In this document: positions 1 through 62,451 of the stretch, piece after piece | How positions within the stretch are numbered: the stretch's first letter is position 1 | Layout of the letters: each line of letters opens with the position of its first letter | NCBI GenBank assembly: GCA_964532425.1 | Contig: CAZHIA010000009.1 | Location: 1 to 62,451, forward strand | Direction of reading: 5' to 3' | From: an uncultured Candidatus Saccharibacteria bacterium | Lineage (GTDB): Bacteria > Patescibacteriota > Doudnabacteria > UBA920 | DNA: 62,451 nucleotides | Notes under the pieces: model-generated | Seen by the model: the letters and a program-made list of their open reading frames with translations, nothing else | Told to the model about the DNA's origin: nothing | Databases searched by the model: none | Translations under genes and position numbers: made by a program

Positions 1-322
<322 letters not shown>

Positions 323-886
323 ATCCCGATGGAACCCGGAGGTTCATACGGGACAAGTTCGATCTGTTCCAGAAGAACAAATCATCCCCGCTGCTTACAC
401 CGTAAGCAACGAGACTGGCAGTAATTGTTTTTTGTAACCACAATTACCAAAGGTTTTGAGTATCATTGAACTCGTAAAGAAATTGACGTATTTTAACCTG
501 TCCCGAATCCGCCAGCTGGCGGACGGGACGGTGGTTTTGTACAATTCTTGCTACTATTCAACTGTCAAGGTGCGGGTCCGCTTAGTCGCGGATAGCTGGG
601 CGGCTACGCTGCTCAACTATCCAAGACCGAGTTTTCCACTTGAGCGATAAAAAACACACAAGATTGATGCCTTGTAGTGTTCCATTCTCCACCGATTGGC
701 GGACCTCTTATAATCACCCCGCTCTTTCATCAGAATTTGACCTTTTTTATAGGTATTCTGATTACTCTATTTCACCGTTTCTCTCATAAATATGAGAGAA
801 AGGGCGGGGTTACATAAGAGTAAAATTGGACTCGCTTTTTATGGCGTTTTTAATCTCCGAGGCTTAAAAGTACTAAATACTTAACT

Positions 887-915
887 ATATTAAACGATTC
901 TCAGAATGTTGTCAA
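887..915 (-). promoter_or_regulatory. candidate sigma70-type promoter facing the 16S gene
   Basis: Minus strand reads TTGACA (rc of 910-915), 17 nt, TAATAT (rc of 887-892). It lies about 560 nt upstream of the 16S 5' end. Sequence-only prediction. Confidence 0.35.
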
Positions 916-981
916 GGGAAATTGCAATATTTTCCCATAAATTTTTACAAATTTTAGATCTGGCTTAATTGCAATCAATTA

Positions 982-990
982 TGGTATAAT
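982..990 (+). promoter_or_regulatory. extended -10 promoter (TGgTATAAT)
   Basis: TG at 982-983 and TATAAT at 985-990. No good -35 at 17 nt spacing. Confidence 0.4.
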
Positions 991-997
991 ACCGCTA

Positions 998-1322
998 ACT
1001 TGCCATGAGGAGGAATACTTATAGAAAAGCGCAAAAATAGAGTACCAACCCTCAACGAACGGATGAAACCGTCTGAACGGTTCGCATAACCCACTCAATA
1101 AGGAAGCTGTATGAAGCACGCCGGAATTGGTGGTTAAACGAGTACCAAAAACGCGGCCGCAGTTTGGCCATTCGCACTATTTGAGGGTTCACAGGACCCT
1201 TCGTGAAAAGGAAACAGCACTCTTGATCAGAATCGCTCCACTTCAGTACCTCCAGCAAACCACAATCAACCCTCCATACTGTTTCCTGCCTGCAGAGGCG
1301 ATCCCAGCGATCGCCTCTTTTT
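998..1322 (+). ncRNA. candidate ~320-nt non-coding transcript (class unknown)
   Basis: Bounded by the extended -10 promoter and a canonical terminator at 1294-1322. Only tiny ATG ORFs (8-11 codons) or a non-ATG 65-aa frame are present. I found no RNase P, tmRNA, SRP or 6S signature motifs. Confidence 0.3.
1294..1322 (+). terminator. Rho-independent terminator
   Basis: agaggcgatc (1294-1303) pairs with gatcgcctct (1309-1318), loop ccagc, followed by a T run. Confidence 0.7.
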
Positions 1323-1330
1323 AATTTCTG

Positions 1331-1368
1331 GAAATAAAACAACCGAAGCACTTAGTTAAATGCTTCGG
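1331..1368 (-). terminator. Rho-independent terminator for the 1388-1948 gene
   Basis: ccgaagca (1343-1350) pairs with tgcttcgg (1361-1368). On the minus strand it is followed by ttgttttatttc. Confidence 0.6.
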
Positions 1369-1387
1369 CTATCAACTTGGTGAAACG

Positions 1388-1948
1388 TTACCACGAACGG
1401 CCAACGGCAAGCGTCCAGGCGTACTCTGTTCCCTTGCGCGCGTAAAAGACTTTACTGCAAACCTGGCATGTTCGTTTGCCGCTGCCGTAGACCGGGCTGT
1501 TAAGATTGTTGCAGAGCGGACAGCGGACCGAATACGTATCGGAAAAGACCGCTTCGGGCATCGTTTGCACCACAAGGCTCATCTCACGCTTGCACCCGCT
1601 GCATACTCTTCTGGCCTTATCGGACCGGTGTGCGTGCATACTGGCGCCGCAATCCCGGTACGGGCAGACAAAGCTGCCGTAATCAGAACCAGGCTCGACC
1701 ATGACCGCGACAGTTTCTACCCGGTACGATCCTGAGAAACCGCCGTTTGGAACAGTTCTCAAACCGGTAACATGGTGGTTGACCGGATGCATGATGCGGC
1801 GCAGGCTTTCGCACTGGTGTTTGCTCAGCTTGCCAAGTGAAGGTGCCTGGTTACAACGGTACTTTTGGCGCGAAAGTGGGGTAAAGGTAGGGCCACCACG
1901 GGCGAGGATAACCTCAATGAGGTGTGGGGATAGCGTTTCAGCAGCCAT
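1388..1948 (-). CDS. hypothetical protein with several CxxC zinc-ribbon pairs
   Basis: Start chosen at MAAETL, preceded by aaaggaggcaat (strong SD). Motifs CPYRDC, CSGC, CPLC and CQVC. No family recognised. Confidence 0.6.
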   Translation of the reverse strand: MAAETLSPHLIEVILARGGPTFTPLSRQKYRCNQAPSLGKLSKHQCESLRRIMHPVNHHVTGLRTVPNGGFSGSYRVETVAVMVEPGSDYGSFVCPYRDCGASMHAHRSDKARRVCSGCKREMSLVVQTMPEAVFSDTYSVRCPLCNNLNSPVYGSGKRTCQVCSKVFYARKGTEYAWTLAVGRSW

Positions 1949-2120
1949 ATTGCCTCCTTTGCTGATGCACTTCACCTTACCAAAACCCCGGATAGTTTGC
2001 AATAGCCCGCTTAAAATTCCAGAATTTTTCTGGGGCGTGCTACAATATGAGTGTTACATAATCTTTCGGAATCCGTATATTTATACGAAGTCCGTTTATT
2101 GATCTCTAACACAAACACTC

Positions 2121-2861
2121 ATGCCAGAAACCACCCACTCGTCCGCAGGCAAGGCCGCGGCTTTGATCTTGGGCTTGTGCCTCATTATCAGCTCAGCTGT
2201 TGGCGCGTATGCTTTCATCCAAGGTAAAAACCTGGAAAACAATCTGCAAGTTACCGGCTCTGCCCGCAAAAAAGTGCAAGCCGACACCGTACACTGGACC
2301 GGCAGTTTTTCTCGGTCAGTTGCCAGCACAGATTTAAAATCCGGCTACCAGCAAATGACAGCGGACAGCAAGGCAGTAACTGATTTCTTTACCGGCCGTG
2401 GGATCAATGCCGACCAAATCACTATTTCGCCGGTGGCCATGGAACAGCCGTACAAGTACGATCCGGGTGCCGGTAACGGCAGGAATGACTACACCCTGCG
2501 CCAGACCGTTGATGTCAAATCAACCGACGTGCAAAAAATCACCGATGTCGCCAAAAATATCCAGCCGCTCATAGATCAGGGCGTCATATTTTCCACCTAC
2601 GGCCTTGAATATTCCTACTCCCACCTCGCTGACATGCGCGTCGAGCTTCTGAACGACGCCATGAAGGACGCTTCGGTCCGCGCTAAAAATATTGCCGAAA
2701 GCGGTGGCAGACACATTGGCGACCTGCGCAGCGCCAGCATGGGCGTGGTCCAAGTACTGGCGGAAGGTAGCAATGATATTTCCGACTATGGCTCGTATGA
2801 CACTTCCGGCGTCAACAAGGAAGTTATGGTTACGGTCAAAGCTGCATTCTCGCTCCGTTAA
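2121..2861 (+). CDS. SIMPL (DUF541) domain protein, N-terminal membrane anchor
   Basis: 246-aa ORF with an N-terminal hydrophobic helix. The overall pattern (QVTGSA..V.AD.., YTLRQTVDV, MGVVQV) matches SIMPL / 26 kDa periplasmic immunogenic protein family members. Confidence 0.75.
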   Translation: MPETTHSSAGKAAALILGLCLIISSAVGAYAFIQGKNLENNLQVTGSARKKVQADTVHWTGSFSRSVASTDLKSGYQQMTADSKAVTDFFTGRGINADQITISPVAMEQPYKYDPGAGNGRNDYTLRQTVDVKSTDVQKITDVAKNIQPLIDQGVIFSTYGLEYSYSHLADMRVELLNDAMKDASVRAKNIAESGGRHIGDLRSASMGVVQVLAEGSNDISDYGSYDTSGVNKEVMVTVKAAFSLR

Positions 2862-2874
2862 TCCCTCACGTCGT

Positions 2875-2903
2875 AAAACCCCGGTTTCATTGCCGGGGTT
2901 TTT
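2875..2903 (+). terminator. Rho-independent terminator
   Basis: aaaaccccgg / ccggggtttt hairpin followed by a T run. Confidence 0.75.
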
Positions 2904-2976
2904 AAATTCATTTTGTGAGACCCAGACCGTCGATATATATGACAAAGGTCGTCGCTATAATCCGAATGGAGCCCAT

Positions 2977-3159
2977 ATGTGGCAACAATGGATTAACGGG
3001 ATCCTCGGGATCTGGACCATCATAGCCGCCTGGACCTATATGTCTGCCAGCACAGGACGCACTCTGCTGATTATCACCGGCATCATTGTGGCAGTCCTGG
3101 CTTTCTGGGGCGCTTCCAGGGACACCACCGCGCACCGCCATGGCCCCACCATGGCTTGA
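2977..3159 (+). CDS. small two-helix membrane protein (SPW-repeat-like)
   Basis: ATG at 2977. MWQQWINGILGIWTIIAAW..LLIITGIIVAVLAFWGA, two hydrophobic helices. A terminator follows. Confidence 0.5.
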   Translation: MWQQWINGILGIWTIIAAWTYMSASTGRTLLIITGIIVAVLAFWGASRDTTAHRHGPTMA

Positions 3160-3174
3160 TGGAAACCCGTACAC

Positions 3175-3197
3175 AAAACCCGCCAGCGGCGGGTTTT
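3175..3197 (+). terminator. Rho-independent terminator
   Basis: aaaacccgcc agc ggcgggtttt. Confidence 0.75.
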
Positions 3198-3238
3198 GTG
3201 GCGGAAGACTGGCGGCCTTGATCCTTAATGTTACTCCT

Positions 3239-3847
3239 ATGTCAAAACAGGAACTTTTTACCACGCTCGTCCATAATCAGATACTCGTCACGCCTGCGCT
3301 CCAGAAAGCATTTGCTAAAGTCGACCGGGGAGACTTTGTCCGTCCTGAGTACCAGGAGCTGGCGTATGAAGACCACCCGCTGCCCATCGGCTTCGGTCAG
3401 AGCATTTCCCAACCATCGACCGTGGCATTTATGCTGGAGTTACTTGCTCCAAAAAAAAGCAACGTCATTCTGGACCTGGGAGCCGGATCAGGCTGGACTT
3501 CCTGCTTGCTGGCAGAAGCGGTAGGGCCGCGAGGCCGGGTATATACGGTCGAGGTTATTCCCGAATTGCTCCAATATGCACAATCGAATATCAAACGGTA
3601 TGGCTACAATAACATCACCACGCTTATTTCCTCCGGCAGGCTGGGCTTGCCCCAGTATTCACCGTTTGAGCGGATTCTTGTCTCGGCCGAAGCCCAAGAC
3701 CTCCCGGCAACGCTCATCGACCAATTAGCACTCGGCGGCACGCTGGTCATGCCAATCCAGGGAGCGGTCGTAAAAATCGACAAAGTTGCCGATACCATGT
3801 TGGAAACCCGCACATTTCCCGGATTCGCATTCGTCCCCCTGCAATAA
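3239..3847 (+). CDS. pcm: protein-L-isoaspartate O-methyltransferase
   Basis: MSKQELF.. start. GQSISQPSTVAFMLELL and the SAM motif ILDLGAGSGW. Confidence 0.85.
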   Translation: MSKQELFTTLVHNQILVTPALQKAFAKVDRGDFVRPEYQELAYEDHPLPIGFGQSISQPSTVAFMLELLAPKKSNVILDLGAGSGWTSCLLAEAVGPRGRVYTVEVIPELLQYAQSNIKRYGYNNITTLISSGRLGLPQYSPFERILVSAEAQDLPATLIDQLALGGTLVMPIQGAVVKIDKVADTMLETRTFPGFAFVPLQ

Positions 3848-3852
3848 AATGA

Positions 3853-3876
3853 TCCCCGGCATAACCGGGGGTTTTA
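3853..3876 (+). terminator. Rho-independent terminator
   Basis: ccccgg cataa ccgggg followed by gtttt. Confidence 0.7.
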
Positions 3877-3893
3877 ATTATTCGCGCCGCCAG

Positions 3894-4988
3894 CTAGCTT
3901 CTCCGCTCTTCAAAACTAAAAGTGATGTTTGCTAAAATCACCAGCACTACTGCCCAGCCGAGCATCCACCACACATCTGCCTTTATTCCCGAGAACCCGG
4001 CATTCCTCGTCATAACTTCCCGCAAAGCGGACGAAAAGTAAGTGAGGGGCAAGTATTGGGCAATCCTCTGCAGCCACTGAGGCATGCTCGAAAGGGGGAA
4101 AAATGTGCCTCCGAGGAACAACATTGGGAAGACGACCAAATTGGCCAATGCCGGCACTGTTTCCACGGTGGAAGCCAGTCCGGAAATAGTAAACCCCAAT
4201 CCCAAGAACATAATGGCGCCGAGCAACACGACCAGCAGTACCAACCAGAACGAGCCTATCACATGAGCATGCAACATAAAAACGCCAACCGCGATCAGAA
4301 TAGATGCCTGTATCACGGAAATGATCAGCCGCGTAACAATGTTAGCCGTCACAAACTGGTATGGTTTAACCGGAGTCGCTAATACCCGCTTTAAGATTCC
4401 TTTCTCCTTATAGTCGGCAAACACAAACGCAACTGAAAAGACTGCCATTTGCATAACTGCCAGCGCCACCAATCCCGGCAAGAGGAAGTCTATATATTTT
4501 AAATTATTAACATTCACATCCCGCGTCGCAACCAACACCACATTTGCGGTTCCATGCAGCGCCAGAGAAAGCCGGTCAATAATCTGGTTAATAATTGAGA
4601 TGGCGGTCTGTGCCTGCTGCTCTTGTCCGGTATTAGTGAACGCGGTGATAGTCTGAGGCAACTGAGCGGGATCGGCAGGGATAGCAGCGGAAGGAATTGC
4701 GAGCACCAAAGAACGGTCACCCCGCTCCAGCGCCGCGGCCTCGTCATCACTGCTGCCGGAGGTTACCGAAAAGGCCGGCACCGCTTTGATTTGATCGATA
4801 AATTGCTGAGTCTGAGGGGACGGGTCGGGAGAAACCACGCCGACATTTATTTTGGAGACACGATCAAAACCAATAAAGCCGAAAATCAGCATAATAATGA
4901 GCGGCGTGAACAGCGTAAAAAACAGCGCCTGCCGGTTTCGCACAAACATCTTGATAGAAGCGATGGTGAGCTGGTATGTGGTCCACAT
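3894..4988 (-). CDS. ABC-2 type transporter permease
   Basis: Start moved to MWTTYQL (ATG 4988), because the upstream 14 codons are the word-repeat arm. Multi-TM C-terminal half typical of the ABC-2 family, paired with the ATPase upstream. Confidence 0.85.
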   Translation of the reverse strand: MWTTYQLTIASIKMFVRNRQALFFTLFTPLIIMLIFGFIGFDRVSKINVGVVSPDPSPQTQQFIDQIKAVPAFSVTSGSSDDEAAALERGDRSLVLAIPSAAIPADPAQLPQTITAFTNTGQEQQAQTAISIINQIIDRLSLALHGTANVVLVATRDVNVNNLKYIDFLLPGLVALAVMQMAVFSVAFVFADYKEKGILKRVLATPVKPYQFVTANIVTRLIISVIQASILIAVGVFMLHAHVIGSFWLVLLVVLLGAIMFLGLGFTISGLASTVETVPALANLVVFPMLFLGGTFFPLSSMPQWLQRIAQYLPLTYFSSALREVMTRNAGFSGIKADVWWMLGWAVVLVILANITFSFEERRS

Positions 4989-4993
4989 AGTAG

Positions 4994-5190
4994 AATTGAC
5001 ATAAATGACATAATTGAACAAAATTGACAAAATTGGAACACAAGAAATTCATTAAAATTTATAGAAACTGATTGAGATTAGTTGTGTCTCACAAATAGTT
5101 TCCATAAATTTCTACTAGTTCCTATTAATTCATGCAGTGGGTAGTAATAATTTTGTCAATTTTGTCAATTTTTTAAATTTTGTTCAATTA
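4994..5190. repeat. word-repeat inverted repeat, family ttgacaaaat (about 200-nt imperfect palindrome)
   Basis: Left arm aattgacataaatgacataattgaacaaaattgacaaaattgg (4994-5036). Right arm taataattttgtcaattttgtcaattttttaaattttgttcaatta (5146-5190). Fills the ATPase-stop to permease-start gap. Confidence 0.8.
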
Positions 5191-5192
5191 CC

Positions 5193-6110
5193 TTATTCTC
5201 TCAGTTCGTGCCCGGTCAGTTTCAAAAATACGTCCTCTAAACTCGGGCGTTTGAGTTGTAAATCGGTTAATTCGGCATTGTTCTTGGCCATTGCGTCAAC
5301 CAGGGCAGGCAAAGTTTGCTGTGGCTGTTTACTGGTCACCACATAACCGGTATTATGAGTTTCAACCGCTTCCGCACCCGGCAGCTGCCGCAGTTTATCC
5401 ACTGGCAGCCTGCGCGCGCTTTGAAACAAGATGCGGGAAGATACCCCACTGCCCCTGACCAGTCCTTCCGTGGTGTTCAACGCAATGATCCGGGCATTAT
5501 CCATTATGGCAATTCGGTCACAGAGAATTTCAGCTTCATCCATGTAGTGAGTCGTCAGTACCAGCGTTTTTCCTTCCCGGTGTATGGTGCGGATAAGCTC
5601 CCACAGGTTCCGGCGGGCTTGCGGGTCAAGTCCAGTAGTCGGCTCGTCCAAAAATATCACCTTCGGGTCATTTACCAGCGCAACCGCTATGGACAGTCGC
5701 TGCTTCTGCCCGCCGGAAAGCTCCTTGACCTTGCTGTGGGATTTGTCTTCCAGCTGCACCAGTTCGAGCAAGGACTGTGCGGACACACGCCGGCCATACA
5801 TGGCACCGAAGGTTTCCAGCAGTTCCAGTAGGTCAAGGCCATCAAAGAACGCTGAAGACTGCAACTGCACGCCGATGCGGCTTTTGACCGCGGCGGTCTC
5901 CTTGGCCACATCAAGCTGGTCCAGCAGGACATACCCTTCCGTAATGGATTTGAGACCCTCCATCATCTCTAAAGTAGTTGTTTTCCCGGCCCCATTCGGT
6001 CCCAAAATGCCAAAAATCTCTCCCTGGCGGACATCGAAAGAGATATGGTCAACCGCTACGAATTCTCCATATTCTTTTGTGAGGTTATAGGCCGTTATTA
6101 TTTCTTGCAT
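5193..6110 (-). CDS. ABC transporter ATP-binding protein (DrrA-like exporter ATPase)
   Basis: Walker A GPNGAGKTT, signature LSGGQKQRL, Walker B VIFLDEPTTGLD. Start taken at MQEII (6110); the ORF could extend to 6128. Confidence 0.9.
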   Translation of the reverse strand: MQEIITAYNLTKEYGEFVAVDHISFDVRQGEIFGILGPNGAGKTTTLEMMEGLKSITEGYVLLDQLDVAKETAAVKSRIGVQLQSSAFFDGLDLLELLETFGAMYGRRVSAQSLLELVQLEDKSHSKVKELSGGQKQRLSIAVALVNDPKVIFLDEPTTGLDPQARRNLWELIRTIHREGKTLVLTTHYMDEAEILCDRIAIMDNARIIALNTTEGLVRGSGVSSRILFQSARRLPVDKLRQLPGAEAVETHNTGYVVTSKQPQQTLPALVDAMAKNNAELTDLQLKRPSLEDVFLKLTGHELRE

Positions 6111-6117
6111 ATAAACA

Positions 6118-6144
6118 AAAATAGTCATTATTAATGACTATTTT
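6118..6144. promoter_or_regulatory. 27-nt perfect AT-rich palindrome (operator or weak terminator)
   Basis: aaatagtcatta t taatgactattt, lying between the exonuclease stop (6168) and the ABC ATPase start (6110). Confidence 0.4.
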
Positions 6145-6167
6145 GTATCCGCATTCTTTCCAATTGT

Positions 6168-6788
6168 TCATTGTTCGTCAGCGATGTATTCGAGCCCGGC
6201 CGGTTGTTTTATTTCCCTGAGCTGCTGTTTTGGAGCAATCTTTTTGATCGTTTGGCGAACGGTTTGCCCGAGCTGGTCGGCTGGAAACTGCCTTGCGGCC
6301 ATTTTTAGAAAATCCCACACCACAACCGCGTCATCCAGCGCCCGATGGCGCCGCTTACAGCGAAAATCAAAACGATCTATGATAGCGCTTAAGTTATGCC
6401 TTTTGTGTTCCGGATACAATACGCGCGACAGCCGTACCGTGCAGAGCGTTTCGCAGGAAAAGGCCAGCCCCGCCCGGCGGAATTCAGCTTTCAAAAATCC
6501 ATAGTCAAAACTGCTGTTATGGGCAACTAAAACCGCATCTTCAAAATAATTTAGGACACCTTCAGCCAGCTCGGTAAAACCAGGAGCAGACCTGACATGG
6601 CGCTCAGCAATCCCCGTAAACTCGGTAATGAACTCGGGTATAGGGAGACCGGGATTAACGAATGTCCGGTATTTCGCTGCAACCCGCCCTTTTTCTATAC
6701 GCAACAAGCCGATCTCAATGATCCGCCCGGTAGCCGGATTACCGCCGGTAGTCTCCACGTCAACAATAGTATAATTACGGGTAAACAT
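6168..6788 (-). CDS. DnaQ-like 3'-5' exonuclease (DNA Pol III epsilon family)
   Basis: Exo motifs IVDVETTG, LVAHNSSFDYGFL and HRALDDAVV. Start at MFTRNYT (6788); the ORF extends to 6812. Confidence 0.85.
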   Translation of the reverse strand: MFTRNYTIVDVETTGGNPATGRIIEIGLLRIEKGRVAAKYRTFVNPGLPIPEFITEFTGIAERHVRSAPGFTELAEGVLNYFEDAVLVAHNSSFDYGFLKAEFRRAGLAFSCETLCTVRLSRVLYPEHKRHNLSAIIDRFDFRCKRRHRALDDAVVVWDFLKMAARQFPADQLGQTVRQTIKKIAPKQQLREIKQPAGLEYIADEQ

Positions 6789-6816
6789 ACGAATAGTATA
6801 ACCAAACAACAATTAT

Positions 6817-6930
6817 TCTACAAAACTACCCTGCGGAAATATCCAAATCTACGGAAAACTACGGATTCTCTAAGTGAGGATCCGTAGTTTTCCGTAGATT
6901 TGTAGTTTTGCGTAGCTCCGTAGTTATCTG
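6817..6930. repeat. word-repeat inverted repeat, family ctacgga/ccgtag, with a perfect 22-bp stem
   Basis: aaatctacggaaaactacggat (6845-6866) is the exact reverse complement of atccgtagttttccgtagattt (6880-6901). 13-nt loop, with imperfect word extensions on both sides. Confidence 0.9.
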
Positions 6931-7463
6931 AAACCGCCGGGAGTAAGAGAATGGATACCGCCGGGCAGCTGCCCAATGACATTGTTCGACCCAAGACAGA
7001 ACGTAATCGTATAAGTGCTACCCCGGGCGTCGGCTTCGTAATAATATTGATTGTTCGTGGTATTGCACGTGGTACCTCCGGCATTGTTATCTGGAGGAGC
7101 GGGTGCGGTTGGCATCTTGGATATGTAGGTAGGAGTGATCGAACCGGTGCCGAGGGTGGTGATTGCCTGCATTTGTAAGGTCCCCATTACCGCACCGCCG
7201 GTCTGCGTATATCCGCTGCCCACTGAACCGGTACCGGTAGGATAGGCAGCGTAGTCGTTATAGAAGAGCTCCAATGCTTTTGCCACCTGGTTCATATCCG
7301 CAACACGGCGCGCATCTCGGGATTTCATGCGCGCTGAATTCAAGGCCACCAGTACAACGGACGCTAAAAGACCAATGATAGCAATAACCACCAGAAGTTC
7401 AATCAGGGTAAAGCCTCCCTGCCGGCATGAACCTTTCGACAATTGCCCGAATTTTGCAGGCAT
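6924..7463 (-). CDS. type IV pilin / pseudopilin (prepilin N-terminal methylation domain)
   Basis: [31 protein letters not shown] class III signal, then RDARRVADMNQV..LELFYND. Confidence 0.9.
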   Translation of the reverse strand: MPAKFGQLSKGSCRQGGFTLIELLVVIAIIGLLASVVLVALNSARMKSRDARRVADMNQVAKALELFYNDYAAYPTGTGSVGSGYTQTGGAVMGTLQMQAITTLGTGSITPTYISKMPTAPAPPDNNAGGTTCNTTNNQYYYEADARGSTYTITFCLGSNNVIGQLPGGIHSLTPGGFR

Positions 7464-7681
7464 ATAAGTGCCAATGATCAGTTTTTATTTTGTGAGTTGA
7501 TTTCTCAACAATGGATGCTCTTGCTTTATATAATACCACACTATATTTAAAAAGCCTAGTTATTTACCTTATACAGCCAGATTCTTCGTGCGCGAATATT
7601 TGATCAGGCTTACTAGCCCGATCGATAAAAAATGTGCGCATATATCAAAACAAAAGCCCCGCCTTAAGCGGGGCTGTGAAC

Positions 7682-8227
7682 TTATTGGATACCCTGGGGA
7701 GTCAACGTGTGAGAACCGGACTGCAAGCCGCCGGTCACACCACCGAGACAGAATGTGAGGGTGTATCTACTCCCGTTACTCATGGCTTCGTACCAGTAGT
7801 TGTTGGAACCCCTGGCAGCGGACGAGGCACAGGTGTTGTCAGCCGGCAGCGGAGCGGTCGGGATGATACCGATGTAAGTCGGGGTCAAATTGACCGAACC
7901 GTTCGGGCCGGATGCCGTCAAAGTCGTTCCACCAAACACACCTCCAGAAGCTGCGGAGTACGTGCTATTGGTCGGATACGCACTGGCATCGTTAAAGAAG
8001 AGTTCCAACGCGGACGCAAACTGTCTGACATCGGCCATTCTTTTGGCATCTCTAGACTTGGCTCGAGCCGAGTTTAAGGCCAATAAGACCACGGACGCTA
8101 AAAGACCGATGATAGCGATAACCACGAGCAATTCGATAAGAGTGAAACCCCGGGATCCGGGTGCAGACGCTGTTTTTGCAACCATCTGAACTCTCTGGCT
8201 GAAAGCAATGTTCTTCTCTTTATTCAT
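7682..8227 (-). CDS. type IV pilin / pseudopilin paralog
   Basis: [31 protein letters not shown]. The C-terminal half resembles the neighbour (TLTFCLGG vs TITFCLGS). Confidence 0.9.
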
Positions 8228-8381
8228 TATATATAATTTGTTTTTACTGTTTAAATTTCAAAAGACGAATCTCCCACCTTATTATTACTATAGCACTAGA
8301 TCCGTCCACATTCAAGAGATTTGTCCATAAATATGAAGGAATTAATCAAAAACCCGTACCCTGCAGGGTACGGGTTTTTGA

Positions 8382-8957
8382 TTATTGGATGATTTTGTCG
8401 ATCAATCCGTATTTTTTCGCCTCATCGGCTGTCATGAAGTAATCGCGATCGGAATCAGTTTCAATTTTCTTTACTGGTTGGCCGGTATGCTTCGACAGGA
8501 TCTGGTTGATCTGGTTTTTAATGCGCAGCATTTCCTTGGCCTGTATCTCCACGTCTTTCTGCTGGCCTTCGACGCCTCCCATAACCTGGTGTATGAGTAC
8601 GCGGGCATTCGGCAGTGAAAACCGCTTGCCTTTAGCCCCGCAGGCGAGCAACACCGCAGCCGCGGAGGCTGCTTGCCCGAGACAAATGGTCGCCACGTCG
8701 GCTTTCACGTGTTGCATCGTATCATACAGCGCCAGTGCGGCAGTGACGGACCCGCCCGGAGAATTAATGTAGATCTTAATGTCTTCCTTGCTATTTTCAG
8801 CATCAAGAAAGAGCATCTGTGCAATGATCGTATTGGCTACCGCATCATCAATGGGCTCGCCGAGGAAGATGATGCGCTCGCGGAGCAGCCGGCTGTATAT
8901 GTCATACGCCCGCTCACCCATCGGACTGCGCTCAATCACTATAGGTACTAATGGCAT
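8382..8957 (-). CDS. clpP: ATP-dependent Clp protease proteolytic subunit
   Basis: [43 protein letters not shown]. Start at 8957, since the upstream codons are repeat arm. Confidence 0.95.
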
Positions 8958-8963
8958 AAGCTT

Positions 8964-9057
8964 GAAATTCCAAATATCAAATATCAAATATCAAATTAAC
9001 ACAAATGGGCACGAGCGACTGGTTTCATTTGTAATTTGAAATTTGTAATTTGAAATT
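8964..9057. repeat. word-repeat inverted repeat, family aattccaaat (period-7 arms)
   Basis: gaaattc caaatat caaatat caaatat caaatt versus catttgta atttgaa atttgta atttgaa att. The inner pair is acaaatg / catttgt. Arms are imperfectly complementary. Confidence 0.7.
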
Positions 9058-9063
9058 AATGAT

Positions 9064-10218
9064 TTATTCTTCCTGCTTCGCTTCTTCGGCCCCTGCATCG
9101 ATTGACTCCTGCTCAACAGTCCCTTCCGGCGTTACTACCACTTCTTCGCGCTTGGCAGGATCTTCGCTGACCTCACCGGAAATTTTTTCACCATTGATAT
9201 CAATCTTCCAACCAGTAAGGCGGGCAGCGAGACGGACATTCTGGCCGGCTTTGCCAATAGCCAGGGACAACTGATCTTCTAGGACGCCAACCTTGGCTTC
9301 CTTGTTGTCCTCATCCAGCTGAACATTCAGGATCTTGGCCGGGGACAAAGAATTGGCAATGAATTTGACCGGGTCATCGCTCCACTCGATAATGTCGATC
9401 TTCTCTCCCCCTAATTCTGCCATGACGGTCTGAACGCGGCTGCCTTTCTGGCCGACACAGGAACCAATCGGATCCACACCTTCTTCCGTAGAAAAAACGG
9501 CGATCTTGCTGCGAGAACCAGCCTCGCGGGCTACAGCTTTAATCTCAACGCTCCCATTGTAGATCTCCGGAACTTCCAGTTCGAACAGTTTTCTCACCAT
9601 GTCAGGATGGCTGCGGGACAGCGTGATCTTCGGACCCTTAGTGGCAGGCTCGACGTGCAAAACCAGTACCTTCATGCGCTGGCCGAGCGTATACTTTTCG
9701 CCGCGGATCTGCTCGGATGGGAACAGCACGCCGGTAGCTTTGCCCAAATCAATAAGTATCGTGTCGCCTTCAATACGCTGGACGATACCGTTCATGAGCG
9801 TGCGTTCTTTAGCCTTGTATTCGGAGAATTGCACGTTGCGTTCGGCCTCGCGCAGCTTTTGGATAATGACCTGCTTGGCAGTCTGGGCAGCGATGCGCCC
9901 GAAGCTCGTACCGCTTTTCGGAGTAATGTCAGTCTTAATTTCATCGCCAATTTTAGCATTCTTCTTGAATTCTTGAGCCCCTTCGACATCCAGCTCCTTT
10001 TGAGGATCTTCCACGATTTCTACCACGGTCTTAACGTCAAAAACCTTGGTCGCCAAATTCTCAGGATCAAATTCCACGACGACATTCTGATTCTTTTCGC
10101 CGTAATCCTTACGAAAGGCGGCTGCCAAAGAAGCCTCGATCATGGCAATGATTTCATCGCGGCTAATACCTTTTTCTTCTGCAATCTGGTCTAACGCTTG
10201 CTCGAGTTGTTCGTTCAT
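9064..10218 (-). CDS. nusA: transcription termination/antitermination factor NusA
   Basis: NusA N-terminal domain, S1 and two KH regions (GIVQRIEGDTILIDLG, VGQKGSRVQTVM, AIGKAGQNVRLAARLTGW). Confidence 0.95.
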   Translation of the reverse strand: MNEQLEQALDQIAEEKGISRDEIIAMIEASLAAAFRKDYGEKNQNVVVEFDPENLATKVFDVKTVVEIVEDPQKELDVEGAQEFKKNAKIGDEIKTDITPKSGTSFGRIAAQTAKQVIIQKLREAERNVQFSEYKAKERTLMNGIVQRIEGDTILIDLGKATGVLFPSEQIRGEKYTLGQRMKVLVLHVEPATKGPKITLSRSHPDMVRKLFELEVPEIYNGSVEIKAVAREAGSRSKIAVFSTEEGVDPIGSCVGQKGSRVQTVMAELGGEKIDIIEWSDDPVKFIANSLSPAKILNVQLDEDNKEAKVGVLEDQLSLAIGKAGQNVRLAARLTGWKIDINGEKISGEVSEDPAKREEVVVTPEGTVEQESIDAGAEEAKQEE

Positions 10219-10222
10219 AATT

Positions 10223-10356
10223 CACAGATGCGCAGATATCACAGATTTCACAGATCTGTATGTCCGGCATCCTTTCTTGTGTCCATAGACCGTACACATA
10301 TATGGCGATACTTTGCATTCCAGTATCTGTGCCATTACTGTGATTCGTGATCAGTG
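10223..10356. repeat. word-repeat inverted repeat, family cacagat/atctgtg
   Basis: cacagatgcgcagatatcacagatttcacagatctgt (10223-10259) versus agtatctgtgccattactgtgattcgtgatcagtg (10322-10356). Starts 5 nt from the nusA ATG. Confidence 0.7.
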
Positions 10357-10395
10357 GACAATATTTAATTGTTATTCAATTGTCACAGTTGAAGC

Positions 10396-10497
10396 GATCC
10401 GAATTCACGAATGCCATCCCCGCCCGTACTGATCGGTACGTTCGGGGGGCGAATGTTCCGAATGGTCCCAATTCGGGGCATTCGGATACAATTCGTT
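10396..10497. repeat. word-repeat inverted repeat, family ccgaat/attcgg
   Basis: gatccgaattcacgaatgccatccccgcc .. ggggggcgaatgttccgaatggtcccaattcggggcattcggat, with a central cgtac..gtacg hairpin. Confidence 0.6.
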
Positions 10498-10561
10498 GTT
10501 TCGGGTCGGATTTTATCAAAAAAAGACGAGCCAAAGCCCATCTTGATGTGTTCTCGGGATC

Positions 10562-11035
10562 CTAGTCCCAGTCCTCAACTGCATTCGGTATAATTGTAAC
10601 AGATTTATCCAATTTGTCAAGCGAACCTTTCACCACATATTTCCGCTGTCCTTCCACCTTCACGGGTTCCAGTTGGCCCATATCGTTCAGAATAATCACT
10701 GCAACATCAATTTGAGGCTGAAGCATCCGGTACTCAGGTTCTTTGAGTAAAAAAATCTTAATGGCCTTAAGCAGTTTTGCTTGCTTATACCGGTCGACTG
10801 ATTCCGCGGCTGTACCATGGAAATCGGCTTCCGTTGACCTGGTTTTTACCTCGACAAAAATGACTCTCCCGCTCCCGGCAGCGATAAAGTCAACCTCCCC
10901 GAGCCGCTTGCCTTTGCGGTTAAAAAAATTCGCGGCTATAACACTATAGCCGCGATGTTTGTATTCGATTTGAGCAATCTCTTCGCCAATCTGGCCAAGG
11001 GTCTTTGGTTGCACTGGTTTGAACCAATTGAACAT
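10562..11035 (-). CDS. YraN family (UPF0102) endonuclease-like protein
   Basis: GEEIAQIEYKHRGYSVIAANF..GEVDFIA..VIFVEVKTR core, with a longer C-terminal tail than usual. Confidence 0.8.
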   Translation of the reverse strand: MFNWFKPVQPKTLGQIGEEIAQIEYKHRGYSVIAANFFNRKGKRLGEVDFIAAGSGRVIFVEVKTRSTEADFHGTAAESVDRYKQAKLLKAIKIFLLKEPEYRMLQPQIDVAVIILNDMGQLEPVKVEGQRKYVVKGSLDKLDKSVTIIPNAVEDWD

Positions 11036-11038
11036 ATT

Positions 11039-11140
11039 TCTACAAATCTACGGATGTATCCTAATCTACAAATACCTACAAATACCCATTGGTGTTATTT
11101 GTAGGTATTTGTAGATTTGTGCCATCTGTAGATTAGTAGT
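11039..11140. repeat. word-repeat inverted repeat, family ctacaaat, with a perfect 22-bp stem
   Basis: aatctacaaatacctacaaata (11063-11084) is the exact reverse complement of tatttgtaggtatttgtagatt (11096-11117). 11-nt loop. Starts 4 nt from the yraN ATG. Confidence 0.9.
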
Positions 11141-11141
11141 T

Positions 11142-11543
11142 TTATTTCGGCAGGTACTTCAGCTTCATCTGTTCCTTTTCCCACTCGGAGCGCTCCGCCC
11201 GATAGCGCTTGGCCAGGTCCACAAGAATGAAAACGAGCCAAACCAGGCCGATGAGCAGCAGGAACAAAGCCACGAAATGACTGCCGAAGAATTTGATGTA
11301 TTCGTAACGGGCGCCGTACCAGGCAATCTCAAGCAATCCTATAGTCAGAAACAAGTTGTAAAATCGGTTGCGAATCCTCTTGTCGGCCGGCGTAGGAGCC
11401 AGGCGTGATGCAATCTTCATGACAATGGCCAATGCCACCCCAATGATCCCCAAAGTCAGAAAAACCTTGTCCGAACGGGTAAGCATTACACGGTTGATGG
11501 TAAAAAGATAATCAAGATTGACCAGTTTCTTAAAATTGAACAT
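11142..11543 (-). CDS. hypothetical membrane protein (4 predicted helices)
   Basis: 133-aa ORF with hydrophobic segments and a basic C-terminal tail. No family recognised. Confidence 0.6.
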   Translation of the reverse strand: MFNFKKLVNLDYLFTINRVMLTRSDKVFLTLGIIGVALAIVMKIASRLAPTPADKRIRNRFYNLFLTIGLLEIAWYGARYEYIKFFGSHFVALFLLLIGLVWLVFILVDLAKRYRAERSEWEKEQMKLKYLPK

Positions 11544-11594
11544 AAATTAATTGAGCAAAATTAAATAAAATTGAACAAAATTGACAAAATTAAC
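11544..11594. repeat. tandem word repeat, family ttgacaaaat (single arm)
   Basis: aaattaattgagcaaaattaaataaaattgaacaaaattgacaaaattaac, starting at the nucleotide after the 11543 start codon. Confidence 0.7.
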
Positions 11595-11701
11595 TGCAAA
11601 AACAGTGTTTTGCCTATTAAATCACACGGGTATTATAAAAGAAAAACCCCCGGGTGTCGAGAGGCTTTTTGCAGCTAACTTTAGCAAATTTACAAATGAA
11701 T

Positions 11702-11780
11702 GCCAATATACAGATACCTACAAATCTCTCCTGGGCAAATCCGTAGTTATCTGTAAATTTGTCATTATCTGTATATTGGC
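11702..11780. repeat. inverted repeat with a perfect 15-bp stem and word-containing loop
   Basis: gccaatatacagata (11702-11716) pairs with tatctgtatattggc (11766-11780). The loop contains the words cctacaaat and ccgtag. Confidence 0.85.
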
Positions 11781-11816
11781 ATCATATTCCATTGAACAAA
11801 CACCAAATAGTCAACA

Positions 11817-12350
11817 TTATTTCCTGAACAACACGGCGTAATGGTAGCTATCCGCATTAATATCTTTCACCTTGGAGAACCCATGCTGCATAAGCATGAC
11901 TTCCAGGGCGGTTTGGTCGATGCGCTTCGCAATGGGGGGACCGAACGGGGTCAGCTGCTTCTTCCACTCCACGACCAGAATCCCGCTGTCATTGGTCAGT
12001 ATCTGGTAGGCATTCTTTAGGAGCTGGTCCCGATTTGAAATTTCATGCAAAATATTTCCCACAATCACCAGATCGACCGAACCGGCCGGCACCTGCTCAT
12101 CGGTGACCGGCTTGGCCAAATCCGCCTGCACTACCCGTACATTTTTGTATCCCATTTGCTTAGTGATCGAACTGGTGGCTTCCAGCTTTGCCGGGAGCAA
12201 ATCCAATGCATACACCAAGCCTTCGGGTCCAACCAGTTGGGCGGCCGGCAGGGCGTAAAACCCGCTCCCGCAGCCCAAATCCGCCGCGGTCATTCCGCGA
12301 CTTAATCCCGTTTCTGCTACGACGATTGCTGGATTGATGAATTTACTCAT
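11817..12350 (-). CDS. class I SAM-dependent methyltransferase
   Basis: AADLGCGSGFYALPAA motif I and VYALDLLP motif II. Confidence 0.8.
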   Translation of the reverse strand: MSKFINPAIVVAETGLSRGMTAADLGCGSGFYALPAAQLVGPEGLVYALDLLPAKLEATSSITKQMGYKNVRVVQADLAKPVTDEQVPAGSVDLVIVGNILHEISNRDQLLKNAYQILTNDSGILVVEWKKQLTPFGPPIAKRIDQTALEVMLMQHGFSKVKDINADSYHYAVLFRK

Positions 12351-12387
12351 TTTTGTTTCAAATACAACACTTAGATAATTTCCAATC

Positions 12388-12477
12388 TAGTTCTCTCGCG
12401 GATACGCGAACCTCGCGGAAACCAGATCACTTTAGCCAGCGGCATCCGCGAAATCCGCGTATCCGCGAGATAACTAT
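12388..12477. repeat. word-repeat inverted repeat, family atccgcg (copy 1)
   Basis: tagttctctcgcggatacgcgaacctcgcgg .. tccgcgaaatccgcgtatccgcgagataactat. Its termini are shared with the 13281-13372 copy. Confidence 0.85.
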
Positions 12478-12484
12478 TCAAAGC

Positions 12485-13279
12485 CTACACTTCCTGATAC
12501 AGCTTCTCAATCCTTACCGCCTTTGGTCCATCCGTTTCTACCAGCACCCCATTAATGCATGCCAACCCCTCTTCTTCCGGCTCCATTTTAAATTTCCCTT
12601 TTTCCAAAAATAGGTCCAATGAATTTTGTATCTGTACCCCGATAACGGAGTTTACCGGACCGGTCATGCCGACATCGGTAATGTACGCCGTGCCGCCGGG
12701 AAGGATCGTTGCGTCAGCCGTCGGTATGTGGGTATGAGTACCGACTATCGCTGTAACTCTGCTATCGAGGTAGCGTCCTAATGCGATCTTTTCGCTGGTT
12801 GCTTCCGCATGAAAGTCTACTAGTATTATATCACCTTTTTGGCTTTGCTCACGGAGGATATCATCCATGCAAAAAAATGGGTTCTTGACGTCGCCGTCGT
12901 ACAACCGGTCAAAAAAAACTTTGCCATTCATATTAATGACCAAATACGACTGCTCATTGATGGTAAACCGGTAATAGCCGTGTCCAGGCTGGTTTTCCGG
13001 GTAATTGGCCGGCCGGATCAGCTTGCCATACTTTTCGAAACATTCGGCTGACAAAGCGCCTTTGTCGAAGACATGGTTACCAGAGGTATAACAGTCAATA
13101 TCCAGATTATCGAATTCGGCTAGCGTATTGGGCGTCACCCCTTTACCGTGAGCCATATTTTCCACATTCACAATGATTGCATCCGGCTGAAACTGTTCTT
13201 TCCACACAGGCAAAACCTCCCGCAGCGCCCTGCGCCCCGGTTTTCCTACAATATCGCCGATGAATAGTATTTTTGCCAT
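12485..13279 (-). CDS. ymdB: YmdB-like metallophosphoesterase (TIGR00282 family)
   Basis: MAKILFIGDIVGKPGR, VNVENMAHGKG, DFHAEATSEK, GTHTHIPTAD. Lies downstream of rny, as in Bacillus. Confidence 0.9.
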   Translation of the reverse strand: MAKILFIGDIVGKPGRRALREVLPVWKEQFQPDAIIVNVENMAHGKGVTPNTLAEFDNLDIDCYTSGNHVFDKGALSAECFEKYGKLIRPANYPENQPGHGYYRFTINEQSYLVINMNGKVFFDRLYDGDVKNPFFCMDDILREQSQKGDIILVDFHAEATSEKIALGRYLDSRVTAIVGTHTHIPTADATILPGGTAYITDVGMTGPVNSVIGVQIQNSLDLFLEKGKFKMEPEEEGLACINGVLVETDGPKAVRIEKLYQEV

Positions 13280-13280
13280 A

Positions 13281-13372
13281 TAGTTCTCTCGCTGATACGC
13301 GGATGACGCGGACCTCGCTGTACGAGATTCTCCGCGCCATCCGTGAAGTCCGCGTATCCGCGAACTAACTAT
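13281..13372. repeat. word-repeat inverted repeat, family atccgcg (copy 2)
   Basis: tagttctctcgctgatacgcggatgacgcgg .. tccgcgccatccgtgaagtccgcgtatccgcgaactaactat. Overlaps the rny stop codon and starts 2 nt from the ymdB ATG. Confidence 0.85.
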
Positions 13373-14907
13373 CTTGCGTATTCAATTACTCTAGTCTCGC
13401 GTATAACATGCACCTTGATCTCGCCAGGGAACTTCAACTCATTCTCTAACCGGTTGGCTATTTCGCGAGCGATCTTCTGACACCCATAGTCATCCAGCTT
13501 CTCCGGCTTGACGAATACGCGAATCTCACGACCACCTTGGATGGCGTATGTCTTTTCCACACCTTCGAAACTATTAGCGATGTTCTCCAGGTCGGTCAGG
13601 CGCTTGATGTAATTCTCAAGCGTGTCTTTTCTGGCACCCGGCCTACTGCCGGAAATATTGTCACAGGCATCGACAATAATGGCTTCCACGCTCTCAGCCT
13701 CTTCCGTTTTGCCTGTCACATCCGTGTCATGGTGGTGGGAAGTAATAGCTTCAATGACGCGCTTGTCGAGGTTGAACTTTTCGGCAATCTTCCGTCCTAG
13801 CTCCACATGAGTGCCTTCCAAGTCCTGGTCCAAAGCTTTGCCAATATCATGCAGTAATGCACCCTGCTTGGCGATCTGCACGTCTGCCCCCAGTTCTTCA
13901 GCCATGAGCGCAGCGAGCTTGCCCATCTCCACGCTGTGGCGGAGAATATTCTGGCCATACGATGTCCTGAACATCAGGCGGCCAATAAGGTGGACAAGTT
14001 TGGGAGGAAATGAGGCAATTCCGAGCTCATATACTGCCTGTTCACCGGCAGCCTTGATCTGTTCATTAATTTCAGCCTTGCTTTTCTCGTAAGCCTCTTC
14101 AATGCGGGCCGGATGAATGCGTCCGTCGGCCAGCAATTTCTCCAAGGTAAGCTTGGCAATGTGGCGGCGAATGGAATTGAATCCCGAAATAACTACGGTA
14201 TCAGGGCTGTCATCAATAAGAATTTCCACGCCCATCATTTGCTCGAATGCTCGAATGTTGCGACCTTCCTTGCCGATGATGCGGCCTTTCATCTCTTCGC
14301 TCGGAATCTGGACCGTGGTGGTCGTGGTTTCTGCAGTCACTTCCGAAGCGACGCGCTCGATGGCCTGGGCTACGATTCGACGGGCTTCGCGCTCCGCCTC
14401 GTCATGGGCGCTGGCCACGAGCTTTCTGTGCAGCTGGACCATTTCATCTTTGACCTGGCGTTCGGCATTATTGAGCAGCACCTGAGCCGCTTCCTCGCGG
14501 GTCATTTGCGCGATCTTTTCCAGATTGGCAATTTGCTTGGCTTTGAGTTCGCGAATCTCTTCCTGGATCTGCTTAATCTCTTGCGCTTTGCGCTCCGTAT
14601 CTTCGCGCTGCCGGTCCAACTGGGTATTCTTCTGTTCAAGCTCTTTTTCTCGGCGGTCAATGCGCTCTTCGAACCTGACGATTTGCTGGCGGAAATCAGA
14701 TTCCTGCTTCTTGGCTTGGTCGATGATTTCCAAGCTGCGAGACTTGGCATCGAGCAAAAGTTCTTTTTCCTTTGCCTTGGCTTCTTCCAAGATTTTCTCG
14801 GCGCGCTCTTCGGCGCTGCCAACCTTCTTCGACATGATGGACTGCCTCAGATAGTAGCCAACAGCCGCTCCGAGGACAGCCCCCAAAATGATATAAACTG
14901 CAATCAT
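13369..14907 (-). CDS. rny: ribonuclease Y
   Basis: N-terminal TM helix, coiled coil, KH (GRIIGKEGRNIRAFE) and HD domain (LLHDIGKA). Start at MIAVYII (14907). Confidence 0.95.
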   Translation of the reverse strand: MIAVYIILGAVLGAAVGYYLRQSIMSKKVGSAEERAEKILEEAKAKEKELLLDAKSRSLEIIDQAKKQESDFRQQIVRFEERIDRREKELEQKNTQLDRQREDTERKAQEIKQIQEEIRELKAKQIANLEKIAQMTREEAAQVLLNNAERQVKDEMVQLHRKLVASAHDEAEREARRIVAQAIERVASEVTAETTTTTVQIPSEEMKGRIIGKEGRNIRAFEQMMGVEILIDDSPDTVVISGFNSIRRHIAKLTLEKLLADGRIHPARIEEAYEKSKAEINEQIKAAGEQAVYELGIASFPPKLVHLIGRLMFRTSYGQNILRHSVEMGKLAALMAEELGADVQIAKQGALLHDIGKALDQDLEGTHVELGRKIAEKFNLDKRVIEAITSHHHDTDVTGKTEEAESVEAIIVDACDNISGSRPGARKDTLENYIKRLTDLENIANSFEGVEKTYAIQGGREIRVFVKPEKLDDYGCQKIAREIANRLENELKFPGEIKVHVIRETRVIEYAR

Positions 14908-15200
14908 AAAAATCCTACATCCGCTCACGTAGGAAGACTTGGGATAATATGAAACACGGCTAATTTACTAAAATTAGCTCACTTTGGGACTTCCGATATG
15001 GTTGTTACTGACTTTGCGGTCGTTATAAGTAACAAAATTTCGTAAGATAAGGCCCGGAAAGTTCATATTATCCTCAGCGACTTCCAGCGAGTACAGATAT
15101 TAATCACAATATTTCAGTAAGCCCATTCTACCATCATTCATCCGCATTGTCAAAACCGCTTATCTTTGTTATTATTTTCTAAATAAACGTCTTAGATAAC

Positions 15201-15368
15201 ATAATCCGAATCTACGAATGTATCCCTGCCTACCGGCAGGCAGGCAAATGCCCCGAATGGGCTATTCCTCTCCTTTTCAAAGGAGAGGTTAGAGCCTGCC
15301 TCGGACTTGATCCGGGGTGAGGTTATTCGGGGAATTTGGATTGCGAGTATTCGGATCATTAGGATTAT
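15201..15368. repeat. composite inverted repeat with GC-rich inner hairpins
   Basis: Outer pair ataatccgaatctacgaatg .. tattcggatcattaggattat. Inner hairpins are cctgcc tacc ggcagg and cctctcct tttcaa aggagagg. Positions 15207-15249 match the left arm of the 44555 unit. Confidence 0.7.
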
Positions 15369-15372
15369 ATTT

Positions 15373-15954
15373 ATGAAATACACCCTTCCCCCTCTCCCCT
15401 ATGCATACGACGCTTTGGAGCCGTATATTGATGCCAAAACCATGGAGATCCATTATACCAAGCACCACCAGGCGTATACTGACAAGCTCAATGCCGTGCT
15501 CGACAAGCACCCGGAATTGGCAGAACGCCCTATCGACGAACTGCTCAAAAATATCGATCAGCTCAACTTGCCTGAGGCGGACCGCACCGCGCTCCGCAAC
15601 AACGGCGGCGGGTACGTAAACCATAATTTCTTTTGGAACATCATGGACCCGAGCCTGCAAAAAGACGTGAATCTGGAGACCGATATCATGGCGGAGTTCG
15701 GTACGCTTGATGACTTTAAGAAAAAATTTAGCGATGCAGCAGCGTCCCGGTTCGGTAGCGGCTGGGCCTGGCTCGTTCGCAACAACGAAGGCAAGCTCGA
15801 GGTCTACTCCACTGCCAACCAAGATTCCCCCCTCATGCAAGGACACACCCCATTGCTCACACTCGATGTCTGGGAACACGCCTATTATCTCAAATACCAA
15901 AACCGCCGCCCGGAATACATCGATGCCTGGTGGAACACGGTCAAGCTGATCTAG
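15373..15954 (+). CDS. Fe/Mn superoxide dismutase
   Basis: [28 protein letters not shown] and [19 protein letters not shown]. Confidence 0.95.
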
Positions 15955-16057
15955 CCGAACAAATCCATAAGTCTAAATTCATCATATAGATCCTATAGGT
16001 CTTATACGTCCCATGGGTCCTATAAATCCTCCGCATCCCAGAAGACGTATGCCAATA

Positions 16058-16085
16058 TTAAAACTCCCCATACGGGGAGTTTTTA
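16058..16085. terminator. bidirectional terminator between sod and rplS
   Basis: aaaactcccc atac ggggagtttt. The recA terminator (50871-50895) has the same stem with a different loop. Confidence 0.75.
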
Positions 16086-16096
16086 ATTCTTGCACA

Positions 16097-16453
16097 CTAC
16101 TTCTTAGCAGTCTTCTTGGCTTTGCGCATGCGCGGGGTATTGTCCTGGCGGGCGCGGACGTAATAAATCTTGGACTGGCGCACTTCCGGCTGCTTAACCA
16201 CTTCCAGCTTGACGATATTCGGGGAATGAATCGGAAAGATTCTTTCCACGCCAACACCGGAAGAAATCTTGCGGACAATAAAGGTACCATTAACGCCATT
16301 GCCGCCTTTTTTGGCGATGACCAATCCTTCAAAAATCTGGACGCGCTCCTTGCCGCCTTCTTTGATGCGGTTGTGGACCCGGACCGTAGCTCCGGTGCGG
16401 AACTCAGGCAAAGTCTTCACCTGAGATTGCGAAATATGCTTGACGATAGGCAT
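16097..16453 (-). CDS. rplS: 50S ribosomal protein L19
   Basis: MPIVKHI..LPEFRTGATVRVH..ERVQIFEGLVIAKKG..RKIS.GVGVERIFP.HSP. Start at 16453. Confidence 0.95.
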   Translation of the reverse strand: MPIVKHISQSQVKTLPEFRTGATVRVHNRIKEGGKERVQIFEGLVIAKKGGNGVNGTFIVRKISSGVGVERIFPIHSPNIVKLEVVKQPEVRQSKIYYVRARQDNTPRMRKAKKTAKK

Positions 16454-16460
16454 TATACTA

Positions 16461-16538
16461 CCTTTGACCTTTGACATGTGACATTTGACTTTCTGCACTA
16501 GCAGTCGGTCAAAGGTTAAATGTCAAATGTTAAATGTT
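16461..16538. repeat. word-repeat element, family tgacatttgac (copy A)
   Basis: cctttgacctttgacatgtgacatttgacttt, loop ctgcactagcagtcg, then gtcaaaggttaaatgtcaaatgttaaatgtt. The arms are near-identical to copy B at 51977-52056. Confidence 0.9.
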
Positions 16539-17594
16539 CTAAAGTTGATTAACTGCTTTACTTCCTAATTCATTTAAAATTTCCTTCAAATCTGCCGCCA
16601 AGTCCGATTCCGCCTCTATCCATGTACCATCAGGCAGGCGAACTTCGATCTTCTTGGCATGCAGGAACTGGCGAGTCAGGCCGGGCAATTGGCCTTTCTT
16701 TGTACCATATAGTGGATCTCCCACTAAGGGAAATCCGGCGGAAGAAAAATGAACGCGGATCTGGTGCGTTCTACCTGTGTGCAATTTTACCAGAACCAGG
16801 GTGTATTCGTCAAGACTGGTTTTTATGTCATCGCGAGGAGGCAAGGGCTTTATCTTGCCGATGTGGCGATCTTCCGCAGTATAGATTGCTTCGCCCTCAG
16901 ATGCATTCGGTCTCGCAATGACACCAGAAGTCAGATACTCCAACACTCGGTACTCCGTCAAAGACGGCTTAGCCTCAACCATATTTGTTGTGCTGTATTT
17001 GCGAAAATCCGTCTTACTCCGCCCGATCGGCTGGTCAAAGAACCCATGCGGGTGTTCCATCCTGCCGGCGACTAAGGCGATGTATTCTTTCTTAATCCTT
17101 CGCTGCCCAAAAGCATCCTTCAGATACTCATACATATCCTGCGTCGTAGCCACCAGCATGACGCCGCTCGTGTCCTTATCGAGCCGATGGACAATACCGG
17201 GACGACCTTCTTCCCCCACCACTTGAATATCTTTGAAATGATACAGCAGCGCGCTCGCCAGGCTTTCCCCTTTAAATCCTGCTCCCGGATGTACGGCCAG
17301 CCCTGCCGGCTTGTCGATGACAAGCAGTCCGTGATCGTGATATAGAACTTTAAGCGGTGTATTTGTGGCTGTTATTTCGGATTTTGAATTGCGGATTTCG
17401 GGTTGCCGATACTGTATCACATCATCTTTCCTAACCACATACTTACTCTCATTCTGCTCAACTCCGTTGACTGAAACCAGCCCAGCTTCAATATCCCGCT
17501 GGATCTGGCTGCGGGAAATCTCGGGCAAATCGGCCGCAATAGCCTTATCGAGCCGAGTTTTGAGATCTTTGACTTGAAACGAATGTGAGTCCAT
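16539..17594 (-). CDS. RluA-family pseudouridine synthase (RluD-like) carrying a 32-codon in-frame insert
   Basis: S4 domain, HRLDKDTSGVMLV catalytic motif and TGRTHQIRVH. Start at MDSHSF (17594), since the upstream ORF extension has no homology. Confidence 0.9.
   Translation of the reverse strand: MDSHSFQVKDLKTRLDKAIAADLPEISRSQIQRDIEAGLVSVNGVEQNESKYVVRKDDVIQYRQPEIRNSKSEITATNTPLKVLYHDHGLLVIDKPAGLAVHPGAGFKGESLASALLYHFKDIQVVGEEGRPGIVHRLDKDTSGVMLVATTQDMYEYLKDAFGQRRIKKEYIALVAGRMEHPHGFFDQPIGRSKTDFRKYSTTNMVEAKPSLTEYRVLEYLTSGVIARPNASEGEAIYTAEDRHIGKIKPLPPRDDIKTSLDEYTLVLVKLHTGRTHQIRVHFSSAGFPLVGDPLYGTKKGQLPGLTRQFLHAKKIEVRLPDGTWIEAESDLAADLKEILNELGSKAVNQL
16827..16922. repeat. 96-bp palindromic element inserted in frame in rluD
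   Basis: Terminal inverted repeats gtcatcgcgag (16827-16837) and ctcgcaatgac (16912-16922), 10/11 complementary. Inner hairpin ggcaag..cttgcc. Length is exactly 32 codons. Confidence 0.75.
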
Positions 17595-17597
17595 AAT
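17569..17597 (+). promoter_or_regulatory. sigma70-type promoter for the 17616 gene, overlapping the rluD start codon
   Basis: TTGACT (17569-17574), 17 nt, CATAAT (17592-17597). Confidence 0.5.
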
Positions 17598-17615
17598 GAT
17601 GGCATTAAGGGAGGA

Positions 17616-17906
17616 ATGATGAACCGCAAGGAAACGCTTGTCGCTATAAAAAAATTTAAGGATGGCAGCAGCGTCGAAGTCCTCAGACAGACGAGGGTAC
17701 CTGGCCCAAACGCCAGGGCAACTACCAGCACCGTCTATGTATTCAAACGCGCTCCCGGAACAGCAAACCCCAAGCCGCTGGCTGACCTGACGCCGCGCGA
17801 TCTGCGGAGGATCGCCAAGAAAGCCGAGGAGATCAGGCAATTCCTGAGCACAATCCATCCACAGAGTAAATCGCGTTCGTTTTCCGAGAACACCTATCGC
17901 CGCTAA
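17616..17906 (+). CDS. hypothetical small basic protein (orphan)
   Basis: aagggagg SD at 17607-14 followed by ATGATG. 96-aa ORF with its own promoter. No family recognised. Competes with the unsupported N-terminal extension of rluD on the other strand. Confidence 0.5.
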   Translation: MMNRKETLVAIKKFKDGSSVEVLRQTRVPGPNARATTSTVYVFKRAPGTANPKPLADLTPRDLRRIAKKAEEIRQFLSTIHPQSKSRSFSENTYRR

Positions 17907-17945
17907 CCGCTTACAGGCCCATATATGTAAACCGGGCTTGTTTTT

Positions 17946-18782
17946 TTAATTTTTGTCAATTAACAGGTCCGGGCGCCGCTTCTTGGTCCGCTTGAGCGCT
18001 TCGCTATGGCGGAATTCTTCCACTTTCTGATGATTGCCGGAGAGCAACACCGTAGGAACCTGTAAGATTTTTATTCTATTACTCGCTGTCCGAGCCGGTC
18101 GCGACCGGCCCCTACCGACCGCATTCTGGACTTTTGATAACTTTTTACTTGATAACTTGATAACTAATTTTTCCGGTTTTGTATACTGTGGATATTCCAA
18201 CATTGCTTCCGAGAATGATTCTTTATCTGTTGATTCGATTTTGCCTAATATCCCTGGACGCAATCTCATAACCGCTTCACTGATCACGAGCGCCGGCAAT
18301 TCCCCGCCCATCAGCACATAATCGCCGATAGACAACTCTTCATCTACAAAAGACCTGATCCGCTCGTCAAAACCTTCATACCTCCCGCATACAAAAACGA
18401 GATTGTCATATTGAGCGAGCCGCTGCGCATCACGCTGATTGAACCGCTTGCCTTGCGGTGTAAGCATAATTATGCGCCTCTGTGCTGTAGGGGCGGCCAT
18501 TGGCCGCCCTTTGCTGGGAGGCCGATGGCCTCCCCTACAGGCGGACCGGATCGCTTTATACATGACATCAGCACGCAGCACCATCCCCACTCCGCCGCCA
18601 TACGGCCGGTCGTCAACGATCTGCCGCTGTCCCAGGCCGAACTCACGTAAATTGATCGGCTGCATCTTGAGCAATTTGCCTTTAATGGCTTTTTGCAAAA
18701 TACCAAAACTTTCCGCGAAGCTCTCAATAAACTGCGGGAATAGCGTAATAATTTTTACGGAAAGGCTCTGTTGCTTCTTCAT
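17946..18782 (-). CDS. trmD: tRNA (guanine37-N1)-methyltransferase with two in-frame insertions
   Basis: VDDRPYGGGVGMVL, VCGRYEGFDERI, SIGDYVLMGGELPA and VLLSGNH, all collinear with E. coli TrmD except for two extra segments. Confidence 0.95.
   Translation of the reverse strand: MKKQQSLSVKIITLFPQFIESFAESFGILQKAIKGKLLKMQPINLREFGLGQRQIVDDRPYGGGVGMVLRADVMYKAIRSACRGGHRPPSKGRPMAAPTAQRRIIMLTPQGKRFNQRDAQRLAQYDNLVFVCGRYEGFDERIRSFVDEELSIGDYVLMGGELPALVISEAVMRLRPGILGKIESTDKESFSEAMLEYPQYTKPEKLVIKLSSKKLSKVQNAVGRGRSRPARTASNRIKILQVPTVLLSGNHQKVEEFRHSEALKRTKKRRPDLLIDKN
18065..18172. repeat. insertion 2 in trmD: GC palindrome plus ttgataac word repeats
   Basis: gccggtcgcgaccggc is a perfect 16-nt palindrome (18094-18109) followed by ccctac. 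Tandem ttgataac words lie at about 18135-18170. Encodes VIKLSSKKLSKVQNAVGRGRSRPARTASNRIKI, which is absent from E. coli TrmD. Confidence 0.7.
18485..18540. repeat. insertion 1 in trmD: 56-nt GC-rich double-hairpin palindrome
   Basis: Outer pair ctgtagggg .. cccctacag. Inner hairpins are ggcggcc att ggccgcc and gggaggcc gat ggcctccc. Translated in frame as CRGGHRPPSKGRPMAAPTAQ. Confidence 0.8.
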
Positions 18783-18932
18783 TTGGATTCATTATATCAT
18801 CTATGCGAAAAATAACCCCAAGCCGTCCCATGACAGGACAGGTTCGGGGTTATTATTTTTTAGATTCAGCGTAGTTCCGCATTCCGCCTCCGCCGACTGG
18901 CGATGGAGGATTCCGCGTCCTTCCGCGGTATC

Positions 18933-19268
18933 TTATAATTTGAAGTCGTCGATTGCGTCGCCGGTGTCTTCGGACACGGCTACGCTTTCGTGACGTGCCT
19001 CGTGGCGCGGGCCCTTGTGGGAACCTTCCGGCTCATAGATCTTCAGGTTGACGCGAGCTTTGCGCTTGGCGCCCACCACTCGGAGCAACGTCCGGATAGC
19101 CTTGGCTGTCTGGCCCATACGTCCGATGACTTGGCCCATGTCTTCCGGGTTCAAGTGGAGCGTAATGAGAACACCCATTTCATCGACAACGCGTTCGGTT
19201 TTTACATCCTGAGGATGATCAACCAAAGCTTTGACAATGTACTCCACAAACTCTTGGTCTTGTTCCAT
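18933..19268 (-). CDS. KH domain RNA-binding protein (YlqC/UPF0109-like)
   Basis: FVEYIVKALVDHPQDV and GQVIGRMGQTAKAIRTLL (GxxG KH loop). In the conserved position between rpsP and trmD. Confidence 0.85.
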   Translation of the reverse strand: MEQDQEFVEYIVKALVDHPQDVKTERVVDEMGVLITLHLNPEDMGQVIGRMGQTAKAIRTLLRVVGAKRKARVNLKIYEPEGSHKGPRHEARHESVAVSEDTGDAIDDFKL

Positions 19269-19337
19269 GGTATTCGTGCTACTGATATTCCGATAGCTTA
19301 ATTCGCTTCGACTACTGCAAAGCTGCTATCTGGCTCT

Positions 19338-19366
19338 AGTATAAGAGATTTTGGCAGTTATGTCAA
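19338..19366 (-). promoter_or_regulatory. sigma70-type promoter for the KH-trmD unit
   Basis: Minus strand reads TTGACA (rc of 19361-19366), 17 nt, TATACT (rc of 19338-19343). Confidence 0.55.
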
Positions 19367-19373
19367 TACTAAA

Positions 19374-19399
19374 AAATTTCCCTGCGGGCAGGGAAATTT
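19374..19399 (-). terminator. terminator after rpsP (A/T-flanked, potentially bidirectional)
   Basis: aaatttccctgc gg gcagggaaattt, a 12-bp stem flanked by A and T runs. Confidence 0.75.
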
Positions 19400-19403
19400 T
19401 TGT

Positions 19404-19757
19404 TTATGCAGCCGGTTGTTCTTCAGAGCTCGGAGCTGCTACTGCAGCTGGCGCTGCGGCTGGAGCCGCTTCCTGGGCAGGAGCTTCTTTCTTCGGTACA
19501 TTAAAGGCTTTGACCTTGCTTCCGGTGATCAACCCTTTGTCCACGAACAGATTGTGAACCGTCGGTGATGCTTGGACATGCTGAGCCAGCCAGTGCTTGA
19601 CCCGCTCTTCCTTGATCTGGAAGCTCTTCTTGCGCGGGTTGTAACTGCCCAAAACTTCCTGGAATTTTTTGGAAACATGGGAGGTCTTTTCCGCAAGCAC
19701 AATGCGGAAATCAGCCTGGTTTCTCTTGCCTGTGCGCTGTAAGCGAATAGTTAACAT
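19404..19757 (-). CDS. rpsP: 30S ribosomal protein S16 with an Ala/Pro-rich C-terminal tail
   Basis: MLTIRLQRTGKRNQADFRIVLAE..LGSYNP..VKHWL. Confidence 0.95.
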   Translation of the reverse strand: MLTIRLQRTGKRNQADFRIVLAEKTSHVSKKFQEVLGSYNPRKKSFQIKEERVKHWLAQHVQASPTVHNLFVDKGLITGSKVKAFNVPKKEAPAQEAAPAAAPAAVAAPSSEEQPAA

Positions 19758-20011
19758 AAAGTATCTCTACTAAAAACGAAAATGACGAAGTTGCTAAACC
19801 ATCGAATTCGCCTTTTCGAAATTTAGTTAATTTAGTAATTAGCAGAAAACCCATGATTAGCAATCATGGAATACCATCCAGTAAAAAGGCTTCTTAGCAG
19901 CAACTTAGAAAACCTTGGAATCGTCGAGGATGGTTCATCCGACTTCTCCGCCGCCTGGCGGATAGGCTGGATAAAAAGAGCGTGGCTATACTATAGCACG
20001 AATGCCCTGCA

Positions 20012-20041
20012 TTGACAAGAGGCCACAACAGCTGTTACAAT
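20012..20041 (+). promoter_or_regulatory. sigma70-type promoter
   Basis: TTGACA (20012-20017), 18 nt, TACAAT (20036-20041). The SD gaaggagga follows. Confidence 0.6.
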
Positions 20042-20072
20042 CGATTGATTTACTTTCAGAAGGAGGATACAC

Positions 20073-20477
20073 ATGCTCTTTCCAGGCTGGTTGAGAAAAA
20101 AACAGCCGGCAGCTCCGGTGCCCCCGCCTCCACCCCCAAAAACACGCGAGCAACTCGTAGCGGAAAAGCTCCGGATCACCGATGCCGGGCTGGCAAATTT
20201 TAAAAGCGGACCCGCCCGCCACAATACCATCATCATAAGGGACAAGGACGGGAAAGAATCACCTCACCCCGGCCAAGTCACCTACTGCAATAATCAGCTC
20301 CGCATCGGGATAACCAACACCGAAATCATGCTCTGGTGTGATGTGTGCGAAGACATCCTGTGCCGTCAGAAAAAAGTCACTCCCCTCAAGGAACCGGAAG
20401 TAGGCAACTCGGGGTTTCCGCAGATGTCCGACAATGATTTTTTGAAAATTCTCAAAATCAAACCGGAGCAGTTGTAG
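20073..20477 (+). CDS. hypothetical protein (orphan, poly-Pro N-terminus)
   Basis: Strong SD and promoter. 134 aa with PPPPPP and CxxC (CDVCEDILC). No family recognised. Confidence 0.6.
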   Translation: MLFPGWLRKKQPAAPVPPPPPPKTREQLVAEKLRITDAGLANFKSGPARHNTIIIRDKDGKESPHPGQVTYCNNQLRIGITNTEIMLWCDVCEDILCRQKKVTPLKEPEVGNSGFPQMSDNDFLKILKIKPEQL

Positions 20478-20513
20478 GCTGAAAGCCGGTCATTCAGAAA
20501 GAGAGGTTGCAGC

Positions 20514-20741
20514 ATGGACGGCGAAACCGAAACGATCTGGTCAGTGGTGAGAAAATTCTACCCTCACGCCGCCGATGACACGGTTCTCGGAGATCGCGCA
20601 GCAAGCATAGAAAGACTAATTGCCGAGCGCTTGAATAAGAGCGTCAAAGTCGACCCTGCAATGAGCGTCGCAGCGCTCATCAGGGCAACTCGCAATACTC
20701 TGAACATGTCACAGATGCTCTATCGCGGGAGATCCTCGTGA
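20514..20741 (+). CDS. hypothetical small protein (orphan)
   Basis: agagagg SD 8 nt upstream. 75 aa. A terminator follows. Confidence 0.5.
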   Translation: MDGETETIWSVVRKFYPHAADDTVLGDRAASIERLIAERLNKSVKVDPAMSVAALIRATRNTLNMSQMLYRGRSS

Positions 20742-20773
20742 TCCGCTATGGAGCGTTCGCTCCACAATACCAG

Positions 20774-20806
20774 AAACCCCGCCTGTCTAGGCCGGGGTTT
20801 TTCTTT
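20774..20806 (+). terminator. Rho-independent terminator
   Basis: aaccccgcc .. gccggggtt hairpin followed by tttcttttg. Confidence 0.65.
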
Positions 20807-20870
20807 TGTCTACACTACATCCAGCTGCTGAATAGACTATCGGCAATAAAATTAAGAGGACATCACACGG

Positions 20871-23800
20871 CTACTCAGTCGCGATAGAACTAATAGCCTC
20901 TGGCTCAGTAACTACCTCGGGCGTCGGTTCAACCACAGGAAGGGTGGAGGTTGCCTGTTCGTTTGGAACAGCGTCCACTGGCTGGACAGGTTCCGTCGTT
21001 TGAGAATCTACTACCGCAGGCTGCTCTTGTGTCACAACGACCAAATCGGCTTGAGCACCACCTTCTTGTCCGTTACCGGTTTGTCCAGATTGTGGTGGAA
21101 TAATCTGGGGCTGAATCAGAATTATATTCTGAGTCGAGCCATCGGAAACTGTCAGTTGCGCTTCAGGAGAAGCAAACGAATGCCAGTCAAAGACTACATC
21201 TGTCGTAGTTGCCTGAGGTAAAGATAAAGTAAACCCACTGGCATCTTTACTTTGGATAAATGCCAGAACAGCTGCCCCTTCCGGTGAAAAAGTTACCACG
21301 GGTTGGTATTTATATGCCTGCTTAAACGTGACCCTCACCGAAGTCTGCCCGGCTAAAATTTTCGCTTCCCCCACGCTGTCTCCTGAAAAATTAGAAGAAA
21401 CATATACCGACAAAGAGGATGCAGTGGCATTACCGATAATCGAGCCTTGAAGGTCGGCAATCTTCTGGTTTAAGGCTTGAATGCCAAGCAGCGCTACGCC
21501 GGAAGGATCAATGGTGGAGATGGATGTGGAGGCATGCTCCCCTCCCAGGCCGAATGCCGCATAGAAGTCCTGGGCAGTCGGACCGATGTGGGTAGTGGTA
21601 GCCGAGTCTGCCTTGTAGTTCCACTGGGAGATGGGAAGACTGGCAATCTTCTGCAATATTTCAGCCGGAGTGACGGTAGCAAAGTTCTCCTTCAAATTGA
21701 CATCTGAGGCATTGCTCCAGACTGAGCCGTCACTATAGGCTCCGCCGGAGAGGGTCAGGAGGTGGGAAGCATCTGTTGTGCCAATGCCGACATGTCCATC
21801 CCAGCGTAATCGCACACTTTCGCTCCCATTAGTATAAAAGCTTATAGTTCCGTCCGATGGTGAAAACATCCCGGTATCATAGCCGCCATCCTGGTAAAAA
21901 GAGTACCCTCCTCCGCTAGTCCCGGTTGATTCGGCTACCATAATCTTTCCGCCAATTTTAGCATCTCCCTGTACGTATAGATTATTCGCTCCGGGATCGC
22001 TCGGCGTGGTCGTACCTACAGACAAACTGCCATTAAACCAGCTATACACATATGTATTCGTTTCATCATAACCAGTTGTAAGGGTAAGGCCACGTAATGA
22101 GTCTTCCGGACGACGCGCAACATTACCATCCTTCGAAACAAAAAGGGCGAGATTTGAAGAAAAGCGCCAATTGTATTCTGCGCCAATCCAAGAACGGCTT
22201 TGGTTTATATTACTAGCATTTATATTGGAGAATTGGATCGCCGTATTAGCCGCGTAACGATCCTCTCCCACCTGAAGAAATGACCAGCCTCCGTTCTGCC
22301 CATAAAAAGAAGCAAACGGGGTACTACTTGGAGAGTTGGAATTACCGAACCCTGAAGTATAAAATACTGCGTTCGTTCCTCCTCCCACATTGAGAATAGA
22401 AGCCATTGAAGTGGTACCTATGCTTACAATATCTTGGGTATATGATTGGCCATTGAGCAACTCCTGCCAATTCCCTGCCAGGGAACCATTGACGAACAAC
22501 CGGTTCACGTACAGATCTCCAAAAGAATTGTTAGATGTTCCCAAAGATGAACCAGCAGCGTAAGTTGAGCCGTCTTCTGTAACGAGCCTTGCAAGTTTCA
22601 GCACTTTAGACCCCAGATCTCCATAAACTATGCGAGGATAACCGTCCAAGCCTAGTGCCATTGAGTTCAACCCTCCCCCGGTAAAGGAAATTGAAGCTAA
22701 AGATTTTTCGGAACAATTTGCGGTTTTACATTGAATGTAGAACACCCCTGCGCCCTTCGGCCAGTTCCAAGCACCGTAAGAAATCCTCGGGAGGTTATTA
22801 TTATCCATTATGACTGTGACCTGAGATGCATTTGCCACTGAAGCTAACGTAGTTGTGTTCGATAGACTACAAGCTGCATTAGTACACTGGATGAATTTAA
22901 TAGCCGAACTATCATCAGTGTACACAATCCTGCCATAGCCATCAGTCCCTAATACCATATCGATATAGTATCCCCTGGCAACCGTACCTACCAACTGGTC
23001 ACTCCGCACGGTACAAGAGGCATCCTGGCATACCACATAGTGAATCTGATTAGGAGTTGTATCTTGATTTATATAGACGAAGCGGGCAGTATTATCTGAA
23101 CCCACAGCAATCGCCGATTGTTCCAGCCAGCTAGTAGAAGAAGTGGCAACTGTTGTGGTAGCTACGGAAGTACAATCGGCGTTCAGGCATGCGGCAAATT
23201 TTAAATAATCCTGGCTGGGATCTGGGTGCTGGTATTGGGGGTAATCCTCGTACACAATTCTCCCCAAACCGTCTTTATCTACTGTCCCACTGACATTCCA
23301 AAAATACCCATGGGCTGGATGATCGACAAGAGTATCCGTCAAAGCATTGCAGTCCTGGTCCAAACAACGGACAAAATGGAGTTCGTTCGGAGTATTATAA
23401 TTTATATAAACTATTCTCGGCAGGCCGTCGGATGCGATCGATAAAGTTGGTGCATCTGACCCGTTCGAATTCGTACTAATGACTTTATCATTCTTCGTTT
23501 GGCAATCCAGGTCCAAACAGTGGACATAGTGCAGCTCATAGCTGCTCCAATCCATGTAAACGAAGCGGACGTACCCATCAGTACCTACAGCAACAAATTT
23601 TTGGTTATCATTGTAGATATACGAGCTGCCGGCCGCAGCAGCTATCTGGGTTATTACAGTCTGCCGCAAAGAGCCGGAAACCCCGGGAAGGATAGAACCA
23701 GCGGTGGCAGTAGAGACGGTCAGACTGGAAACAGTAGTGGTTGCCAAACTCGTCTGTCCGGCCGTTAAATTCCCCTGAATATTCACCGACTCTGAAAATC

Positions 23801-24323
23801 TCCCTGTCTTGGAGGTAAGGGTGTCTCCGGTGAGATTAGTGCCAGTAATATCAGTTGCTCCGAGCGAGGTGGTAATCTGGGAATTATTTAAGGCAGCAGG
23901 GTTAGACGGCAGGAGAATCGGTGAATACCCCGCCGGACCTTGCGGACCGGACGACCCGATGTCCCCTTTGTCGCCTTTCTCGCCCTTGAGTACCCCAGAT
24001 GCCAACAGAGTTTCAATTTTCTGATCTATAAGCTTGCTGAAAAATGCCGTATCCAGAGAAGGAACCGGTTTAACAGCAAGCGGAACGGTAGCAGCGGCTG
24101 GAGCTGCTGCTTTTCTGGCTGCTGAGGCCAGAACTTCGACAGCTTTTCCACCTGGTACCGGCATAGTCGGGCTAGATACCTTAGTGCGGGAGGCTGCGGC
24201 TGGAGTAGGAGCCACCAGACTGTCGATATAGCTGTTGGAGGCAAACGTAAAGCTGACCACTGCCGCCATACCAAAACAAGCAGCAAGGACCGCCAACAAA
24301 AGGCGATGCTTAAGCAGGTTCAT
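20871..24323 (-). CDS. large surface protein: collagen-like segment, 6-7 Cys-pair repeats, tail-fibre intramolecular chaperone (S74-like) domain, Pro/Thr/Glu tail
   Basis: N-terminal hydrophobic anchor. GEKGDKGDIGSSGPQGPAG at aa 114-132. Repeated ..DG.PRIVY..C.D.DC.. modules at aa ~236-580. SDVNLKENF..LPISQWNYK..HIGPTAQDFYAAF at aa 873-960. Confidence 0.85.
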   Translation of the reverse strand: MNLLKHRLLLAVLAACFGMAAVVSFTFASNSYIDSLVAPTPAAASRTKVSSPTMPVPGGKAVEVLASAARKAAAPAAATVPLAVKPVPSLDTAFFSKLIDQKIETLLASGVLKGEKGDKGDIGSSGPQGPAGYSPILLPSNPAALNNSQITTSLGATDITGTNLTGDTLTSKTGRFSESVNIQGNLTAGQTSLATTTVSSLTVSTATAGSILPGVSGSLRQTVITQIAAAAGSSYIYNDNQKFVAVGTDGYVRFVYMDWSSYELHYVHCLDLDCQTKNDKVISTNSNGSDAPTLSIASDGLPRIVYINYNTPNELHFVRCLDQDCNALTDTLVDHPAHGYFWNVSGTVDKDGLGRIVYEDYPQYQHPDPSQDYLKFAACLNADCTSVATTTVATSSTSWLEQSAIAVGSDNTARFVYINQDTTPNQIHYVVCQDASCTVRSDQLVGTVARGYYIDMVLGTDGYGRIVYTDDSSAIKFIQCTNAACSLSNTTTLASVANASQVTVIMDNNNLPRISYGAWNWPKGAGVFYIQCKTANCSEKSLASISFTGGGLNSMALGLDGYPRIVYGDLGSKVLKLARLVTEDGSTYAAGSSLGTSNNSFGDLYVNRLFVNGSLAGNWQELLNGQSYTQDIVSIGTTSMASILNVGGGTNAVFYTSGFGNSNSPSSTPFASFYGQNGGWSFLQVGEDRYAANTAIQFSNINASNINQSRSWIGAEYNWRFSSNLALFVSKDGNVARRPEDSLRGLTLTTGYDETNTYVYSWFNGSLSVGTTTPSDPGANNLYVQGDAKIGGKIMVAESTGTSGGGYSFYQDGGYDTGMFSPSDGTISFYTNGSESVRLRWDGHVGIGTTDASHLLTLSGGAYSDGSVWSNASDVNLKENFATVTPAEILQKIASLPISQWNYKADSATTTHIGPTAQDFYAAFGLGGEHASTSISTIDPSGVALLGIQALNQKIADLQGSIIGNATASSLSVYVSSNFSGDSVGEAKILAGQTSVRVTFKQAYKYQPVVTFSPEGAAVLAFIQSKDASGFTLSLPQATTTDVVFDWHSFASPEAQLTVSDGSTQNIILIQPQIIPPQSGQTGNGQEGGAQADLVVVTQEQPAVVDSQTTEPVQPVDAVPNEQATSTLPVVEPTPEVVTEPEAISSIATE

Positions 24324-24384
24324 ACAATTGGTTTAATTTGTATTTTTGAAAGTTTTGTTTCGAGTAACTGCAATTTCTGCTTTA

Positions 24385-24413
24385 ATTATAGCAAATATAA
24401 ATAAATATGTCAA
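24385..24413 (-). promoter_or_regulatory. consensus sigma70 promoter for the 1150-aa gene
   Basis: Minus strand reads TTGACA (rc of 24408-24413), exactly 17 nt, TATAAT (rc of 24385-24390). Confidence 0.7.
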
Positions 24414-24434
24414 AAATAAGGTACTTTTTGACAT
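24407..24434. promoter_or_regulatory. 10-bp perfect inverted repeat overlapping the -35 (candidate operator)
   Basis: atgtcaaaaa (24407-24416), 8-nt spacer, tttttgacat (24425-24434). Confidence 0.4.
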
Positions 24435-24497
24435 TTTACATATTGAAGTTAACGCCTGAACGGAAACTCTTATCTAATCCAATAACAAGGAATAGAT

Positions 24498-25142
24498 CTA
24501 ATTTATTGGTGTTTGATACGCATTCTCAATCCTTGCATTTCGGAAATGGCGCCAGATCCACCATACAATACCGATCACAATAAGGCCGACAATGAGGTAG
24601 TCAAACTTGTGGAAATACCCGCGCAGGCTTTCCCAGTTCTCGCCAAGCTTAAAGCCAATGTATGCGAGCACATAGGTCCAAATGACGGAACCAATAAAAG
24701 AATAGGCCAGGAATGATTTGAGCGGCACCCGCGCGATGCCGGCAGGCAGGGAAATAAATGTCCGAACCACGGGAAGCAACCGACCGACGAATGTGGACCA
24801 ATCCCCGTGCTTGGCAAAAAATTGATCGGCCACATCCAGGTCATGGCGGGAAATGAGAATGTATTTCCCATACTTTTCCACAAGCGGGCGCCCTCCCCAG
24901 CGGCCGATTTCATATGTCAGCCAGCTCCCGAGCATGCTTCCTACGCCTCCGGCCAAAGCCACGCCCCACAAGGTAAACCGGCCAGAATAAGCCAAAAAGC
25001 CAGCAAATGGGGCGATTACTTCGCTCGGCAAAGGGATACACGCGCTTTCGATCGCCATAAGTACTGCGACACCGCTATATCCGAGTGTGGAAATGGTGTG
25101 GATAACAAAGGCAGTAATGGTGGATAGCAAGTTGGTAAGCAT
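24498..25142 (-). CDS. DedA family membrane protein
   Basis: GYSGVAVLMAIESACIPLPSEVI..FAG and GR..PVVRTFISLPAG. Start at MLTNLL (25142). Confidence 0.9.
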   Translation of the reverse strand: MLTNLLSTITAFVIHTISTLGYSGVAVLMAIESACIPLPSEVIAPFAGFLAYSGRFTLWGVALAGGVGSMLGSWLTYEIGRWGGRPLVEKYGKYILISRHDLDVADQFFAKHGDWSTFVGRLLPVVRTFISLPAGIARVPLKSFLAYSFIGSVIWTYVLAYIGFKLGENWESLRGYFHKFDYLIVGLIVIGIVWWIWRHFRNARIENAYQTPIN

Positions 25143-25192
25143 GGGAAAAAATATTAATAAATCCGCAAACCGGGAATACACCTTATTTTATC

Positions 25193-25287
25193 ATACAAAC
25201 ATTGAGCATATAAACTTCATCGTCCGATGAAACATAAAAGCATCACCTGTGTGATGCTTGAATGCTTATATGCTTACACGTTTGTAT
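25193..25287. repeat. nested inverted repeat (words catataa / ttatatg)
   Basis: atacaaac..gtttgtat outer pair. Inner pairs are ttcatcg tccg cgatgaa-like and aagcatcac ctg tgtgatgctt. Confidence 0.65.
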
Positions 25288-25365
25288 AAATTCGCTTTCA
25301 AGGATAGTACTGTGTGCAATCTGTGTTCATCCCCGCTTGCCTGCGGTAGGTGGGTGTCTATGATC

Positions 25366-28041
25366 TTATTTCGCGTATGCCTTGGCCTGTTCCAGCTTCA
25401 CTGAGAGCAGCTTGCTAATGCCGTCATCTCCCATGGTAACGCCATAAAGGATATTGGCTTGGGCCATGGTCTCGCGATTGTGGGTAATGGTAATGAATTG
25501 CGTCTGATGGGCCAGCGTGCCGAGTATCTGCCCGAACCGAATGGTATTGGCATCATCCAAGGCCGCATCAACCTCATCAAGCACCACGAACGGCGAAGGG
25601 AAACAGGTCAGCAGGCTGCACAGCAAGGCAATGGAAGTCAAACTGCGCTCACCGCCACTTAAGGCCTGGATGTTCTGCAACTTCTTGCCCGGCGGCGTCG
25701 CTTTAATGTCGACTCCAATAATATTCGAGGCTCCCTTCTCGTATTTCTGTACGATCTTCTCTTCGGGGCGGAGCTGGTCCTGCGGTTCGGTGTCGGCACT
25801 TTCAACCTGTCCGGGCTCGCCCTGTGCCTGTTCCTGCTCTTCTTCCTGCGCATCGTCCGATTTGACCAGGCTTAGGTAGGCGCGTCCGCCATTGAATAGC
25901 AGGCGGAAATAATGCTCGAACCGGTCATTGATGCGGTGGAAGGCTTCGTTGAATTTCACCCGGATGTGCTCATCCAATTCATCCATAATAGTCCGCAAAT
26001 CCTGCATGCTCTTTTTTAAATCATTCACCTGCGAACTCAAGTTGGTGTAGCGCACCTCAGTTTCCTGGTATTCCTTCATGGTCAGCTCATCGATACCTCC
26101 AATCATATCAAGCTGATTCTTGAGCCTGGTAATTTTTTCCAGCAGCGCATCCATAGAGAGCTCTTCCTGCGACGGCTGCCCCTCTGCTGGCATTTCTTTC
26201 GGTTCGGCAGGGACCTGCTGCATATGGGCAAGTGACTCTTCTCCCAGTATCCGCCGGATCTCCTCTGTTAAAACCTCCATCTGCGTATCGTATTTGGCTT
26301 TTTCCACGCTTACCGCGGAAATCTCATCCTTGAGCTTGGACAGCTCATCTTGGGCTTTGCGGAAATTGCTTTCAATATCGTGCAGTTGCAATTGTTTCTG
26401 GCGCTCTGCCTCGTTCTGCGAACGGAACGACTGTTCCAATTCGTTAATCTGGGTAGCTAGCGCTTGCGCCTCACCCTTAATACGCGTCTCTTCTTTCAAT
26501 AAGCTTTCCAAAAACTCTTCTGTGGACTGGCTTTCCGCATGCTTCAGCTCAAGTTCAAGCTGCAATTTCTGCTGCTTCAAATCCGATTCCTGCTTTTCCA
26601 AAAACTCGACGTAGATGCGGGACTTGGAGAGACTCAATTCCATGGCTGACACGGCCTGGTTTACCTGCTCTCGCTCCTTGAGGAGCTCCTGGAGTTGCTG
26701 TTGGAATTGAACCTGGGCTTGCGGACCCTGGACCGAGCTGCGCACAGCCGCCTTCAGGCGTTCGAAGCCGGCTTTCAGGTTGTCGGCAATAGTCCGAATG
26801 ACCGAGAGCGGCTGTTCCTGTTCCAATTGCGCATAAAATTCCTGCAGCTTGCCTTCCATATGCGACAGTTCGTGTTCCAGTGCATTAAAATCTACGCTGG
26901 CCGGCTGCTGCATGCTGCTGTAGAGTTTGTTTAACTGGTCATTCAGGACAGTCAGCTTCTCCGCGTGCAGTTTGGCACTCGCTTCGCTCTTTTCAATATC
27001 ACCGGTCGTCAGCACGATTTTTTCCATGGTCTCTTCCAGCTTGCCCACTATTTCGTGCAATTGGATCTGCAACGTTTTCGCATCGCCCGCAGAGGTCTTT
27101 TCGCTCTGCATCTTGCCGCGAACCAGGCTCAAGTCCTCGAGCAGCTTGTTTTTCTGTGACTGCAGCGCGGCCATCTTGCTCTGAATCTCCCGGTATTCGC
27201 TGGCATGCTCGGAATTCTGCTGTTCTATGGATTCGGCCTGCTGGCGCAGGGAGAACATTTTCTGCTCCATGCCAAAGCGCTGCATGCCGAGTTCTTTGAG
27301 CCGGGCAACATAGGTATCAATGGAAGTTTTAAGGCTCCAATAATTCCTGCCGAAAAAATCTTTCTGATAACCTTTCAGCTCCTGTTCGATCTCGGCACGG
27401 GCTTCCATACGCTTAGCCTGTCGCCGGAGGGATTTAAGCCGGGGTTCTATTTCCGCAATCAGATCTTCGGCGCGCATAAGGTTCTGGGCGGTCTGTTCTA
27501 GGCGGCGCAGGGTGCGGTCACGCTTGATGTAGTAATTCTTCACGCCACTGGCTTCGTCCAGCAGGTTTTTCACCTCGGAAGGACCAGCCAGAATCATTTG
27601 GTCTATGGTTCCCTGTCCGATAACGGTATAGCGGGAAGTTCCAATATTGCTGCGCAGCACCAGGTCGACAATGTCGAGCAGGCGGACCTTGTTACCATTA
27701 ATCAGGTACTCGCTTTCCCCACTGCGATCAATGCGGCGGCCAATGGAAACTTCGGCTGCATCCACCGGAATGCGGTGGTCTCTGTTATCGAACGTAGCGG
27801 ACACCTCGGCAAAACCCAATCGCGCTTTTTTTTCGCTTCCCGCAAAAATCACATCCTGACTGCTCTTGCCGCGGATCATTTTCGTGCTCTGCTCACCCAA
27901 AACCCAGCGTAGGGAATCGGCGACATTGCTTTTGCCGCTGCCGTTCGGGCCCACGATGGCAATAATGCCCTGGGAAAATTCCATGGACACCTTGTTCGCG
28001 AACGATTTGAAACCGTGGATCTCTAACCGTTTTAAGTACAT
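25366..28041 (-). CDS. smc: chromosome segregation protein SMC (short form)
   Basis: Walker A GPNGSGKSN, long coiled coils, signature LSGGERSLT and Walker B VLDEVDAALD. Confidence 0.95.
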   Translation of the reverse strand: MYLKRLEIHGFKSFANKVSMEFSQGIIAIVGPNGSGKSNVADSLRWVLGEQSTKMIRGKSSQDVIFAGSEKKARLGFAEVSATFDNRDHRIPVDAAEVSIGRRIDRSGESEYLINGNKVRLLDIVDLVLRSNIGTSRYTVIGQGTIDQMILAGPSEVKNLLDEASGVKNYYIKRDRTLRRLEQTAQNLMRAEDLIAEIEPRLKSLRRQAKRMEARAEIEQELKGYQKDFFGRNYWSLKTSIDTYVARLKELGMQRFGMEQKMFSLRQQAESIEQQNSEHASEYREIQSKMAALQSQKNKLLEDLSLVRGKMQSEKTSAGDAKTLQIQLHEIVGKLEETMEKIVLTTGDIEKSEASAKLHAEKLTVLNDQLNKLYSSMQQPASVDFNALEHELSHMEGKLQEFYAQLEQEQPLSVIRTIADNLKAGFERLKAAVRSSVQGPQAQVQFQQQLQELLKEREQVNQAVSAMELSLSKSRIYVEFLEKQESDLKQQKLQLELELKHAESQSTEEFLESLLKEETRIKGEAQALATQINELEQSFRSQNEAERQKQLQLHDIESNFRKAQDELSKLKDEISAVSVEKAKYDTQMEVLTEEIRRILGEESLAHMQQVPAEPKEMPAEGQPSQEELSMDALLEKITRLKNQLDMIGGIDELTMKEYQETEVRYTNLSSQVNDLKKSMQDLRTIMDELDEHIRVKFNEAFHRINDRFEHYFRLLFNGGRAYLSLVKSDDAQEEEQEQAQGEPGQVESADTEPQDQLRPEEKIVQKYEKGASNIIGVDIKATPPGKKLQNIQALSGGERSLTSIALLCSLLTCFPSPFVVLDEVDAALDDANTIRFGQILGTLAHQTQFITITHNRETMAQANILYGVTMGDDGISKLLSVKLEQAKAYAK

Positions 28042-28086
28042 ACTACAAATCTACGAATGAATGCGAATCTACAAATACCTACAAAT
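28042..28086. repeat. left arm of the ~45-nt inverted repeat enclosing a GxxExxY gene
   Basis: actacaaatctacgaatgaatgcgaatctacaaatacctacaaat. The reverse complement of 28481-28524 matches it at both ends. Starts 1 nt after the smc ATG. Confidence 0.8.
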
Positions 28087-28092
28087 TATATT

Positions 28093-28482
28093 TTATAGGT
28101 TTTGATCTGAATTCAAAACTCTTCGTATTTTTAATGTTTTATCTCTAAAATTTACTATTATTCCCAGCTTCAGTTTTGTCTCGTGCAAATATCTCTTTAT
28201 CTAGGAAAAATCACAATCCATCAAAAAAGCTTTATCTTTCAGCTCGAGTATAATTTTATCCTCAATCACAAAATCGGCGATGTTTTTGGAGCTTCCAATT
28301 ACCAACTCTCTTCTGTATTTAATTCCGCACCCCTTTAACCGATGTTCAATATAATCTCCATATTGCTTCTCTTTTGCAAATCTGCCCAAGCTATTATGCG
28401 CTTCAAAAAGAATTCCGGTAAGAATGTAGCTCAAATCACCATAGAGCAATTTTGATTGTCCACTAACCTTGCCGTCGGGCAT
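28093..28482 (-). pseudogene. GxxExxY / PD-(D/E)XK-like family gene, frameshifted
   Basis: The 93-aa ORF (LGRFAKEKQY, DFVIEDKIILELK) stops at 28201. The family C-terminus IKRYLHETKLKLGIIVNFRDKTLKIRRV continues in another frame down to the stop at 28093-28095. Confidence 0.7.
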
Positions 28483-28524
28483 TTGTAGGTATTAGTAGAT
28501 TTGTTTAATCCGTAGATTTGTAGT
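28481..28524. repeat. right arm of the inverted repeat enclosing the GxxExxY gene
   Basis: atttgtaggtattagtagatttgtttaatccgtagatttgtagt. Overlaps the GxxExxY start codon. Confidence 0.8.
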
Positions 28525-28551
28525 TTTGTCTCGTTTGTAGACTGAAAATGA

Positions 28552-29244
28552 TCAGAAGTTATTCTGCTTTAATGCATTCTCTGCTGCCGAGATTTCCGCT
28601 TCCTGCTTGGAAGGCCCTTGGCCACGACCAACCTCGGTGCTTCCGACATATGCCGCCACGACGAATATCTTGTTATGGTCAGGTCCGCTTTCGGTTACCA
28701 CGCCATAGGTCGGCGTGACACCTTTCTTTTCCTGCACGAGCTCTTGTAGCTTGGATTTTGGATCCAGATACTTTCCGCCGTTGATAATTGCCGGCAGTTC
28801 GACCAGCACTTCCCGTTCGATGAATTCCGCAGTCTTGTCATATCCCTGGTCCAAGTACATGGCACCAATGACCGCCTCTATACAGTTGGCCAAAATAACC
28901 TGGCGAGCGCGGCCAGTATCTTTCGCCTCGCCCTTGCTCATGAGCAAAAATTTCTCAAAGCCAAGCCGCTTGGCAATCTCTGAGAGCATTTTATAGTTGA
29001 CGAGGGCGCTGCGAAAATTTGTCAGTTCGCCTTCCGGGTGATTGTAGTGCTTATACAGGTATTCAGTGGCTACCAATTCCAGTACGGCATCCCCCAGAAA
29101 CTCAAGGCGCTCGTTATGAGGCAATTCAAAAGACCGGTTCTCATTCAAGTAGGACCGGTGGGTGAAAGCGGAAAGGTATAATGATTCGTCTTTAACCGGA
29201 ATACCAAGGATGGCTTCCAGCTCTTTAGTAGCAATAGTAGGCAC
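28552..29244 (-). CDS. rnc: ribonuclease III
   Basis: NERLEFLGDAVLELV signature and a C-terminal dsRBD (GPDHNKIF..GQGPSKQEAEISAA). Apparent GTG start. Confidence 0.95.
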   Translation of the reverse strand: MPTIATKELEAILGIPVKDESLYLSAFTHRSYLNENRSFELPHNERLEFLGDAVLELVATEYLYKHYNHPEGELTNFRSALVNYKMLSEIAKRLGFEKFLLMSKGEAKDTGRARQVILANCIEAVIGAMYLDQGYDKTAEFIEREVLVELPAIINGGKYLDPKSKLQELVQEKKGVTPTYGVVTESGPDHNKIFVVAAYVGSTEVGRGQGPSKQEAEISAAENALKQNNF

Positions 29245-29249
29245 TCGCG

Positions 29250-29368
29250 TTTAGAAATTCCAATCCTAATTTCTAACGATTTCTAAACAATTCCCAAATC
29301 CCAAAATTCAAAGCTTCAAATGTCTAGGATTTAGGGTTTAGTCCGCCGACTGGCGGATTAGGATTTTT
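29250..29368. repeat. word-repeat inverted repeat, family aattccaaat / ctaaat
   Basis: tttagaaattccaatcctaatttctaacgatttctaaacaattcccaaatcccaaaattc .. tctaggatttagggtttagtccgcc gac tggcggattaggattttt. Confidence 0.65.
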
Positions 29369-29534
29369 AATGATTATATTGAACTATTGAGCTATTCGCG
29401 CCCTGTACCAGTCGTCGTCTGACTCCTCCGGTGCAGGGCATATGCCACTCGCGCAACCACACATGCTGTTACTTTAACAGACATTACATTTCATTTGTGG
29501 CTGCGCCATATACCCGAGCGGAGCGAGTGGTATA

Positions 29535-29610
29535 TGGTGGGCGGTACAGGGATCGAACCTGTTACCTTCTCTACGTCAAAGAGACGCTCTACCAACTGAG
29601 CTAACCGCCC
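29535..29610 (-). tRNA. tRNA-Val (anticodon GAC), CCA encoded
   Basis: The reverse complement folds as a cloverleaf: GGGCGGT acceptor, GCTC/GAGC D stem, TCTCT-TTGACGT-AGAGA anticodon arm, ACAGG-TTCGATC-CCTGT T arm, then ACCGCCC-A-CCA. Confidence 0.9.
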
Positions 29611-29646
29611 ATATTTATTATGCTTCCAAATTGTGTATGTGCACCT

Positions 29647-30570
29647 TTACGAAACCGGCTGCACTACCGGCATGCGGACCTTTTCTTTTTCAACATCAAT
29701 CGGAGTGACGAGCTGCTTAAAGAACAGGACCAATGCGGTATTAAAGAACGTGTTCAACCCGGCCAAAAACACCCATAAAACCAGGCCTGTGATGACCCGG
29801 ACTATCACTATTATAGCTGAAATTTGAAAATTGCCAACCCCCACCCCGGCAAATGCGTTCACGAGCAATAAATTCACTACAGATATGAGGGAAAATGCCG
29901 CAATAAAACTCACCGCATAAATTCCGGAAAGGATGGAAAATACGCCGACGATCTGGATCCAGCGGGAGGCAAAGAAGTCCGTCCCTTGGTTGAGAGCTTT
30001 ACCGAGCGGTTGCCGGTATAAAATGATGAAATAGGTGGTAAAGATATTAATGCAGGAAATGGTAAAAGCCAGCGGCATAAACAGCAAAATGCTCAAGGTC
30101 CATATCAAACCCTGAACCGGCAAACCGTGGAACCACACCAGCGGCGGGATCAGCAAGCCGGCACCAGCCACCACCATAAGGCTTGAAGTTAATAAACTCA
30201 TTTTTACGACCGGGAGCATGCTGGTCAGACTCTGTCTAACCTGCCGCGGCACCAAGGGATGCAAATTCTGGACGACCGAGTCAACAGACAGCACCAACAT
30301 GACACGGCACCAGTTGGTAACGAACAGCCCCACAACGGAAACAGCCAGCAATCCAAGACTGAAAAGCGCCAGCCGGCCCGGATGATTGACCAAATAATCT
30401 ACAAAACCCCACAGCTGGAATCCGACATATGGGCCCCCAAAATCATATTGATCCGGCCTAAGATAACCTAAATTGAACCCGCCGATAACAAACAAACCGA
30501 ATACCCACAGCACTTTATAGCGCATGGTTATTCGGTAAGCTGACTTGATTATATCGGCGTAGGAAACCAT
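29647..30570 (-). CDS. hypothetical polytopic membrane protein
   Basis: 307-aa ORF with about 7 hydrophobic helices. No family recognised with confidence. Confidence 0.65.
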   Translation of the reverse strand: MVSYADIIKSAYRITMRYKVLWVFGLFVIGGFNLGYLRPDQYDFGGPYVGFQLWGFVDYLVNHPGRLALFSLGLLAVSVVGLFVTNWCRVMLVLSVDSVVQNLHPLVPRQVRQSLTSMLPVVKMSLLTSSLMVVAGAGLLIPPLVWFHGLPVQGLIWTLSILLFMPLAFTISCINIFTTYFIILYRQPLGKALNQGTDFFASRWIQIVGVFSILSGIYAVSFIAAFSLISVVNLLLVNAFAGVGVGNFQISAIIVIVRVITGLVLWVFLAGLNTFFNTALVLFFKQLVTPIDVEKEKVRMPVVQPVS

Positions 30571-30572
30571 TG

Positions 30573-30687
30573 AAAAATTCCTAATTCCTAATTTCTAAAT
30601 CCCAAACAAAATTCCCAATACCTCAATTCCCAAATTGATTAATGGATCTTTATTGGAAATTAGATATTGGGAATTGGAAATTATTTT
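30573..30687. repeat. word-repeat inverted repeat, family aattccaaat
   Basis: aaaaattcctaattcctaatttctaaatcccaaacaaaattcccaatacctcaattcccaaatt .. ttggaaattagatattgggaattggaaattatttttt. Spans exactly from the ftsH stop to the start of the 30570 gene. Confidence 0.75.
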
Positions 30688-32586
30688 TTATGCTGTCACC
30701 GGCTCGGCTGGCGGCATTTCGGTGGCTGGGATCTCACCTTGGAACTCAGGAGCCCGCTTCTTTTCTGCTGGAATAATGTCTTTGACAATCTCGTCGAATT
30801 GTTCCTGTTCAAGAGTCTCTTCCTTTACCAAGCGCGTGGCGATGATATCCAGATACGAGCGGTATTTATTCAAGGCTTCGGTCGCCCGATCAAAACCTTC
30901 GCGCATCAAGCGTGAGACTTCATCGTCGATCTTCTTAGCAACTTCTTCGCTATAGTTGCGCTGTTCGCTGATTTCGCGGCCCAGGAAGACCATTTCATGA
31001 TGATCTCCCAATGAGATCGGCCCTAATTCTTCGCTCATGCCGTAGTTAGTCACCAGGCGGCGGGCCATATTGGTCGCAACCTTCAAATCATTGGAAGCGC
31101 CGGTAGTCAATTCTTTAAAGACCAGTTTTTCCGCTGCATAACCGCCGAGGAGCGCGGCAATTTCATCGAGGAAGCTCTGGCGGGTGTGCAGGTGTTTGTC
31201 TTCAACCGGCAGCTTCATGGTATAACCGGCTGCACGGCCGCGGGAGATGACCGAGACTTTGTGCACCGGGTCGGAGTACGGCAACACCGTGCCGACCAGA
31301 GCATGGCCGCCTTCGTGGTAAGCAGTGACTTCCTTTTCCTTCGGCGTCAAAATATGGCTCTTGCGTTGGGGTCCCAGCATGACCTTTTCAATGGATTCGC
31401 GCAATTCTTCATTGCCAATTTCGCGCTTATTGTTGCGGGCGGTCAAGATGGCAGCCTCGTTGATGAGGTTTGCCAAATCAGCTCCGGAAAAGCCCGGGGT
31501 ACGTTCCGCGATCTTGCGCATGTTGACTTCTTTGGCCAATGGTTTGTTCTTGGCATGGACTTTCAAAATTTCTTCCCGGTCTTTAATATCGGGTAAGTCC
31601 AGCACGACCTGACGGTCAAAACGTCCCGGGCGAAGCAAGGCGGGATCAAGTACATCCGGGCGGTTAGTTGCAGCCATGACAATCACATTCGTATCGGTCT
31701 CGAAACCGTCCATCTCCACCAGAATCTGGTTCAAAGTCTGTTCTCGTTCATCATGCCCACCGCCTAGACCTGCTCCGCGCTGGCGGCCGACCGCATCAAT
31801 TTCATCAATGAATACAATGCACGGGGCATTGCGCTTGGCCTTTTTGAACAGGTCGCGGACGCGGGCCGCACCCACACCAACAAACATTTCGACGAATTCG
31901 GAACCCGAGATATGGAAGAACGGTACATTCGCTTCACCAGCTACGGCACGGGACAACAAAGTCTTACCTACGCCCGGACTGCCGAGCAGTAAAACGCCTT
32001 TGGGAATCTTAGCGCCAAGCTGCAGGAATTTTTGCGGATAACGGAGGAACTCGACAATCTCTTTCAGTTCTTCTTTGGCTTCTTTGGCGCCGGCCACGTC
32101 GGCAAAGCGCACGCGATTGCGGCGCTCATCGGATAATTTAACCGAGCTCTGACCAAAGGACAAAGCCCTGTTGTTCGTCCCCTGCACCTGGCGCATGAGG
32201 AAGTAGATGAAAAACGCGATCAGGACAAACGGAATAAGTATCGGCCAAATGGCGCTCAGTAACATAGAGGCAAGGCCGCCGGACTTATTCTCGATGCGGA
32301 GTGCGCGGATCTTGTCGGATGAGATACCGCTATCCTTCAGTACCTGCGTGATATTCTCATTATTCCCCAGCTGCGCCTGCTGCTTGGTGCTATCACCTTT
32401 AATATCAGCCACTACCGTATTTCCGGATATGGTCACGCTATTGACCTTGCCCTGGTCAACCAGGTTGACAATGTCCGAGATGGCCACGTCTTTGACCTTG
32501 GTGTTGTCAGAGAAGGCATAAAATAATCCGGTGATCAAAAGGAACCCGAGAAGTATATAGATGATGTTCTTTACGATTTTACCCAT
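30688..32586 (-). CDS. ftsH: ATP-dependent zinc metalloprotease FtsH
   Basis: Walker [11 protein letters not shown], Walker [13 protein letters not shown] region and zinc motif HEGGHAL. Confidence 0.97.
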
Positions 32587-32612
32587 AGCTATAGTTTAAT
32601 AACCATTTAACA

Positions 32613-32641
32613 ATTATATAGGAATAGTGACGCGGTTTCAA
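32613..32641 (-). promoter_or_regulatory. sigma70-type promoter for ftsH
   Basis: Minus strand reads TTGAAA (rc of 32636-32641), 17 nt, TATAAT (rc of 32613-32618). The leader is about 20 nt with no SD. Confidence 0.6.
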
Positions 32642-32867
32642 TCCCGTGCTTAGTTATCCGGCCACCGTCATGAACTCTTCTTAATTATTGACGAAACAAT
32701 GTGCCTTGACTAGCAATGAGAAGATGACTCATTGCGAGAAAAACGTTTTAAGGTGCTCATACTGAGCACTCCGACAGAGCACTTCTTTGCTGCCACTAAG
32801 CGGAAACACTCGTTTATATACGCACAAGGAAGAAGAATGCTTGTGCTGTACAATCCTTAGCGAAAAG

Positions 32868-32954
32868 TGGTGGGGACGGAGGGACTTGAACCCTCAATCT
32901 CTTGCGAGAACCAGCTCCTAAGGCTGGCGCGTATGCCAATTCCGCCACATCCCC
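32868..32954 (-). tRNA. tRNA-Leu (anticodon TAG), long variable arm, CCA encoded
   Basis: Reverse complement is GGGGATG..CCAGC-CTTAGGA-GCTGG..GAGGGTTCAAGTCCCTC..CCCCACCA. Confidence 0.9.
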
Positions 32955-33048
32955 AAATAGGTAACACCCTACGCTTCGTTTGCTAAATTTCCGCCTAAAC
33001 AGCCATATTTAATAAGAACCTTTCATTATTATACCAACTAAGCTATCT

Positions 33049-33077
33049 CTTGACAAGTAGGCCATTTTTTGCTATAA
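33049..33077 (+). promoter_or_regulatory. perfect consensus sigma70 promoter for the GC-rich operon
   Basis: TTGACA (33049-33054), 17 nt, TATAAT (33072-33077). Confidence 0.75.
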
Positions 33078-33085
33078 TATAGGGT

Positions 33086-33219
33086 ATTTTGGCTGGAAAA
33101 TTGCTTGAAAACCTAAGGATTCTGTAGTGCAGGGCCGTGGCCTGCCTATCATGGTCGTAGGGGCGGGTCGCGACCCGCCCCTACACATGAGCAAATCTTT
33201 AAGCAATTTTCTCGCCAAA
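33086..33219. repeat. nested inverted repeat in the 5' leader, containing a 28-nt perfect GC palindrome
   Basis: The outer arms ttttggctggaaaattgcttgaaaa (33086-33110) and tctttaagcaattttctcgccaaaa (33195-33219) are 21/25 complementary. Inner elements are gcagg..cctgc (33128-33144) and gtaggggcgggtcgcgacccgcccctac (33156-33183). Confidence 0.8.
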
Positions 33220-33301
33220 AGCTTACAAAAGCTTTGGCGGGCCAGACCTGATGAAGGCTGGATGGATAGCTCTTTTCAGCCCTAAAGGAGGGCAACAATT
33301 T

Positions 33302-34798
33302 ATGGCAAGCGATCAGAACACCCCGAGCGGTGAGGTTTTTGTTTTTCCAACCTTTCCGAAGGATCCCAAAACAGGTGAAAAACTTGGCAACCCCGCGAAC
33401 TTCAAGTTCAAGATTTTCTTGAGCGATGCCGAACTAAACGGCCGGCCATTGGCTGGAAAAGTTACGATCGGGGTGCGCAGCAGCGCATCACCTGACAAGA
33501 ACTCGTACGAACTGCTCCCCGTCGGGCTGCCAGCAGCCCCTGACCCCAATCAGCCGCACGTCATTGACGTGCCAAGCAGCGGGGTTTCAGAGGAAATCTG
33601 GCTTGATTTGAGCGACTGGTATGCTCTCGATCCCCCGTGCAACCAGCTTGTATTTGTGATGGACGGGAAGATCAAAAAGTTTGCCTGGTTTCCGGGAATC
33701 GATACACGGAATGAGCCGAAGTCACCGCGAACGCGGCAACAACAGACTCCGCCCGTTCAAACCTCGGCACCCGCTGCACCGGCACAACCGCCAGCGGCAA
33801 ATCCAGCTCCGCCAGTTAACCCGAATCCACAGGCTCCACCTCGTCCTGCCGGGGGACAACCTCCTCCGCAGATCAATCCGCCGCAACCGGCGCCGCCTCC
33901 GCAGCCCCCTCTCCCGCAGAACGCGGGAACAACCGGGCAGCAGACGCCCCGCCCGCGGCCAACCCAACCGGCTCAACCGGCACAGCCGGCAAGCGATGAT
34001 GACCAAAATCAGAATCGCCGCAACCCCGGCCAGCCCCAGCGCGACAACACGCAGGGCAACAACCGGCGCGGACAGCAACAATCGGATGACGGCGAAGATG
34101 ACGAGTTCGATGACGTCAAAATCGAGCTGACAGGTCTTACCGCCGTGGAAAAGAAAAAGGACGGTAAGCTTACCGGTTACGATGTGACTGCCACGGTCGC
34201 CACGACCCGCAAGTCCGGCAAGAAAGGCGGCAACCGCAGTATTGCGGCACAAGTGCCTTTCACCTTCTTTGTCGATGGCAAGGAAGAGCAGGGACTCAAA
34301 CTCCGCACTGACCGTACCGGCAGACAATCCCATACTTTTGAGGATGTCCCTCCGGGCGGACGCAGCAAGAGCGGCAAGTTCAAAGTCGAAGCGGTCATCA
34401 AAGGCCGCGCCACTGGCGATGATGACACCATCAACGTCCCGGCTCCGCCGGCGGAAGATAAGAAGAAGGACGAGAAGAAGCTTCCGGCGCTGCAGGTCGT
34501 TCAACCGAACTATCCCAACAGTCGCGGTGGGTTCCCGATCACGGTCAAGACCCACAAGGACAATAAGCCCGCTCAGAGCAAGTTTACGATTGCGGCCTCC
34601 GAAGAGATCGAGCTCAGAGAGGTCAGCAGCGGAACCGTACACAAAGGCTTCACCTTTGATCTGGAGACGAGCGACAGCGGCTGTGCTGCGTACATCTTGA
34701 GTTTTGATCCGGTGCAGGTGTCGATTACGTTTTTGACACCGGCCGGATTCACCACGGACGAACTGTTCTGCAAGCCGAACACCGGCAGGAGATTCTAA
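33302..34798 (+). CDS. hypothetical protein with a ~125-aa Pro/Gln-rich linker (gene 1 of the GC-rich operon)
   Basis: aaaggaggg SD 9 nt upstream of ATG 33302. N-terminal domain, PQ-rich aa ~138-262, acidic patch, then a beta-rich C-terminal half. No signal peptide and no family recognised. Confidence 0.7.
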   Translation: MASDQNTPSGEVFVFPTFPKDPKTGEKLGNPANFKFKIFLSDAELNGRPLAGKVTIGVRSSASPDKNSYELLPVGLPAAPDPNQPHVIDVPSSGVSEEIWLDLSDWYALDPPCNQLVFVMDGKIKKFAWFPGIDTRNEPKSPRTRQQQTPPVQTSAPAAPAQPPAANPAPPVNPNPQAPPRPAGGQPPPQINPPQPAPPPQPPLPQNAGTTGQQTPRPRPTQPAQPAQPASDDDQNQNRRNPGQPQRDNTQGNNRRGQQQSDDGEDDEFDDVKIELTGLTAVEKKKDGKLTGYDVTATVATTRKSGKKGGNRSIAAQVPFTFFVDGKEEQGLKLRTDRTGRQSHTFEDVPPGGRSKSGKFKVEAVIKGRATGDDDTINVPAPPAEDKKKDEKKLPALQVVQPNYPNSRGGFPITVKTHKDNKPAQSKFTIAASEEIELREVSSGTVHKGFTFDLETSDSGCAAYILSFDPVQVSITFLTPAGFTTDELFCKPNTGRRF

Positions 34799-34799
34799 A

Positions 34800-35588
34800 A
34801 TGGACAACCCTATTCCTGGGCTGACAGGCCCTGCCAATCCGGCTGCTCCTACAGCGGCGCCTGGATGGCTTCACAAAGCCTGGAAATTGGTCACTGGCGG
34901 CGCTGAGGTTGCCGAGTCTGTAGCCACAATCGGCTACTTCACCGGCATCTTCAAACGCGACCAGCACGGCAAACCCAAACTCAATGGCGACCTGGTTCGC
35001 GCGCAAGCGCCCCACTTTGCCAAAGACCGCCACGCGGAAGCGCAGTTCTCCATTTTAATGGAAGAACTGAGTCCCGGCGAACAGACAGCTCTTGACCAGT
35101 ACTTTCTTCCGAGCCTCAGTGAGGACCAGCAGGCTGACTTCAAACTCAGCACGCTGGAAATGACCTGGGGTGAGACGGACGAGCAGAAGCAAAAAGGACG
35201 AGAGGCGGCAATCAAGTTCTTGAAACGGATTGCAGCCATTTCGGACAACATGCTGCGCATCGAGGTGGCGGATGCCCGAGATTTCATCAAGGGAGACCCC
35301 ACCGAGTACGGTTGGTACATGGTTCGCCAATTCGCACGGCGGGCTGCGGCCTGGTTCCGCGATCCAGCCGGTTTTCCGGCGCGGTATGCGCAATTCACCA
35401 ACTGGATGGAAAACGAAGGAACGGCGCGGATCATTGAGTTCCGCAACCGTCTCGGCGTAACCGTTCAACCAGTGCCCGGTGCGGCAGTTCCGCTGCTGCC
35501 CGTGGCACCTCCGGGAAGATTTAGACGAGTAGCCAACGCTGTTGATAATCCGTTCTCACTGTCGCGCGCCGCGCGACGCTTCAAATAG
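34800..35588 (+). CDS. hypothetical protein (gene 2 of the GC-rich operon)
   Basis: The ATG lies 2 nt after the gene 1 stop, with aggaga SD. 262 aa, soluble. No family recognised. Confidence 0.65.
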   Translation: MDNPIPGLTGPANPAAPTAAPGWLHKAWKLVTGGAEVAESVATIGYFTGIFKRDQHGKPKLNGDLVRAQAPHFAKDRHAEAQFSILMEELSPGEQTALDQYFLPSLSEDQQADFKLSTLEMTWGETDEQKQKGREAAIKFLKRIAAISDNMLRIEVADARDFIKGDPTEYGWYMVRQFARRAAAWFRDPAGFPARYAQFTNWMENEGTARIIEFRNRLGVTVQPVPGAAVPLLPVAPPGRFRRVANAVDNPFSLSRAARRFK

Positions 35589-35605
35589 ATAGGAGATTAC
35601 AGATT

Positions 35606-37390
35606 ATGGGAGAATTTCTTTCTCAACTATTTGGTGCGCTCGACGACGTGCGCGCCCTTACCAAGGCGGCTGTGAGCCGCCTTCTCACGCTGTTCGTCAC
35701 GTTCATCATCGTGAATATCGTGATGGCACGATTCATGCAGCAATGGCTGAATCCCTGGCACTTGGTGCTTGCCGCGGTCATGGTATTCCTGATTTGGCGA
35801 GTCGTGTGGGTTGGCCTGAACCGCGTCACTGACGCGGCCCTCGTGGCTGCGTACCGAAACAACGAACCAGCAAAGGAAGCCATTGGCTATGTCAAACAGG
35901 CCATGGGCATCGTCCTGCTGGCAGGTTTCGGGTTCTGGGTTCTGCCCACCTACCGTTCGTTCACGCTGACGTTGGCTCTCCTGTTGCTTGTCTTCCTGCT
36001 CTTTCTGAGCAGCCCCGACAAGTGGAACTGGTTGACCATAAAGCGTGTCTCCGTAGTCGGCATCATGTTCGTGATCAGTGGGCTCATGTTATTCCCGCTG
36101 CTCAAGCACTACGGACCGCGCATTATGTACCACACTGGCAAAGCCGCTACCACGTCGTACTATATCACCTCCCGGGACACCGTTGAAAAATGGTGTTTCG
36201 ACTGTGTGATTAAGGACGGCAAGTTGGAGGGCGGCAAAAACTTCAGCCAACTCAAGGACGTGAAGGCCGGCGACTGGTACATTCCCGTTGATCAGGAAAG
36301 TCCTGCTCCCATCGACCTCAACGGCGTCAGTATGATGCCGCTCTTCAAAGCCTACGACAGCAAACTGCCGGTCAAGGGCTTTGACATGGATCCCAAACGG
36401 ATCGCTTTCGTTCCCGTCGGACACCTTCGGGAAGAGAGCGATTTAGCGGGAACAGGCTCAAGCGACAGCTGGTGGGAACGCAACAAACCCGCCGCAATCC
36501 GCTGGGCAGTTGTGTTCGGGCTCATCTTCCTCGGTTTCCTGATCATCCCGCCGGTATGGCGGTACTTGTCAGGACAGACCAGGGAAACCAGACCCGCGCA
36601 TGACGGTCTCGTAGGACCTGGCGTGCATCATGCAGGTCCCTACGGCGCTGATGCGCACGCACACGCCGCTCCGGCTCCTCATGCCGCAGCTCATGCAGCT
36701 GCTCATGAAGAGCACGGCGGACATGGTGCTGGATTGCCCCCAGCGGTCTGGATTACCCTGATCGTTGTACTCGGCATAGTCGCATTATTGTTCACCCAGA
36801 GATGGTGGAACAATATCGGCACCGGACCGGTCTACGCCAACAACGCACCGTCCGCAACAACTCCGGTCCAGCAGGTGAGTTCCCAAGGATCTGGCGAGCA
36901 ACGAGGTGCCGCGCTTCCGGTTCCGGGAGTAGGCGCCTCACAGCGCTGGAATCCTGAAACCCAGCAATGGGAAACGCCGGATTTCACCACCCTGTCCGAT
37001 TTTCGCGGACGATGGAAGGTCGTGGTTCCCGCTAACACCGAGGTGTTTACCGACATCCAGGTCAAGCGAGCGCAGACCATTACATTCATTTCCCGCAGTG
37101 GTCGGGTTAAAAATAATCCCAAAGAGGATTACACAAACCCGCCGCAGGGAACGTACCCGATCGACATCATCTCGCCGGCAAACCCGCCCTATACGCTTCC
37201 GGAAGCACATACCGGAGCGTTACTGTGCCGCTTCTCAGGCAACCAGCAATGGTTCGACGCTGGCGGCCGGGATGGGAATACTTACACGGTCGAGGTCGAA
37301 GAGGGCCAGATCGTGTTCGCGGCCAACACCCGCGTCGGCGAACGAAACTTCGCCACCGGCCAGTTCGAGGTAGTATTTGAAATTCAGTAG
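35606..37390 (+). CDS. polytopic membrane protein with a His/Ala-rich segment and a C-terminal PA-IL/LecA-like beta domain (gene 3)
   Basis: taggaga SD. About 5 N-terminal TM helices plus 2 more. HHAGPYGADAHAHAAPAPHAAAHAAAHEEHGGHG at aa 341-376. The C-terminus GALLCRFSG..WFDAGG..GQIVFAAN..GQFEVVFEI resembles the LecA fold pattern. Confidence 0.7.
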   Translation: MGEFLSQLFGALDDVRALTKAAVSRLLTLFVTFIIVNIVMARFMQQWLNPWHLVLAAVMVFLIWRVVWVGLNRVTDAALVAAYRNNEPAKEAIGYVKQAMGIVLLAGFGFWVLPTYRSFTLTLALLLLVFLLFLSSPDKWNWLTIKRVSVVGIMFVISGLMLFPLLKHYGPRIMYHTGKAATTSYYITSRDTVEKWCFDCVIKDGKLEGGKNFSQLKDVKAGDWYIPVDQESPAPIDLNGVSMMPLFKAYDSKLPVKGFDMDPKRIAFVPVGHLREESDLAGTGSSDSWWERNKPAAIRWAVVFGLIFLGFLIIPPVWRYLSGQTRETRPAHDGLVGPGVHHAGPYGADAHAHAAPAPHAAAHAAAHEEHGGHGAGLPPAVWITLIVVLGIVALLFTQRWWNNIGTGPVYANNAPSATTPVQQVSSQGSGEQRGAALPVPGVGASQRWNPETQQWETPDFTTLSDFRGRWKVVVPANTEVFTDIQVKRAQTITFISRSGRVKNNPKEDYTNPPQGTYPIDIISPANPPYTLPEAHTGALLCRFSGNQQWFDAGGRDGNTYTVEVEEGQIVFAANTRVGERNFATGQFEVVFEIQ

Positions 37391-37425
37391 GAGGATTTAT
37401 GGGTAGCGGCAACCGCCGCTTATCC

Positions 37426-37461
37426 GCCCCGTTCCGATGAACAATCGGAACGGGGCTTTTT
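37426..37461 (+). terminator. Rho-independent terminator of the GC-rich operon
   Basis: gccccgttccgat gaaca atcggaacggggc followed by ttttt. The 56545-56574 terminator has the same 12-nt arms. Confidence 0.8.
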
Positions 37462-37636
37462 AATACTCTTTAATCAAAACCGGCTTCATAGCCGGTTATT
37501 TTAATAGCGAATTATCCGCCGTAGTCCCGACTCAATGTCGGGACGAAGGAGGATATGTATTGATGAACCAAATGCAAAGGTCACCTTCGCGCTGCGCGAA
37601 GGTGACCTTTGCTGTGGAAAGAAGCACCCCCAAATC

Positions 37637-37672
37637 AAAACCGCCGGATTTTCAATTCCGGCGGTTATTTTT
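37637..37672. terminator. bidirectional terminator
   Basis: aaaaccgccgga ttttcaat tccggcggtt attttt, 6 nt from the stop of the first pilin-like gene. Confidence 0.75.
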
Positions 37673-37677
37673 CAAAT

Positions 37678-38463
37678 TTATCTATTCAGTGTCCCGGCGA
37701 CTACTGCCACGATCGTATAAGAAAGGATGACCACAACCAGTCCGATAACGGCGTTGACGAGCGTGTTCTTGCCTTTCTCTGCCTGCTCGCCATTACCAGC
37801 CGAGGTAATGTACCAGAAGCCGCCTAAAATAATGAACACAACAGCAATAGCTCCGGCAAACTGCAATAACATTTTGATAATCTTTTGGAGCAGCGTCGGC
37901 AAGGTATCGGCATTGTTCCAGCCAGTGTTGGTTTGGGGAATACAGATGCCATTCTTAAAATCATACCCCGCACCGCAATTTCCTGAACCACCACCCGAAC
38001 CAGAACCCCCAGTACCGCCCGTACCGCCAGTTCCACCAGAACCTCCGGTCCCACCGGTTCCACCAGCACCTCCAGCTCCAGTATCTCCTCCCGTTCCGCC
38101 GGTGCCAGTTCCACCCGTACCAGTCCCCGATCCGCCCCCTGGATTATTGGACATGCATTCGTTGGTAATAGGATTCATGGTATACCCAGAATTGCATTCG
38201 CACGCTCCGGTAGAATTATTACAGCTTTGATTGGAACCGCATGTCTTGCCCGCGCACGGGTTAGTCTGCGTGCCGCCTTGGTCGTATACGCAGGTGCCGC
38301 TGCCCGGATCACATGCCAATCCTCCGGCAGTGTCGCAATCGGAATTTTGGGAGCAGGATCCGCCAATACCTACCGTTCCCGCAAACGCTAAGGGGGACGC
38401 GACTGCCAGCAGACTGACTGCAACCATTCCAGCTATTAAAAATTTTGGGAATAGTTTATTCAT
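37678..38463 (-). CDS. TrbC/VirB2-like 'T4SS pilin' paralog 1 with a Cys-rich head and Gly/Thr/Ser linker
   Basis: Signal peptide, 12-Cys EGF-like region, (GGT/GGS)n linker. C-terminal module FWYITSAGNGEQAEKGKNTLVNAVIGLVVVIL lies between two hydrophobic helices. Confidence 0.8.
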   Translation of the reverse strand: MNKLFPKFLIAGMVAVSLLAVASPLAFAGTVGIGGSCSQNSDCDTAGGLACDPGSGTCVYDQGGTQTNPCAGKTCGSNQSCNNSTGACECNSGYTMNPITNECMSNNPGGGSGTGTGGTGTGGTGGDTGAGGAGGTGGTGGSGGTGGTGGTGGSGSGGGSGNCGAGYDFKNGICIPQTNTGWNNADTLPTLLQKIIKMLLQFAGAIAVVFIILGGFWYITSAGNGEQAEKGKNTLVNAVIGLVVVILSYTIVAVVAGTLNR

Positions 38464-38466
38464 ACC

Positions 38467-38853
38467 TCAAATTTGCCCGTTACCGACTAAATTGCTGACC
38501 ACCGTAACCAGCACATAGGACAAGGCGATAACCACAATACCAATTAGGGCATTGACCACGGTGTTCTTGCCTTTTTCCGCGGACTCGGCACTGCCGGCTG
38601 AGGTGATATACATGTAACCGCCATAGACCAGGAAAATAATGGCAATCGCTCCGGTAAACATGAGCATGAGCCGTATCACGTTCGTGATCAATTCCATAAC
38701 CGATTGGGAATTCCCCAACCGTCCGGAGTTACCAAAAATGCTCCTGAGTCCGCTTCCGCTCAAACCTTCGCTGACCGCATCGGCAAACGCCACCAGCGGT
38801 ACCGAAACAGCCGCACCGGCAGCAACAAGGCCTTTGATGAATTTGTTTTTCAT
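38467..38853 (-). CDS. TrbC/VirB2-like 'T4SS pilin' paralog 2 (minimal form)
   Basis: Signal peptide plus YMYITSAGSAESAEKGKNTVVNALIGIVVIAL module. 128 aa. Confidence 0.85.
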   Translation of the reverse strand: MKNKFIKGLVAAGAAVSVPLVAFADAVSEGLSGSGLRSIFGNSGRLGNSQSVMELITNVIRLMLMFTGAIAIIFLVYGGYMYITSAGSAESAEKGKNTVVNALIGIVVIALSYVLVTVVSNLVGNGQI

Positions 38854-38992
38854 ATTATTTCATTATGTTTTTGAACTGGTCTTTTGGTGCAACTGGGATT
38901 CCACAAAAAGATCGGTCCAAAAATTAGGAAGTTCCTGCCCCGCTTCCAGCAGTATAAGCTGCCGGCGTGCGGGGCAGGAATCAAATTTATGG

Positions 38993-39403
38993 TTACGGGG
39001 TTGAAGTCCCAGTACCAGCATTGCTGACCAGGTTGGAAACCACGCTGACGATAACGTATGAAAGCACGATAATAACGATACCGATCAAAGCGTTAACTGC
39101 AGTGTTCTTGCCTTTTTCCGCGGACTCCGCGTTACCGGCAGAAGTGATGTACTGGAAACCGCCGATAATAAGGAACAAAACCGCGATACCGAAGGCGATA
39201 CCGAGCATCCAGCGAATCACGGTGGTGATAAGCCCGTTGACGCTCGTACCGGCGTTACAGTTCACGCCGCCCAACTGGTTGCAGTCCACACCGGAAGACA
39301 GCGCAAAAGCGCTCGCCACCGGCACTACCGTTATGGCAATAACGGCAATAATCTCTGCAATTTTGAGGAAATCGATTTTTCTTATTTGTTTCAAGCTGTT
39401 CAC
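38993..39403 (-). CDS. TrbC/VirB2-like 'T4SS pilin' paralog 3 (minimal form)
   Basis: FQYITSAGNAESAEKGKNTAVNALIGIVIIVL module. GTG start at 39403, or TTG at 39394 behind gagagggg. Confidence 0.8.
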   Translation of the reverse strand: MNSLKQIRKIDFLKIAEIIAVIAITVVPVASAFALSSGVDCNQLGGVNCNAGTSVNGLITTVIRWMLGIAFGIAVLFLIIGGFQYITSAGNAESAEKGKNTAVNALIGIVIIVLSYVIVSVVSNLVSNAGTGTSTP

Positions 39404-39490
39404 CCCCTCTCGGGTTTCAAAGATATGAATATCCTTGTTTGCTAATAATAGTATACTATAAAAACCGCAAAAGTTAAAACGAATTTCCCT

Positions 39491-40231
39491 CTAGTTATGT
39501 CCTACCGAATAACCGCAAACTTTAGCGACTACTTTTTGATCCGTGGCCCCGGGCACCCCATATTCCGCCAGATATGAATTCACGCCCGTCGTCTGGAACG
39601 GGGCATACCCGATAGGTGTATCATTCGGAGTTACTACCTCCAAGACCGGCGCGGGGTACCCCTTTGCCGTACAGTAATCTACTATGGCCTGTTGTTTGTC
39701 AGGAGTCGTACCAACATACACGCGCAATCTCCCGGTGCTCGTTAAGAACTGCGGGTTGTTGATGGCGTTGTTCATTTGGTCTTGCAGTGCCTGCATGCGC
39801 TGCTCATTAGTTGTTCCTCCCCCGCTACCGCCCGCGCCAGAGCCAGAGCCGCCCGATGAATTAGTAAGGGTGTTGGTCACCAGGCGGACAATGAGCGATG
39901 ACAGTAAAATCACCGTAAGCCCAATGACTGCATTGACCAGGGTATTCTTTCCTTTTTCCACACTCTCGCCGTTGCCGGCCGAGGTCAAATACCGGAAACC
40001 GCCCAAAATTATGAACAGCACCGCCACACCGCCAGCCAGCATGAGCAGCAAGTTAATGGCTTTAAGGAGAATGCCGTTGGCCGTGCAATATTCTGCCGGC
40101 ACCCAGTCAAACAAGCCACCAAAAGACGACACCCAGCTCGGACACCCGGAGCTTGCGGCCTGGACGAGAGATGGAACCGTGATGGCCGTCAGGGCAGCGA
40201 CCATGATAAATATTTTTGTTTTTTGCGACAT
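39491..40231 (-). CDS. TrbC/VirB2-like 'T4SS pilin' paralog 4 with a C-terminal extension domain
   Basis: FRYLTSAGNGESVEKGKNTLVNAVIGLTVILL module in the N-terminal half, then a Gly/Ser linker and a ~100-aa C-terminal domain. Confidence 0.8.
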   Translation of the reverse strand: MSQKTKIFIMVAALTAITVPSLVQAASSGCPSWVSSFGGLFDWVPAEYCTANGILLKAINLLLMLAGGVAVLFIILGGFRYLTSAGNGESVEKGKNTLVNAVIGLTVILLSSLIVRLVTNTLTNSSGGSGSGAGGSGGGTTNEQRMQALQDQMNNAINNPQFLTSTGRLRVYVGTTPDKQQAIVDYCTAKGYPAPVLEVVTPNDTPIGYAPFQTTGVNSYLAEYGVPGATDQKVVAKVCGYSVGHN

Positions 40232-40416
40232 ATATCTAAGCTCGTTTATATTGTTTTTGACTCAAGCTTACTTCAATACCTTTCCGTCTCGCTTCGCGAT
40301 CCACCTTCCCTACAAGGGAAGGATTAACTGCAGCCTTGCAGCCGGCTCCCCTCTCTTTGTCTAAAGAGAGGGGTACACCCAGGCACCATCGGATGGTGTC
40401 TGGGTAAAGGGTGAGT

Positions 40417-41637
40417 TTAGAAGAATGATGCCGGATTCGGAATATCAGCACCGAGCAGGTTTTGGATGATGGCAATGATGGCAAAGGAAAGCAGGGCGAT
40501 CACTAAACCCATGACAGCCCAAATAATGGTACTTTTAGCTTTTCCATACGCCTCAGAATTTCCCTGGGACAAAACCATCTGGAACCCGCCGACAATGATC
40601 ATGGCCACGGAGAGTGCCCCGAGTACGCCCATCATCATCTTTAGGATGCGCGTGAATACCTGAAACAGATTACCAGAAGCTGAACCGAGCGGATTGATAA
40701 AAGATACCGTGGGATTTCCAGGAGTACCCCCGGTATTCGGATTGCCCGGGGTTCCACCAGTGTTCGGATTGCCAGGAGTCCCTGTACCAGGATTTCCGGA
40801 TGTACCACCCAAATTATTATCCCCGGTCAATGTTGCCGTTGCTTCGGCAATCTTCATACTTGTCCCCGCTTGCCACAGACTAACCGTGATATTATTCGTA
40901 CCTGCTTTGAAACCTCCGGACGAAGTCACGGTGGTGTCCAGCCATTGATCGCTTTGCATTTCCGCGCGCGATTTGGTAAATGTACCAAGCGTCTGTCCGT
41001 TCGCTTCGAATTTCAGATAAAAACTTTGTACCCCGGCATACTGCGAGCTATTCAGATCGCCCTGGTCAATATGGAATAAGATCTGTAATGGGTCATTCGC
41101 TTTGAATGACGATTGGCTTTGCGGTTTAAAATAGACACTCACCTGCGCACCGCTGCCTCCAACCGCGCCGGTTACTGCTACATTCCACGCGCTGCTGCGA
41201 GTTTGTTCGCTTCCCTGCCATACGCTGCTATAGAATTCAAAGACATTCGGGGTCGGCAAATCGGAACGGTCGATCGTGCTAATATTGACCGAAAAAGTTA
41301 CAACTGCCATGCTTTGCCAGTTTCCGTTGGAATCCTGCTGTGACGAAAACTGCATGCTTTTACTCTCCAATTGTTTGATTCCGGAAGCCATTTTTGACTT
41401 ATATCCAATGCTTACGGAGGCACTGGATGAACAATCGCTCATGTTACCGGAACGGGTCACTCGCGACGTAAATGTTAGGGTCTGGCCAGTAGCAGCCGAA
41501 GTGGCATTGCCGCTGAAATTGTCATCATAATTGCATGCTGCCTGGGCGACAAATGGTACAGTTGCGGCAAAGACCAGGCCGAGCAGATATATGCTTGCTG
41601 TAAAAAGACTGAGCATGCGGACGAATAAACGTTGCAT
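40417..41637 (-). CDS. TrbC/VirB2-like 'T4SS pilin' paralog 5 with a large N-terminal beta-rich head
   Basis: Signal peptide, ~270-aa head, (GNPNTGGTP)n repeats, then FQMVLSQGNSEAYGKAKSTIIWAVMGLVIALL module. Confidence 0.8.
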   Translation of the reverse strand: MQRLFVRMLSLFTASIYLLGLVFAATVPFVAQAACNYDDNFSGNATSAATGQTLTFTSRVTRSGNMSDCSSSASVSIGYKSKMASGIKQLESKSMQFSSQQDSNGNWQSMAVVTFSVNISTIDRSDLPTPNVFEFYSSVWQGSEQTRSSAWNVAVTGAVGGSGAQVSVYFKPQSQSSFKANDPLQILFHIDQGDLNSSQYAGVQSFYLKFEANGQTLGTFTKSRAEMQSDQWLDTTVTSSGGFKAGTNNITVSLWQAGTSMKIAEATATLTGDNNLGGTSGNPGTGTPGNPNTGGTPGNPNTGGTPGNPTVSFINPLGSASGNLFQVFTRILKMMMGVLGALSVAMIIVGGFQMVLSQGNSEAYGKAKSTIIWAVMGLVIALLSFAIIAIIQNLLGADIPNPASFF

Positions 41638-41664
41638 AGTGGAATAGTTAATAATCGCTGTCAG

Positions 41665-42102
41665 TTAACACCCCGGTCCCGACGGGTTAACATAGCAGCG
41701 TGGATTGGTCAAATTTACATGGGCCTGGAACACATTATTAACCAGAGTATTCACGATAGCAAAAGCAAGCAAGACGATTATGAAACCGATAATGGCATTA
41801 GTCATGCCGGTTTTGGCCTTGCCATACGCTTCGCCATTTCCGGCAGAGAGGGTCATATTCACAGCACTCACTACCATCCAAAAGACCGCATAGACGCCGG
41901 ACATGGCCAGCAGAAATGATATCAGCTTAGCCGCCAGAGTAAACATATCCTCGACGGAGCACGGATGCTCGCCATCCCCGCCGCACGGAACCAAACCGGC
42001 AGCGGAAGCCGCAAGCGGGATAAATGCCAGCACCGTACAAACAATTGACGCTATGATCTTATTTTTTGATTTCAACATGGGCAATTTCTTTGCCTTAAGC
42101 AT
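41665..42102 (-). CDS. TrbC/VirB2-like 'T4SS pilin' paralog 6
   Basis: Start at MLKAKK (42102), alternative 42078. Signal peptide and NMTLSAGNGEAYGKAKTGMTNAIIGFIIVLL module. Confidence 0.75.
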   Translation of the reverse strand: MLKAKKLPMLKSKNKIIASIVCTVLAFIPLAASAAGLVPCGGDGEHPCSVEDMFTLAAKLISFLLAMSGVYAVFWMVVSAVNMTLSAGNGEAYGKAKTGMTNAIIGFIIVLLAFAIVNTLVNNVFQAHVNLTNPRCYVNPSGPGC

Positions 42103-42180
42103 ACCATAACTTCGAACAAACACCAAATGCAACATAATGATAGAAAATATAAAAATATAAAAATTAACACAACTAAAACC

Positions 42181-42209
42181 CACCAAAACACCCCGACTTG
42201 TCGGGGTGT
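42181..42209 (-). terminator. Rho-independent terminator after the solute-binding protein gene
   Basis: acaccccgac / gtcggggtgt stem. On the minus strand it is followed by tttggtg. Confidence 0.75.
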
Positions 42210-42246
42210 TTAATCTTTCTATCTTTTATTTTCTATTTTTCTATAG

Positions 42247-43563
42247 TTACTGCTGCAACTGCCGCAGCGTGGCTGCCTGTTGCTCAGCTTGTTGCAGTGC
42301 TTGGTCGGGCGGGATCGATTTCAGGATGACATTGTCAATCATTTGTCCCATAAGCTGGTCCATCCGCGCCTGGTCCGGCCGGTAAAAGGCTTTGGAGGTC
42401 AGGTTGGCATTGGCAAATACCCCAATGTCCGGATCGTTCGCCTGCATTTCTATCAAATCCCGGCGAGCTGAAGGATATTTGGTTTTGGCATAGAAGCTGT
42501 CCAGCTGGGGTTTTTGCGTAATGAAATTCAGGAAGTCCCAAGCCCACGGTGCGCTCTTGCTCTGTTTGGAAACCACCTCGCCCCAGTAGTTGGAAAAATT
42601 GACGGCTGGCTGGTCCAAATTTGGCTGAGGCACCGGAGCGACATCAAAATTCAAATTCGGGGATTTCTGCAAAATGGTCTGCCGGGTATAGGAATAGCTG
42701 TAAAGGAAGGCGGCCCGGCCGTTGGCAAAAGCATCTATGGAATAATCGCTCTTATAATTCCAGTTATAATTCGGGGTTAACGGATTGGCGAATGACGTGT
42801 AGAAGGATAGTGCGTCCGATCCCGGAGAAATACTCTTGCCGTCCTGCTGCAGGCTCTGGGCAAACTGCGGCGTGGTCCCGTCCGAAGAATATGGCACGGT
42901 CCCCTTCTGCAGCATCATCAAGTATAAAATATCCACCGCCCGGTTGATGTTCGTGTTGGTCCCGAGCGCGGCACCACTGACCGTAAAATAGCCGTATTTA
43001 TCCTGACGCTTCACTTTCTGCACATCCTGCACCAGCTCCAGCCAGGTTCGCGGCGGCGTACCAATACCGGCACTGCCGAGCAAATCCTTGTTATAGTACA
43101 GCGCCAGCGAGTCCACATACAAAGGGACTCCGTAAATTTTGCGGTCCCTGGTAAAATCCTGCACCGCCACATCCACGAATGCATTCTTGTAATAGTTGAA
43201 GGTCATGGCTTTGTCCGTGGCGGGCGCAACCTTATCGATATATTTCGGCAGCCAGGAATTGTTAATGGCAAAAATATCCGGGCCAGTTCCGGCAGCCAGG
43301 TTGTTGATCAAATCTGATTCGTACGTATCGATATTTTTTTTGGTATACACAATATGGACGTTGGGATGCACTTTGGTATATGCATCAATCAGCGGCTGAA
43401 TCGTGTCCGTTTCCTCGAACGGCATCCACATGGTCAACTGCACCTGCTGATTGGCATTATTATTGCTATTGCCGCAGCCGTACGTCCCTAACGCCAAAGA
43501 AACCACCGCCATCAGGGCAGGAAGTTTCTTTAAGATTTTTTTCATTTGGATTTTTATTTTCAT
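42247..43563 (-). CDS. ABC transporter substrate-binding lipoprotein (family 1, sugar-type)
   Basis: Lipobox LALGTYGC, length and pattern of extracellular solute-binding family 1. No permease or ATPase adjacent. Confidence 0.8.
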   Translation of the reverse strand: MKIKIQMKKILKKLPALMAVVSLALGTYGCGNSNNNANQQVQLTMWMPFEETDTIQPLIDAYTKVHPNVHIVYTKKNIDTYESDLINNLAAGTGPDIFAINNSWLPKYIDKVAPATDKAMTFNYYKNAFVDVAVQDFTRDRKIYGVPLYVDSLALYYNKDLLGSAGIGTPPRTWLELVQDVQKVKRQDKYGYFTVSGAALGTNTNINRAVDILYLMMLQKGTVPYSSDGTTPQFAQSLQQDGKSISPGSDALSFYTSFANPLTPNYNWNYKSDYSIDAFANGRAAFLYSYSYTRQTILQKSPNLNFDVAPVPQPNLDQPAVNFSNYWGEVVSKQSKSAPWAWDFLNFITQKPQLDSFYAKTKYPSARRDLIEMQANDPDIGVFANANLTSKAFYRPDQARMDQLMGQMIDNVILKSIPPDQALQQAEQQAATLRQLQQ

Positions 43564-43583
43564 AGTTGAATATTAGAATTTCA

Positions 43584-44483
43584 CTACAGTTTCAATGTCT
43601 TCAAATAATCCCCGAATTCTTTGCTCAGGTCCTCGTGACGCAAACCATACTCGACGACCGTCTTTAAGTATTCCAGCTTGTTTCCGCAATCACGGTATTT
43701 ACCGCCTTTGATCTCCTTGGTCAGGCACGCGCGCTTGCGCTCGAGCAGAATATTGATGGCGTCCACATAAACGAGTTCGCGCGGCGTATTATCCTGGTTA
43801 CTCATGCGGTGCATGGCCTCGGCAATCGCGTCGAACATTTCCGGATCATAGACCGCGCCGCCAATAATCGCGTAATCGGAATCGATCATGCCGACTCCGG
43901 GCTTTTCGACAATCTTCTCGATCTGCAGCAACCCATTCTCTATCTCCTGACCACTGGCATACCCATAGCGCTTGTAGTCCTCGGGACGGTTGGTGCGGAT
44001 GCTGGCCAAAATTGCGGAGGCTCCAGGGTTCTGTTCGTATGCTGCCACCAGTTGCTGGCAACGCGTCGGCTCCGCATCAATGAACTCATCGCCCCACAGC
44101 ACAATGAACGGCTCATTGCCTACTATGTCACGGGCGTTCCAGATCGGCGTCGCGTTCCCAAGGGGACCGCGCTGGCGCACGTAATAAAAATTGGCCATAT
44201 CGGCAATGCGGCGGATCTCTTCCAGCTCATCATACTTGCCGGACTCTTCCAGGCGCTTCTCGAGCTCGAACGGATAATCGAAATGATCCTCAATGCTACG
44301 CTTGCTCCAACCGGTGACAATGACAATATCTTCAATCCCGGCTGAGACCGCGTCTTCCACCACATACTGAATGATCGGCTTGTCTACAATCGGCAGCATC
44401 TCTTTGGGCTGCGCCTTGGTCGCCGGCAGGAACCTGGTACCGTAACCAGCCGCCGGAATAACAGCTTTTCGTACTTTTTTCAT
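43584..44483 (-). CDS. galU: UTP--glucose-1-phosphate uridylyltransferase
   Basis: KAVIPAAGYGTRFLPATKAQPKEMLPIVDKPIIQY. Confidence 0.93.
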   Translation of the reverse strand: MKKVRKAVIPAAGYGTRFLPATKAQPKEMLPIVDKPIIQYVVEDAVSAGIEDIVIVTGWSKRSIEDHFDYPFELEKRLEESGKYDELEEIRRIADMANFYYVRQRGPLGNATPIWNARDIVGNEPFIVLWGDEFIDAEPTRCQQLVAAYEQNPGASAILASIRTNRPEDYKRYGYASGQEIENGLLQIEKIVEKPGVGMIDSDYAIIGGAVYDPEMFDAIAEAMHRMSNQDNTPRELVYVDAINILLERKRACLTKEIKGGKYRDCGNKLEYLKTVVEYGLRHEDLSKEFGDYLKTLKL

Positions 44484-44554
44484 ACAAATATTATACCATT
44501 TTACATGTAATAATAAAATATCACTGTCGTATGGTATAAGACGGATAAACGTTA

Positions 44555-45063
44555 ATATATCGAATCTACGAATAAGACCTGCCTACCGGCAGGCAGGCGA
44601 ATCTACGAAGGGCTACGAATCCCTACTGCGCAATACGCGATGCGGCAAGGCAGACTTTGCCCAAAAGTTAATTAATAAACCAATTCTAAATCTAAAATTT
44701 TAATATACCTTTGCACTTGTGAAAAATCATCGCGATTTAAAAAAGGTTTCGCTTTACACTCAACCAAAATCTTATCATATAAAATAAAGTCGACACGGTT
44801 CCCTGTTCCACTCACAACCAACTCTCTCCGAATGGGGATATTTAACTCCTGAGCTCTTTTCTCAAATAAATCATTGAATTGTTTTTCCTTAGCAAAGTGA
44901 CCTAATCTATTTTGTACATAAAAACATATTCCAGCTATCTGGAAGCATTCATCAGCATACAAGACTTTAATTTTATCCACTTTATATCTTGTACTCATTC
45001 GTTTATTCGTAGTCCTTCGTAGATTCGTTCTGCGGACTGGCAGAATTCGTAGATTCGATATAT
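44555..45063. mobile_element. candidate mobile unit: GxxExxY gene bracketed by ~65-nt terminal inverted repeats
   Basis: atatatcgaatctacgaat (44555-44573) is the exact reverse complement of 45045-45063. The inner segment gaatctacgaagggctacgaat (44599-44620) matches the rc of 45005-45026 at 21/22. The mobility call is inference only. Confidence 0.4.
44672..44998 (-). pseudogene. GxxExxY / PD-(D/E)XK-like family gene, C-terminus probably frameshifted
   Basis: 108-aa ORF (LGHFAKEKQF, VDFILYDKILVECKAK, QVQRYIKIL). The expected GLLINF motif (RIGLLINFWAK..) is readable only in another frame, between 44613 and about 44690. Confidence 0.6.
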
Positions 45064-46565
45064 TAATCTGCCTTGGGCCGGTATTGAATCGCTTCGGCCA
45101 AATGTTTTGTAGTGATCACTTCAGACTGATCGAGATCCGCTATGGTCCGAGCGACTTTCAGGATGCGGTGCAAGCTGCGGCCGGAAAAATTATAACTCTT
45201 CATCGCCTGGCGCAGTACCATATCCTCCTGGGCACCGAGGACGCAAAATTTCTTGATTTCGACGATGTTCATTTCGCTGTTGGTCTTGCTGGACCCGAAG
45301 CGCCGATACTGGAGACTTCTCGCCTGCTGGACGCGCTGTTTGACCGCGGCCGAACTCTCTGCCGGCTGCTGTTGCATTTTTTCATACGGTAAACGCGGCA
45401 CTTCCACATGGAGATCGATGCGGTCGAGCAACGGACCCGAAACTTTTTTTTGATATTTAAAAATCTGGGACGGAGTGCAAACGCACCGCTTGGCATCATC
45501 GCCGAGGTATCCGCACGGGCACGGGTTTTGGGCGGCTACGAGCGTAAATTTTGCGGGAAACGAGCAGCTTCCAGCGGCTCGCGCGACAGTCACGACACCA
45601 TCCTCCAGCGGCTGGCGCAGCGACTCCAGAACGTTGCGTGGAAATTCCGGGAACTCGTCCAAAAACAAAATTCCGCGGTGAGAGAGCGTGATCTCGCCAG
45701 GCTTTGGATTGGCCCCGCCGCCGACCAGCGCCACGTTGGACGTGGTGTGATGCGGATGGCGCACCGGCCGACTCGTTACCAGGCCGCCACCCAGCTTGCC
45801 CGCAATACTATAGATCTTCGTCAGCTCCAGTGCTTCCTCAGCATTGAGATCAGGCAAAATACCTGCCATAGCCCGGGCCAACAGCGTCTTGCCGCTGCCT
45901 GGCGGACCGGAAAGTAACACGTTATGAGCACCGGCAGCGGCTATTTCCAAAGCGCGCTTGGCCAACTCCTGGCCGGCAATGTCTTTCATATCCATGGCCG
46001 GCTGCAAATTCTTCAAAATTTCTTCGGCTTTAAATGGAACCGCAGGTGCGAGCATCTCCAGCCCGGTCAAATGCATAAGCAATTGACCGAGTGAGCCAAC
46101 GGGATATACGATCACTCCGGACACCAAGGCCGCCTCCTGAATGTTGCCTTCGGGCACATACAGTTCGGCAATACCCAGCCGTTTGGCGAGCAATGCTACC
46201 GCAAGCACGCCCGGCACCGGGCGAAGCTTGCCATCAAGTGACAACTCACCTAAAAACAGTTTGCACTGGGGGTCAAACGAGGTCTGGCCGCTTGCCAATA
46301 AAATCGCCAGGGCTATAGGCAAGTCAAAGTGCGTTCCCAACTTGGGCACATCTGCCGGTGCCAGATTCACACTGACTCGGGTCGGCGGATAAGTGCAGTC
46401 CGAATTTTTAATAGCTGATTTGACCCGTTCCCGGCTCTCCTGCACGGCAGTATCAGGCAGACCCACTACGATCGTAGCAGGCAAGCCATTCGTTACATCA
46501 GCCTCTACTTCGATCAACTCTCCGTCAAGGCCGATAACTGCTGCTGAAAACACTTTGGATGTCAT
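45063..46565 (-). CDS. comM: YifB/ComM family Mg-chelatase-like AAA+ ATPase
   Basis: Lon-like N-terminal domain, Walker A GPPGSGKTLLA and GILFLDEFPEF. Start at MTSKVF (46565), since the upstream codons are word repeats. Confidence 0.93.
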   Translation of the reverse strand: MTSKVFSAAVIGLDGELIEVEADVTNGLPATIVVGLPDTAVQESRERVKSAIKNSDCTYPPTRVSVNLAPADVPKLGTHFDLPIALAILLASGQTSFDPQCKLFLGELSLDGKLRPVPGVLAVALLAKRLGIAELYVPEGNIQEAALVSGVIVYPVGSLGQLLMHLTGLEMLAPAVPFKAEEILKNLQPAMDMKDIAGQELAKRALEIAAAGAHNVLLSGPPGSGKTLLARAMAGILPDLNAEEALELTKIYSIAGKLGGGLVTSRPVRHPHHTTSNVALVGGGANPKPGEITLSHRGILFLDEFPEFPRNVLESLRQPLEDGVVTVARAAGSCSFPAKFTLVAAQNPCPCGYLGDDAKRCVCTPSQIFKYQKKVSGPLLDRIDLHVEVPRLPYEKMQQQPAESSAAVKQRVQQARSLQYRRFGSSKTNSEMNIVEIKKFCVLGAQEDMVLRQAMKSYNFSGRSLHRILKVARTIADLDQSEVITTKHLAEAIQYRPKAD

Positions 46566-46570
46566 AATGC

Positions 46571-46611
46571 AATTGACAAAAATGACAAAAATGACAAAAT
46601 TGAACAAAATT
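46571..46611. repeat. tandem word repeat, family ttgacaaaat (single arm, period 9)
   Basis: aattgacaa aaatgacaa aaatgacaa aattgaaca aaatt, starting 6 nt from the comM ATG. No complementary arm found nearby. Confidence 0.75.
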
Positions 46612-46679
46612 CATCTTAAACAAAAGTGGAATACAATCGTATAACTACCGCATTTTCATCATATTACTACTCTATCTCC

Positions 46680-47204
46680 TCATCTCGAAACCGGATCATC
46701 CACTCGGGATTGTGACAAATAATGGAAAAGTAAAAGTAATACACCGACCGATATATACACATCTGCCACATTAAAGATACCTGTTCCGATCGCAAGAAAA
46801 TCCCGGACTGAGCCCAGCCAAATACGCTCAAATACGTTGGAACACGCTCCTGCAATGATCAGCACCCAGGCTAACAGCGCCACGGTACCAAGTGTCCACG
46901 CATGCAGGACGATGTGACGGAGGATAAAAAAGATAACTGTTGCATACACCAAGTACATAATTACGAGTGGTACACGCAGGCTGAATGCAAAATAATAATT
47001 CAAAAACGGGGTAACATGGATGATCGGGAGAAAGTGGCCGATCCAAAACAATTTATCCGGCCTGGTAAAGATAATCTGCTTGCTATATTGGTCGAAAAAA
47101 ATGAATACAAACAGCAAAAGCAACCAAAAAACGAAAGAAACCCTTCGTCGAGTTCTTTCGTTTTTCAAATCAAAATTATGTCGAGAATCCAATTGGTTGT
47201 TCAT
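46680..47204 (-). CDS. lspA: lipoprotein signal peptidase II
   Basis: DQYSKQ, VRDFL and FNVADVYISVG motifs. Start at MNNQLD (47204). Confidence 0.85.
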   Translation of the reverse strand: MNNQLDSRHNFDLKNERTRRRVSFVFWLLLLFVFIFFDQYSKQIIFTRPDKLFWIGHFLPIIHVTPFLNYYFAFSLRVPLVIMYLVYATVIFFILRHIVLHAWTLGTVALLAWVLIIAGACSNVFERIWLGSVRDFLAIGTGIFNVADVYISVGVLLLLFHYLSQSRVDDPVSR

Positions 47205-47235
47205 ACCAACCGTCAGCCAAACAAATTTGTTAATT

Positions 47236-47553
47236 TTATAAGGCTTTATCTGCCCAGGGTAGCACGCGCAAGCGCTCTTCGGAAATAGACTGGCCGTCAT
47301 CATCCGTGCCATACGTGCCCTGCTCAATCTTTTCCAGTGCTTTGCCGATTTTTTCCAGATCCGCCTTGATTGCCGCAATGGCGTCCTGATTAACTTCGTC
47401 CACATTCACTTCGTCGGCATTCTCATCTTCATCGTCTCCCATTTCCGTATGTTCTGAAAGGCCTGATAAATCATCCTCTAATCGTTGTTTTTCTGCAAGC
47501 AATTTTGCTTTCATCTCCGCTATGAACTCGGTGCTTAAAGAAGGAGTGCTCAT
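47236..47553 (-). CDS. DksA/TraR-like protein lacking the zinc-finger cysteines
   Basis: Coiled-coil N-terminus and IEQGTYGTDDDGQSISEERLRVLPWA, which is collinear with the DksA C4 region but has no Cys. Confidence 0.65.
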   Translation of the reverse strand: MSTPSLSTEFIAEMKAKLLAEKQRLEDDLSGLSEHTEMGDDEDENADEVNVDEVNQDAIAAIKADLEKIGKALEKIEQGTYGTDDDGQSISEERLRVLPWADKAL

Positions 47554-47669
47554 AATTGAATATCCTTGATAAATTAGATTGGTCTCACAAGTGAGTCTAT
47601 TATACCGTGATGCAGTAAATAACACAAAAACCGCTTAAAGCGGGTAGTGTATGCTCCGAAAAAATTGAA

Positions 47670-47697
47670 CAAAAAAAATAGCGCCTCTACGGCGCCC
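47670..47697 (-). terminator. Rho-independent terminator (a second one lies at 47626-47643)
   Basis: Minus strand reads ggcgc cgtag aggcgc-type hairpin (gcgcc 47681-85 / ggcgc 47691-95) followed by tattttttttg. Further downstream is ccgc uuua agcgg plus a U run. Confidence 0.7.
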
Positions 47698-48227
47698 CTT
47701 GTTGATATGTAAGGCGGTAAGAGGCGCTGTAACCCAGAATTAAGCTCGGCGAATCATCGCCGATGCTGCAGGGCTTAAACTGTTTAAGCCCTAAACCATC
47801 GGCAATAATCCACACTATTGCAATTCCAGGCCTTCCCGAACATGCTGCTCGGGAGAGCGTCTGAATCCCAATCTGATGTCAAACTGCACTTTAAACTTCC
47901 CTTGTGGTGACGAAAAGCCACCTAAACAAACCTTGCTTTTTTTCTTTTTTGTTTTGTGTTTTTTGGATTTTTGAAGCAAACCTGCTGTCTGCTGGGGAGA
48001 AGACAGCCTACATTTTTGTTTTTGTTTTTGCATGCAGCCTGGATTGGACAGGCTATGACGAGAAGTTTAAAGGAAACATGGCCTCAAATAGCTTTCAGGA
48101 CATGGATCCTCAGTTCAGTTACCCTGTACCGGAGTCCGCTTTAGCGGATGACTGGTACGGGGTCGACATCAAATATTTGGTTTTTAAAGTGCTTTTGATT
48201 TCTTGAAGTTTTCCACAACTCAACTGT
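47670..48227 (-). ncRNA. candidate ~550-nt non-coding transcript (class unknown)
   Basis: Own TTGACA-17-TATACT promoter and terminator. Multiple nested stems (gccgatg..catcggc enclosing agggcttaaac..gtttaagccct; ggctgtct..agacagc) and long A-rich tracts. The only ORF is a 72-aa Lys-rich low-complexity frame. Confidence 0.35.
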
Positions 48228-48233
48228 ATATTC

Positions 48234-48262
48234 AGTATATCAGGTAAATTTCCTGTTGTCAA
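48234..48262 (-). promoter_or_regulatory. sigma70-type promoter downstream of the exonuclease-helicase-like gene
   Basis: Minus strand reads TTGACA (rc of 48257-48262), 17 nt, TATACT (rc of 48234-48239). Confidence 0.6.
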
Positions 48263-48382
48263 TTGCAGTTAGTGTGGCGAAATATTTACTGCTTACTTAA
48301 GCCAACATTTCAACATTTCTTTGCTCAAATTCAAAAAATATGGCGGATTTTCAGTTATGAACAATTTGTGGATAACCTGTGT

Positions 48383-50791
48383 TTAAGCCTCTCTGATATC
48401 CACATTTGGCAATAAACTCAAGTATTCCTTAAATGATCGCGCGTAGTCTTTGGCTAGCTTGGTGTCGCAAACGTAGAGATTTTGAAGCGCTTGTGTATTG
48501 AAAAACTGCAAGAGGAGGTGGAAATTATATACGGCTTTAGGCAAACTGAACTCTACAAATGGTTCCTGAAAACGGGCAGAAACCGCTTGCTGATACGGGT
48601 GGGTGTACTGTTCGAACGGCAAATGGCACAAAAAAAGCGTTTTTACCGGCAAGCGTTCCACTTGCTCTGTGCCGGTTGCCGCCTGGATCTGCTTCAAAAT
48701 GAACTTATCAGTGGCAAGTAGGAGGCTATTTTGATGAATGGCAAAATTATGAAAGAGTTTATTACCACCCCCGGAGCTATTTTGTACCAATAAAAAGGCG
48801 TTTTTCTGCAATTCCTGATAATGCTCATCATAAAAACCCTTTACCTGGAGCTGAGAGCCAAACAAAACAGCTGCTGGCAAGGAATTTTCGCCAAGCAGGC
48901 CTACCAGATCCTTTGGGTCAAGTATCCGGGGTCGAAGATGGCAAGAAATATTGGCCGCTCTGACAGGCTTACCATTCAGGTCCCCAAACAAATCACCTTG
49001 GACTGTAATAACTCCGGACGGTTTTGAAACCGGCACTTCGGTATACTGCGATAATCCAAGACGGGTTTTAAAATAACCAATCAGCTGCTGGCTGCCAAGG
49101 GAATCGGCAAATGCATGCTTTTTATATTGGCTGAGCGCCTCATGGACGAGCGGGGCTATGTCGATCGGATTGCTAAAAAAGACAGTACGAGTCTCTGCCA
49201 GTTCGACCCAGCGCACCGTATTGGAATCTGCGGTAAAAAACGACCCGATACGGCTCATGACTCTTGTCAGCTCTGCAGAACCTAAAGCCTCATTCGCTTT
49301 GGCCAGTTCCTGGCAGTAATGTTCGCTTGCTGCTTTAACCTTCTGAAAATTTACCGACTGTTCTGCATCGCCAGACACGGTATAGTACTCGAAACCATTG
49401 CCATTTTGCCGCAACAGCGCGTTGGCTAATCCAAAAAACAAATCAGTCGCAGCTAAAGCCGCTGTTACCGTCTCCCGATACTGTTCAGCACCAGTGCCGA
49501 ATTCCGGATTATAAAAAGACTTGAGAATATAGAGCACATAACTCCAGCTAATTTTAACCCCCATGCGGCTGGAAATGAATTGCTCGAATTCCGACAATCC
49601 GGCAAAGATCACGAACCTCGACTTATACATGCCTTGTTCGGATAAAGCGGCGAAGGTCTCAAAATCGCAGCAAAGCACTTTTGGCACCTTTTTTTCTGAT
49701 AAAGCTTTGCCCGTAACCCAAGTTTTGAACTGACCGCCGAAAAACGAAAGGTTTAAGTCCAAAACGCACTCGTGCTGCCAATTCGTGTAGCGCCACACCA
49801 GCAATTTTAATAAAAATTTTCCTTGTTCTGGGGTCAATTCAGCACTTTGCTCGAGTGCCTGGAGTTTTTCCTCATCAAGTACATATTCCGGCGTAAATAC
49901 GGCATCCGCTTCCCCTTGTTTCCAAAGTTGCATGACTTGGCTCACTTTAGGCACGACAACTAAGACTTTCTGGCGCTGGGACTGCACGCTGCGAACGAGA
50001 TCGTACAGGCACGGCTTGCCAACCGGAAATTTCAAGAGGATTTCCTTGGATAAAGCAATGGGAAATTCCGTAGCCGGTTCGCGCTCTCCCGCTTGCAGCT
50101 GCAGCGGCTGGGCCGGCAATTCCACACCCAACAGCTCACACCAAGGAAAATTGAAATCACAGGACAATTTCAATATTTTTTCCTGCAGAGCAGCAGGAAA
50201 ACTGCGGTACAAAGCCAGCATCCGCTGGAGCAGCTCAATAGCCGCCTTGCTATCAGCCAAAGCCCGGTGTGCATTTTTGTGGTCGACCTGGAGGATATGC
50301 ATGAGATTCTCCAAGTTGTAACTATGATGTACAGGCAGCATAAACTGCACCAAGTCGAGCGTGTCGACAACAGGTCCATGGAAGACAATTCCTGTATGTT
50401 CCAAGAACTTGATGTCAAAAATCACGTTATGTCCGACAATTACAGCCGAACCCAGCTTCTGCTGTAAAATCTCTTTGTAATCCCCAAAGCCGGGTGCTAC
50501 AGCTAACTCCTCCGCAGTGATTCCGGTCAGACCAAAGATTGCCGCAGGCACCTCTCCCTCAGGCTTGAAAACCTGGGTAAACTCCTCAAGTATCTCCAGG
50601 TGGTGGTCGCGAATGCAAAAAAGCACGAAACCCACTTCCAAAATTTCATTCTTTAAAGGATCGAAACCCGAGGTTTCCAGATCCAAGCTGCAGTAGATAC
50701 GCTCGGGCGTTTCCGAAACTCTGGTGATTTCTTCGGTTTTTTTCATATTCTCGCTCATGCTTATATGCTTGATGTTAGGCAGGTTTGTCAC
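48383..50791 (-). CDS. DnaQ-type exonuclease fused to a DinG-like region with degenerate ATPase motifs
   Basis: Exo motifs SLDLETSGF, VGHNVIFDIKFL and HRALADSKAA. The remaining ~550 aa are collinear with a DinG-type helicase, but I see no GxGKT/S Walker A and no DEAH box. Confidence 0.75.
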   Translation of the reverse strand: MTNLPNIKHISMSENMKKTEEITRVSETPERIYCSLDLETSGFDPLKNEILEVGFVLFCIRDHHLEILEEFTQVFKPEGEVPAAIFGLTGITAEELAVAPGFGDYKEILQQKLGSAVIVGHNVIFDIKFLEHTGIVFHGPVVDTLDLVQFMLPVHHSYNLENLMHILQVDHKNAHRALADSKAAIELLQRMLALYRSFPAALQEKILKLSCDFNFPWCELLGVELPAQPLQLQAGEREPATEFPIALSKEILLKFPVGKPCLYDLVRSVQSQRQKVLVVVPKVSQVMQLWKQGEADAVFTPEYVLDEEKLQALEQSAELTPEQGKFLLKLLVWRYTNWQHECVLDLNLSFFGGQFKTWVTGKALSEKKVPKVLCCDFETFAALSEQGMYKSRFVIFAGLSEFEQFISSRMGVKISWSYVLYILKSFYNPEFGTGAEQYRETVTAALAATDLFFGLANALLRQNGNGFEYYTVSGDAEQSVNFQKVKAASEHYCQELAKANEALGSAELTRVMSRIGSFFTADSNTVRWVELAETRTVFFSNPIDIAPLVHEALSQYKKHAFADSLGSQQLIGYFKTRLGLSQYTEVPVSKPSGVITVQGDLFGDLNGKPVRAANISCHLRPRILDPKDLVGLLGENSLPAAVLFGSQLQVKGFYDEHYQELQKNAFLLVQNSSGGGNKLFHNFAIHQNSLLLATDKFILKQIQAATGTEQVERLPVKTLFLCHLPFEQYTHPYQQAVSARFQEPFVEFSLPKAVYNFHLLLQFFNTQALQNLYVCDTKLAKDYARSFKEYLSLLPNVDIREA

Positions 50792-50870
50792 TTCATTCTA
50801 ACACAGGCCGTTGCAAGTGGAAACTTGGAGCCAAAACGTGCAGGAACGAAATATTCCAACAGTCAAACAA

Positions 50871-50895
50871 AAAACTCCCCCTGCGGGGAGTTTTT
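50871..50895 (-). terminator. Rho-independent terminator after recA
   Basis: aaaactcccc ctgc ggggagttttt, the same stem as the 16058-16085 terminator. Confidence 0.8.
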
Positions 50896-50898
50896 GCA

Positions 50899-51966
50899 TT
50901 ACTCTTCGTCGTCAGAAGGCTCAACTTTGTTCGGCAATGCTTCACCTGACTTGGCTTTTTCGCGTACGTTTTTGTCGATATCGCGGAAGACTTTGTCATT
51001 CTCTTTGAGGAACGTTTTTGTGTTCTCCCGGCCGACGCCAAGCTTAACATCCCCAAAAGAAAAAGTGTTGCCGTTTTTCGCAATCACGCCAAGGACCACT
51101 CCCGTATCCAGTAAGTCGCCAGTCTTGGAAATGCCCTCATTGTACATAATGTCGAACTCCGTGACCTTGAATGGCGGCGCCACTTTATTCTTGACGATCT
51201 TGACCTTGACCCGGTTGCCGATAATGTTCTCGCCGTTCTTGATCTGGGCGCTGCGCCTGACTTCGATGCGGACTGAGGAATAGAATTTCAAGGCATTACC
51301 GCCGGTCGTGGTCTCGGGATTGCCGAACATGACGCCAATCTTCATGCGGATCTGGTTAATAAACACGACCGTGGTCTGCGACTTGGAAATGATGCCGGTC
51401 AGCTTACGCAAGGCTTGGCTCATGAGTCGCGCCTGCAGACCCATATGACTCTCTCCCATTTCCCCTTCGATTTCGTTACGGGGCGTAAGAGCTGCTACCG
51501 AATCAACTACGATCAGATCCAATCCGTTGCTGCGCACCAGTGTTTCGCAGATATCCAGAGCCTGTTCGCCATTGTCCGGCTGGGAGATAAGCAAGTCTTC
51601 CAATTTAACCCCAATGCGCTTGGCATAGTCCGGATCGAGTGCATGCTCGGCATCGATGAATGCTGCCAGGCCTCCGCGCTTCTGCACCTCGGCGATCATA
51701 TGAAGGGTCAACGTGGTCTTTCCAGAGCTCTCCGGTCCATAGACTTCTATAATTCTCCCCTTAGGAATACCGCCGACACCAAGGGCAAGATCGAGGGAGA
51801 TGGACCCGGTCGGAATAGCTTCAATGTTCAGAGTTTGTGTGTCGGACAATTTCATAATACTTCCGTCCCCGAACTTGTCCTTAATCTGGTCGAGGGCGGA
51901 CTCAACCGCTTTCCACTTGCCGGTCACGGCTGGAGCGGCTGCTGTTTTTGCTTGTTGTTTGGCCAT
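50899..51966 (-). CDS. recA: recombinase RecA
   Basis: [12 protein letters not shown] Walker [11 protein letters not shown] and VVDSVAAL. Start at MAKQQA (51966). Confidence 0.97.
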
Positions 51967-51976
51967 TGTATTAAAA

Positions 51977-52056
51977 CCTTTGACCTTTGACATGTGACAA
52001 TTGACTTTATGGGCCGCAGGCCTCTGTCAAAGGTTAAATGTCAAATGTTAAATGTT
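51977..52056. repeat. word-repeat element, family tgacatttgac (copy B)
   Basis: cctttgacctttgacatgtgacaattgacttt, loop atgggccgcaggcctct, then gtcaaaggttaaatgtcaaatgttaaatgtt. The left arm is 31/32 and the right arm 31/31 identical to copy A. Confidence 0.9.
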
Positions 52057-52130
52057 GTATTATAAGTATACGAACGTTCACCTATACCAGTATACCACAT
52101 GCTCACAAGCACGCAAGCCCACCCTGGGGA

Positions 52131-53081
52131 TTACTGGCCGGCAGACACCCCGGCGCTCTGAGCCAAAAATGGCACATTATCTAGGCGTTCCCCGCTTCGA
52201 CCCAAGGGACCAAGCCGTTGACTACCCAACGTGGCAATAGTTGCTCCTGCGTTAGAAGTAGAAATGGAAATTTTAGTTTTCGCTTGCAATGTTTTAACAT
52301 CACCGGCGTGATACACGGCAACCTCCTCCCGTTGGTCATCTACGCTCATATGCAGCTCGACAGTATCCGTGAATTCCAGCTGAAGGGAAAAGACGCTGTC
52401 ACCGGCCACCATCCCAGCTTCACCGACGATCGAAACAGACTTGCCGGTCGCTTTGCCAAACTTGTTTCTCGCAACAAATTCCAATTGTTTCGGGCCGCTG
52501 CCTACGCCTACTTTTGTTTTAAACTCACCCCGGTCATCGACAAAAACATTCTCGCCGTTGATGGTCACGTTCATACCGGGCTCAGTTTTTCCGCTCACAC
52601 TCACCGATGAATCCTTGATAATTTGACGGTCCTTTGGTTCCAGAATTTCCAATGCCGGCGCCCTATTGATGGACAAGATCTGCCAAATGATATAGACCAA
52701 GGTTCCCGTCACGAATACAACACCGGCGGTCACCGAAAGAACCTTCGGGGTAATGACCACGCGAGAAAACCAGTTTTTATTCAAATGCTGCTGGGCTTTT
52801 TGCCTAGTCAGCTGCTGCTGGATCATGCGCTCGCGCTTGTACTGGCTAATCAACATTTCCACATCAATATGATACAAGGCACCAAGCTGCCGCAAAAACC
52901 CTAACACATACACGTCGGCCGGCAGACGCTCGAAATTACCCTCTTCCAAATCTGCTATAAACTGCTGTTTGACTCCGGATTTTTCGGCCACCTCAACCAA
53001 GCTCAAATCCAGCTGTCCACGCACCTCGGCCAAGTATTCCCCAAGAGTTTCCAGATTGATTTTTTTAGTTTCGAATATCAT
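52131..53081 (-). CDS. rodZ: RodZ-like protein (HTH, TM helix, C-terminal beta domain)
   Basis: HTH LSLVEVAEKSGVKQQFIADLEEGNFERLPADVYVLGFLRQ, followed by one TM helix. Start at MIFETKK (53081). Confidence 0.7.
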   Translation of the reverse strand: MIFETKKINLETLGEYLAEVRGQLDLSLVEVAEKSGVKQQFIADLEEGNFERLPADVYVLGFLRQLGALYHIDVEMLISQYKRERMIQQQLTRQKAQQHLNKNWFSRVVITPKVLSVTAGVVFVTGTLVYIIWQILSINRAPALEILEPKDRQIIKDSSVSVSGKTEPGMNVTINGENVFVDDRGEFKTKVGVGSGPKQLEFVARNKFGKATGKSVSIVGEAGMVAGDSVFSLQLEFTDTVELHMSVDDQREEVAVYHAGDVKTLQAKTKISISTSNAGATIATLGSQRLGPLGRSGERLDNVPFLAQSAGVSAGQ

Positions 53082-53086
53082 AATAG

Positions 53087-53341
53087 AAAATTCCAAATCT
53101 CAAATTACAAACCTGGGGACGACATGTGACCTGTAACCATTGACATTTGACCGTAGTGCAAGCCCCGTAGACTTGTTGTACGAGGCAGGCCAGTGGCCTG
53201 CCCCGTGTCAAATGTCACATGTCAATTGTCAAATGTCCCTTGTCTGTTTATTTGTGTTTTGTGATTTGGCCCCATCATTCGATGGGACCACCCCGTCGCA
53301 TGACGGGGTGGATTTTTATTGGAAATTGGGAATTGGATTTT
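53087..53341. repeat. two-level nested word-repeat inverted repeat (aattccaaat outside, tgacatttgac inside)
   Basis: Outer pair aaaattccaaatctcaaattacaaa .. ttggaaattgggaattggatttt. Inner pair 53121-53151 / 53207-53237. The core holds ggcaggcc agt ggcctgcc (53184-53202) and ccaccccgtc gcat gacggggtgg. Confidence 0.8.
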
Positions 53342-55616
53342 ACATTTCCTCTTCTACCGGCTCCTCTACTCCATACTCGGCCCGTTCTTCCGGAGGAATG
53401 GCCCCATAAACTTCGCGCGGCTTTGCACCGTCACCCGGTCCGATAATACCTTTCTCTTCCAGAATGTCCAGCAAACGGGCAGCTCGGGCATATCCCACGC
53501 GAAGCCGACGCTGGAGCAGCGAGGCCGAGGCCTTGCCCGCCCTGGTTACCACATCTTTAGCTTCTTCAAAGAGCGGATCGTCATCTCCCCCACCTTCTTC
53601 TTCCACGCCCGGCACTCCAAGGGATTTCTTAGGTTTTTCCAAAATCTCTTCATTATAGATAACCGCGCCGGTCTGCTGCTTGAAGAAATCAACCACCCGC
53701 TTGACTTCCTTCTCGCCGACATAGGCTCCCTGGATGCGCTTCGGCTGATTGAATTCAGTGGTCACGAACAACATATCGCCGCGTCCGAGCAACTTTTCCG
53801 CGCCCGAGGTATCAAGAATCGTCCGGCTGTCTACCTGGCTGCCCACCGCAAAGGCAATGCGGGACGTAATGTTGGCCTTGATAAGACCGGTAATAATGTC
53901 CACGCTCGGCCGTTGGGTGGCTACCACCAGGTGAATACCGACCGCGCGCGCCATTTGGGCCAGCCGCACGATTGCGCCTTCAACTTCCGCTTTTGCCACC
54001 TGCATCAGGTCGGCCAACTCATCGATAATGATGACAATATAGTGCATGCGCAGCTCGGTCGCTTCATTGTATTCGGTAATATTGCGCTTCCCCACTTCGG
54101 ACAGCAAGCGGTACCGGCGATCCATTTCCGAGACAGCCCATTTCAACGCATTGACCGCCTTGTCGTGATCGGTCACTACCGGTGTGAGCAGATGGGGAAT
54201 GCCATTATACAAGTTCAGCTCTACGCGCTTGGGGTCGACGATAATAAATTTTACATCCTGCGGAGTATTACGGTACAGCAGCGAAATGAGCAAAGTGTTA
54301 ATGCCAACGCTCTTTCCGGAACCAGTCGTACCGGCTACGAGCAGGTGAGGCATGCTCGCCAAGTCGGTGACAATCGGCTCACCCGCTACATCGCGGCCGA
54401 GTCCAAACGCCAGTTTGCTGCCGTGATTGACGAACTGCTTGGTCTGTAAAACTTCGCGCAACACGACCGTGGCTTTCGTCTTATTCGGAACTTCTATGCC
54501 CACTAAGGGCTTGCCGGGAATGGGCAATTCCATGCGGATCGAAGAAGCAGCCAAGGCCATAGCCATGTTATTTTGCAAAGCCGCGATCTCCGACAAACGA
54601 ACGCCAGGTGCAGGAGCCAGCGTATACTGGGTGACGGTCGGCCCGACGTTTACTTCGCCCATTTCGACCTCAATGCCGAAATCTGCCAAAGTCTTTTTAA
54701 TGAGCGCCACATTCACCTCTATATTACCGCTGTCCACCTGTGATTTATTATCCTCAAGAAGGTCAAACGAGGGCAGCTTCCAGTCTTTGCGCTCGATTTG
54801 AACCTGTTCGACCGGAGCCAGCGAAGGGCCCGGCATGTTGACTTTGGTCTCAAGGGGAGCCTTCGGCTTTTCCGGCACGACCGGCTTTGCTTCTTCCGCG
54901 GGTTCGGCTGCCAATTTTTTATTGGTATCCACAACCTTCTCGGGAGTAAATCCGGCACTGCCCATTGCATTGATTTTTATAGCCGGTTTGGCCAGGCCGA
55001 GGCTTATTTTTTCGCCTTTCGCTTCTACTTTTGATTCATCTTTTTTCGCCCAGAAGTATGTAAGCGGAATATTGAACGCCACTAAAATACCGATGCACAT
55101 AAGAGCAAACAATACGAGGCTCCCGGCCCAAAATCCGAACAATGAAAAACTTGGCTGCGCGAAAATTGCTCCCAAATAACCGCCGCCTTTACCGGCAGAG
55201 GCAGCCTGAAATGCCGTTTCCGTTGCACTGATAAAGAATAGATGGATGATACCAGCGATACTGCCGGTAAGCAGAACCGCTCCCAAGTATGTGCGGAAAT
55301 AAAACGCACTCTGGGCATCCTCTTCGCTCTGCAGGTCTTGTTTAAGCAATGAGATAGCAATGAGCAAGAAAATTATCGGCACCAGGTACGCCATGACCCC
55401 AAAGGCCATCAGCATAGCCGAAAGCATGATTGAACCAAAACTTCCCGCAATCCGGGCGAGGCTCAGTATCGAAAGCAATGCCAGAACGATAAATATAATA
55501 ACCACAATACCCCGCTTGGTCTCGCGGGAAAGGTTCAATTTTGGAGTTGCCAACTTAACTTGTCTGCGCGCCTCCCGGAGATCACCCTTGTCTTGATTCT
55601 TTTTGTTTCTTCCCAT
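53340..55616 (-). CDS. ftsK: DNA translocase FtsK/SpoIIIE
   Basis: N-terminal TM helices, Walker A GTTGSGKSV, Walker B IVIIIDELADL and a gamma (winged-helix) domain LLQRRLRVGYARAARLLD. Confidence 0.96.
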   Translation of the reverse strand: MGRNKKNQDKGDLREARRQVKLATPKLNLSRETKRGIVVIIFIVLALLSILSLARIAGSFGSIMLSAMLMAFGVMAYLVPIIFLLIAISLLKQDLQSEEDAQSAFYFRTYLGAVLLTGSIAGIIHLFFISATETAFQAASAGKGGGYLGAIFAQPSFSLFGFWAGSLVLFALMCIGILVAFNIPLTYFWAKKDESKVEAKGEKISLGLAKPAIKINAMGSAGFTPEKVVDTNKKLAAEPAEEAKPVVPEKPKAPLETKVNMPGPSLAPVEQVQIERKDWKLPSFDLLEDNKSQVDSGNIEVNVALIKKTLADFGIEVEMGEVNVGPTVTQYTLAPAPGVRLSEIAALQNNMAMALAASSIRMELPIPGKPLVGIEVPNKTKATVVLREVLQTKQFVNHGSKLAFGLGRDVAGEPIVTDLASMPHLLVAGTTGSGKSVGINTLLISLLYRNTPQDVKFIIVDPKRVELNLYNGIPHLLTPVVTDHDKAVNALKWAVSEMDRRYRLLSEVGKRNITEYNEATELRMHYIVIIIDELADLMQVAKAEVEGAIVRLAQMARAVGIHLVVATQRPSVDIITGLIKANITSRIAFAVGSQVDSRTILDTSGAEKLLGRGDMLFVTTEFNQPKRIQGAYVGEKEVKRVVDFFKQQTGAVIYNEEILEKPKKSLGVPGVEEEGGGDDDPLFEEAKDVVTRAGKASASLLQRRLRVGYARAARLLDILEEKGIIGPGDGAKPREVYGAIPPEERAEYGVEEPVEEEM

Positions 55617-55688
55617 GAATGTTAGCTAAAAGTACTTTATAAGCATTATGATTGTAGCATTTTTTAGTACAAACTAAAACCCTCCCGG

Positions 55689-55717
55689 TTGACAATACTG
55701 CTTTTTTTTGGTACTAT
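55689..55717 (+). promoter_or_regulatory. sigma70-type promoter with an extended -10
   Basis: TTGACA (55689-55694), 17 nt, TACTAT (55712-55717), preceded by TGg. Confidence 0.65.
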
Positions 55718-55936
55718 GCGGTGTCGTTCCCCGGAAAATTACCTTGAAAGGGATCTTGTTTTGGCTCCGGTCCCAACCACTTACCATGCCGGCGAGCGAC
55801 ACCTCCGGATAACAGTGACTATAGGACTTAAGTACTGCAGCGCGCGCTGCACAGGCTTGTCCCTCATCCATTGTCCGGCCTTGCGGCTACAACCGCCAAC
55901 CTGCAACTTCTCTCAACAAAAAAGGAGAAAGTCTGT

Positions 55937-56524
55937 ATGGAGCCTACACGGCTGTGCCTTATATGGAGGAATATATCTGCGCGAGTGCAGCACTGTCTGC
56001 AAGATCTTGCCGAGCGCAAATGCGCAGAGCGTTACTCATACACACCAGAAGAAGAACAGCTGTTGGCATCGCTTTGGGCGGAAAGGGAAAAAGAACTACA
56101 GGAGATCGATGAAACGGTCCGGACTTTTATGGCCGTTTACCCGTCCCTGAGACCTTCAAACTTTTCGATCCCGGAGACCTTGCCTTCGCAAGCGTTTTGG
56201 CTCGCTTACCACGCTCTCATGTTGCTTGCTGAACGCGCAAGCAATCATGCGTCTGGACAGCCAGAGCTTGTGTCGATTCGATTCACAGCTGAAGGATCAA
56301 TGCTCATTAACGGCACGTTCACCATTCCGGCCCAAACGGTGCGGGATGAAGTATTTCGGCTCGTTGGGCAGCAGATCCCGGAGGTCGATCAGGCAGTGTC
56401 CAGCCAGCTCGTCTGTTGGCTGAGCGCTGCGGGACAGAAGCACGCCCCGCTGTTCGATCCTCAGTTCAGCCAACGCGATCCCGCCGACCAGAGCGATTTT
56501 CTGGCAGCCTGGCGGGTCAGCTAA
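55937..56524 (+). CDS. hypothetical protein (orphan)
   Basis: aaggaga SD 8 nt upstream of ATG 55937. 195 aa. No family recognised. About 210-nt structured leader. Confidence 0.6.
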   Translation: MEPTRLCLIWRNISARVQHCLQDLAERKCAERYSYTPEEEQLLASLWAEREKELQEIDETVRTFMAVYPSLRPSNFSIPETLPSQAFWLAYHALMLLAERASNHASGQPELVSIRFTAEGSMLINGTFTIPAQTVRDEVFRLVGQQIPEVDQAVSSQLVCWLSAAGQKHAPLFDPQFSQRDPADQSDFLAAWRVS

Positions 56525-56544
56525 TCGCATACTCGCAACTAAAA

Positions 56545-56574
56545 CCCCGTTCCGATTTATCGGAACGGGGTTTT
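56545..56574 (+). terminator. Rho-independent terminator
   Basis: ccccgttccgat tt atcggaacgggg followed by tttt. Confidence 0.8.
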
Positions 56575-56649
56575 CAGTGTTTATTCAGCGTAGTAATCCG
56601 ACTTCGTATGAAGTCATGTCGGACACAGTCAGCGGCTGGTCTGCGGTTT

Positions 56650-57252
56650 TTAGAGGCCTTTTACCTTAACCTTCTTGGTCTTGGCTTTGGCAGCTTTCGG
56701 AATGATGACGGTCAGAATACCGTCTTTGAGGTCAGCTTCGATTTCTTCACTGTCGATGTCGACCGGAATAATGACGCTACGGGAGAAATTACCCCAGTAA
56801 CATTCCTGGTAGAAGTAATCGTCCTGGGAAATATTTTCTTCCTTCTTACGGGCTCCCTTGATAGTCACCATGTCATTCGCAACGGTAATATCAATATCCT
56901 CAGGCCGCACACCGGCAATGGTCGATTTGATGATGACATTGTCCTTGGTCTGGTACATGTCAATGTTCAGCTGCCCTTCGAAGTCAGACATCCATTCATC
57001 ACCGCTGTCTTTTTGAGCCTGCGGGGCTGCCTTTTTGGCCACCACCGGCTCTTCCGGCTCTTCGGCAGCCTCTTCCTCAACCACTTCCACAACTTCCTGT
57101 TCTTCCACCATCTCGTCATCGGCAACCAGTTCTTCCGGTTCCATATCCTGCGGCGGCACCTGCTCGACCACTTCCTCTTCCTGCGGCTGGTCGTCGGTAA
57201 TGCTGCCTCCCATTATTTTCCCAAAAAAGGATGTACGTTCTCGCTTAGGCAT
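56650..57252 (-). CDS. Hsp20/alpha-crystallin small heat-shock protein with an acidic N-terminal extension
   Basis: LNIDMYQTKDNVIIKSTIAGVRPEDIDITV..F.RSV.IP..ID...I.A.LKDGILTVIIPK. Confidence 0.9.
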   Translation of the reverse strand: MPKRERTSFFGKIMGGSITDDQPQEEEVVEQVPPQDMEPEELVADDEMVEEQEVVEVVEEEAAEEPEEPVVAKKAAPQAQKDSGDEWMSDFEGQLNIDMYQTKDNVIIKSTIAGVRPEDIDITVANDMVTIKGARKKEENISQDDYFYQECYWGNFSRSVIIPVDIDSEEIEADLKDGILTVIIPKAAKAKTKKVKVKGL

Positions 57253-57418
57253 ATAGTAGAATATTTAAGTTTAAGTTTCAGTAGAGCAGATTATCCTGGT
57301 TTTATATTACGTCATCGCGCCAATCTCGTCAAACCCTGTAAAACAACAAAAAGGCCTATATTTATTATGGTTTTTAAGGCTAACAACGCCGTCAGCCCTC
57401 CTCAAAGACAGGACAATT

Positions 57419-58528
57419 TTACTTTTTAACCGTGGCGTTCATAACACTTTCAACCAACACTTTCCGGTCTCCGAGCACTTCAGCGATGTTTGTGTTCTCC
57501 TTGAGTTGCTCTCTGAACTTTCCCGTCATGAGCTCTTCCGCTGCTTCGGCTGCAATATTGATCGGCTCGGGCATAACCAAACCCTTCTCTACTAGATATG
57601 TATAATTCAGCTCTTCCTGGCCTGGGAGCATGTGCGAAACAAGGATTGGTAATTTAAAAGAGAGGGCTTCCGTGGTCGAAAGGCCTCCGGGCTTGGAGAT
57701 AAAGATGTCGGCAATCGAGTATAGTTCGCACATGGGAGAATAAAAACCTAAAACCACCGCACTCGTGCCTTCGAGAACACTGTTTAAATGCTGAAACGCG
57801 CCGGCATTTTTTCCGCAGACCACAATTACCCGGGTACTCGGCAAGGCAACCAGGTCGCGCAGCACCGATTCATCAAACCCAGTCCCCAAAGACCCGCTAC
57901 CGGCCAGTATCACCTTTTCATCTGGTTTGATCCCCAGTTTCTGCCTGACATGCTCCTTGTCGATAGGAGGACAATCGGCCAGCGTCATACCACAGACATG
58001 AACCCGGTCTGCGGGAATACCAAGCTTAACCATCTCTTCTTTCTGCTGCGGGATGTTAGCCAGATAAAAATCCGCATGCGGGTAGAGCCAGAACGGATGC
58101 AAGTGGAAATCAGAAAACGCGATGCCGAACGTGCCTCGATATAATTTTTTTACTTTTAAATACTCAACGAGCGCCGAAGCCGTGGTCTGCGTAGCTATGA
58201 CTGTGTCGGGCATGAAACCATCAATAACAGCTTTGAGGTTCTCATAGTTTTTAGAAGCCACTCTCACCCGCCACGGTGAAGTAACCCGGTTCACCCATTC
58301 GCTCTGGTACAAAAAACTCCACAAACCGGGAAGATGCGTATTGATAAATTTATGTAGCCCGGTTCCGAAGTCAACAAGCTTGCCTTCCTGAACCTTCAAT
58401 ACATCCTCCAGCTTGACCACGCACCCTGCCTGGCTAAGCACGGCCCCGATGTTCTCCGCCATACTTTTGTGGCCTAAGCCGACGGAAGTATAGAGGATCA
58501 AAATTCTTTTTGATTGTTCGTCATTCAT
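57419..58528 (-). CDS. MGDG-synthase / UgtP-like (GT28) glycosyltransferase
   Basis: RILILYTSVGLGHKSMAENI N-terminal motif and a GT-B C-terminal half (ISKPGGLSTTEAL). Start at MNDEQS (58528). Confidence 0.8.
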   Translation of the reverse strand: MNDEQSKRILILYTSVGLGHKSMAENIGAVLSQAGCVVKLEDVLKVQEGKLVDFGTGLHKFINTHLPGLWSFLYQSEWVNRVTSPWRVRVASKNYENLKAVIDGFMPDTVIATQTTASALVEYLKVKKLYRGTFGIAFSDFHLHPFWLYPHADFYLANIPQQKEEMVKLGIPADRVHVCGMTLADCPPIDKEHVRQKLGIKPDEKVILAGSGSLGTGFDESVLRDLVALPSTRVIVVCGKNAGAFQHLNSVLEGTSAVVLGFYSPMCELYSIADIFISKPGGLSTTEALSFKLPILVSHMLPGQEELNYTYLVEKGLVMPEPINIAAEAAEELMTGKFREQLKENTNIAEVLGDRKVLVESVMNATVKK

Positions 58529-58616
58529 AGTATTTGAGAATACTTCTGTATTGTAGTGGAACAAGCCCCAAAAAACAACCATAATGGAGCGCAGATTGAC
58601 CCAATACTACTTTGCT

Positions 58617-58658
58617 TTAAAAATACGCCAGGAACTTCCAAGAAGTTCCTGGCGTATT
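58617..58658 (-). terminator. terminator after aspA (17-bp stem)
   Basis: aatacgccaggaacttc caa gaagttcctggcgtatt. On the minus strand it is followed by ttttaaag. Confidence 0.7.
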
Positions 58659-58680
58659 CACTCGTCTGTTGCACTTGAAA

Positions 58681-59997
58681 TCATATATGCTTGATAAACG
58701 ATTTTACCAGTTTGTCAAAGTCCCTCTGGCTGATAAATTTTTTTTCTACAGCGAGAGTTCGTATTGAGACTCCATTTTGGACCGACTCGCGCACCAATTC
58801 CTTGACGCGGTCATAGCCAAGTTTCGGGACCAGCAACGTGGCATAGGCAGTGGAAGCTTCCAACAGTTGTCTGCATCGCCGTTCGTCAGCCATGATCCCC
58901 TGCAAGCACGCAGAATCAAACTGTCGCACCACCTCGGCCGAGAGCATCAAAGATTCTATAATGATCGGGACGGTTACCGGCATCATGACATTTAACTCAA
59001 GCTGGGAAGCCGCGACCGCGTGCTCCACAATAGCCGTGTTTCCCGATATGAAATAATATAACTGGTTGACCGCTTCAGGCAAGACCGGGTTAACCTTTCC
59101 GGGCATAATTGATGAGCCGTTCTGCAGCGCAGGCAAGCGAATCTCCCCCAAGCCGGCAGCAGGCCCGCTCGACAATAAGCGCAGATCACCGGCAAGCCGT
59201 GAGAGATCAAGCGCCAGGCAGGATAGTGCCTGCATAAGACGGCACAAGTCAGTATGACTACTGGTCGCGGTCATCAAATTCTTTGCCGGCCTGACCGGCA
59301 ATCCGGTAACCTTCTTCAGTTCGCGATACAAAGCCGTAATATAGCCGCGGGGTGCATTGATAGAGTTGCCGATAGCATTGCCGCCCATGTTAAGATCCAA
59401 CAGCAGTACGGATGTCCTTCTGAGCCAAGAAATATTCCGAGCTAATGCCTCCGCATGCGCTCCAAATTCTGCCCCCAGCGTAGTTGGAACCGCATCCTGC
59501 AGATGAGTCCTGCCAACCTTAACTGCCCGATGAAGCTTTTTCGCCAGTTGTCGCAAACTCTTCTCCGCTGCCTCACTCGCATCCAACACATTTTGACTCA
59601 GACGAAGTGCTGTGATGCGCAAAGCCGATGGGATAATGTCGTTAGTAGACTGCAGGCAATTCACGTCATCGTTGGGATGGACCGTCCGACCGAGCAGTTC
59701 GCTGGCACGGGACGCCACCACCTCGTTGACATTCATATTAATAGACGTCCCCGCCCCTCCCTGGAACGCTGGCAGCGGAAACTGGTCTACAGGCAGATCT
59801 TCTAACAAAAACCGACAGGCCTGCTCAATGCTCCTCTGTTTGGCTTTTTCCAAAGACCCAGTCATCCCACAAGCCCTGACAGCCGCAAGCTTAATTTCTA
59901 CGACAGCCCGCAAGAATTCCTCCGGCACGCGCGTACCACTAAAGGGAAAATTTCTAATTGCCTTTTCCGTCTCATTTCCAAAATATTTTTTTTGCAT
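58681..59997 (-). CDS. aspA: aspartate ammonia-lyase (fumarase/aspartase family)
   Basis: QGGAGTSINMNVNEV, STNDIIPSA and the GSSIMPGKVNPV signature. QGGAGTS favours aspartase over fumarase C. Start at MQKKYFG (59997). Confidence 0.8.
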   Translation of the reverse strand: MQKKYFGNETEKAIRNFPFSGTRVPEEFLRAVVEIKLAAVRACGMTGSLEKAKQRSIEQACRFLLEDLPVDQFPLPAFQGGAGTSINMNVNEVVASRASELLGRTVHPNDDVNCLQSTNDIIPSALRITALRLSQNVLDASEAAEKSLRQLAKKLHRAVKVGRTHLQDAVPTTLGAEFGAHAEALARNISWLRRTSVLLLDLNMGGNAIGNSINAPRGYITALYRELKKVTGLPVRPAKNLMTATSSHTDLCRLMQALSCLALDLSRLAGDLRLLSSGPAAGLGEIRLPALQNGSSIMPGKVNPVLPEAVNQLYYFISGNTAIVEHAVAASQLELNVMMPVTVPIIIESLMLSAEVVRQFDSACLQGIMADERRCRQLLEASTAYATLLVPKLGYDRVKELVRESVQNGVSIRTLAVEKKFISQRDFDKLVKSFIKHI

Positions 59998-60035
59998 AAA
60001 ATGAAAGACTTGCGCCAAAAAGCGCAAGTCTAAAG

Positions 60036-61172
60036 TTATTGTATGGCAGCTGCCACTTTCGCGGCAACCGATTTATCGAGCGGGTTGGGTAAAATGCAAT
60101 CCACAGACAACTCTGTAACATGAGCGGCTAGGGATTCCGCAGCTTTCACCAGCATGGCATCCGTGATCCGACTCACCTGGTGGTCGAGCGCACCGCGGAA
60201 AATACCGGGGAAGGCCAGTACGTTATTGATCTGATTTGGAAAGTCGCTGCGCCCGGTAGCGGTTATAAAAGCGCCGGCAGCCCTGGCTTCATCCGGCATT
60301 ATCTCCGGAATAGGATTGGCAAGGGCAAACACCACGGGCTTGTCTGCCATGCTCTTCACCATATCCTGGGTCACTGCATTCTTAACGCTTACCCCAATAA
60401 AGACATCGGCACCCTTCAAGGCGTCTTGCAGACTCCCGGTACGGCGCTCCGGATTGGTACGGGCTGCCAGACCTTGTTTGACCGGATTTAGGTCATCCCT
60501 GCCGCCAGCAACAATACCTTTACTGTCACAGACGATAATATTCGGGATGCCGTAGCCGAGCAGCAAGTCAGTTACAGCAATACCGGCCGCTCCAGCTCCG
60601 TTGATGACCACCCTCGCCTGTTCCTTGGGAATACCTTTCAGCTTGAGTGCGTTAATCAGGGCAGCAAGCACGACCGTGGCCGTGCCGTGCTGGTCGTCGT
60701 GCATGACCGGAATATCCAGCTCCTGCTTCAGACGGTCCTCGATCTCGAAACAGCGGGGCGCGGAAATATCTTCCAGGTTAATGCCGCCAAAGCTCGGTGC
60801 GATGGCCTTGACCGCAGCAATGATCGCTTCCGTATCCTGGGTGGAAAGGCAGATCGGTACTGCATCGACATTGGCAAATTCTTTGAACAGTACCGCCTTT
60901 CCCTCCATGACCGGCATTGCGGCATCCGCCCCAAGATTGCCAAGTCCTAAAACCGCACTCCCATCGGTCACCACTGCCACCGTATTTCCCTTCCAAGTCA
61001 GCTCGCGCGAGAGAGATTTGTCTTTCGCGATCTCTTCGCATACGCGACCCACGCCGGGAGTGTAGGCTAGAGACAAATCTTCCCGGCTGTTCACCGGCAC
61101 TTTACTCACAACCGCCAGCTTGCCGTGGAATTTTTTATGCAGCTCCACTGACTGCTCGTAGACGTCGGCCAT
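60036..61172 (-). CDS. NAD(P)-dependent malic enzyme (short form)
   Basis: HGKLAVVSKVP..SLAYTPGV, AVVTDGSAVLGLGN, FGGINLEDI and INGAGAAG. Confidence 0.93.
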   Translation of the reverse strand: MADVYEQSVELHKKFHGKLAVVSKVPVNSREDLSLAYTPGVGRVCEEIAKDKSLSRELTWKGNTVAVVTDGSAVLGLGNLGADAAMPVMEGKAVLFKEFANVDAVPICLSTQDTEAIIAAVKAIAPSFGGINLEDISAPRCFEIEDRLKQELDIPVMHDDQHGTATVVLAALINALKLKGIPKEQARVVINGAGAAGIAVTDLLLGYGIPNIIVCDSKGIVAGGRDDLNPVKQGLAARTNPERRTGSLQDALKGADVFIGVSVKNAVTQDMVKSMADKPVVFALANPIPEIMPDEARAAGAFITATGRSDFPNQINNVLAFPGIFRGALDHQVSRITDAMLVKAAESLAAHVTELSVDCILPNPLDKSVAAKVAAAIQ

Positions 61173-61316
61173 AAGGTTAGTTAAAAGTTTAAAGTGTAAA
61201 GTTGAAAATATAAATAGCGAATTAAAATATTTACCGAGAGAACGTTTGACATTTAACCATTCACCTTTGTCCGAGAGTTAAAAAGTCAAATGTTAAATGT
61301 TAAAGGTTAAATGTTG
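61173..61316. repeat. word-repeat inverted repeat, family tgacatttgac / aacttta
   Basis: aaggttagttaaaagtttaaagtgtaaagttgaaaat .. tttgacatttaaccattcaccttt .. agtcaaatgttaaatgttaaaggttaaatg. Begins at the nucleotide after the malic enzyme ATG. Confidence 0.6.
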
Positions 61317-61320
61317 GGTA

Positions 61321-61704
61321 CTATGCTTTGTGAAGCATTAGGATCCGCTTTTCAAATCCTCCGTTCTTGCCCCGCTTCTCTTCCTGGACTTTGTCGACAT
61401 CTTCACTGCTCCACCTTTTCAGTTTGAGTAGCGTATCGATAAGCTCGGTGACGTCAGCAATCTCTTCGATCATATTCCCCGCTTCCAGCGAGTGCGCGAG
61501 CTCTGTCGCTTCTTCAACTATTTTTTTCAAAATGAATTTTTCAAATTCCTGGTCGCTTTCTAATATCCGCGTCGGTACGTCAGTGCCGTTCTTCTGTTTT
61601 ATGATTACCGGAATGTTGTCACGAACAAGCTTCGGGTACTTTTGCTCGATTGGCAAATCAGTGGATGTGAAGTCCATATATTTTTTATAAATTGTGTTGT
61701 TCAA
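61321..61704 (-). CDS. MazG-like nucleoside triphosphate pyrophosphohydrolase
   Basis: YPKLVRDNIP and EEATELAHS..EEIADVTELI. The start may be 61677 rather than 61704. Confidence 0.75.
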   Translation of the reverse strand: MNNTIYKKYMDFTSTDLPIEQKYPKLVRDNIPVIIKQKNGTDVPTRILESDQEFEKFILKKIVEEATELAHSLEAGNMIEEIADVTELIDTLLKLKRWSSEDVDKVQEEKRGKNGGFEKRILMLHKA

Positions 61705-62302
61705 TTTTTAGCACATGGGTTTCATCTGCTGCGGAGTCAGGAGATAACGCGAGGAGCTCTGAGTTGCCGAAGTGGAACATAGTGAGGACTTCTTTCCAAC
61801 TCAAGTCATAGTACGCTGCGTAAATCATCTTGCCAATGTCACCATGTGTGACTAGCAGCACGCGCCCGTCCGGGTGCTGGCGCTGCAAAAAATCGAACAG
61901 GAGTTTTGCACGCTGAATGAGCGCAGGAAAAGTTTCGGCTCCGGACGGGGACAAAAAATAAGTCACGGTCTCTGTCTGCAAAATTTCCGGAGCGCACATT
62001 TTTGTAATGTCGCTTTGCAGCTGCCCAGTCATGATTCCGAAGTCCCTCTCGATCAACAAATCAATCGGCTCCGGCGCAGGTATCTCAAGTGTGTCAGTGA
62101 TTATTTTGGCAGTGGTGCGCGCGCGCTGAAGAGGAGAGCAGTACACACGATCGAAACTCAATCCAAGTTTTTTTATGCCGGCCGCAACCTCGCGTGCTTG
62201 TGCCATTCCGATTTCCGAAAGCGGCTGGTCGCGCCGTCCATTGAGAATACCATGAGCGTTATCGAGATCCTGACCGTGGCGAACTAGATAGATAGTGAGC
62301 AT
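61685..62302 (-). CDS. histidine phosphatase (phosphoglycerate mutase) family protein
   Basis: IYLVRHGQ catalytic RHG motif and LLVTHGD. Start at MLTIYL (62302). Confidence 0.85.
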   Translation of the reverse strand: MLTIYLVRHGQDLDNAHGILNGRRDQPLSEIGMAQAREVAAGIKKLGLSFDRVYCSPLQRARTTAKIITDTLEIPAPEPIDLLIERDFGIMTGQLQSDITKMCAPEILQTETVTYFLSPSGAETFPALIQRAKLLFDFLQRQHPDGRVLLVTHGDIGKMIYAAYYDLSWKEVLTMFHFGNSELLALSPDSAADETHVLKIEQHNL

Positions 62303-62451
62303 GGGGGGATATAATGAGACCGCCCGAAGCTTCTGGCGCAGGGCGGCTGGTCTGAAAGAGTTGAGTTCTGAAATTAGTACTATCAATTTATGATCACGGT
62401 CATACCATATACCATTTGCCAACCTGATGGTTCGCAAATAATACATGGCGG

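Follow-up and report, generated by a model that had tools for sequence, protein, structure and literature searches.

What is the three-gene operon that faces a pilin array in a stretch of DNA otherwise occupied by housekeeping genes, and did it come there from elsewhere? We examined the locus within the whole 62,451-nt stretch that was analysed (hereafter the window, 62 kb), where the genes g1, g2 and g3 and their neighbors are arranged as follows:

30688-32586, minus strand: FtsH, beyond tRNA-Leu(UAG) as seen from the cassette
32868..32954, minus strand: tRNA-Leu(UAG), found by ARAGORN and Rfam; conserved landmark upstream of the cassette site
33302..34798, plus strand: g1, 498 aa; putatively beta-rich N-terminal domain, linker and putative C-terminal beta-sandwich region
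34800..35588, plus strand: g2, 262 aa; no transmembrane segment, mostly helical as judged by eye
35606..37390, plus strand: g3, 594 aa; polytopic membrane protein fused to a single-pass lectin protein (exhaustive HMMER)
37426..37461, plus strand: intrinsic terminator of the operon; 13-bp stem (37426-37456) with 9 GC pairs, then TTTTT
37678..42186, minus strand: convergent array of six T4SS_pilin (PF18895) genes (Pfam E 1.8e-11 to 8.5e-7); conserved downstream partner of the cassette

The answer to which the analysis leads us, held with slightly more belief than doubt, is that the operon is one version of a fast-diverging family of envelope-protein cassettes in Doudnabacteria-like Patescibacteria, linked to the pilin array.

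The three genes have the layout of a single operon, with a promoter and a leader, a Shine-Dalgarno sequence before each gene (AGGAGG at 33286-33291 for g1, AGGAGA at 34787-34792 for g2 and AGGAGA at 35591-35596 for g3) and a terminator; a comparable Shine-Dalgarno site is almost absent from the remaining ~48 genes of the window. A sequence-only reading of the same DNA had drawn this anatomy largely correctly, since the promoter it called perfect agrees with TTGACA-17-TATAAT at 12/12 positions, the structured leader it put at ~215 nt measures ~217 nt, and both the ribosome-binding sites and the strong terminator were located. Of the two gaps said to pack the genes tightly, the 17 nt between g2 and g3 stood, whereas the 2 nt given for g1 and g2 are 1 nt. 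The GC elevation, estimated in that reading from spot counts (55-63% against 33-53%), is real but smaller than these implied: the trio has 57.1-58.3% versus 49.6% for the whole window, a gap of ~8 points. The trio does differ from its host in composition, its GC3 being 0.63-0.67 where host genes average 0.57 (sd 0.05). Its codon log-odds lie inside the host range, near the lower limit. The long antisense ORF that had been noted (33722-34837, 371 aa) is present; its host codon-usage score is 0.087 versus 0.216 for the sense frame, to which the protein homologues belong.

The region upstream of g1 carries the following elements:

33047..33086, plus strand: family-specific promoter CTC-TTGACAAGT-N-ATTTTTTG-C-TATAAT-AT.GGT; 12/12 consensus, profile E=2.2e-5
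33085..33301, plus strand: structured 5' leader, ~217 nt, a diverged version of the one shared by the family; fold z=-4.6 vs shuffled; g1 ATG at 33302
33087..33220, plus strand: 5' rod domain of the leader, from an inverted-repeat search; fold z=-7.1 (33085-33225) vs shuffled
33214..33239, plus strand: hairpin GCCAAAAGCTT-ACAA-AAGCTTTGGC, read from the sequence and present in the MFE fold; TRF row 33216-33234
33269..33279, plus strand: degenerate BoxA-like element GCTCTTTTCAG, followed after 6 nt by the Shine-Dalgarno sequence of g1; 3 mismatches to GYTCTTTAANA

The promoter is of the sigma-70 type with a TG extension (33050-33078), its -35 box lying at 33050-33055 and its extended -10 box at 33071-33078, and transcription would start at about 33085. 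A profile built on the promoter and 5' leader of 17 relatives finds its sole window match at this very place. Downstream, the rod is closed by a stem, P1, in which 33087-33109 pairs with 33198-33220 (23 nt, 87% complementary) and which encloses two hairpins, one at ~33128-33146 and a perfect one of 14 bp at 33157-33184. In the relatives P1 is 26 bp long and 90.8% paired (n=18) versus 41-54% in slid controls, with five covarying pairs; its score was reached by 0/500 shuffles, and the fold z of the rod ranges from -6.4 to -8.3 (window, -7.1). The sequence GCCAAAA, common to the hairpin at 33214-33239 and the 3' strand of P1, would make an alternative pairing possible. The family leader also stands at L175, L176 and L177, three loci reached independently via the lectin protein.

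Within this leader family the window copy is an outlier, and the family rod motifs GUGGUG and CACCAC are absent from it. A covariance model (R1) did not distinguish it from the window's remaining long hairpins, and a search of Rfam 15 returned no match at gathering score, nor any at E<=1; the leaders of L004, L011, L028 and L042 yielded sub-threshold hairpin-type Rfam matches to unrelated families only. The promoter profile, the P1 rod, ordered homologues (in L086) and downstream pilins place the window in the leader-cassette family. The BoxA-like element occurs with at most one mismatch in 13/18 relatives' leaders, where at most 9/500 shuffles did as well, measured against a gamma-proteobacterial consensus (GYTCTTTAANA; PMC5725501). 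The window element is positionally equivalent to those of the relatives, yet it is equalled by 138/500 shuffles and is not significant alone. A clear BoxA was not found in the 16S leader of the window organism.

All three proteins appear as ORFans by word-indexed search, and their families were found by synteny-guided and exhaustive profile searches. The first, g1, consists of an N-terminal domain (residues 1-148), a Pro/Gln-rich linker (~149-275; 34 P and 21 Q among the 137 residues counted from 149 to 285) and a C-terminal region (~276-498). As the sequence-only reading had stated, it joins two domains by such a linker and has no detectable signal peptide, nor any hydrophobic or transmembrane segment. 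Its homologues are the first cassette genes of L086 (4e-17), L011, L004, L007 and L127. No match to g1 was found in Pfam or the PDB; weak matches to stalk domains, all below threshold, were obtained with one g1 relative each (SpaA 0.0036, CarboxypepD_reg 0.09, Cna_B 0.13). The g2 protein had been called soluble, in agreement with its lack of a transmembrane segment; like g1, it has no signal peptide either. It has homologues in L145 (9e-19), L086 (2e-14), L011 (2e-11) and, by profile, L004, and neither g2 nor its small family has detectable relatives in Pfam or the PDB.

Exhaustive HMMER searches aligned residues 16-331 of g3 with P0005 (gene 3 of L086) and residues ~435-594 with 13 proteins, most of which cross the membrane once. 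Hydropathy yields six segments above threshold and a seventh below it (KD ~1.4, hand calculation) that is clearly hydrophobic in the homologues. From hydropathy and the positive-inside rule we infer seven transmembrane segments, which would leave the N-terminus in the cytoplasm and bring the C-terminus to the exterior, a model that hinges on one weakly hydrophobic helix (residues ~98-113). Two domains would then be exposed:

36146..36454, plus strand: g3 middle domain, residues ~181-283; small beta domain with CxxC, predicted to be extracytoplasmic
36908..37387, plus strand: g3 C-terminal domain, residues ~435-594; LecA/PA-IL-like beta-sandwich, predicted to be extracytoplasmic

The topology agrees with the earlier description of g3 as a polytopic protein with an extracytoplasmic-looking C-terminal domain, to which a predicted LecA-like fold can now be assigned. 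The AF2 model of this domain has a pLDDT of 90.3 and a pTM of 0.86, and the top 11 Foldseek matches in the PDB are all LecA, EclA-N or PllA (probability 1.00, E 2.6e-5 to 7e-4, target-normalised TM 0.70-0.78). On the strength of the model, the domain is predicted to adopt the LecA-type beta-sandwich fold. A profile of 14 lectin-domain sequences matched a PA-IL chain of the PDB over the full domain (E=3.1e-5) and PllA at 0.3; Pfam PF07828 matched one of the 14 relatives (0.0011), and the window domain alone gave nothing at E<=0.1. The middle domain, for which AF2 reached a pLDDT of 80-90 in this stretch only, is common to P0005, P0016 and P0019, the last of which joins it to a lytic transglycosylase domain of the SLT type (Pfam 6e-6); it gave no significant structural match, SH3b-type matches being very weak (E>1). 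The earlier reading had recognised no family for genes 1 and 2, and neither these two nor the N-terminal part of g3 could be placed in a curated one. The C-terminal domain of g3 appears to be distantly related to the known PA-IL/LecA family.

Judged by sequence similarity, the trio is not a lone ORFan. It is complete and in the same order on a metagenome contig (L086), with g1-like (4e-17), g2-like (2e-14) and g3N-like (1.5e-30) genes, and partial at two further loci, where g1- and g2-like genes are followed by a shorter gene of the g3 family (L004) or by the contig end (L011). Other cassette types are linked weakly and mostly gene to gene at equivalent positions, as are 7/9 of the best hhalign links. 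The common plan comprises a beta-sandwich protein, a helical protein, one or more polytopic membrane proteins and a single-pass protein whose domain faces outward, the last two genes being fused in the g3 of the window. Fast evolution, as had been proposed, is borne out by homologues that are 20-44% identical and that it took exhaustive HMMER or local profiles to detect. Searches of 5.8 billion clusters and 1.84 billion representatives found no homologue beyond this rare metagenome and Patescibacteria set except P0019, which is labelled Kiritimatiellota and comes from a 1.2-kb contig of doubtful binning. PADLOC defence models gave no family for g1, g2 or g3 at E<=1.

The site itself is better conserved than its content. 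The order FtsH, tRNA-Leu(UAG), T4SS-pilin array is kept in ~47 related loci of Doudnabacteria-like genomes, and tRNA-Leu(UAG) lies between FtsH and either a cassette or the pilins in ~55. The interval from the tRNA gene to the pilins is empty in most of these relatives and holds, in a minority, a cassette of 2-5 genes oriented as in the window, so that presence and absence are polymorphic among close relatives. The suspected link to the pilin array also found support, the cassette being immediately convergent with T4SS_pilin genes in 9/10 informative loci and in two different upstream contexts. The leader-cassette unit is also present in other chromosomal contexts (L161, L175-L177), L161 having no pilins.

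The description of the operon as an uncharacterised envelope module fits what was found, g3 being polytopic with two putatively extracytoplasmic domains, one of them lectin-like. Both the beta-sandwich and the second small beta domain would be exposed on the external side of the membrane, and the surface display of the lectin-like domain by g3 probably serves the recognition of, or attachment to, other cells. In the mechanism that we propose, the leader would work like those of rRNA operons or phages, its long stem serving for RNase III-type processing or for stabilisation. The BoxA-like element that most relatives carry beside the Shine-Dalgarno sequence would recruit Nus factors, and these might keep transcription going through the cassette or gate its translation. 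Once displayed, the lectin-like domain may bind a glycan or cell-wall ligand of another cell, the cell wall being hinted at by the SLT fusion of P0019. Module and neighboring pili could together contribute to host recognition and attachment by an epibiotic bacterium, while turnover and a raised GC content would stem from arms-race selection together with recombination between the leader and the pilin region, the two conserved flanks.

The closeness to the pilins could also mean that the cassette is an accessory of the adjacent T4SS-like pilus machinery, for example a membrane platform or wall-remodelling component (VirB6- or VirB1-like), rather than an adhesin, a reading that we consider unlikely. 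Its near-constant convergence with T4SS_pilin genes in two upstream contexts, the polytopic N-terminal part of g3 with a large outward loop, the fusion of that loop domain to a lytic transglycosylase in one relative and the very weak SH3b-type matches (E>1) all speak for such a role. However, g1-g3 match no VirB or Trb component in Pfam or NCBIfam, the 62-kb window has no T4SS ATPase, and the cassette is transcribed towards the pilins, not jointly with them. Moreover, ~40/47 pilin arrays of the relatives come without a cassette bearing the family leader, and the cassette hence cannot be essential for the pili.

Regarding origin, the sequence-only reading had offered horizontal acquisition, and this part of it is not borne out. 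No integrase or recombinase was found in the trio or its neighbors (Pfam, PHROG, NCBIfam), the window cassette is not bordered by an att-type direct repeat copied from the end of the tRNA gene, and no viral or out-of-group homologue of the trio was found. Family promoter and leader occupy the same chromosomal site across species. In 11/11 loci the cassette GC3 exceeds that of the host, by 0.08-0.19 and tracking host GC, a pattern that points to a property of the locus and not to recent import. The best reading is that the cassette is resident and not freshly imported.

It is quite unlikely, in our view, that the operon is instead a small mobile or virus-derived island inserted beside tRNA-Leu, whose GC content, Shine-Dalgarno-led genes and promoter would be its own, and that cassette diversity reflects different elements sharing one attachment site. 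Such an island would account for the adjoining tRNA gene, the variable presence among close relatives, a composition and Shine-Dalgarno usage unlike those of the host and the occurrence of the unit at L161 and L175-L177; a Phage_integrase gene also lies ~4 kb upstream on the contig of the lectin relative P0004, and lambdoid phages likewise use BoxA-type leaders (PMC2724277). Yet neither in nor beside the cassette, in the window and 20-odd relatives, was an integrase, transposase, replication, capsid or packaging gene found, and the tRNA-end repeat is likewise missing around it. A protein-alignment scan of viral collections found nothing related, BFVD and PHROG gave no match, and the two matches of a leader 18-mer in viral collections both lack the extended leader pattern. 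The GC3 that follows the host is what long-resident DNA is expected to show. That the trio arrived recently from a donor richer in GC and has no special tie to the locus is very improbable, for although GC (57-58% vs 49.6%), Shine-Dalgarno sites where host genes have none and codon log-odds close to the host minimum would suit it, no outside homologue but the doubtful P0019 emerged from the billions of sequences searched, orthologous promoters and leaders occupy this site in different species, and the GC3 offset recurs in 11/11 loci, scaling with host GC.

For the resident envelope cassette, a bolder extension is conceivable, if doubtful. The promoter and the rod-and-BoxA leader may represent a new class of structured regulatory RNA that marks a swappable "expression site" of Patescibacteria, with surface cassettes exchanged by recombination between leader and pilin array, and the lectin, g1 and g2 may form an undescribed host-recognition apparatus working with T4SS-like pili. 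If so, the leader merits its own Rfam entry. Host recognition and attachment by ultra-small Patescibacteria are largely obscure (PMC11623550). A membrane-anchored LecA-like domain would be an expressible, glycan-array-ready handle on host attachment, and polymorphism of cassette presence and type among close relatives can be set against host range. In metagenomes, where searching by protein retrieves next to nothing, the conserved leader, absent from Rfam, offers a key for finding the variable cassettes.

Four known systems invite comparison. With the prealbumin-like, Cna-B or SpaA stalks of Gram-positive adhesins and pilins, the g1 family shares the signature TD..G.F..TF...P.GG, but g1 lacks a signal peptide, a sortase motif and an isopeptide signature, and the window protein itself is unmatched.

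The LecA/PA-IL family (PF07828; 1l7l, 4cp9, PllA 5odu, EclA-N 6ygq) shares its fold, as modelled, with the C-terminal domain of g3, and the strand motifs GALL.R.G and ..G.F.V.I recur in the profile alignment. LecA is a small soluble tetramer, whereas the g3 domain is ~40 residues longer and membrane-tethered, by seven predicted transmembrane segments in g3 and one in most relatives. Among the Ca2+/galactose-binding residues of LecA, which we take to be Asp100, Thr104, Asn107 and Asn108, neither Asp100 (Cys or Thr in the g3 family), Asn107 nor Asn108 (Ala) is conserved; the aligned ligand loop reads N-C-l-a-g-E-r-h-n-A-s-G in the family and N-T-R-V-G-E-R-N-F-A-T-G in the window, against N-D-K-P-G-S-F-G-D-N-S-G in the lectin. 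Because these ligands are not conserved, sugar binding by the g3 domain is not assured.

BoxA/Nus leaders (rRNA operons, lambdoid nut sites, the suhB 5' UTR; PMC5725501) likewise consist of a strong promoter followed by a long structured leader, and in 13/18 relatives the GYTCTTTAANA-like element is placed as in suhB, 10-45 nt before the start codon and near the Shine-Dalgarno sequence. Unlike them, the cassette leaders drive protein-coding envelope genes in Patescibacteria, and the window element is degenerate (3 mismatches), Nus binding being putative. We know of no counterpart in described BoxA leaders to the conserved 5' rod with GUGGUGGG and CACCAC.

Finally, O-antigen and capsule clusters with JUMPStart/ops and RfaH are variable surface loci with a conserved antitermination leader. 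The cassette differs from them in encoding a lectin-like protein and proteins of no known fold rather than sugar-pathway enzymes, and in a GC content above that of the host where theirs lies below. As an analogy only, both occupy a fixed site between conserved flanks, have an atypical composition, place a conserved leader before variable genes, and vary by presence, absence and type replacement among close relatives.

The operon of g1, g2 and g3 is read from a TTGACA-17-TATAAT promoter with a TG extension at 33050-33078, which agrees with the consensus at 12/12 positions. If transcription starts near 33085, a leader of about 217 nt precedes the ATG at 33302, and this leader as a whole folds far more stably than shuffled sequence (z=-4.6). 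The features that follow it are:

33302-34798, + strand, g1, ORF of 498 aa
34800-35588, + strand, g2, ORF of 262 aa
35606-37390, + strand, g3, ORF of 594 aa
37426-37456, + strand, terminator: 13-bp GC-rich hairpin and T run, closing the unit

An AGGAGG or AGGAGA lies 8-10 nt upstream of each of the three ATGs. The promoter, structured leader, three genes led by a Shine-Dalgarno (SD) sequence and terminator described in the sequence-only reading are all present; the g2/g3 gap is 17 nt as given there, while the g1/g2 gap, put at 2 nt, measures 1 nt. SD-led translation is a distinguishing feature of the trio, since almost none of the ~48 other ORF starts in the window has a comparable SD. Strong SD sites were also seen on the cassette genes of relatives, and nearly all housekeeping genes of the window have no recognisable SD. 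The sole other window gene with a perfect AGGAGG encodes 134 aa (20073-20477, + strand), belongs to no Pfam family and adjoins a gene for an 1150-aa protein (20871-24323, - strand) with a Peptidase_S74 domain (E=3.4e-11), which acts as an intramolecular chaperone in endosialidases and tail-fibre proteins; this protein has a fibre- or spike-type look and is encoded in a housekeeping region. The long antisense ORF at 33722-34837 was rejected as a real gene because its host codon-usage score is 0.087 per codon, versus 0.216 for g1, and because protein homologues are known for the sense frames only.

Word-indexed searches of 5.8 billion clusters matched g1, g2 and g3 each to itself alone. This result is misleading, since an exhaustive HMMER search of 1.84 billion representatives with g3 returned 16 relatives. 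The ten that were looked up are all metagenome singletons, nine of them unnamed or labelled 'hypothetical protein' and one, P0019, labelled as an SLT-domain protein. Synteny of the trio in other genomes, a check proposed in the sequence-only reading, was found on metagenome contig L086, where homologues of g1 (493 aa, 4e-17), g2 (242 aa, 2e-14) and g3 (389 aa, 1.5e-30) stand in the same order, with the same kind of leader upstream and convergent pilins downstream. In loci L011, L004 and L007 the first cassette gene shares homology with the C-terminal half of g1, and g2 family members also occur in L145, L011 and L004. On these homologies the trio is not an ORFan set. In an all-against-all profile comparison of cassette proteins, 7/9 best links joined equivalent positions, pairing two first genes (E=1e-4), two membrane proteins (E=5e-5), two second genes or two last genes. 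The first-first and membrane-membrane links alone survive correction for 496 comparisons, and the pattern speaks for divergence from a single operon plan and against gene sets of unrelated origin.

Searches of Pfam, NCBIfam, PHROGs and PADLOC with the three proteins gave nothing usable. The GltJ match to the Pro/Gln-rich linker region (E=1.7e-4, 20.8 bits against a 450-bit cutoff) was taken as low-complexity. Scanning viral and metagenome contigs by protein alignment with the family of the C-terminal part of g1 gave no confirmed match, and PDB sequence searches with that part, g2, the single sequence of the C-terminal part of g3, and the g1 and g2 family profiles found nothing. The g1 protein combines a beta-rich N-terminal domain, an expanded Pro/Gln-rich linker of ~125 residues and a beta-sandwich region bearing a 'TD..G.F..TF..P.GG' signature; its linker is as previously described, and it has no hydrophobic segment. 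Sub-threshold matches to SpaA, CarboxypepD_reg and Cna_B occur in g1 relatives. Pfam and PDB searches detected no relative of g2 outside its own small family; it has no hydrophobic segment, in keeping with its earlier description as soluble. No secretion signal was found in g1 or g2. One cassette type opens with a protein whose N-terminal cold-shock domain (Pfam CSD, 5e-9) is joined to a C-terminal part of no recognised family (L028 7568-8494, - strand; L133; L177 6990-7922), which puts an RNA-binding module within a cassette behind a structured leader.

The g3 protein, previously called polytopic, indeed has six clear and one weaker hydrophobic segments. Its residues 16-331 align with free-standing polytopic proteins, among them P0005, the third gene product of L086, and residues ~435-594 match 13 proteins, mostly of 220-270 aa with one N-terminal transmembrane segment, so that g3 is a fusion of a polytopic protein with a single-pass-type C-terminal domain. 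A profile of this C-terminal domain aligned over its entire length with a PA-IL lectin in the PDB (E=3.1e-5), and one of its relatives matched Pfam PA-IL at 0.0011. The AlphaFold2 model of the domain (pLDDT 90.3, pTM 0.86) has LecA/PA-IL, EclA-N or PllA as all of its best 11 PDB matches (TM 0.70-0.78); predicted viral structures held no counterpart. The predicted LecA-like fold is solid, although the Ca2+ and galactose ligands of LecA are replaced in the family in the profile alignment. Within the polytopic part, residues ~181-283 make up a small CxxC-bearing beta domain (pLDDT 80-90), the model of the N-terminal part being poor elsewhere; a structural search with this middle domain gave no significant match. 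In P0019 a middle domain of this type is joined to an SLT lytic transglycosylase domain, a fusion that hints at a cell-wall connection. P0019 is NCBI MDP2989233.1, labelled Kiritimatiellota, an assignment that is doubtful because the contig is only 1.2 kb long. From the seven transmembrane segments and the positive-inside rule, the middle and lectin domains would face outward; with the LecA-like domain predicted to face that way, the module would most likely bind a ligand at the cell surface.

Elsewhere the window carries ordinary housekeeping genes (SMC, FtsK, RecA, RNase Y, a Mg-chelatase-type ATPase, LspA). The FtsH beside the trio is 75-86% identical to that of MAGs labelled Doudnabacteria, Patescibacteria or, for some, Saccharibacteria, and the order FtsH, tRNA-Leu(UAG), T4SS_pilin array, solute-binding protein is kept in ~47 of 80 fetched loci. 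In most of these, 170-1000 bp separate the first pilin gene from FtsH; a minority (L028, L007, L017, L042, L004, L011 and others) carry 2-5 genes in this gap, in the trio's orientation and GC-richer than their own hosts. Even close relatives are not alike at this site: L003 and L005, whose FtsH is 82-83% identical, have no cassette, L004 has one of the window's type and L028 one of another type. In L035 (9204-9620, - strand) and L012 (81-542, - strand) the tRNA-Leu/pilin site holds a single small gene with an N-terminal hydrophobic segment resembling a signal peptide; the L035 gene has 62% GC in a genome of 37% GC, and the L012 gene is preceded by a consensus promoter and SD of its own but lacks the family leader. 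The trio also occurs on two Logan contigs, at 100% identity to the window, so that they carry no polymorphism information.

The most unexpected result is the shared leader. All cassette types have one promoter in common, including part of the spacer (TTGACAAGT..GCCATTTT.TG.TATAAT), and one leader, in the order CUUGUGGUGGGCAAAACCNNGUAAA, an insert that varies between leaders (in most cases a GC hairpin with a run of U), CACCAC and UUUACNNGGUUUUCC... The last element folds back onto the leader start in a 26-bp stem, P1, which is 90.8% paired over 18 non-redundant leaders versus 41-54% when slid by 1-3 columns; five of its pairs covary, and the covariation score was reached by 0/500 shuffles. The rod domain of relatives folds with z between -6.4 and -8.3. 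A BoxA-like element, 10-45 nt before the start codon, is present with at most one mismatch to GYTCTTTAANA (PMC5725501) in 13/18 leaders, this published consensus being gamma-proteobacterial. No Rfam family matches the leader. L175, L176 and L177, reached independently through the lectin protein, have the same leader in a different upstream context without tRNA-Leu. An 18-mer leader pattern gave 90 matches in metagenomes, most without the remaining motif; ~16 passed an extended-pattern check and inspection by eye of the promoter and complementary strand. These AT-rich genomes match a relaxed BoxA pattern so often that it is uninformative genome-wide, and no clear BoxA was found in the organism's own 16S leader. 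The window edge carries the 5' end of that 16S rRNA gene (1-322, - strand), whose 3' end with the anti-SD falls outside the window; at 323-920 the gene has a TTGACA promoter of its own (near 915) and a ~560-nt leader containing CCUUGACAGUUGAAUAG, loosely like the BoxA-like region of the cassette leaders.

The window's own leader is a diverged copy of the family leader. The promoter profile has its sole match in the window at 33047-33086 (E=2e-5); P1 is formed by GGAAAA-UUGCUU-GAA paired with UUUAAGCAA-UUUUCU, and its central pairs, as read from the sequence, differ in both strands from those of L086 and L042; and the rod folds with z=-7.1. Neither the GUGGUG nor the CACCAC motif occurs in this leader, and the BoxA-like element at 33269-33279 has three mismatches to the gamma-proteobacterial consensus. 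A covariance model of P1 (R1) is unable to distinguish this leader from long hairpins elsewhere in the window, since the long stem dominates the model, which matches any long hairpin on both strands; homology of the window leader therefore rests on promoter, position and architecture. With R1, four long near-perfect intergenic hairpins (12395-12469, 6843-6903, 11066-11114 and 37574-37612) score ~20 bits whichever strand is read; though of unusual length (18-25 bp), they are probably bidirectional terminators.

A link to the adjacent pilins had been suggested from the sequence, and in 9/10 leader-bearing loci with enough downstream sequence T4SS_pilin genes converge directly on the cassette, L161 being the exception. 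A cassette serving as an accessory to pilus assembly remains a rival reading; this co-occurrence speaks for it, and the absence of the cassette from most pilin arrays against it. The first pilin-like gene of the window (37678-38463, - strand) contains 9-, 15- and 27-nt tandem repeats at 37985-38124, which encode a Gly/Thr/Ser-rich tract and could be a site of length variation.

Plain horizontal transfer also remains a rival, and composition bears on it. The trio has 57-58% GC versus 49.6% for the window, and a GC3 of 0.65 versus a host mean of 0.57 (sd 0.05): the distinct composition noted earlier is real, at a smaller size than spot counts had implied. The high Pro, Ala and Gly content of the proteins accounts for a raised GC2; amino-acid composition as the whole cause was rejected, as cassette GC3 exceeds host GC3 by 0.08-0.19 in 11/11 loci, climbing with host GC. 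Codon log-odds of 0.16-0.22 lie at the low end of the host range (0.305 +/- 0.092, minimum 0.165). A recent import, to be set beside the horizontal acquisition that the sequence-only reading had offered as one of two options, is at odds with an offset that tracks host GC in 11/11 loci. The pattern fits long residence with a locus-specific bias, the source of which could be expression-linked codon use or GC-biased repair at a recombination hot spot. An integrated mobile element remains the third rival: one lectin relative lies ~4 kb from an integrase-family gene, but an att-site or integrase island was rejected, with no integrase or other recombinase, att repeat, or hallmark of viruses or plasmids inside or next to the cassettes examined.

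We infer the function of the cassette. In the best-supported reading, the trio is a resident envelope module that diverges fast, has a promoter and leader of its own, and is linked in function, or at least in structure, to the pilin array. The sequence-only reading, sound in its observations, is borne out in part in its interpretation, the fast-evolving envelope module and its tie to the pilin array being the parts that stand. The cassette family is uncharacterised and so far comprises almost only Patescibacteria-like and unassigned metagenome sequences; the locus is more than three unknown genes because it exposes this family together with a conserved structured leader outside Rfam. This leader would plausibly control read-through, stability or translation, and leaders of the rRNA and phage type likewise combine a long processing-type stem with BoxA. 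O-antigen and capsule clusters are hypervariable surface loci with a conserved antitermination leader, and they are the closest conceptual analogue of the cassette locus, by analogy rather than membership.

What the first reader, a model, noticed from the sequence alone, without database searches (positions are those of the whole stretch)
37678..42102. Tandem array of six TrbC/VirB2-like 'T4SS pilin' paralogs with swapped head domains
Seen:
- Six consecutive minus-strand genes share one ~60-aa module. It is a hydrophobic helix, then (Y/F/M)xTSAGN(G/A)E..EKGKNT.VNA.IG (variant SQGNSEAYGKAKS / SAGNGEAYGKAKT in two members), then a second hydrophobic helix.
- Around this module the architecture varies:
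  - Two minimal forms (128 and 136 aa).
  - A 12-Cys EGF-like head with a Gly-rich linker.
  - A ~270-aa beta-rich head with GNPNTGGTP repeats.
  - A C-terminal extension domain.
  - A Cys-containing tail.
- No VirB4, VirD4 or VirB6 gene is recognisable anywhere in the window.

Established, from memory and unverified: a Pfam family named T4SS_pilin (I recall PF18895) groups such proteins, mainly from CPR bacteria, and their function is not experimentally defined.

Inference: these form a surface filament or adhesin repertoire with exchangeable tips, relevant to the episymbiotic lifestyle.
Basis: partly seen in the sequence, partly recalled or inferred. Interest (0 to 1): 0.7.

Follow-up and report, generated by a model that had tools for sequence, protein, structure and literature searches.

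The report
Six-gene VirB2-like pilin array (CPR)
Six neighbouring genes in a Patescibacteria (probably Saccharibacteria) chromosome encode small secreted two-helix "T4SS pilin" proteins, four of them carrying extra surface domains; such pilin arrays have already been described in this group, so this is a correct identification of a known feature with some new detail.

Summary
Six consecutive minus-strand genes (37678-42102) each encode a signal peptide, two hydrophobic helices and a short Lys-containing loop. All six score above Pfam's gathering cut-off for PF18895 T4SS_pilin. The described heads and tails are present: a 12-Cys head with a Gly linker, a roughly 270-aa beta head, a C-terminal domain, a Cys tail and two minimal forms.

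No VirB4, VirD4 or VirB6 gene is in the window; the context is housekeeping chromosome.

The kind is already published. McLean 2018 described arrays of 4-6 signal-peptide proteins. Wang 2023 showed that the six-pilin array of S. epibionticum is essential. Quinonero-Coronel 2025 counted 441 arrays of 2-11 genes.

My additions:
- The array sits at a fixed syntenic site (ComM-GalU-SBP-array-FtsH) in relatives. Positions 1-3 behave as positional orthologues and positions 4-6 form one mixed group. Extracellular heads and tails are gained, lost or replaced between species.
- A carbohydrate-type solute-binding protein gene lies directly upstream in 11 of 11 pilin-seeded arrays. In three distant CPR loci it lies between a VirB4-like ATPase gene and the pilins.
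- Homology to canonical VirB2/TrbC is not demonstrable by sequence.

Verdict: new member of a known kind, moderate to low interest.

The parts
41665..42102 (-). p6 (array position 1): 145-aa PF18895 protein with a Cys-containing C-terminal tail. Start uncertain: ATG 42102, alternatives up to 42186.
   Evidence: ORF. PF18895 at 30.4 bits. Signal peptide plus 2 TM. Groups with the position-1 genes of L003, L004, L013 and L015 in the clustering order, and is the best BLAST match of the L003 and L004 position-1 genes, though it stays a singleton at identity cut-offs of 40-50%.
40417..41637 (-). p5 (position 2): 406-aa protein. Signal peptide; two beta-sandwich domains (aa 34-156 and 166-272; nt about 40822-41538); disordered GNPNTGGTP linker (aa 279-322; nt 40672-40803); pilin hairpin (aa 323-394).
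   Evidence: PF18895 at 33 bits. AF2 model pLDDT 67.7, with 70-88 in the beta domains. Foldseek finds tandem Ig/FnIII-like folds such as RbmA, E about 2e-7 with low TM-scores. Head homologues in P0002-P0005, L003 and L015.
39491..40231 (-). p4 (position 3): 246-aa protein. Signal peptide, Cys pair, pilin hairpin (aa 52-117), Gly/Ser linker, then a C-terminal domain of about 100 aa (aa 142-246; nt 39494-39808).
   Evidence: PF18895 at 42 bits; TrbC PF04956 at 14.5 bits, below its cut-off. AF2 C-terminal domain pLDDT 75-85 with mixed helix and strand. Only weak filamin/Ig-like Foldseek matches, E above 0.02. Tail homologues are rare.
38993..39403 (-). p3 (position 4): minimal 136-aa form, a candidate major subunit.
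   Evidence: PF18895 at 45.4 bits. 60-63% identical to the L003 and L004 orthologues. Core 71% identical to p2.
38467..38853 (-). p2 (position 5): minimal 128-aa form, a candidate major subunit.
   Evidence: PF18895 at 37.2 bits..
37678..38463 (-). p1 (position 6): 261-aa protein. Signal peptide; 10-Cys head with an EGF-type pattern (aa 29-110; nt 38134-38379); Gly/Thr/Ser linker (nt about 37948-38133); CG..NGIC disulfide hairpin; pilin hairpin (aa 185-254; nt 37702-37911).
   Evidence: PF18895 at 44.4 bits. 12 Cys and 23% Gly. 9-nt periodic repeats in the linker DNA. Position-6 proteins of L003, L004, L013 and L015 share the CG..NG[IL]C hairpin (followed by [IVL]P in all but L004) but have different or no heads.
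42247..43563 (-). Carbohydrate-type extracellular solute-binding protein (possible lipoprotein) directly upstream of the array; a conserved partner gene.
   Evidence: PF01547 and PF13416. Weak GanS/MalE similarity. Directly upstream of pilin arrays in L003, L004, L006, L007, L008, L009, L012, L018, L023 and L025. No ABC importer permease found among the window ORFs scanned with Pfam.
42186..42211 (-). GC-rich hairpin between the SBP gene and p6; a possible attenuator or terminator.
40232..40416 (-). Intergenic region between p5 and p4 with 4-5 consecutive stable stem-loops.
   Evidence: RNA fold -75.8 kcal/mol, z = -4.86 against shuffles. No Rfam family. The L004 and L015 gene coordinates leave no spacer at this junction.
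37639..37666 (-). Intrinsic-terminator-like hairpin directly after p1, marking the end of the array transcription unit.

Best explanation
The six genes are a chromosomal array of PF18895 'T4SS pilin' paralogues, the Patescibacteria-type VirB2-like pilin array.

Shown or read from sequence:
- Each protein has a signal peptide ending in an AxA-type motif, so export by Sec and cleavage by signal peptidase I is inferred.
- Each then has a two-helix membrane hairpin. From the signal peptide and the two TM segments, the N- and C-termini are inferred to lie outside the cell and the short EKGK/GKAK loop on the cytoplasmic side.

Inferred from gene context in other CPR bacteria and from the literature:
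- A VirB4-type T4SS encoded elsewhere in the genome extracts these hairpins from the membrane and assembles them into a surface filament or stalk.
- The two minimal paralogues (p2, p3) are the bulk subunits.
- The paralogues carrying extracellular domains on flexible Gly/Pro-rich linkers act as minor or distal subunits that contact the host-cell surface. These are p5 (tandem Ig-like domains), p1 (Cys-knot/EGF-like head), p4 (C-terminal domain) and p6 (Cys tail).

Between species the hairpin and the gene order are kept while the extracellular parts are replaced, as expected for host-facing surfaces. The upstream solute-binding protein is a conserved partner whose role is unknown.
For: - All six genes exceed the PF18895 gathering score.
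- All six show significant but sub-threshold similarity to the Mycoplasma ICE pilin-like family NF045849 (E down to 1.5e-8). p2 and p3 also match pLS20_p028.
- Each protein has a signal peptide plus two TM segments, with two Lys in the loop. AF2 predicts a long helical hairpin.
- In distant CPR loci the same kind of array lies next to a VirB4-like ATPase, with further cluster genes that differ by locus: a PEGA-domain protein (L006, L012), a CHAP hydrolase (L012), or PrgI, a TraC-like protein and an M23 peptidase (L018).
- Literature: the six-pilin array of S. epibionticum lies in the T4SS cluster and all six genes are essential (PMC10633639, Tables S1 and S2). 441 arrays were found in 383 assemblies, and in about 40% of VirB4-positive assemblies with pilins the pilin genes are not near virB4 (PMC12102498).
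- Module clustering shows positional orthology for positions 1-3, while heads and tails differ.
- The heads are Ig/FnIII-like folds typical of adhesins.
- GC content of the array equals the local genome average, so it is native.
Against: - No T4SS ATPase or channel gene is in the 62-kb window, and the rest of the genome could not be inspected.
- Sequence homology to canonical VirB2/TrbC is not significant.
- No pilus built from PF18895 proteins has been observed in any organism, according to the reviews read (PMC12857230, PMC11665869).
- A 270-aa head on a subunit is hard to reconcile with tight helical packing unless the subunit is rare or terminal.
- Single polypeptides with 3-17 concatenated modules exist in the family. 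This is unusual for true pilins.
Confidence: 0.55

Rival explanations
1. Membrane-anchored surface display rather than a filament. The two-helix hairpin is simply a stable membrane anchor, perhaps oligomerising in the membrane. It presents adhesin or enzyme-like heads through the wall on Gly-rich stalks, and the minimal forms are scaffolds. No T4SS-driven polymerisation takes place.
For: - Long flexible linkers and globular heads resemble stalked surface proteins.
- The array lies away from any T4SS gene in this clade.
- Concatenated multi-module polypeptides fit a membrane-resident bundle better than a pilus subunit.
- Homology to VirB2 is unproven.
Against: - Tight and recurrent linkage with VirB4-like ATPase genes and other T4SS cluster genes (PrgI, PEGA-domain protein) in other CPR lineages and in S. 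epibionticum.
- The array and the T4SS genes are both essential there (PMC10633639).
- Minimal forms without any head are the most conserved members, which an anchor-only role does not explain.
Confidence: 0.25
2. Part of an uptake device. The solute-binding protein and the hairpin proteins work together, with the VirB4/VirB6-like machinery encoded elsewhere. The SBP captures a host-derived carbohydrate or glycoconjugate, and the hairpin assembly forms the conduit or docking site for import.
For: - An SBP gene lies directly upstream of the array in 11 of 11 pilin-seeded arrays with upstream sequence. In six loci the gap is 50 nt or less, or the genes overlap.
- In L006, L012 and L018 the SBP gene lies between the VirB4-like gene and the pilins.
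- No cognate ABC importer permease is near the SBP in the window or in L013, L015 and L017.
- Published speculation holds that the CPR T4SS imports nutrients (bioRxiv 258137; PMC11665869; PMC12857230).
Against: - S. epibionticum, where the array is essential, has no PF01547 or PF13416 SBP in its annotation table, so the SBP is not required for the core function.
- Adjacency may reflect shared regulation only.
- A terminator-like hairpin separates the SBP gene from the array in the window.
- No precedent exists for SBP-dependent T4SS transport.
- The SBP's permease could be elsewhere in the genome.
Confidence: 0.12
3. Antigenic or phase-variation cassette system. The paralogues serve as donors for recombination at the conserved module, so that heads are swapped within a lineage, as in Neisseria pilE/pilS or Anaplasma.
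For: - A conserved module is flanked by variable parts, and the paralogues are in tandem.
- Analogies with Bartonella and Anaplasma VirB2 paralogues are drawn in PMC12102498.
Against: - Module DNA copies are only 65-70% identical, and the direct repeats shared between different genes are only 14-18 nt at 76-93% identity.
- All six genes are complete, each with its own signal peptide, and none is a silent cassette.
- The modules at array positions 1 and 2 group by position across species, with position 3 doing so in the relatives only, which argues against frequent conversion.
- The two other assemblies of this strain are 100% identical.
Confidence: 0.04

Closest known systems
Patescibacteria VirB2-like pilin arrays (S. 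epibionticum ML1 SEML1_0014-0019; the TM7x array of signal-peptide proteins; 441 arrays in Quinonero-Coronel et al. 2025)
   Same: - Same Pfam family (PF18895), tandem arrangement and number of genes (six in ML1).
- N-terminal signal peptides and strong sequence divergence among paralogues.
- Chromosomal rather than plasmid location, and no relaxase context.
   Different: - The array here is not next to VirB4/VirB6/PrgI; it sits at a ComM-GalU-SBP ... FtsH housekeeping site.
- Four of the six members carry extra extracellular domains (up to 406 aa), whereas the ML1 genes are all 103-185 aa.
- An SBP gene precedes the array, while the ML1 annotation table lists no PF01547 or PF13416 SBP.
- The core identity of the two closest paralogues (71%) is higher than the published maximum of 54%, which was probably measured over full length.
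TrbC/VirB2 conjugative pilins (PF04956; Agrobacterium VirB2, RP4 TrbC)
   Same: - Signal peptide plus two hydrophobic helices joined by a short basic loop, and a size of about 100-130 aa for the minimal forms.
- Association with VirB4-type ATPases in some lineages.
- Weak or faint PF04956 hits are recorded for several relatives.
   Different: - Below the PF04956 cut-off (14.5 against 27.9 bits), and hhalign is not significant.
- Monoderm host, six paralogues rather than one, and fused globular domains.
- No VirB5, VirB3 or VirB1 gene is adjacent in the window.
Mbov_0395 family pilin-like conjugal transfer protein (NF045849, Mycoplasma ICE) and pLS20_p028 (NF045890)
   Same: Monoderm T4SS-associated two-helix proteins. 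All six window proteins match NF045849 at E 1.5e-8 to 7e-4. p2 and p3 match pLS20_p028 at E 3.6e-5 and 2e-4.
   Different: - Scores of 19-34 bits are below the equivalog cut-off of 40.
- Those proteins are encoded on mobile conjugative elements as single genes, not as chromosomal arrays.
VirB2 paralogue families of Bartonella and Anaplasma T4SS
   Same: Tandem amplification and diversification of a T4SS pilin gene in a host-dependent bacterium. This is the comparison drawn in PMC12102498.
   Different: Those are canonical PF04956 pilins of diderm bacteria without fused domains. Their variation is thought to serve immune evasion in animals.

Membership tests
Pfam PF18895 T4SS_pilin | Whole-protein score at or above the curated gathering cut-off (26.6 bits) | tested here: met
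   All six score 30.4-45.4 bits. Precomputed PF18895 hits on the same genes in L001 and L002.
Pfam PF18895 T4SS_pilin | Module of about 70 aa made of two hydrophobic helices joined by a short polar loop | tested here: met
   Profile positions 2-71 of 71 are matched. Hydropathy shows two TM segments with a Lys-containing loop. AF2 predicts a helical hairpin.
Patescibacteria VirB2-like pilin array (as defined in PMC12102498) | Two to eleven PF18895/PF04956-positive genes in tandem, or separated by one non-pilin gene | tested here: met
   Six consecutive genes on one strand, separated by 3-185 nt with no intervening gene on that strand.
Patescibacteria VirB2-like pilin array (as defined in PMC12102498) | Host genome is a Patescibacterium that also encodes VirB4 | not testable with these tools
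   - Closest genome records are labelled Ca. Saccharibacteria or Patescibacteria.
- VirB4 is absent from the window, and the rest of the genome is not available.
- The literature states that the T4SS is conserved throughout Saccharibacteria (PMC11665869).
TrbC/VirB2 pilin (PF04956) | Score at or above the gathering cut-off (27.9 bits) | tested here: not met
   Only p4 hits, at 14.5 bits and E 0.041.
TrbC/VirB2 pilin (PF04956) | Detectable homology to genuine VirB2/TrbC sequences | tested here: inconclusive
   - hhalign of the six-module profile against four annotated VirB2/TrbC proteins gives probability 1% and E 0.052, although the helices align in register. Both profiles are shallow.
- No match to PDB sequences.
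- Foldseek on the full-length models gave no pilin hit among the listed matches.
TrbC/VirB2 pilin (PF04956) | Encoded within a T4SS gene cluster (VirB3, VirB4, VirB6 neighbours) | tested here: not met
   Not in the window, nor in L003, L004, L013, L015 or L017. Met for homologous arrays in L006, L012 and L018.
TrbC/VirB2 pilin (PF04956) | Polymerises into an extracellular pilus dependent on VirB4 | not testable with these tools
   Requires experiment. Not shown for any PF18895 protein, according to PMC12857230.
NCBIfam NF045849 Mbov_0395 pilin-like conjugal transfer protein | Score at or above the equivalog cut-off (40 bits) | tested here: not met
   19.2-34.2 bits. The similarity is significant but the proteins are not members.
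Type IV pilins (T4P, class III signal peptide) | N-terminal prepilin methylation motif (PF07963) cleaved by PilD | tested here: not met
   No N_methyl hit on any of the six. Their N-termini end in AxA type I sites. Genuine N_methyl proteins are elsewhere in the window, at 6924-7463 and 7682-8227.

The most novel reading that the evidence does not exclude
The carbohydrate-type solute-binding protein and the hairpin-protein array form a conserved two-part unit of the CPR T4SS-like apparatus. It sits between VirB4 and the pilins in deep-branching lineages and has been split off as SBP plus array in this Saccharimonadia-like clade. If the pairing is functional, the 'pilus' would be a nutrient-capture or import conduit, with an SBP feeding it and species-specific heads docking it to the host. 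That would be an SBP-coupled, inward-working T4SS derivative with domain-fused pilins.
Probability: 0.12. Interest if true: 0.8.

Novelty: new member of a known kind. Interest (0 to 1): 0.35.

Why it matters
The role of the T4SS-like system and its pilin array is an open question in Patescibacteria biology. Both are essential in the only genetically tractable species, yet their function is described as completely unknown (PMC11665869).

This locus adds nothing categorically new, but it gives useful handles:
- Clear positional orthologues for array positions 1-3, whose extracellular domains turn over between species. These are candidate host-specificity determinants.
- Examples of pilin modules fused to Ig-like and Cys-rich domains.
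- A recurrent, apparently unremarked SBP partner gene that could be tested for a role in uptake.

Tried and rejected
1. Searched for a VirB4, VirD4 or VirB6 gene in the window by Pfam scans of 46 ORFs. None was found, and the FtsK-family hit is a genuine FtsK.
2. Tried to reach the rest of the source genome. The look-up of encoding contigs returned only 6-7 kb Logan contigs that are 100% identical to the window. VirB4 elsewhere could therefore not be checked, and no strain-level variation was available.
3. Tested homology to canonical VirB2/TrbC:
   - Module profile against PDB sequences: 0 hits.
   - tblastn of p3 against 72,556 plasmids: only two irrelevant Embleya hits.
   - hhalign against genuine VirB2/TrbC sequences retrieved from annotated plasmids: not significant.
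4. R388 accession BR000038 was not in the plasmid collection.
It was redone without that row.
6. Foldseek on the p4 model gave only weak filamin/Ig-like matches, so I do not assign a fold to the C-terminal domain.
7. Recombination-cassette idea rejected. Module DNA is 65-70% identical, and the repeats shared between different genes are only 14-18 nt long at 76-93% identity.
8. The plus-strand trio 33251-37390 was considered as VirB6-like or other T4SS partners. It has no Pfam or NCBIfam support, is absent from L003 and L004 by BLAST, and L013, L015 and L017 carry different or no genes at that spot. It also has higher GC. I treat it as a lineage-specific insertion, not part of the system.
9. 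The metagenome scan gave only three extra loci, too few for statistics.
10. Rfam found no family in the array's structured intergenic regions.

Full report
**1. Observation**

The ORF list for 36-44 kb shows six consecutive minus-strand ORFs. In transcription order they are:
- p6, 41665-42102 (145 aa; the longest ORF extends to 42186)
- p5, 40417-41637 (406 aa)
- p4, 39491-40231 (246 aa)
- p3, 38993-39403 (136 aa)
- p2, 38467-38853 (128 aa)
- p1, 37678-38463 (261 aa)

Evidence for the shared module:
- A Pfam scan places all six in PF18895 T4SS_pilin, at 30.4-45.4 bits against a gathering cut-off of 26.6.
- Core identities range from 25% to 71%, the highest being p2 against p3.
- Kyte-Doolittle analysis gives three hydrophobic segments in every protein. 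The first is an N-terminal signal-like segment ending in an AxA-type site; the other two are TM helices separated by a loop of 14-18 residues with two Lys.

All the accessory architectures are as described:
- p1 has 12 Cys, including a CxCxxGYx8C pattern that I recall as EGF-type, although Pfam found no EGF domain. A Gly/Thr/Ser linker of about 60 aa follows, and its DNA has 9-nt periodic repeats.
- p5 has a roughly 270-aa N-terminal region and GNPNTGGTP repeats.
- p4 has a C-terminal extension behind a Gly/Ser linker.
- p6 ends in ...NPRCYVNPSGPGC.

**2. Context in the window**

I scanned 46 ORFs across the window against Pfam, taken from a non-overlapping set of ORFs of 80 aa or more; a few small or end-of-window ORFs were left out.

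- The window is ordinary chromosome. It encodes NusA, ClpP, RNase Y, SodA, TrmD, SMC, RNase III, FtsH, ComM, LspA, RecA, a RodZ-like protein, FtsK, fumarase and malic enzyme, plus two tRNAs.
- There is no VirB4, VirD4/TraG, VirB6, PrgI or relaxase. The only FtsK/HerA-type ATPase has FtsK alpha and gamma domains.
- GC content of the array (0.50-0.51) equals the window average.
- Directly upstream, and co-oriented, lie a GalU-like nucleotidyltransferase (43584-44483) and a carbohydrate-type extracellular solute-binding protein (42247-43563; PF01547/PF13416; weak GanS/MalE similarity).
- Downstream, convergent, lie three genes without family assignment (33251-37390) in a patch of higher GC (0.55-0.57).

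**3. What is known**

The literature search shows that this kind of locus is already described.
- McLean et al. (bioRxiv 258137) reported an array of 4-6 small hypothetical proteins in Saccharibacteria, all with N-terminal signal peptides. It lay in a syntenic region, and its closest homology was to VirB2.
- Wang et al. 2023 (PMC10633639) found six PF18895 genes (SEML1_0014-0019, 103-185 aa) in the T4SS cluster of Southlakia epibionticum. All six are essential in Tn-seq.
- Quinonero-Coronel et al. 2025 (PMC12102498) searched 3,035 genomes with PF18895 and PF04956.
  - They found VirB2-like pilins in 1,948 VirB4-positive assemblies, near virB4 in only 1,135 of them.
  - They found 441 arrays of 2-11 genes in 383 assemblies, mainly in Saccharimonadia and Microgenomatia, with mean identity 25%.
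  - They proposed adaptation to different host strains.
- A 2025 review (PMC12857230) calls the arrays remarkable because monoderm T4SSs otherwise lack pilins. It notes that a pilus is only a possibility.
- My own profile search of 1.84 billion representative proteins found 76,284 family members at E of 0.001 or better.

**4. Comparative analysis**

Scans seeded with the module returned L003 (Ca. Saccharibacteria MAG), L004, L005, L023 and more distant CPR loci. Look-ups through the SBP and through pilin homologues gave L013, L015, L017 and L018.

*Synteny.* In the close clade the backbone is FtsK, RodZ, RecA, RNase_T helicase, LspA, ComM, GalU, SBP, array, FtsH, RNase III, SMC. This backbone is conserved, with flanking proteins 58-85% identical.

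*Array composition.* Protein lengths in aa, in transcription order:

| Locus | Array members |
|---|---|
| window | 145 / 406 / 246 / 136 / 128 / 261 |
| L003 | 162 / 423 / 138 / 128 / 128 / 301 |
| L004 | 151 / 519 / 412 / 154 / 130 / 152 |
| L015 | 166 / 465 / 297 / 127 / 126 / 227 |
| L023 | 147 / 318 / 144 / 137 / 135 / 233 |
| L013 | 154 / 127 / 134 / 138 / 221 |
| L017 | 280 / 128 / 146 / 172 / 161 |

*Positional orthology.* Clustering of the module sequences alone groups genes by array position for positions 1, 2 and 3. The window's own p4 is the exception, since it groups with the core set. Positions 4-6 form a single, more similar core group.

*Turnover of heads and tails.* Head-only BLAST shows which extracellular parts are shared.
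- The p5 head is shared with L003 (1e-22) and L015 (1e-14), but not with L004 or L005.
- The p1 head and the p4 tail have no significant counterpart in their positional orthologues.
- Position-6 proteins share only a CG..NG[IL]C disulfide hairpin before the first TM helix.
- Position-3 orthologues range from no tail (138-140 aa) to tails of about 300 aa.

So the hairpin and the gene order are conserved, while the extracellular parts are gained, lost or replaced between species.

*No active shuffling.* Within the genome the module DNA copies are only 65-70% identical, and the direct repeats shared between different genes are only 14-18 nt long at 76-93% identity. The other two assemblies of this strain are identical. 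There is no sign of ongoing cassette exchange.

**5. Structures**

- p5, modelled with four homologues, has mean pLDDT 67.7.
  - It shows two beta-sandwich domains (34-156 and 166-272, pLDDT about 70-88), a disordered linker (279-322) and a two-helix hairpin (321-356 and 361-394).
  - Foldseek against the PDB returns tandem Ig/FnIII-like proteins such as V. cholerae RbmA, complement MG domains and Fabs. E is about 2e-7 but TM-scores are low, so only the general fold class is assigned.
- p4 has mean pLDDT 63.5. It shows the hairpin and a C-terminal domain of about 100 aa at pLDDT 75-85, with only weak filamin-like matches.
- Other family members carry PF16656, PF13620 or PF09430 beta-sandwich domains. 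Fusion of the module to beta-sandwich domains is therefore recurrent.

**6. Is it VirB2?**

Membership of PF18895 is met. Membership of PF04956 is not: one hit at 14.5 bits against a cut-off of 27.9.

I retrieved genuine annotated VirB2/TrbC genes from plasmids, using a sequence recalled from memory only as bait. A profile-profile comparison aligns the helices in register but is not significant (probability 1%, E 0.052). No PDB sequence matches.

There is significant but sub-threshold similarity to the Mycoplasma ICE pilin-like family NF045849 (E down to 1.5e-8) and to pLS20_p028. This ties the family to monoderm conjugation systems.

The strongest argument for a T4SS role is gene context elsewhere.
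- In L006 (Berkelbacteria) the order is VirB4-like ATPase, PEGA protein, SBP, pilins.
- In L012 (a WS2-labelled bin) the order is the same, followed by a CHAP hydrolase gene.
- In L018 the order is PrgI, TraC-like, VirB4-like, M23 peptidase, a double SBP, then four pilins.

'Works like VirB2' is thus a reasonable inference. 'Is a VirB2 homologue' is unproven.

**7. The SBP**

Every pilin-seeded array for which upstream sequence exists has an SBP_bac_1/8 gene directly upstream. These are the window, L003, L004, L006, L007, L008, L009, L012, L018, L023 and L025, 11 of 11.
- In six loci (L006, L009, L012, L015, L017, L018) the gap is 50 nt or less, or the genes overlap.
- The SBP is much better conserved (60-70% identity in many relatives) than the pilins.
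- No ABC importer permease lies nearby.

Three caveats apply.
- The seeds share this subfamily's loop motif, so the sample is biased.
- S. epibionticum has no such SBP.
- A hairpin separates the SBP gene from the array in the window.

I found no paper in the held library that links an SBP to the CPR T4SS. This is the most novel lead, but it is only an association.

**8. Mechanism**

Most likely (confidence 0.55):
- The proteins are Sec-exported and processed by signal peptidase I into hairpin proteins, with both termini inferred to lie outside the cell.
- A VirB4-type machine encoded elsewhere draws them from the membrane and builds a surface filament or stalk.
- p2 and p3 are the bulk subunits.
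- The domain-bearing paralogues are minor, host-contacting subunits.

The membrane topology follows from the sequence features. Extraction, polymerisation and adhesion are inferred.

Rivals:
- A non-polymerising membrane anchor for displayed domains (0.25).
- An SBP-coupled uptake device (0.12).
- A recombination or antigenic-variation cassette system (0.04; evidence against).

**9. Verdict**

This is a correct and careful first-stage reading of a real feature. The feature belongs to a published class, so it is a new member of a known kind.

The added value lies in three points: positional orthology for array positions 1-3 with turnover of heads and tails, the domain-fused pilins, and the recurrent SBP partner. 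Interest is 0.35.

Noticed in passing
window 42247-43563 (-); L006 6944-8422, L012 7276-8781, L018 6095-8719, L009 3025-4419, L008 7893-9314, L023 4319-5623, L025 13-990: A carbohydrate-type solute-binding protein gene lies directly upstream of PF18895 arrays in 11 of 11 pilin-seeded loci. In L006, L012 and L018 it sits between a VirB4-like ATPase gene and the pilins. In L018 it is a double SBP of 874 aa. The S. epibionticum annotation table lists no such SBP. I found no paper linking the two.
   Followed up: partly
P0028 (820 aa, 8 modules), P0033 (287 aa, 3 modules), P0044 (1775 aa, 17 modules): Many top family hits are reported with 2-17 matched module stretches. In the two I read, P0028 and P0033, the hairpin modules are joined head to tail without internal signal peptides or obvious read-through junctions, so they look like real fusions. 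This is odd for a pilus subunit and may bear on how the modules pack.
   Followed up: partly
window 33251-37390 (+): ORFs of 515, 262 and 594 aa: Three genes without any family assignment, with raised GC (0.55-0.57), sit between the array and tRNA-Leu/FtsH. The 594-aa product is a polytopic membrane protein with a His/Ala-rich stretch. They have no BLAST match in L003 or L004. The same spot holds different opposite-strand gene sets in L004 and L015 and almost nothing in L003, L013 and L017. It looks like a variable insertion hot spot.
   Followed up: partly
window 40232-40416 (-): The intergenic region between p5 and p4 folds into 4-5 consecutive stable hairpins (-75.8 kcal/mol, z = -4.86). 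It matches no Rfam family, and the L004 and L015 gene coordinates leave no spacer at this junction. It may be a processing, stability or attenuation element that splits the array into two expression units.
   Followed up: partly
window 20871-24323 (-): A 1150-aa protein whose only Pfam hit is the Peptidase_S74 intramolecular chaperone domain of endosialidase and tail-fibre proteins, at residues 873-924. It may be a large self-cleaving fibre-like surface protein.
   Followed up: no
window 6924-7463 and 7682-8227 (-): Two type IV pilin-like proteins with the N-terminal methylation motif (PF07963). These are true T4P-type pilins, unrelated to the PF18895 array.
   Followed up: no
window 37426-37666: Four strong hairpins sit in the 290-nt convergent gap between the 594-aa gene and p1, including a perfect 19-bp palindrome at 37574-37612. 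They look like stacked bidirectional terminators.
   Followed up: no
L006 5510-6934, L012 5481-7304; SEML1_0005 in PMC10633639 Table S2: A PEGA-domain protein lies in the same gene cluster as the VirB4-like ATPase in distant CPR lineages: directly after it in L006 and L012, and three genes away in S. epibionticum. No PEGA-domain protein was found among the window ORFs scanned.
   Followed up: no

Follow-up and report, generated by a model that had tools for sequence, protein, structure and literature searches.

The window, a stretch of 62,451 nucleotides from a Patescibacteria/CPR genome, carries a small gene framed by long inverted repeats between comM and galU. This cassette, hereafter called copy 1, is situated in the gap that separates the comM stop codon from the galU start codon, and is transcribed in the same direction as both genes. 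It is located outside any rRNA helix, and the sole rRNA in the window is a 16S 5′ end at positions 1-322. The parts of copy 1 and the adjoining spacer are as follows.

44552..45066, minus strand: whole cassette copy 1 (5′ arm, frameshifted GxxExxY gene, 3′ arm), an inverted repeat whose arms and gene occur together elsewhere
44999..45066, minus strand: 5′ arm, directly followed by ATG and overlapping the comM stop codon (45063-45065)
~45028..45045, no strand: GC mini-hairpin TTCTGCGGACTGGCAGAA of the 5′ arm, inserted in the N4 spacer and seen in the fold
44613..44998, minus strand: GxxExxY / PF13366 PD-(D/E)XK gene, ~128 aa in the restored frame, from the profile match and homologue comparison
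44552..44626, minus strand: 3′ arm, with the inner word and dyad at 44598-44620, a GC mini-hairpin at 44578-44597 and the outer dyad at 44552-44573
44484..44551, minus strand: native comM–galU spacer outside copy 1, 68 nt, on the galU side

The outer inverted repeat pairs 44552-44573 with 45045-45066 at 22 of 22 positions, and is longer than the 19/19 match reported in an earlier reading of the same DNA, which was made from its letters alone (hereafter called the sequence-only reading). The inner repeat, described there as a 21/22 match, is also real and agrees at 22 of 23 positions (44598-44620 versus 45005-45027). Between the two blocks of each arm lies a GC mini-hairpin, as that reading had noticed, at 44578-44597 and ~45028-45045. 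The borders of the unit required correction. It does not exactly fill the comM–galU gap, as 68 nt (44484-44551) remain on the galU side, and its last base is not the first base of the comM stop codon, as the arm spans the whole stop codon (45063-45065) and one further base. In the sense direction, the 5′ arm reads TTAATAT-ATCGAAT-cta-CGAAT-(17-nt GC mini-hairpin)-CGAAT-cta-CGAAg-gacta-CGAAT-aaaCGA, followed by ATG, and the homologous arms at two other loci (L081 and L091) are free of the TTCTGCGGACTGGCAGAA mini-hairpin. In the native spacer, a TGGTATAAT box at 44490-44498 is located 6 nt upstream of the galU ATG, and a comparable TATAAT-before-ATG layout is found at the corresponding sites of L005 and L165, which hold no cassette. 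The position of the TGGTATAAT box suggests that the galU start is likely leaderless.

Could this arrangement be the product of chance or an artefact? Allowing at most one mismatch, CGAATCTACGAA occurs 7 times as compared to 0.19 expected occurrences, and the flank-to-flank inverted-repeat score of copy 1 is 49, as compared to 15.1 ± 2.2 in shuffles (~15 sd). The sequence-only reading had raised the question of whether GxxExxY genes are systematically flanked by inverted repeats; scores of at least 36 are found for 55% of 78 GxxExxY ORFs, as against 8 of 1129 (0.7%) other ORFs. Moreover, an independent assembly of the window's strain (L163) reproduces the 3′ arm of copy 1 base for base. Chance and artefact are ruled out by the word counts, the shuffle scores, the contrast between these two classes of ORFs and the L163 arm.

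The gene of copy 1 is not an intact ORF. As it stands, the reading frame covers 44672..44998 on the minus strand and encodes 108 aa, while the homologues have 125-132 aa. A 1-nt deletion near 44680/44681 (TTGGT, versus TTAGGT in L081) shortens it, and may be either a real frameshift or a sequencing error. The restored frame continues through LGLLINFWAKSALPHRVLRSRDS to a TAG stop at 44613-44615 within the inner arm word ATTCGTAG, and the start codon also lies inside a word (ACGAATG). Upon restoration of the frame, the PF13366 score changes from 35.6 to 52 bits (cut-off 22), and the TIGR04256 score from 32.1 to 50.3 bits (cut-off 35). The assignment of the gene to the GxxExxY, PD-(D/E)XK group in the sequence-only reading agrees with the PF13366 PDDEXK_3 match (E 1.3e-8). 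Among 86 sequences, E38, D70, and E80 are invariant and K82 is present in >90%; all of them are retained in the window copy, in the residue layout of PD-(D/E)XK proteins, with E on helix 1, D on strand 2, and ExK on strand 3. An AlphaFold model built from the 86 sequences (pLDDT 88.4) has the topology a-a-b-b-b-a-b-b with a PD-(D/E)XK core; with an alignment of 25 sequences, the model reached a pLDDT of just 57.6. In a Foldseek search against the PDB, the best matches are PD-(D/E)XK nucleases, and include the homing enzyme I-Bth0305I, also of PD-(D/E)XK type, at superfamily level only (E = 0.46, TM = 0.36). The Foldseek matches are weak and generic (E >= 6e-3), and therefore provide no functional assignment.

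The databases gave little further context for the protein. No relative with a solved structure was found by sequence, PADLOC returned no match to a defence system, and the plasmid and phage collections contained no homologue. Among the phage families, the sole match is phrog_5928, of unknown function, and the window cassette came nowhere close to a gathering score among the known RNA families. In the literature, we found no link of GxxExxY/PF13366 to inverted repeats or mobility; PF13366 is entered as ‘unknown, multiple transfers’ in PMC3424549.

How did the cassette come to lie between comM and galU? The closest relatives found via galU (82% identical), L165 and L166, keep the gene order lspA-comM-galU-SBP-pilin, and their comM–galU spacers of 57 and 63 nt, respectively, contain neither arms nor an ORF. 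The spacer of a more distant relative, L005, is 14 nt long. A scan of GTDB with comM yielded no relative above 60% identity; the distant relatives that it did return provided a background set, but just one useful empty site. Empty sites at the orthologous locus, which the sequence-only reading had proposed to look for, are therefore present in L165, L166, and L005. These sites show copy 1 to be an insertion between comM and galU. They rule out an ancestral resident gene at this position, and with it the possibility, named in the sequence-only reading, that the gene is ancestral and the repeats are unrelated to it. Target-site duplications, also proposed there as a check, gave no unambiguous case. 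The ends of copy 1 read TTAATAT/ATCGAAT...ATTCGAT/ATATTAA, in which the only duplication candidates are the palindromic AT or TTAA, and no consistent direct repeat was found across 14 units.

Copy 1 belongs to a family with a common build, in which a PF13366 gene of ~125 aa is enclosed by two arms of 50-70 nt, for a total of ~0.5 kb. On the upstream side, the arms reach to the stop codon of the host gene, and on the downstream side to a few bases before the next start codon. In each arm, a 5-nt core is repeated five times as an ordered array with fixed 3-4-3-5-nt spacing, which corresponds to a motif spacing of 8-10 bp. In the CGAAT clade, the arms read from outside to inside (A)TCGAAT-N3-CGAAT-N4-CGAAT-N3-CGAAT-N5-CGAAT, and are inverted on the other side; the cores and their spacing are conserved, and the spacer sequences are free. 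The N4 spacer is the insertion point of the GC mini-hairpins, both in the two arms of copy 1 and in L105. Relatives of the copy 1 protein (60-81% aa identity) with the same arms are located at more than nine distinct intergenic positions of other CPR genomes, namely between galT and tpiA (L081), among pil genes (L091), and in at least seven further contexts. The sequence-only reading had treated the gene and its arms as a discrete unit, and the same arms indeed accompany related genes at the loci of other genomes. These comparisons show that the gene and the arms move together between intergenic sites.

The other protein clades have words of their own at similar spacing, including CGAAA, CTAAT, ACAAAT/ACGGAT, ACAGAT, CGCTGAT, and TACCAAT. 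Protein distance correlates with the 5-mer content of the arms (Mantel r = 0.72, p = 0.001), and the word family thus tracks the protein clade. The cassettes are co-oriented with the neighbouring genes in 87% of cases, as compared to a background of 73%. The gene calls at the annotated loci include no transposase domain, and the sole ORF of the cassette is the PF13366 gene. Arms of the same build in CPR loci are also occupied by genes of the PF05635/TIGR02436 four-helix-bundle family (L139). These genes do not encode nucleases. The arms therefore do not need the GxxExxY protein, and the presence of PF05635 weakens the case for arms that are specific to GxxExxY.

Are the arms themselves under selection? 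In the CGAAT clade, the protein is under purifying selection (dN/dS <= 0.1), whereas synonymous changes have reached saturation (dS > 1.8, with an identity of 0.31 at fourfold sites). Despite these saturated fourfold sites, the arm identity is 0.82-0.83, a figure inflated by repeats that slide in the alignment. This difference points to constraint on the arms, and concerted evolution within the arrays could mimic such selection. At L167, three clades with 30-49% aa identity occupy three successive spacers of one T4SS-like operon, and each of the three cassettes has a separate word family in both of its arms. One host factor with one recognition sequence cannot account for this arrangement.

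Comparison of close relatives revealed turnover at fixed positions. In L099, L110, and L123, the flanking genes are 80-95% identical at the amino acid level, while the resident proteins are 47-48% identical and have different word families; the homology breaks off precisely at the TAA on the upstream side and the ATG on the downstream side. The same replacement pattern is observed for L081 versus L108, and for the second cassette of the window (copy 2, described below) versus L118. These alignments show that different clades replace each other at one site, and allelic exchange via the conserved flanking genes, in place of active insertion, could have the same outcome. At the neighbouring site, between the PrgI-like and TraC-like genes, the state differs from genome to genome: L121, L124, and L137 have full cassettes, L139 has a PF05635 cassette, L099 and L110 have gene-less arms with a remnant of 60-85 nt, and L115 has an empty spacer of 45 nt.

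The gene-less copy in L099 explains how such hairpins are formed. As compared to the full unit 700 nt away, its 5′ arm is identical at 47 of 47 positions and its 3′ block at 84 of 86, and it retains the 3′ end of the coding region. Since this coding remnant is kept, gene-less hairpins therefore arise by internal deletion. Genes broken by smaller lesions are also found, with the frameshift in copy 1, a nonsense codon in copy 2, and an in-frame stop in L102; L107 has a shortened ORF of 110 aa with 5′-arm words upstream of the called ATG. Both window copies are pseudogenes, as judged from their reading frames. Together, these cases show that the copies decay by point mutation and, through internal deletion, into gene-less word hairpins. 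Decayed cassettes account for at least some of the hairpins in CPR genomes.

Copy 2 and the gene-less hairpins of the window illustrate the same stages.

28042..28545, minus strand: second cassette (copy 2), between rnc and smc, with CAAAT/CGGAT/CTAAT arm words at the same 3-4-3-5 spacing
11036..11141, no strand: gene-less hairpin in which the two arms of a copy-2-type cassette, 5′ and 3′, are joined by a 13-nt loop
6813..6923, no strand: gene-less hairpin of the copy-2 word family, CAAAT-cta-CGGAA-aacta-CGGAT, dG -56 kcal/mol
15207..15340, no strand: composite gene-less element with the CGAATCTACGAAT word, the CCTGCCTACCGGCAGGCAGG mini-hairpin as in the 3′ arm of copy 1, and further small hairpins

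The gene of copy 2 (restored frame 28093..28482) has an in-frame TAG at 28201-28203, at the position of a conserved Gln, and L118 has an intact gene at the same site between rnc and smc. The hairpin at 11036-11141 is identical to the arms of copy 2 at 46 of 54 and 47 of 52 positions. The proposal that such hairpins derive from gene-carrying units is thus supported by this hairpin and by the gene-less copy in L099, both of which match the arms of full units; gene-less hairpins may be transposed MITEs or the remnants of deletion in place. The related claim, that the arms of copy 1 consist of the same words as the hairpins, required correction. The exact CGAATCTACGAA occurs outside copy 1 only at 15207, but related words are found in the hairpins at the same spacing, and these, AATCTACGGA and AATCTACAAAT, are the arm words of copy 2 (28042-28545). 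The window contains a dozen or more word hairpins, which belong to several families, and its own copies are old and diverged. Two housekeeping genes that look bracketed by repeats, ymdB-like at 12485..13279 and rodZ-like at 52131..53096, were rejected as cassettes because each of their sides is a separate self-complementary hairpin.

What happens to the cassette in a transcript? The minimum-free-energy fold pairs both arms, with z = -8.0 for copy 1 and z = -3.0 for L081, and the host genome encodes RNase III (rnc). Mismatches between the arms are G.U in 60 cases and A.C in 44 (p = 0.14), and covariation of the spacers between the arms is absent. With neither a significant G.U excess nor spacer covariation, these data fall short of demonstrating selection for an RNA stem.

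The build of the cassette resembles that of the intervening sequences (IVS) of rRNA. The 23S IVS of Coxiella burnetii is 428 nt long and has terminal repeats that form a 28-bp stem; its decaying ORF has tandem GACAGAT heptamers (three to four copies) directly upstream, and the element is excised by RNase III (PMC4990558). The origin and mobility of rRNA IVSs have been open since about 1990 (PMC4990558). Both the 23S rRNA IVS and the cassette are selfish inserts of ~0.4-0.5 kb with terminal inverted repeats that form a long stem. In both, a small ORF, often decaying, lies in the loop after tandem short repeats (GACAGAT in the IVS, CGAAT or ACAGAT here), and the distribution is sporadic and horizontally transferred. 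ACAGAT, which is contained in the Coxiella heptamer, is itself one of the word cores found here, and the IVS ORF family, PF05635, is also found in cassette-type arms (L139). The survey of rRNA insertions in CPR lists PF05635, and does not list PDDEXK_3. The two systems differ in their location, which is between protein-coding genes for the cassette and inside an rRNA helix (23S/16S) for the IVS, and in their cargo, which is the PD-(D/E)XK nuclease PF13366 here and S23p/PF05635 there. In addition, the arrays of the cassette are longer and ordered, with five words at 3-4-3-5 spacing on both sides. Excision by RNase III, which is established for the Coxiella IVS, is predicted for the cassette from the stem length and the host rnc. 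By this analogy, the cassette is best described as an IVS-like mobile element with a PD-(D/E)XK gene that lives in protein-coding operons. This likeness goes beyond the sequence-only reading, as do the pseudogene state of the copy 1 gene, the second copy in the window, and the presence of PF05635 in arms of the same type.

Other known systems share some of these features. MITEs, the Correia elements of Neisseria, and ERIC are short intergenic elements bounded by terminal inverted repeats (TIRs), which are co-transcribed with their neighbours and fold into hairpins. In these elements, as in the cassette family, gene-less copies outnumber gene-carrying ones, and copy 1 has both the terminal inverted repeats and the presence/absence pattern at orthologous sites that mark a TIR element. 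The cassette family differs in that its gene-carrying ‘master’ has no recognised transposase, many word families coexist in one genome, and the gene-less copies are derivatives by internal deletion; target-site duplication is also not established here. Free-standing homing endonuclease genes are wedged between conserved genes, and invade the same site recurrently before they degenerate. They share with the cassette a small nuclease gene and presence/absence at orthologous sites. However, they lack long bounding arrays of inverted repeats, and a single clade of the cassette is found at many unrelated loci; to our knowledge, no endonuclease activity has been demonstrated for PF13366. In Tn7 and Mu, a short motif recurs several times at fixed spacing within each end, the two ends are inverted relative to one another, and Tn7 uses a PD-(D/E)XK protein, TnsA. 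In contrast, the cassette has no DDE transposase partner, and consists of 0.5 kb with a single 125-aa protein and motifs spaced by 8-10 bp. An integron cassette with attC was set aside as unlikely, as the arms are not self-complementary and flank the ORF on either side, and the annotated loci showed no integrase.

On balance, we lean toward the interpretation that copy 1 is a decayed selfish cassette of a kind common in Patescibacteria/CPR, which combines IVS-like excision, a word-reading nuclease, and homing. In the operon transcript, the arms would pair into a long interrupted stem. Host RNase III would then cut this stem, as in the 23S IVS, and the cassette would leave the mRNA with little harm. 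At the DNA level, the encoded nuclease would recognise the clade-specific word arrays of its own arms. Cutting at its own arms, or at cognate gene-less hairpins, would provoke a repair that copies the cassette in. The copying would proceed by homing or gene conversion, with homology provided by the arms or by the conserved flanking genes. The conserved cores, fixed spacing, free spacers, clade-specific words, and conserved catalytic residues are consistent with a nuclease that recognises its own arms. That such a nuclease also confers mobility is pure inference, and the PF05635 cargo in arms of the same type argues against the arm-reading nuclease as the whole story. A bolder form of this interpretation can be held only tentatively, and we rather doubt it: GxxExxY may be the mobility or maintenance factor of an IVS-type element, with each clade reading its own 5-nt word in the ordered arrays of both arms, and cutting there to drive the copying of the cassette into new gene gaps and cognate hairpins. 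In that case, PF13366 (and PF05635 by analogy) would mark an autonomous word-guided element whose decayed copies supply much of the intergenic DNA of CPR, and that explains the origin of the rRNA IVS.

Could the element work through RNA only? The cassette would then be an IVS-type stem for RNase III, the ORF a passenger or an accessory at the RNA level, and the spread a matter of recombination between flanking genes after DNA uptake, with no role for the nuclease in mobility. This account draws on a build equal to that of the Coxiella 23S IVS, the two unrelated ORF families in arms of the same type, the strong predicted closing stem, the excess of co-oriented cassettes (87% versus 73%), and the repeated occupation of the same sites. 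We nevertheless regard it as unlikely. One clade with its own arms is found at more than nine unrelated loci, a distribution that flanking-gene recombination cannot yield, and the arms keep the core and the spacing but not the pairing of the spacers, with no G.U excess. The three word families held apart in one operon (L167) and the strong purifying selection on the catalytic residues also speak against it.

An improbable explanation is that the cassette is a non-autonomous, MITE-like TIR element moved in trans, in which the words are sub-terminal sites for the moving enzyme and GxxExxY is cargo. From general knowledge of transposons, the terminal inverted repeats and the ordered sub-terminal direct repeats do resemble transposon ends, and the common gene-less copies and the PF05635 cargo in arms of the same type would follow readily. 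However, no transposase gene lies beside any unit at the annotated loci, no clear target-site duplication was found, and the word family follows the clade of the cargo, with several families per genome, so that one trans factor per family would be required. Least probable by far is an immobile resident host gene with regulatory inverted repeats (autoregulation or 5′/3′ UTR pairing) amid hairpins that are unrelated terminators: it accords with the purifying selection on the protein and with the cassette between rnc and smc that is common to the window and L118, but is contradicted by the empty orthologous sites, the different clades at one site in close relatives, the frequent pseudogenes, and the gene-less hairpins demonstrably derived from full units.

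The decayed, IVS-like selfish cassette, which we favor, gives a testable context to PF13366/GxxExxY and PF05635/‘four helix bundle’, two large, sporadic, and often multi-copy orphan families. Members of both are found in a single type of cassette, for which movement, replacement, and decay have been demonstrated. The pairing of clades with words (CGAAT, CGAAA, CTAAT, ACAGAT, and CGCTGAT) makes tests of binding and cleavage straightforward to design. The analysis suggests that many intergenic hairpins of the streamlined CPR genomes are cassette remnants, which matter for the annotation of CPR genomes, for models of operons and RNA processing, and for assembly. Contigs were observed to break at cassette repeats in L163 and L123.

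The T4SS-like operon is repeatedly occupied by cassettes, in which a GxxExxY gene lies between two inverted arms of 5-nt words. At L167 (L-numbers denote comparison loci in other assemblies), three GxxExxY cassettes belonging to three clades occupy three consecutive spacers of this operon (7828-10381), the genes of which are PrgI, TraC-like, and VirB4-like. The same operon is occupied in L099, L110, L115, L121, L123, L124, L137, and L139, with the spacer varying among the loci. The T4SS-like operon is therefore a hot spot.

In the CGAAT clade, the order of the two word dyads is swapped between the 5′ and 3′ arms (L081, L091, L098, L101, L104, L099, and unit 3 of L167), and the arms are thus not simple mirror images. 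The spacers of the 5′ arm are CTR-type and then CAA-type, while those of the 3′ arm, read as the reverse complement, are CAA-type and then CTG-type.

A GC-rich mini-hairpin module (CCTGCCTAYCGGCAGGCAGG, along with a second one, TTCTGCGGACTGGCAGAA) recurs at the following positions.
Window 44578-44597, 15225-15244, and 45028-45045; L105 5′ arm: GC-rich mini-hairpin module
Within the cassette arms (the two window arms and L105), the module sits in the N4 spacer that separates the two word dyads. The copy at 15225-15244 is preceded by a single CGAATCTACGAAT word. The module, which is present in the window genome and one other genome, resembles a tiny, nested palindromic insertion.

The word arms also flank PF05635/TIGR02436 “four helix bundle” genes, in the same design as in the GxxExxY cassettes.
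L139 3461-3940; L108 about 4146; L081 4613-5005: PF05635/TIGR02436 genes with word arms
The arm word in L139 is CTAATT, and the arms are weaker in L081 and L108. PF05635/TIGR02436 is the 23S rRNA IVS protein family. The L081 contig, which carries both a GxxExxY and a PF05635 cassette, also contains a small DUF559 (Vsr-like PD-(D/E)XK) gene, wedged between htrA-like and ruvX genes (1060-1452).

Many intergenic hairpins in the window are composed of the words of other families: TTGACAAAAT, TTGACATTTGAC, CGCGGAT, CACAGAT, and TTCC[CT]AAT.
Window 4994-5197, 8960-9063, 10219-10346, 11685-11782, 12351-12484, 13280-13368: intergenic word hairpins
Window 16436-16541, 30571-30687, 51976-52073, 53097-53240, 61268-61338: intergenic word hairpins
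More distant GxxExxY clades (L154 and L148) have arms similar to CGCGGAT and ACAGAT, and no gene-carrying counterpart was seen for the TTGAC word families.

In some GxxExxY proteins, the variable tails at the N and C termini consist of arm words in translation, as in MRTNDTNNTNN, encoded by ACGAATGAGAACGAATGATACTAAT.
L115 712-760, L115 1100-1168, L118 2486-2510: arm words translated as protein tails

A TATAAT box lies 6-8 nt upstream of the ATG of galU and of the genes at empty sites (orthologous spacers lacking the cassette).
Window 44490-44498 (-); L005 7540-7556; L115 1755-1773; L165 2486-2503: TATAAT box before ATG
The arrangement points to frequent use of leaderless mRNAs in these genomes, in which case a transcript cut at the cassette 3′ arm might still be translatable.

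The L123 contig starts with three tandem 43-nt copies of a 3′-arm-type word block (1-120), and the L163 contig begins within an arm; assemblies thus tend to break at the arm repeats. Elsewhere, the window contains four direct repeats of ~141 nt each, with 65-70% identity (37709-40028; family D1), which are probably repeated coding domains.
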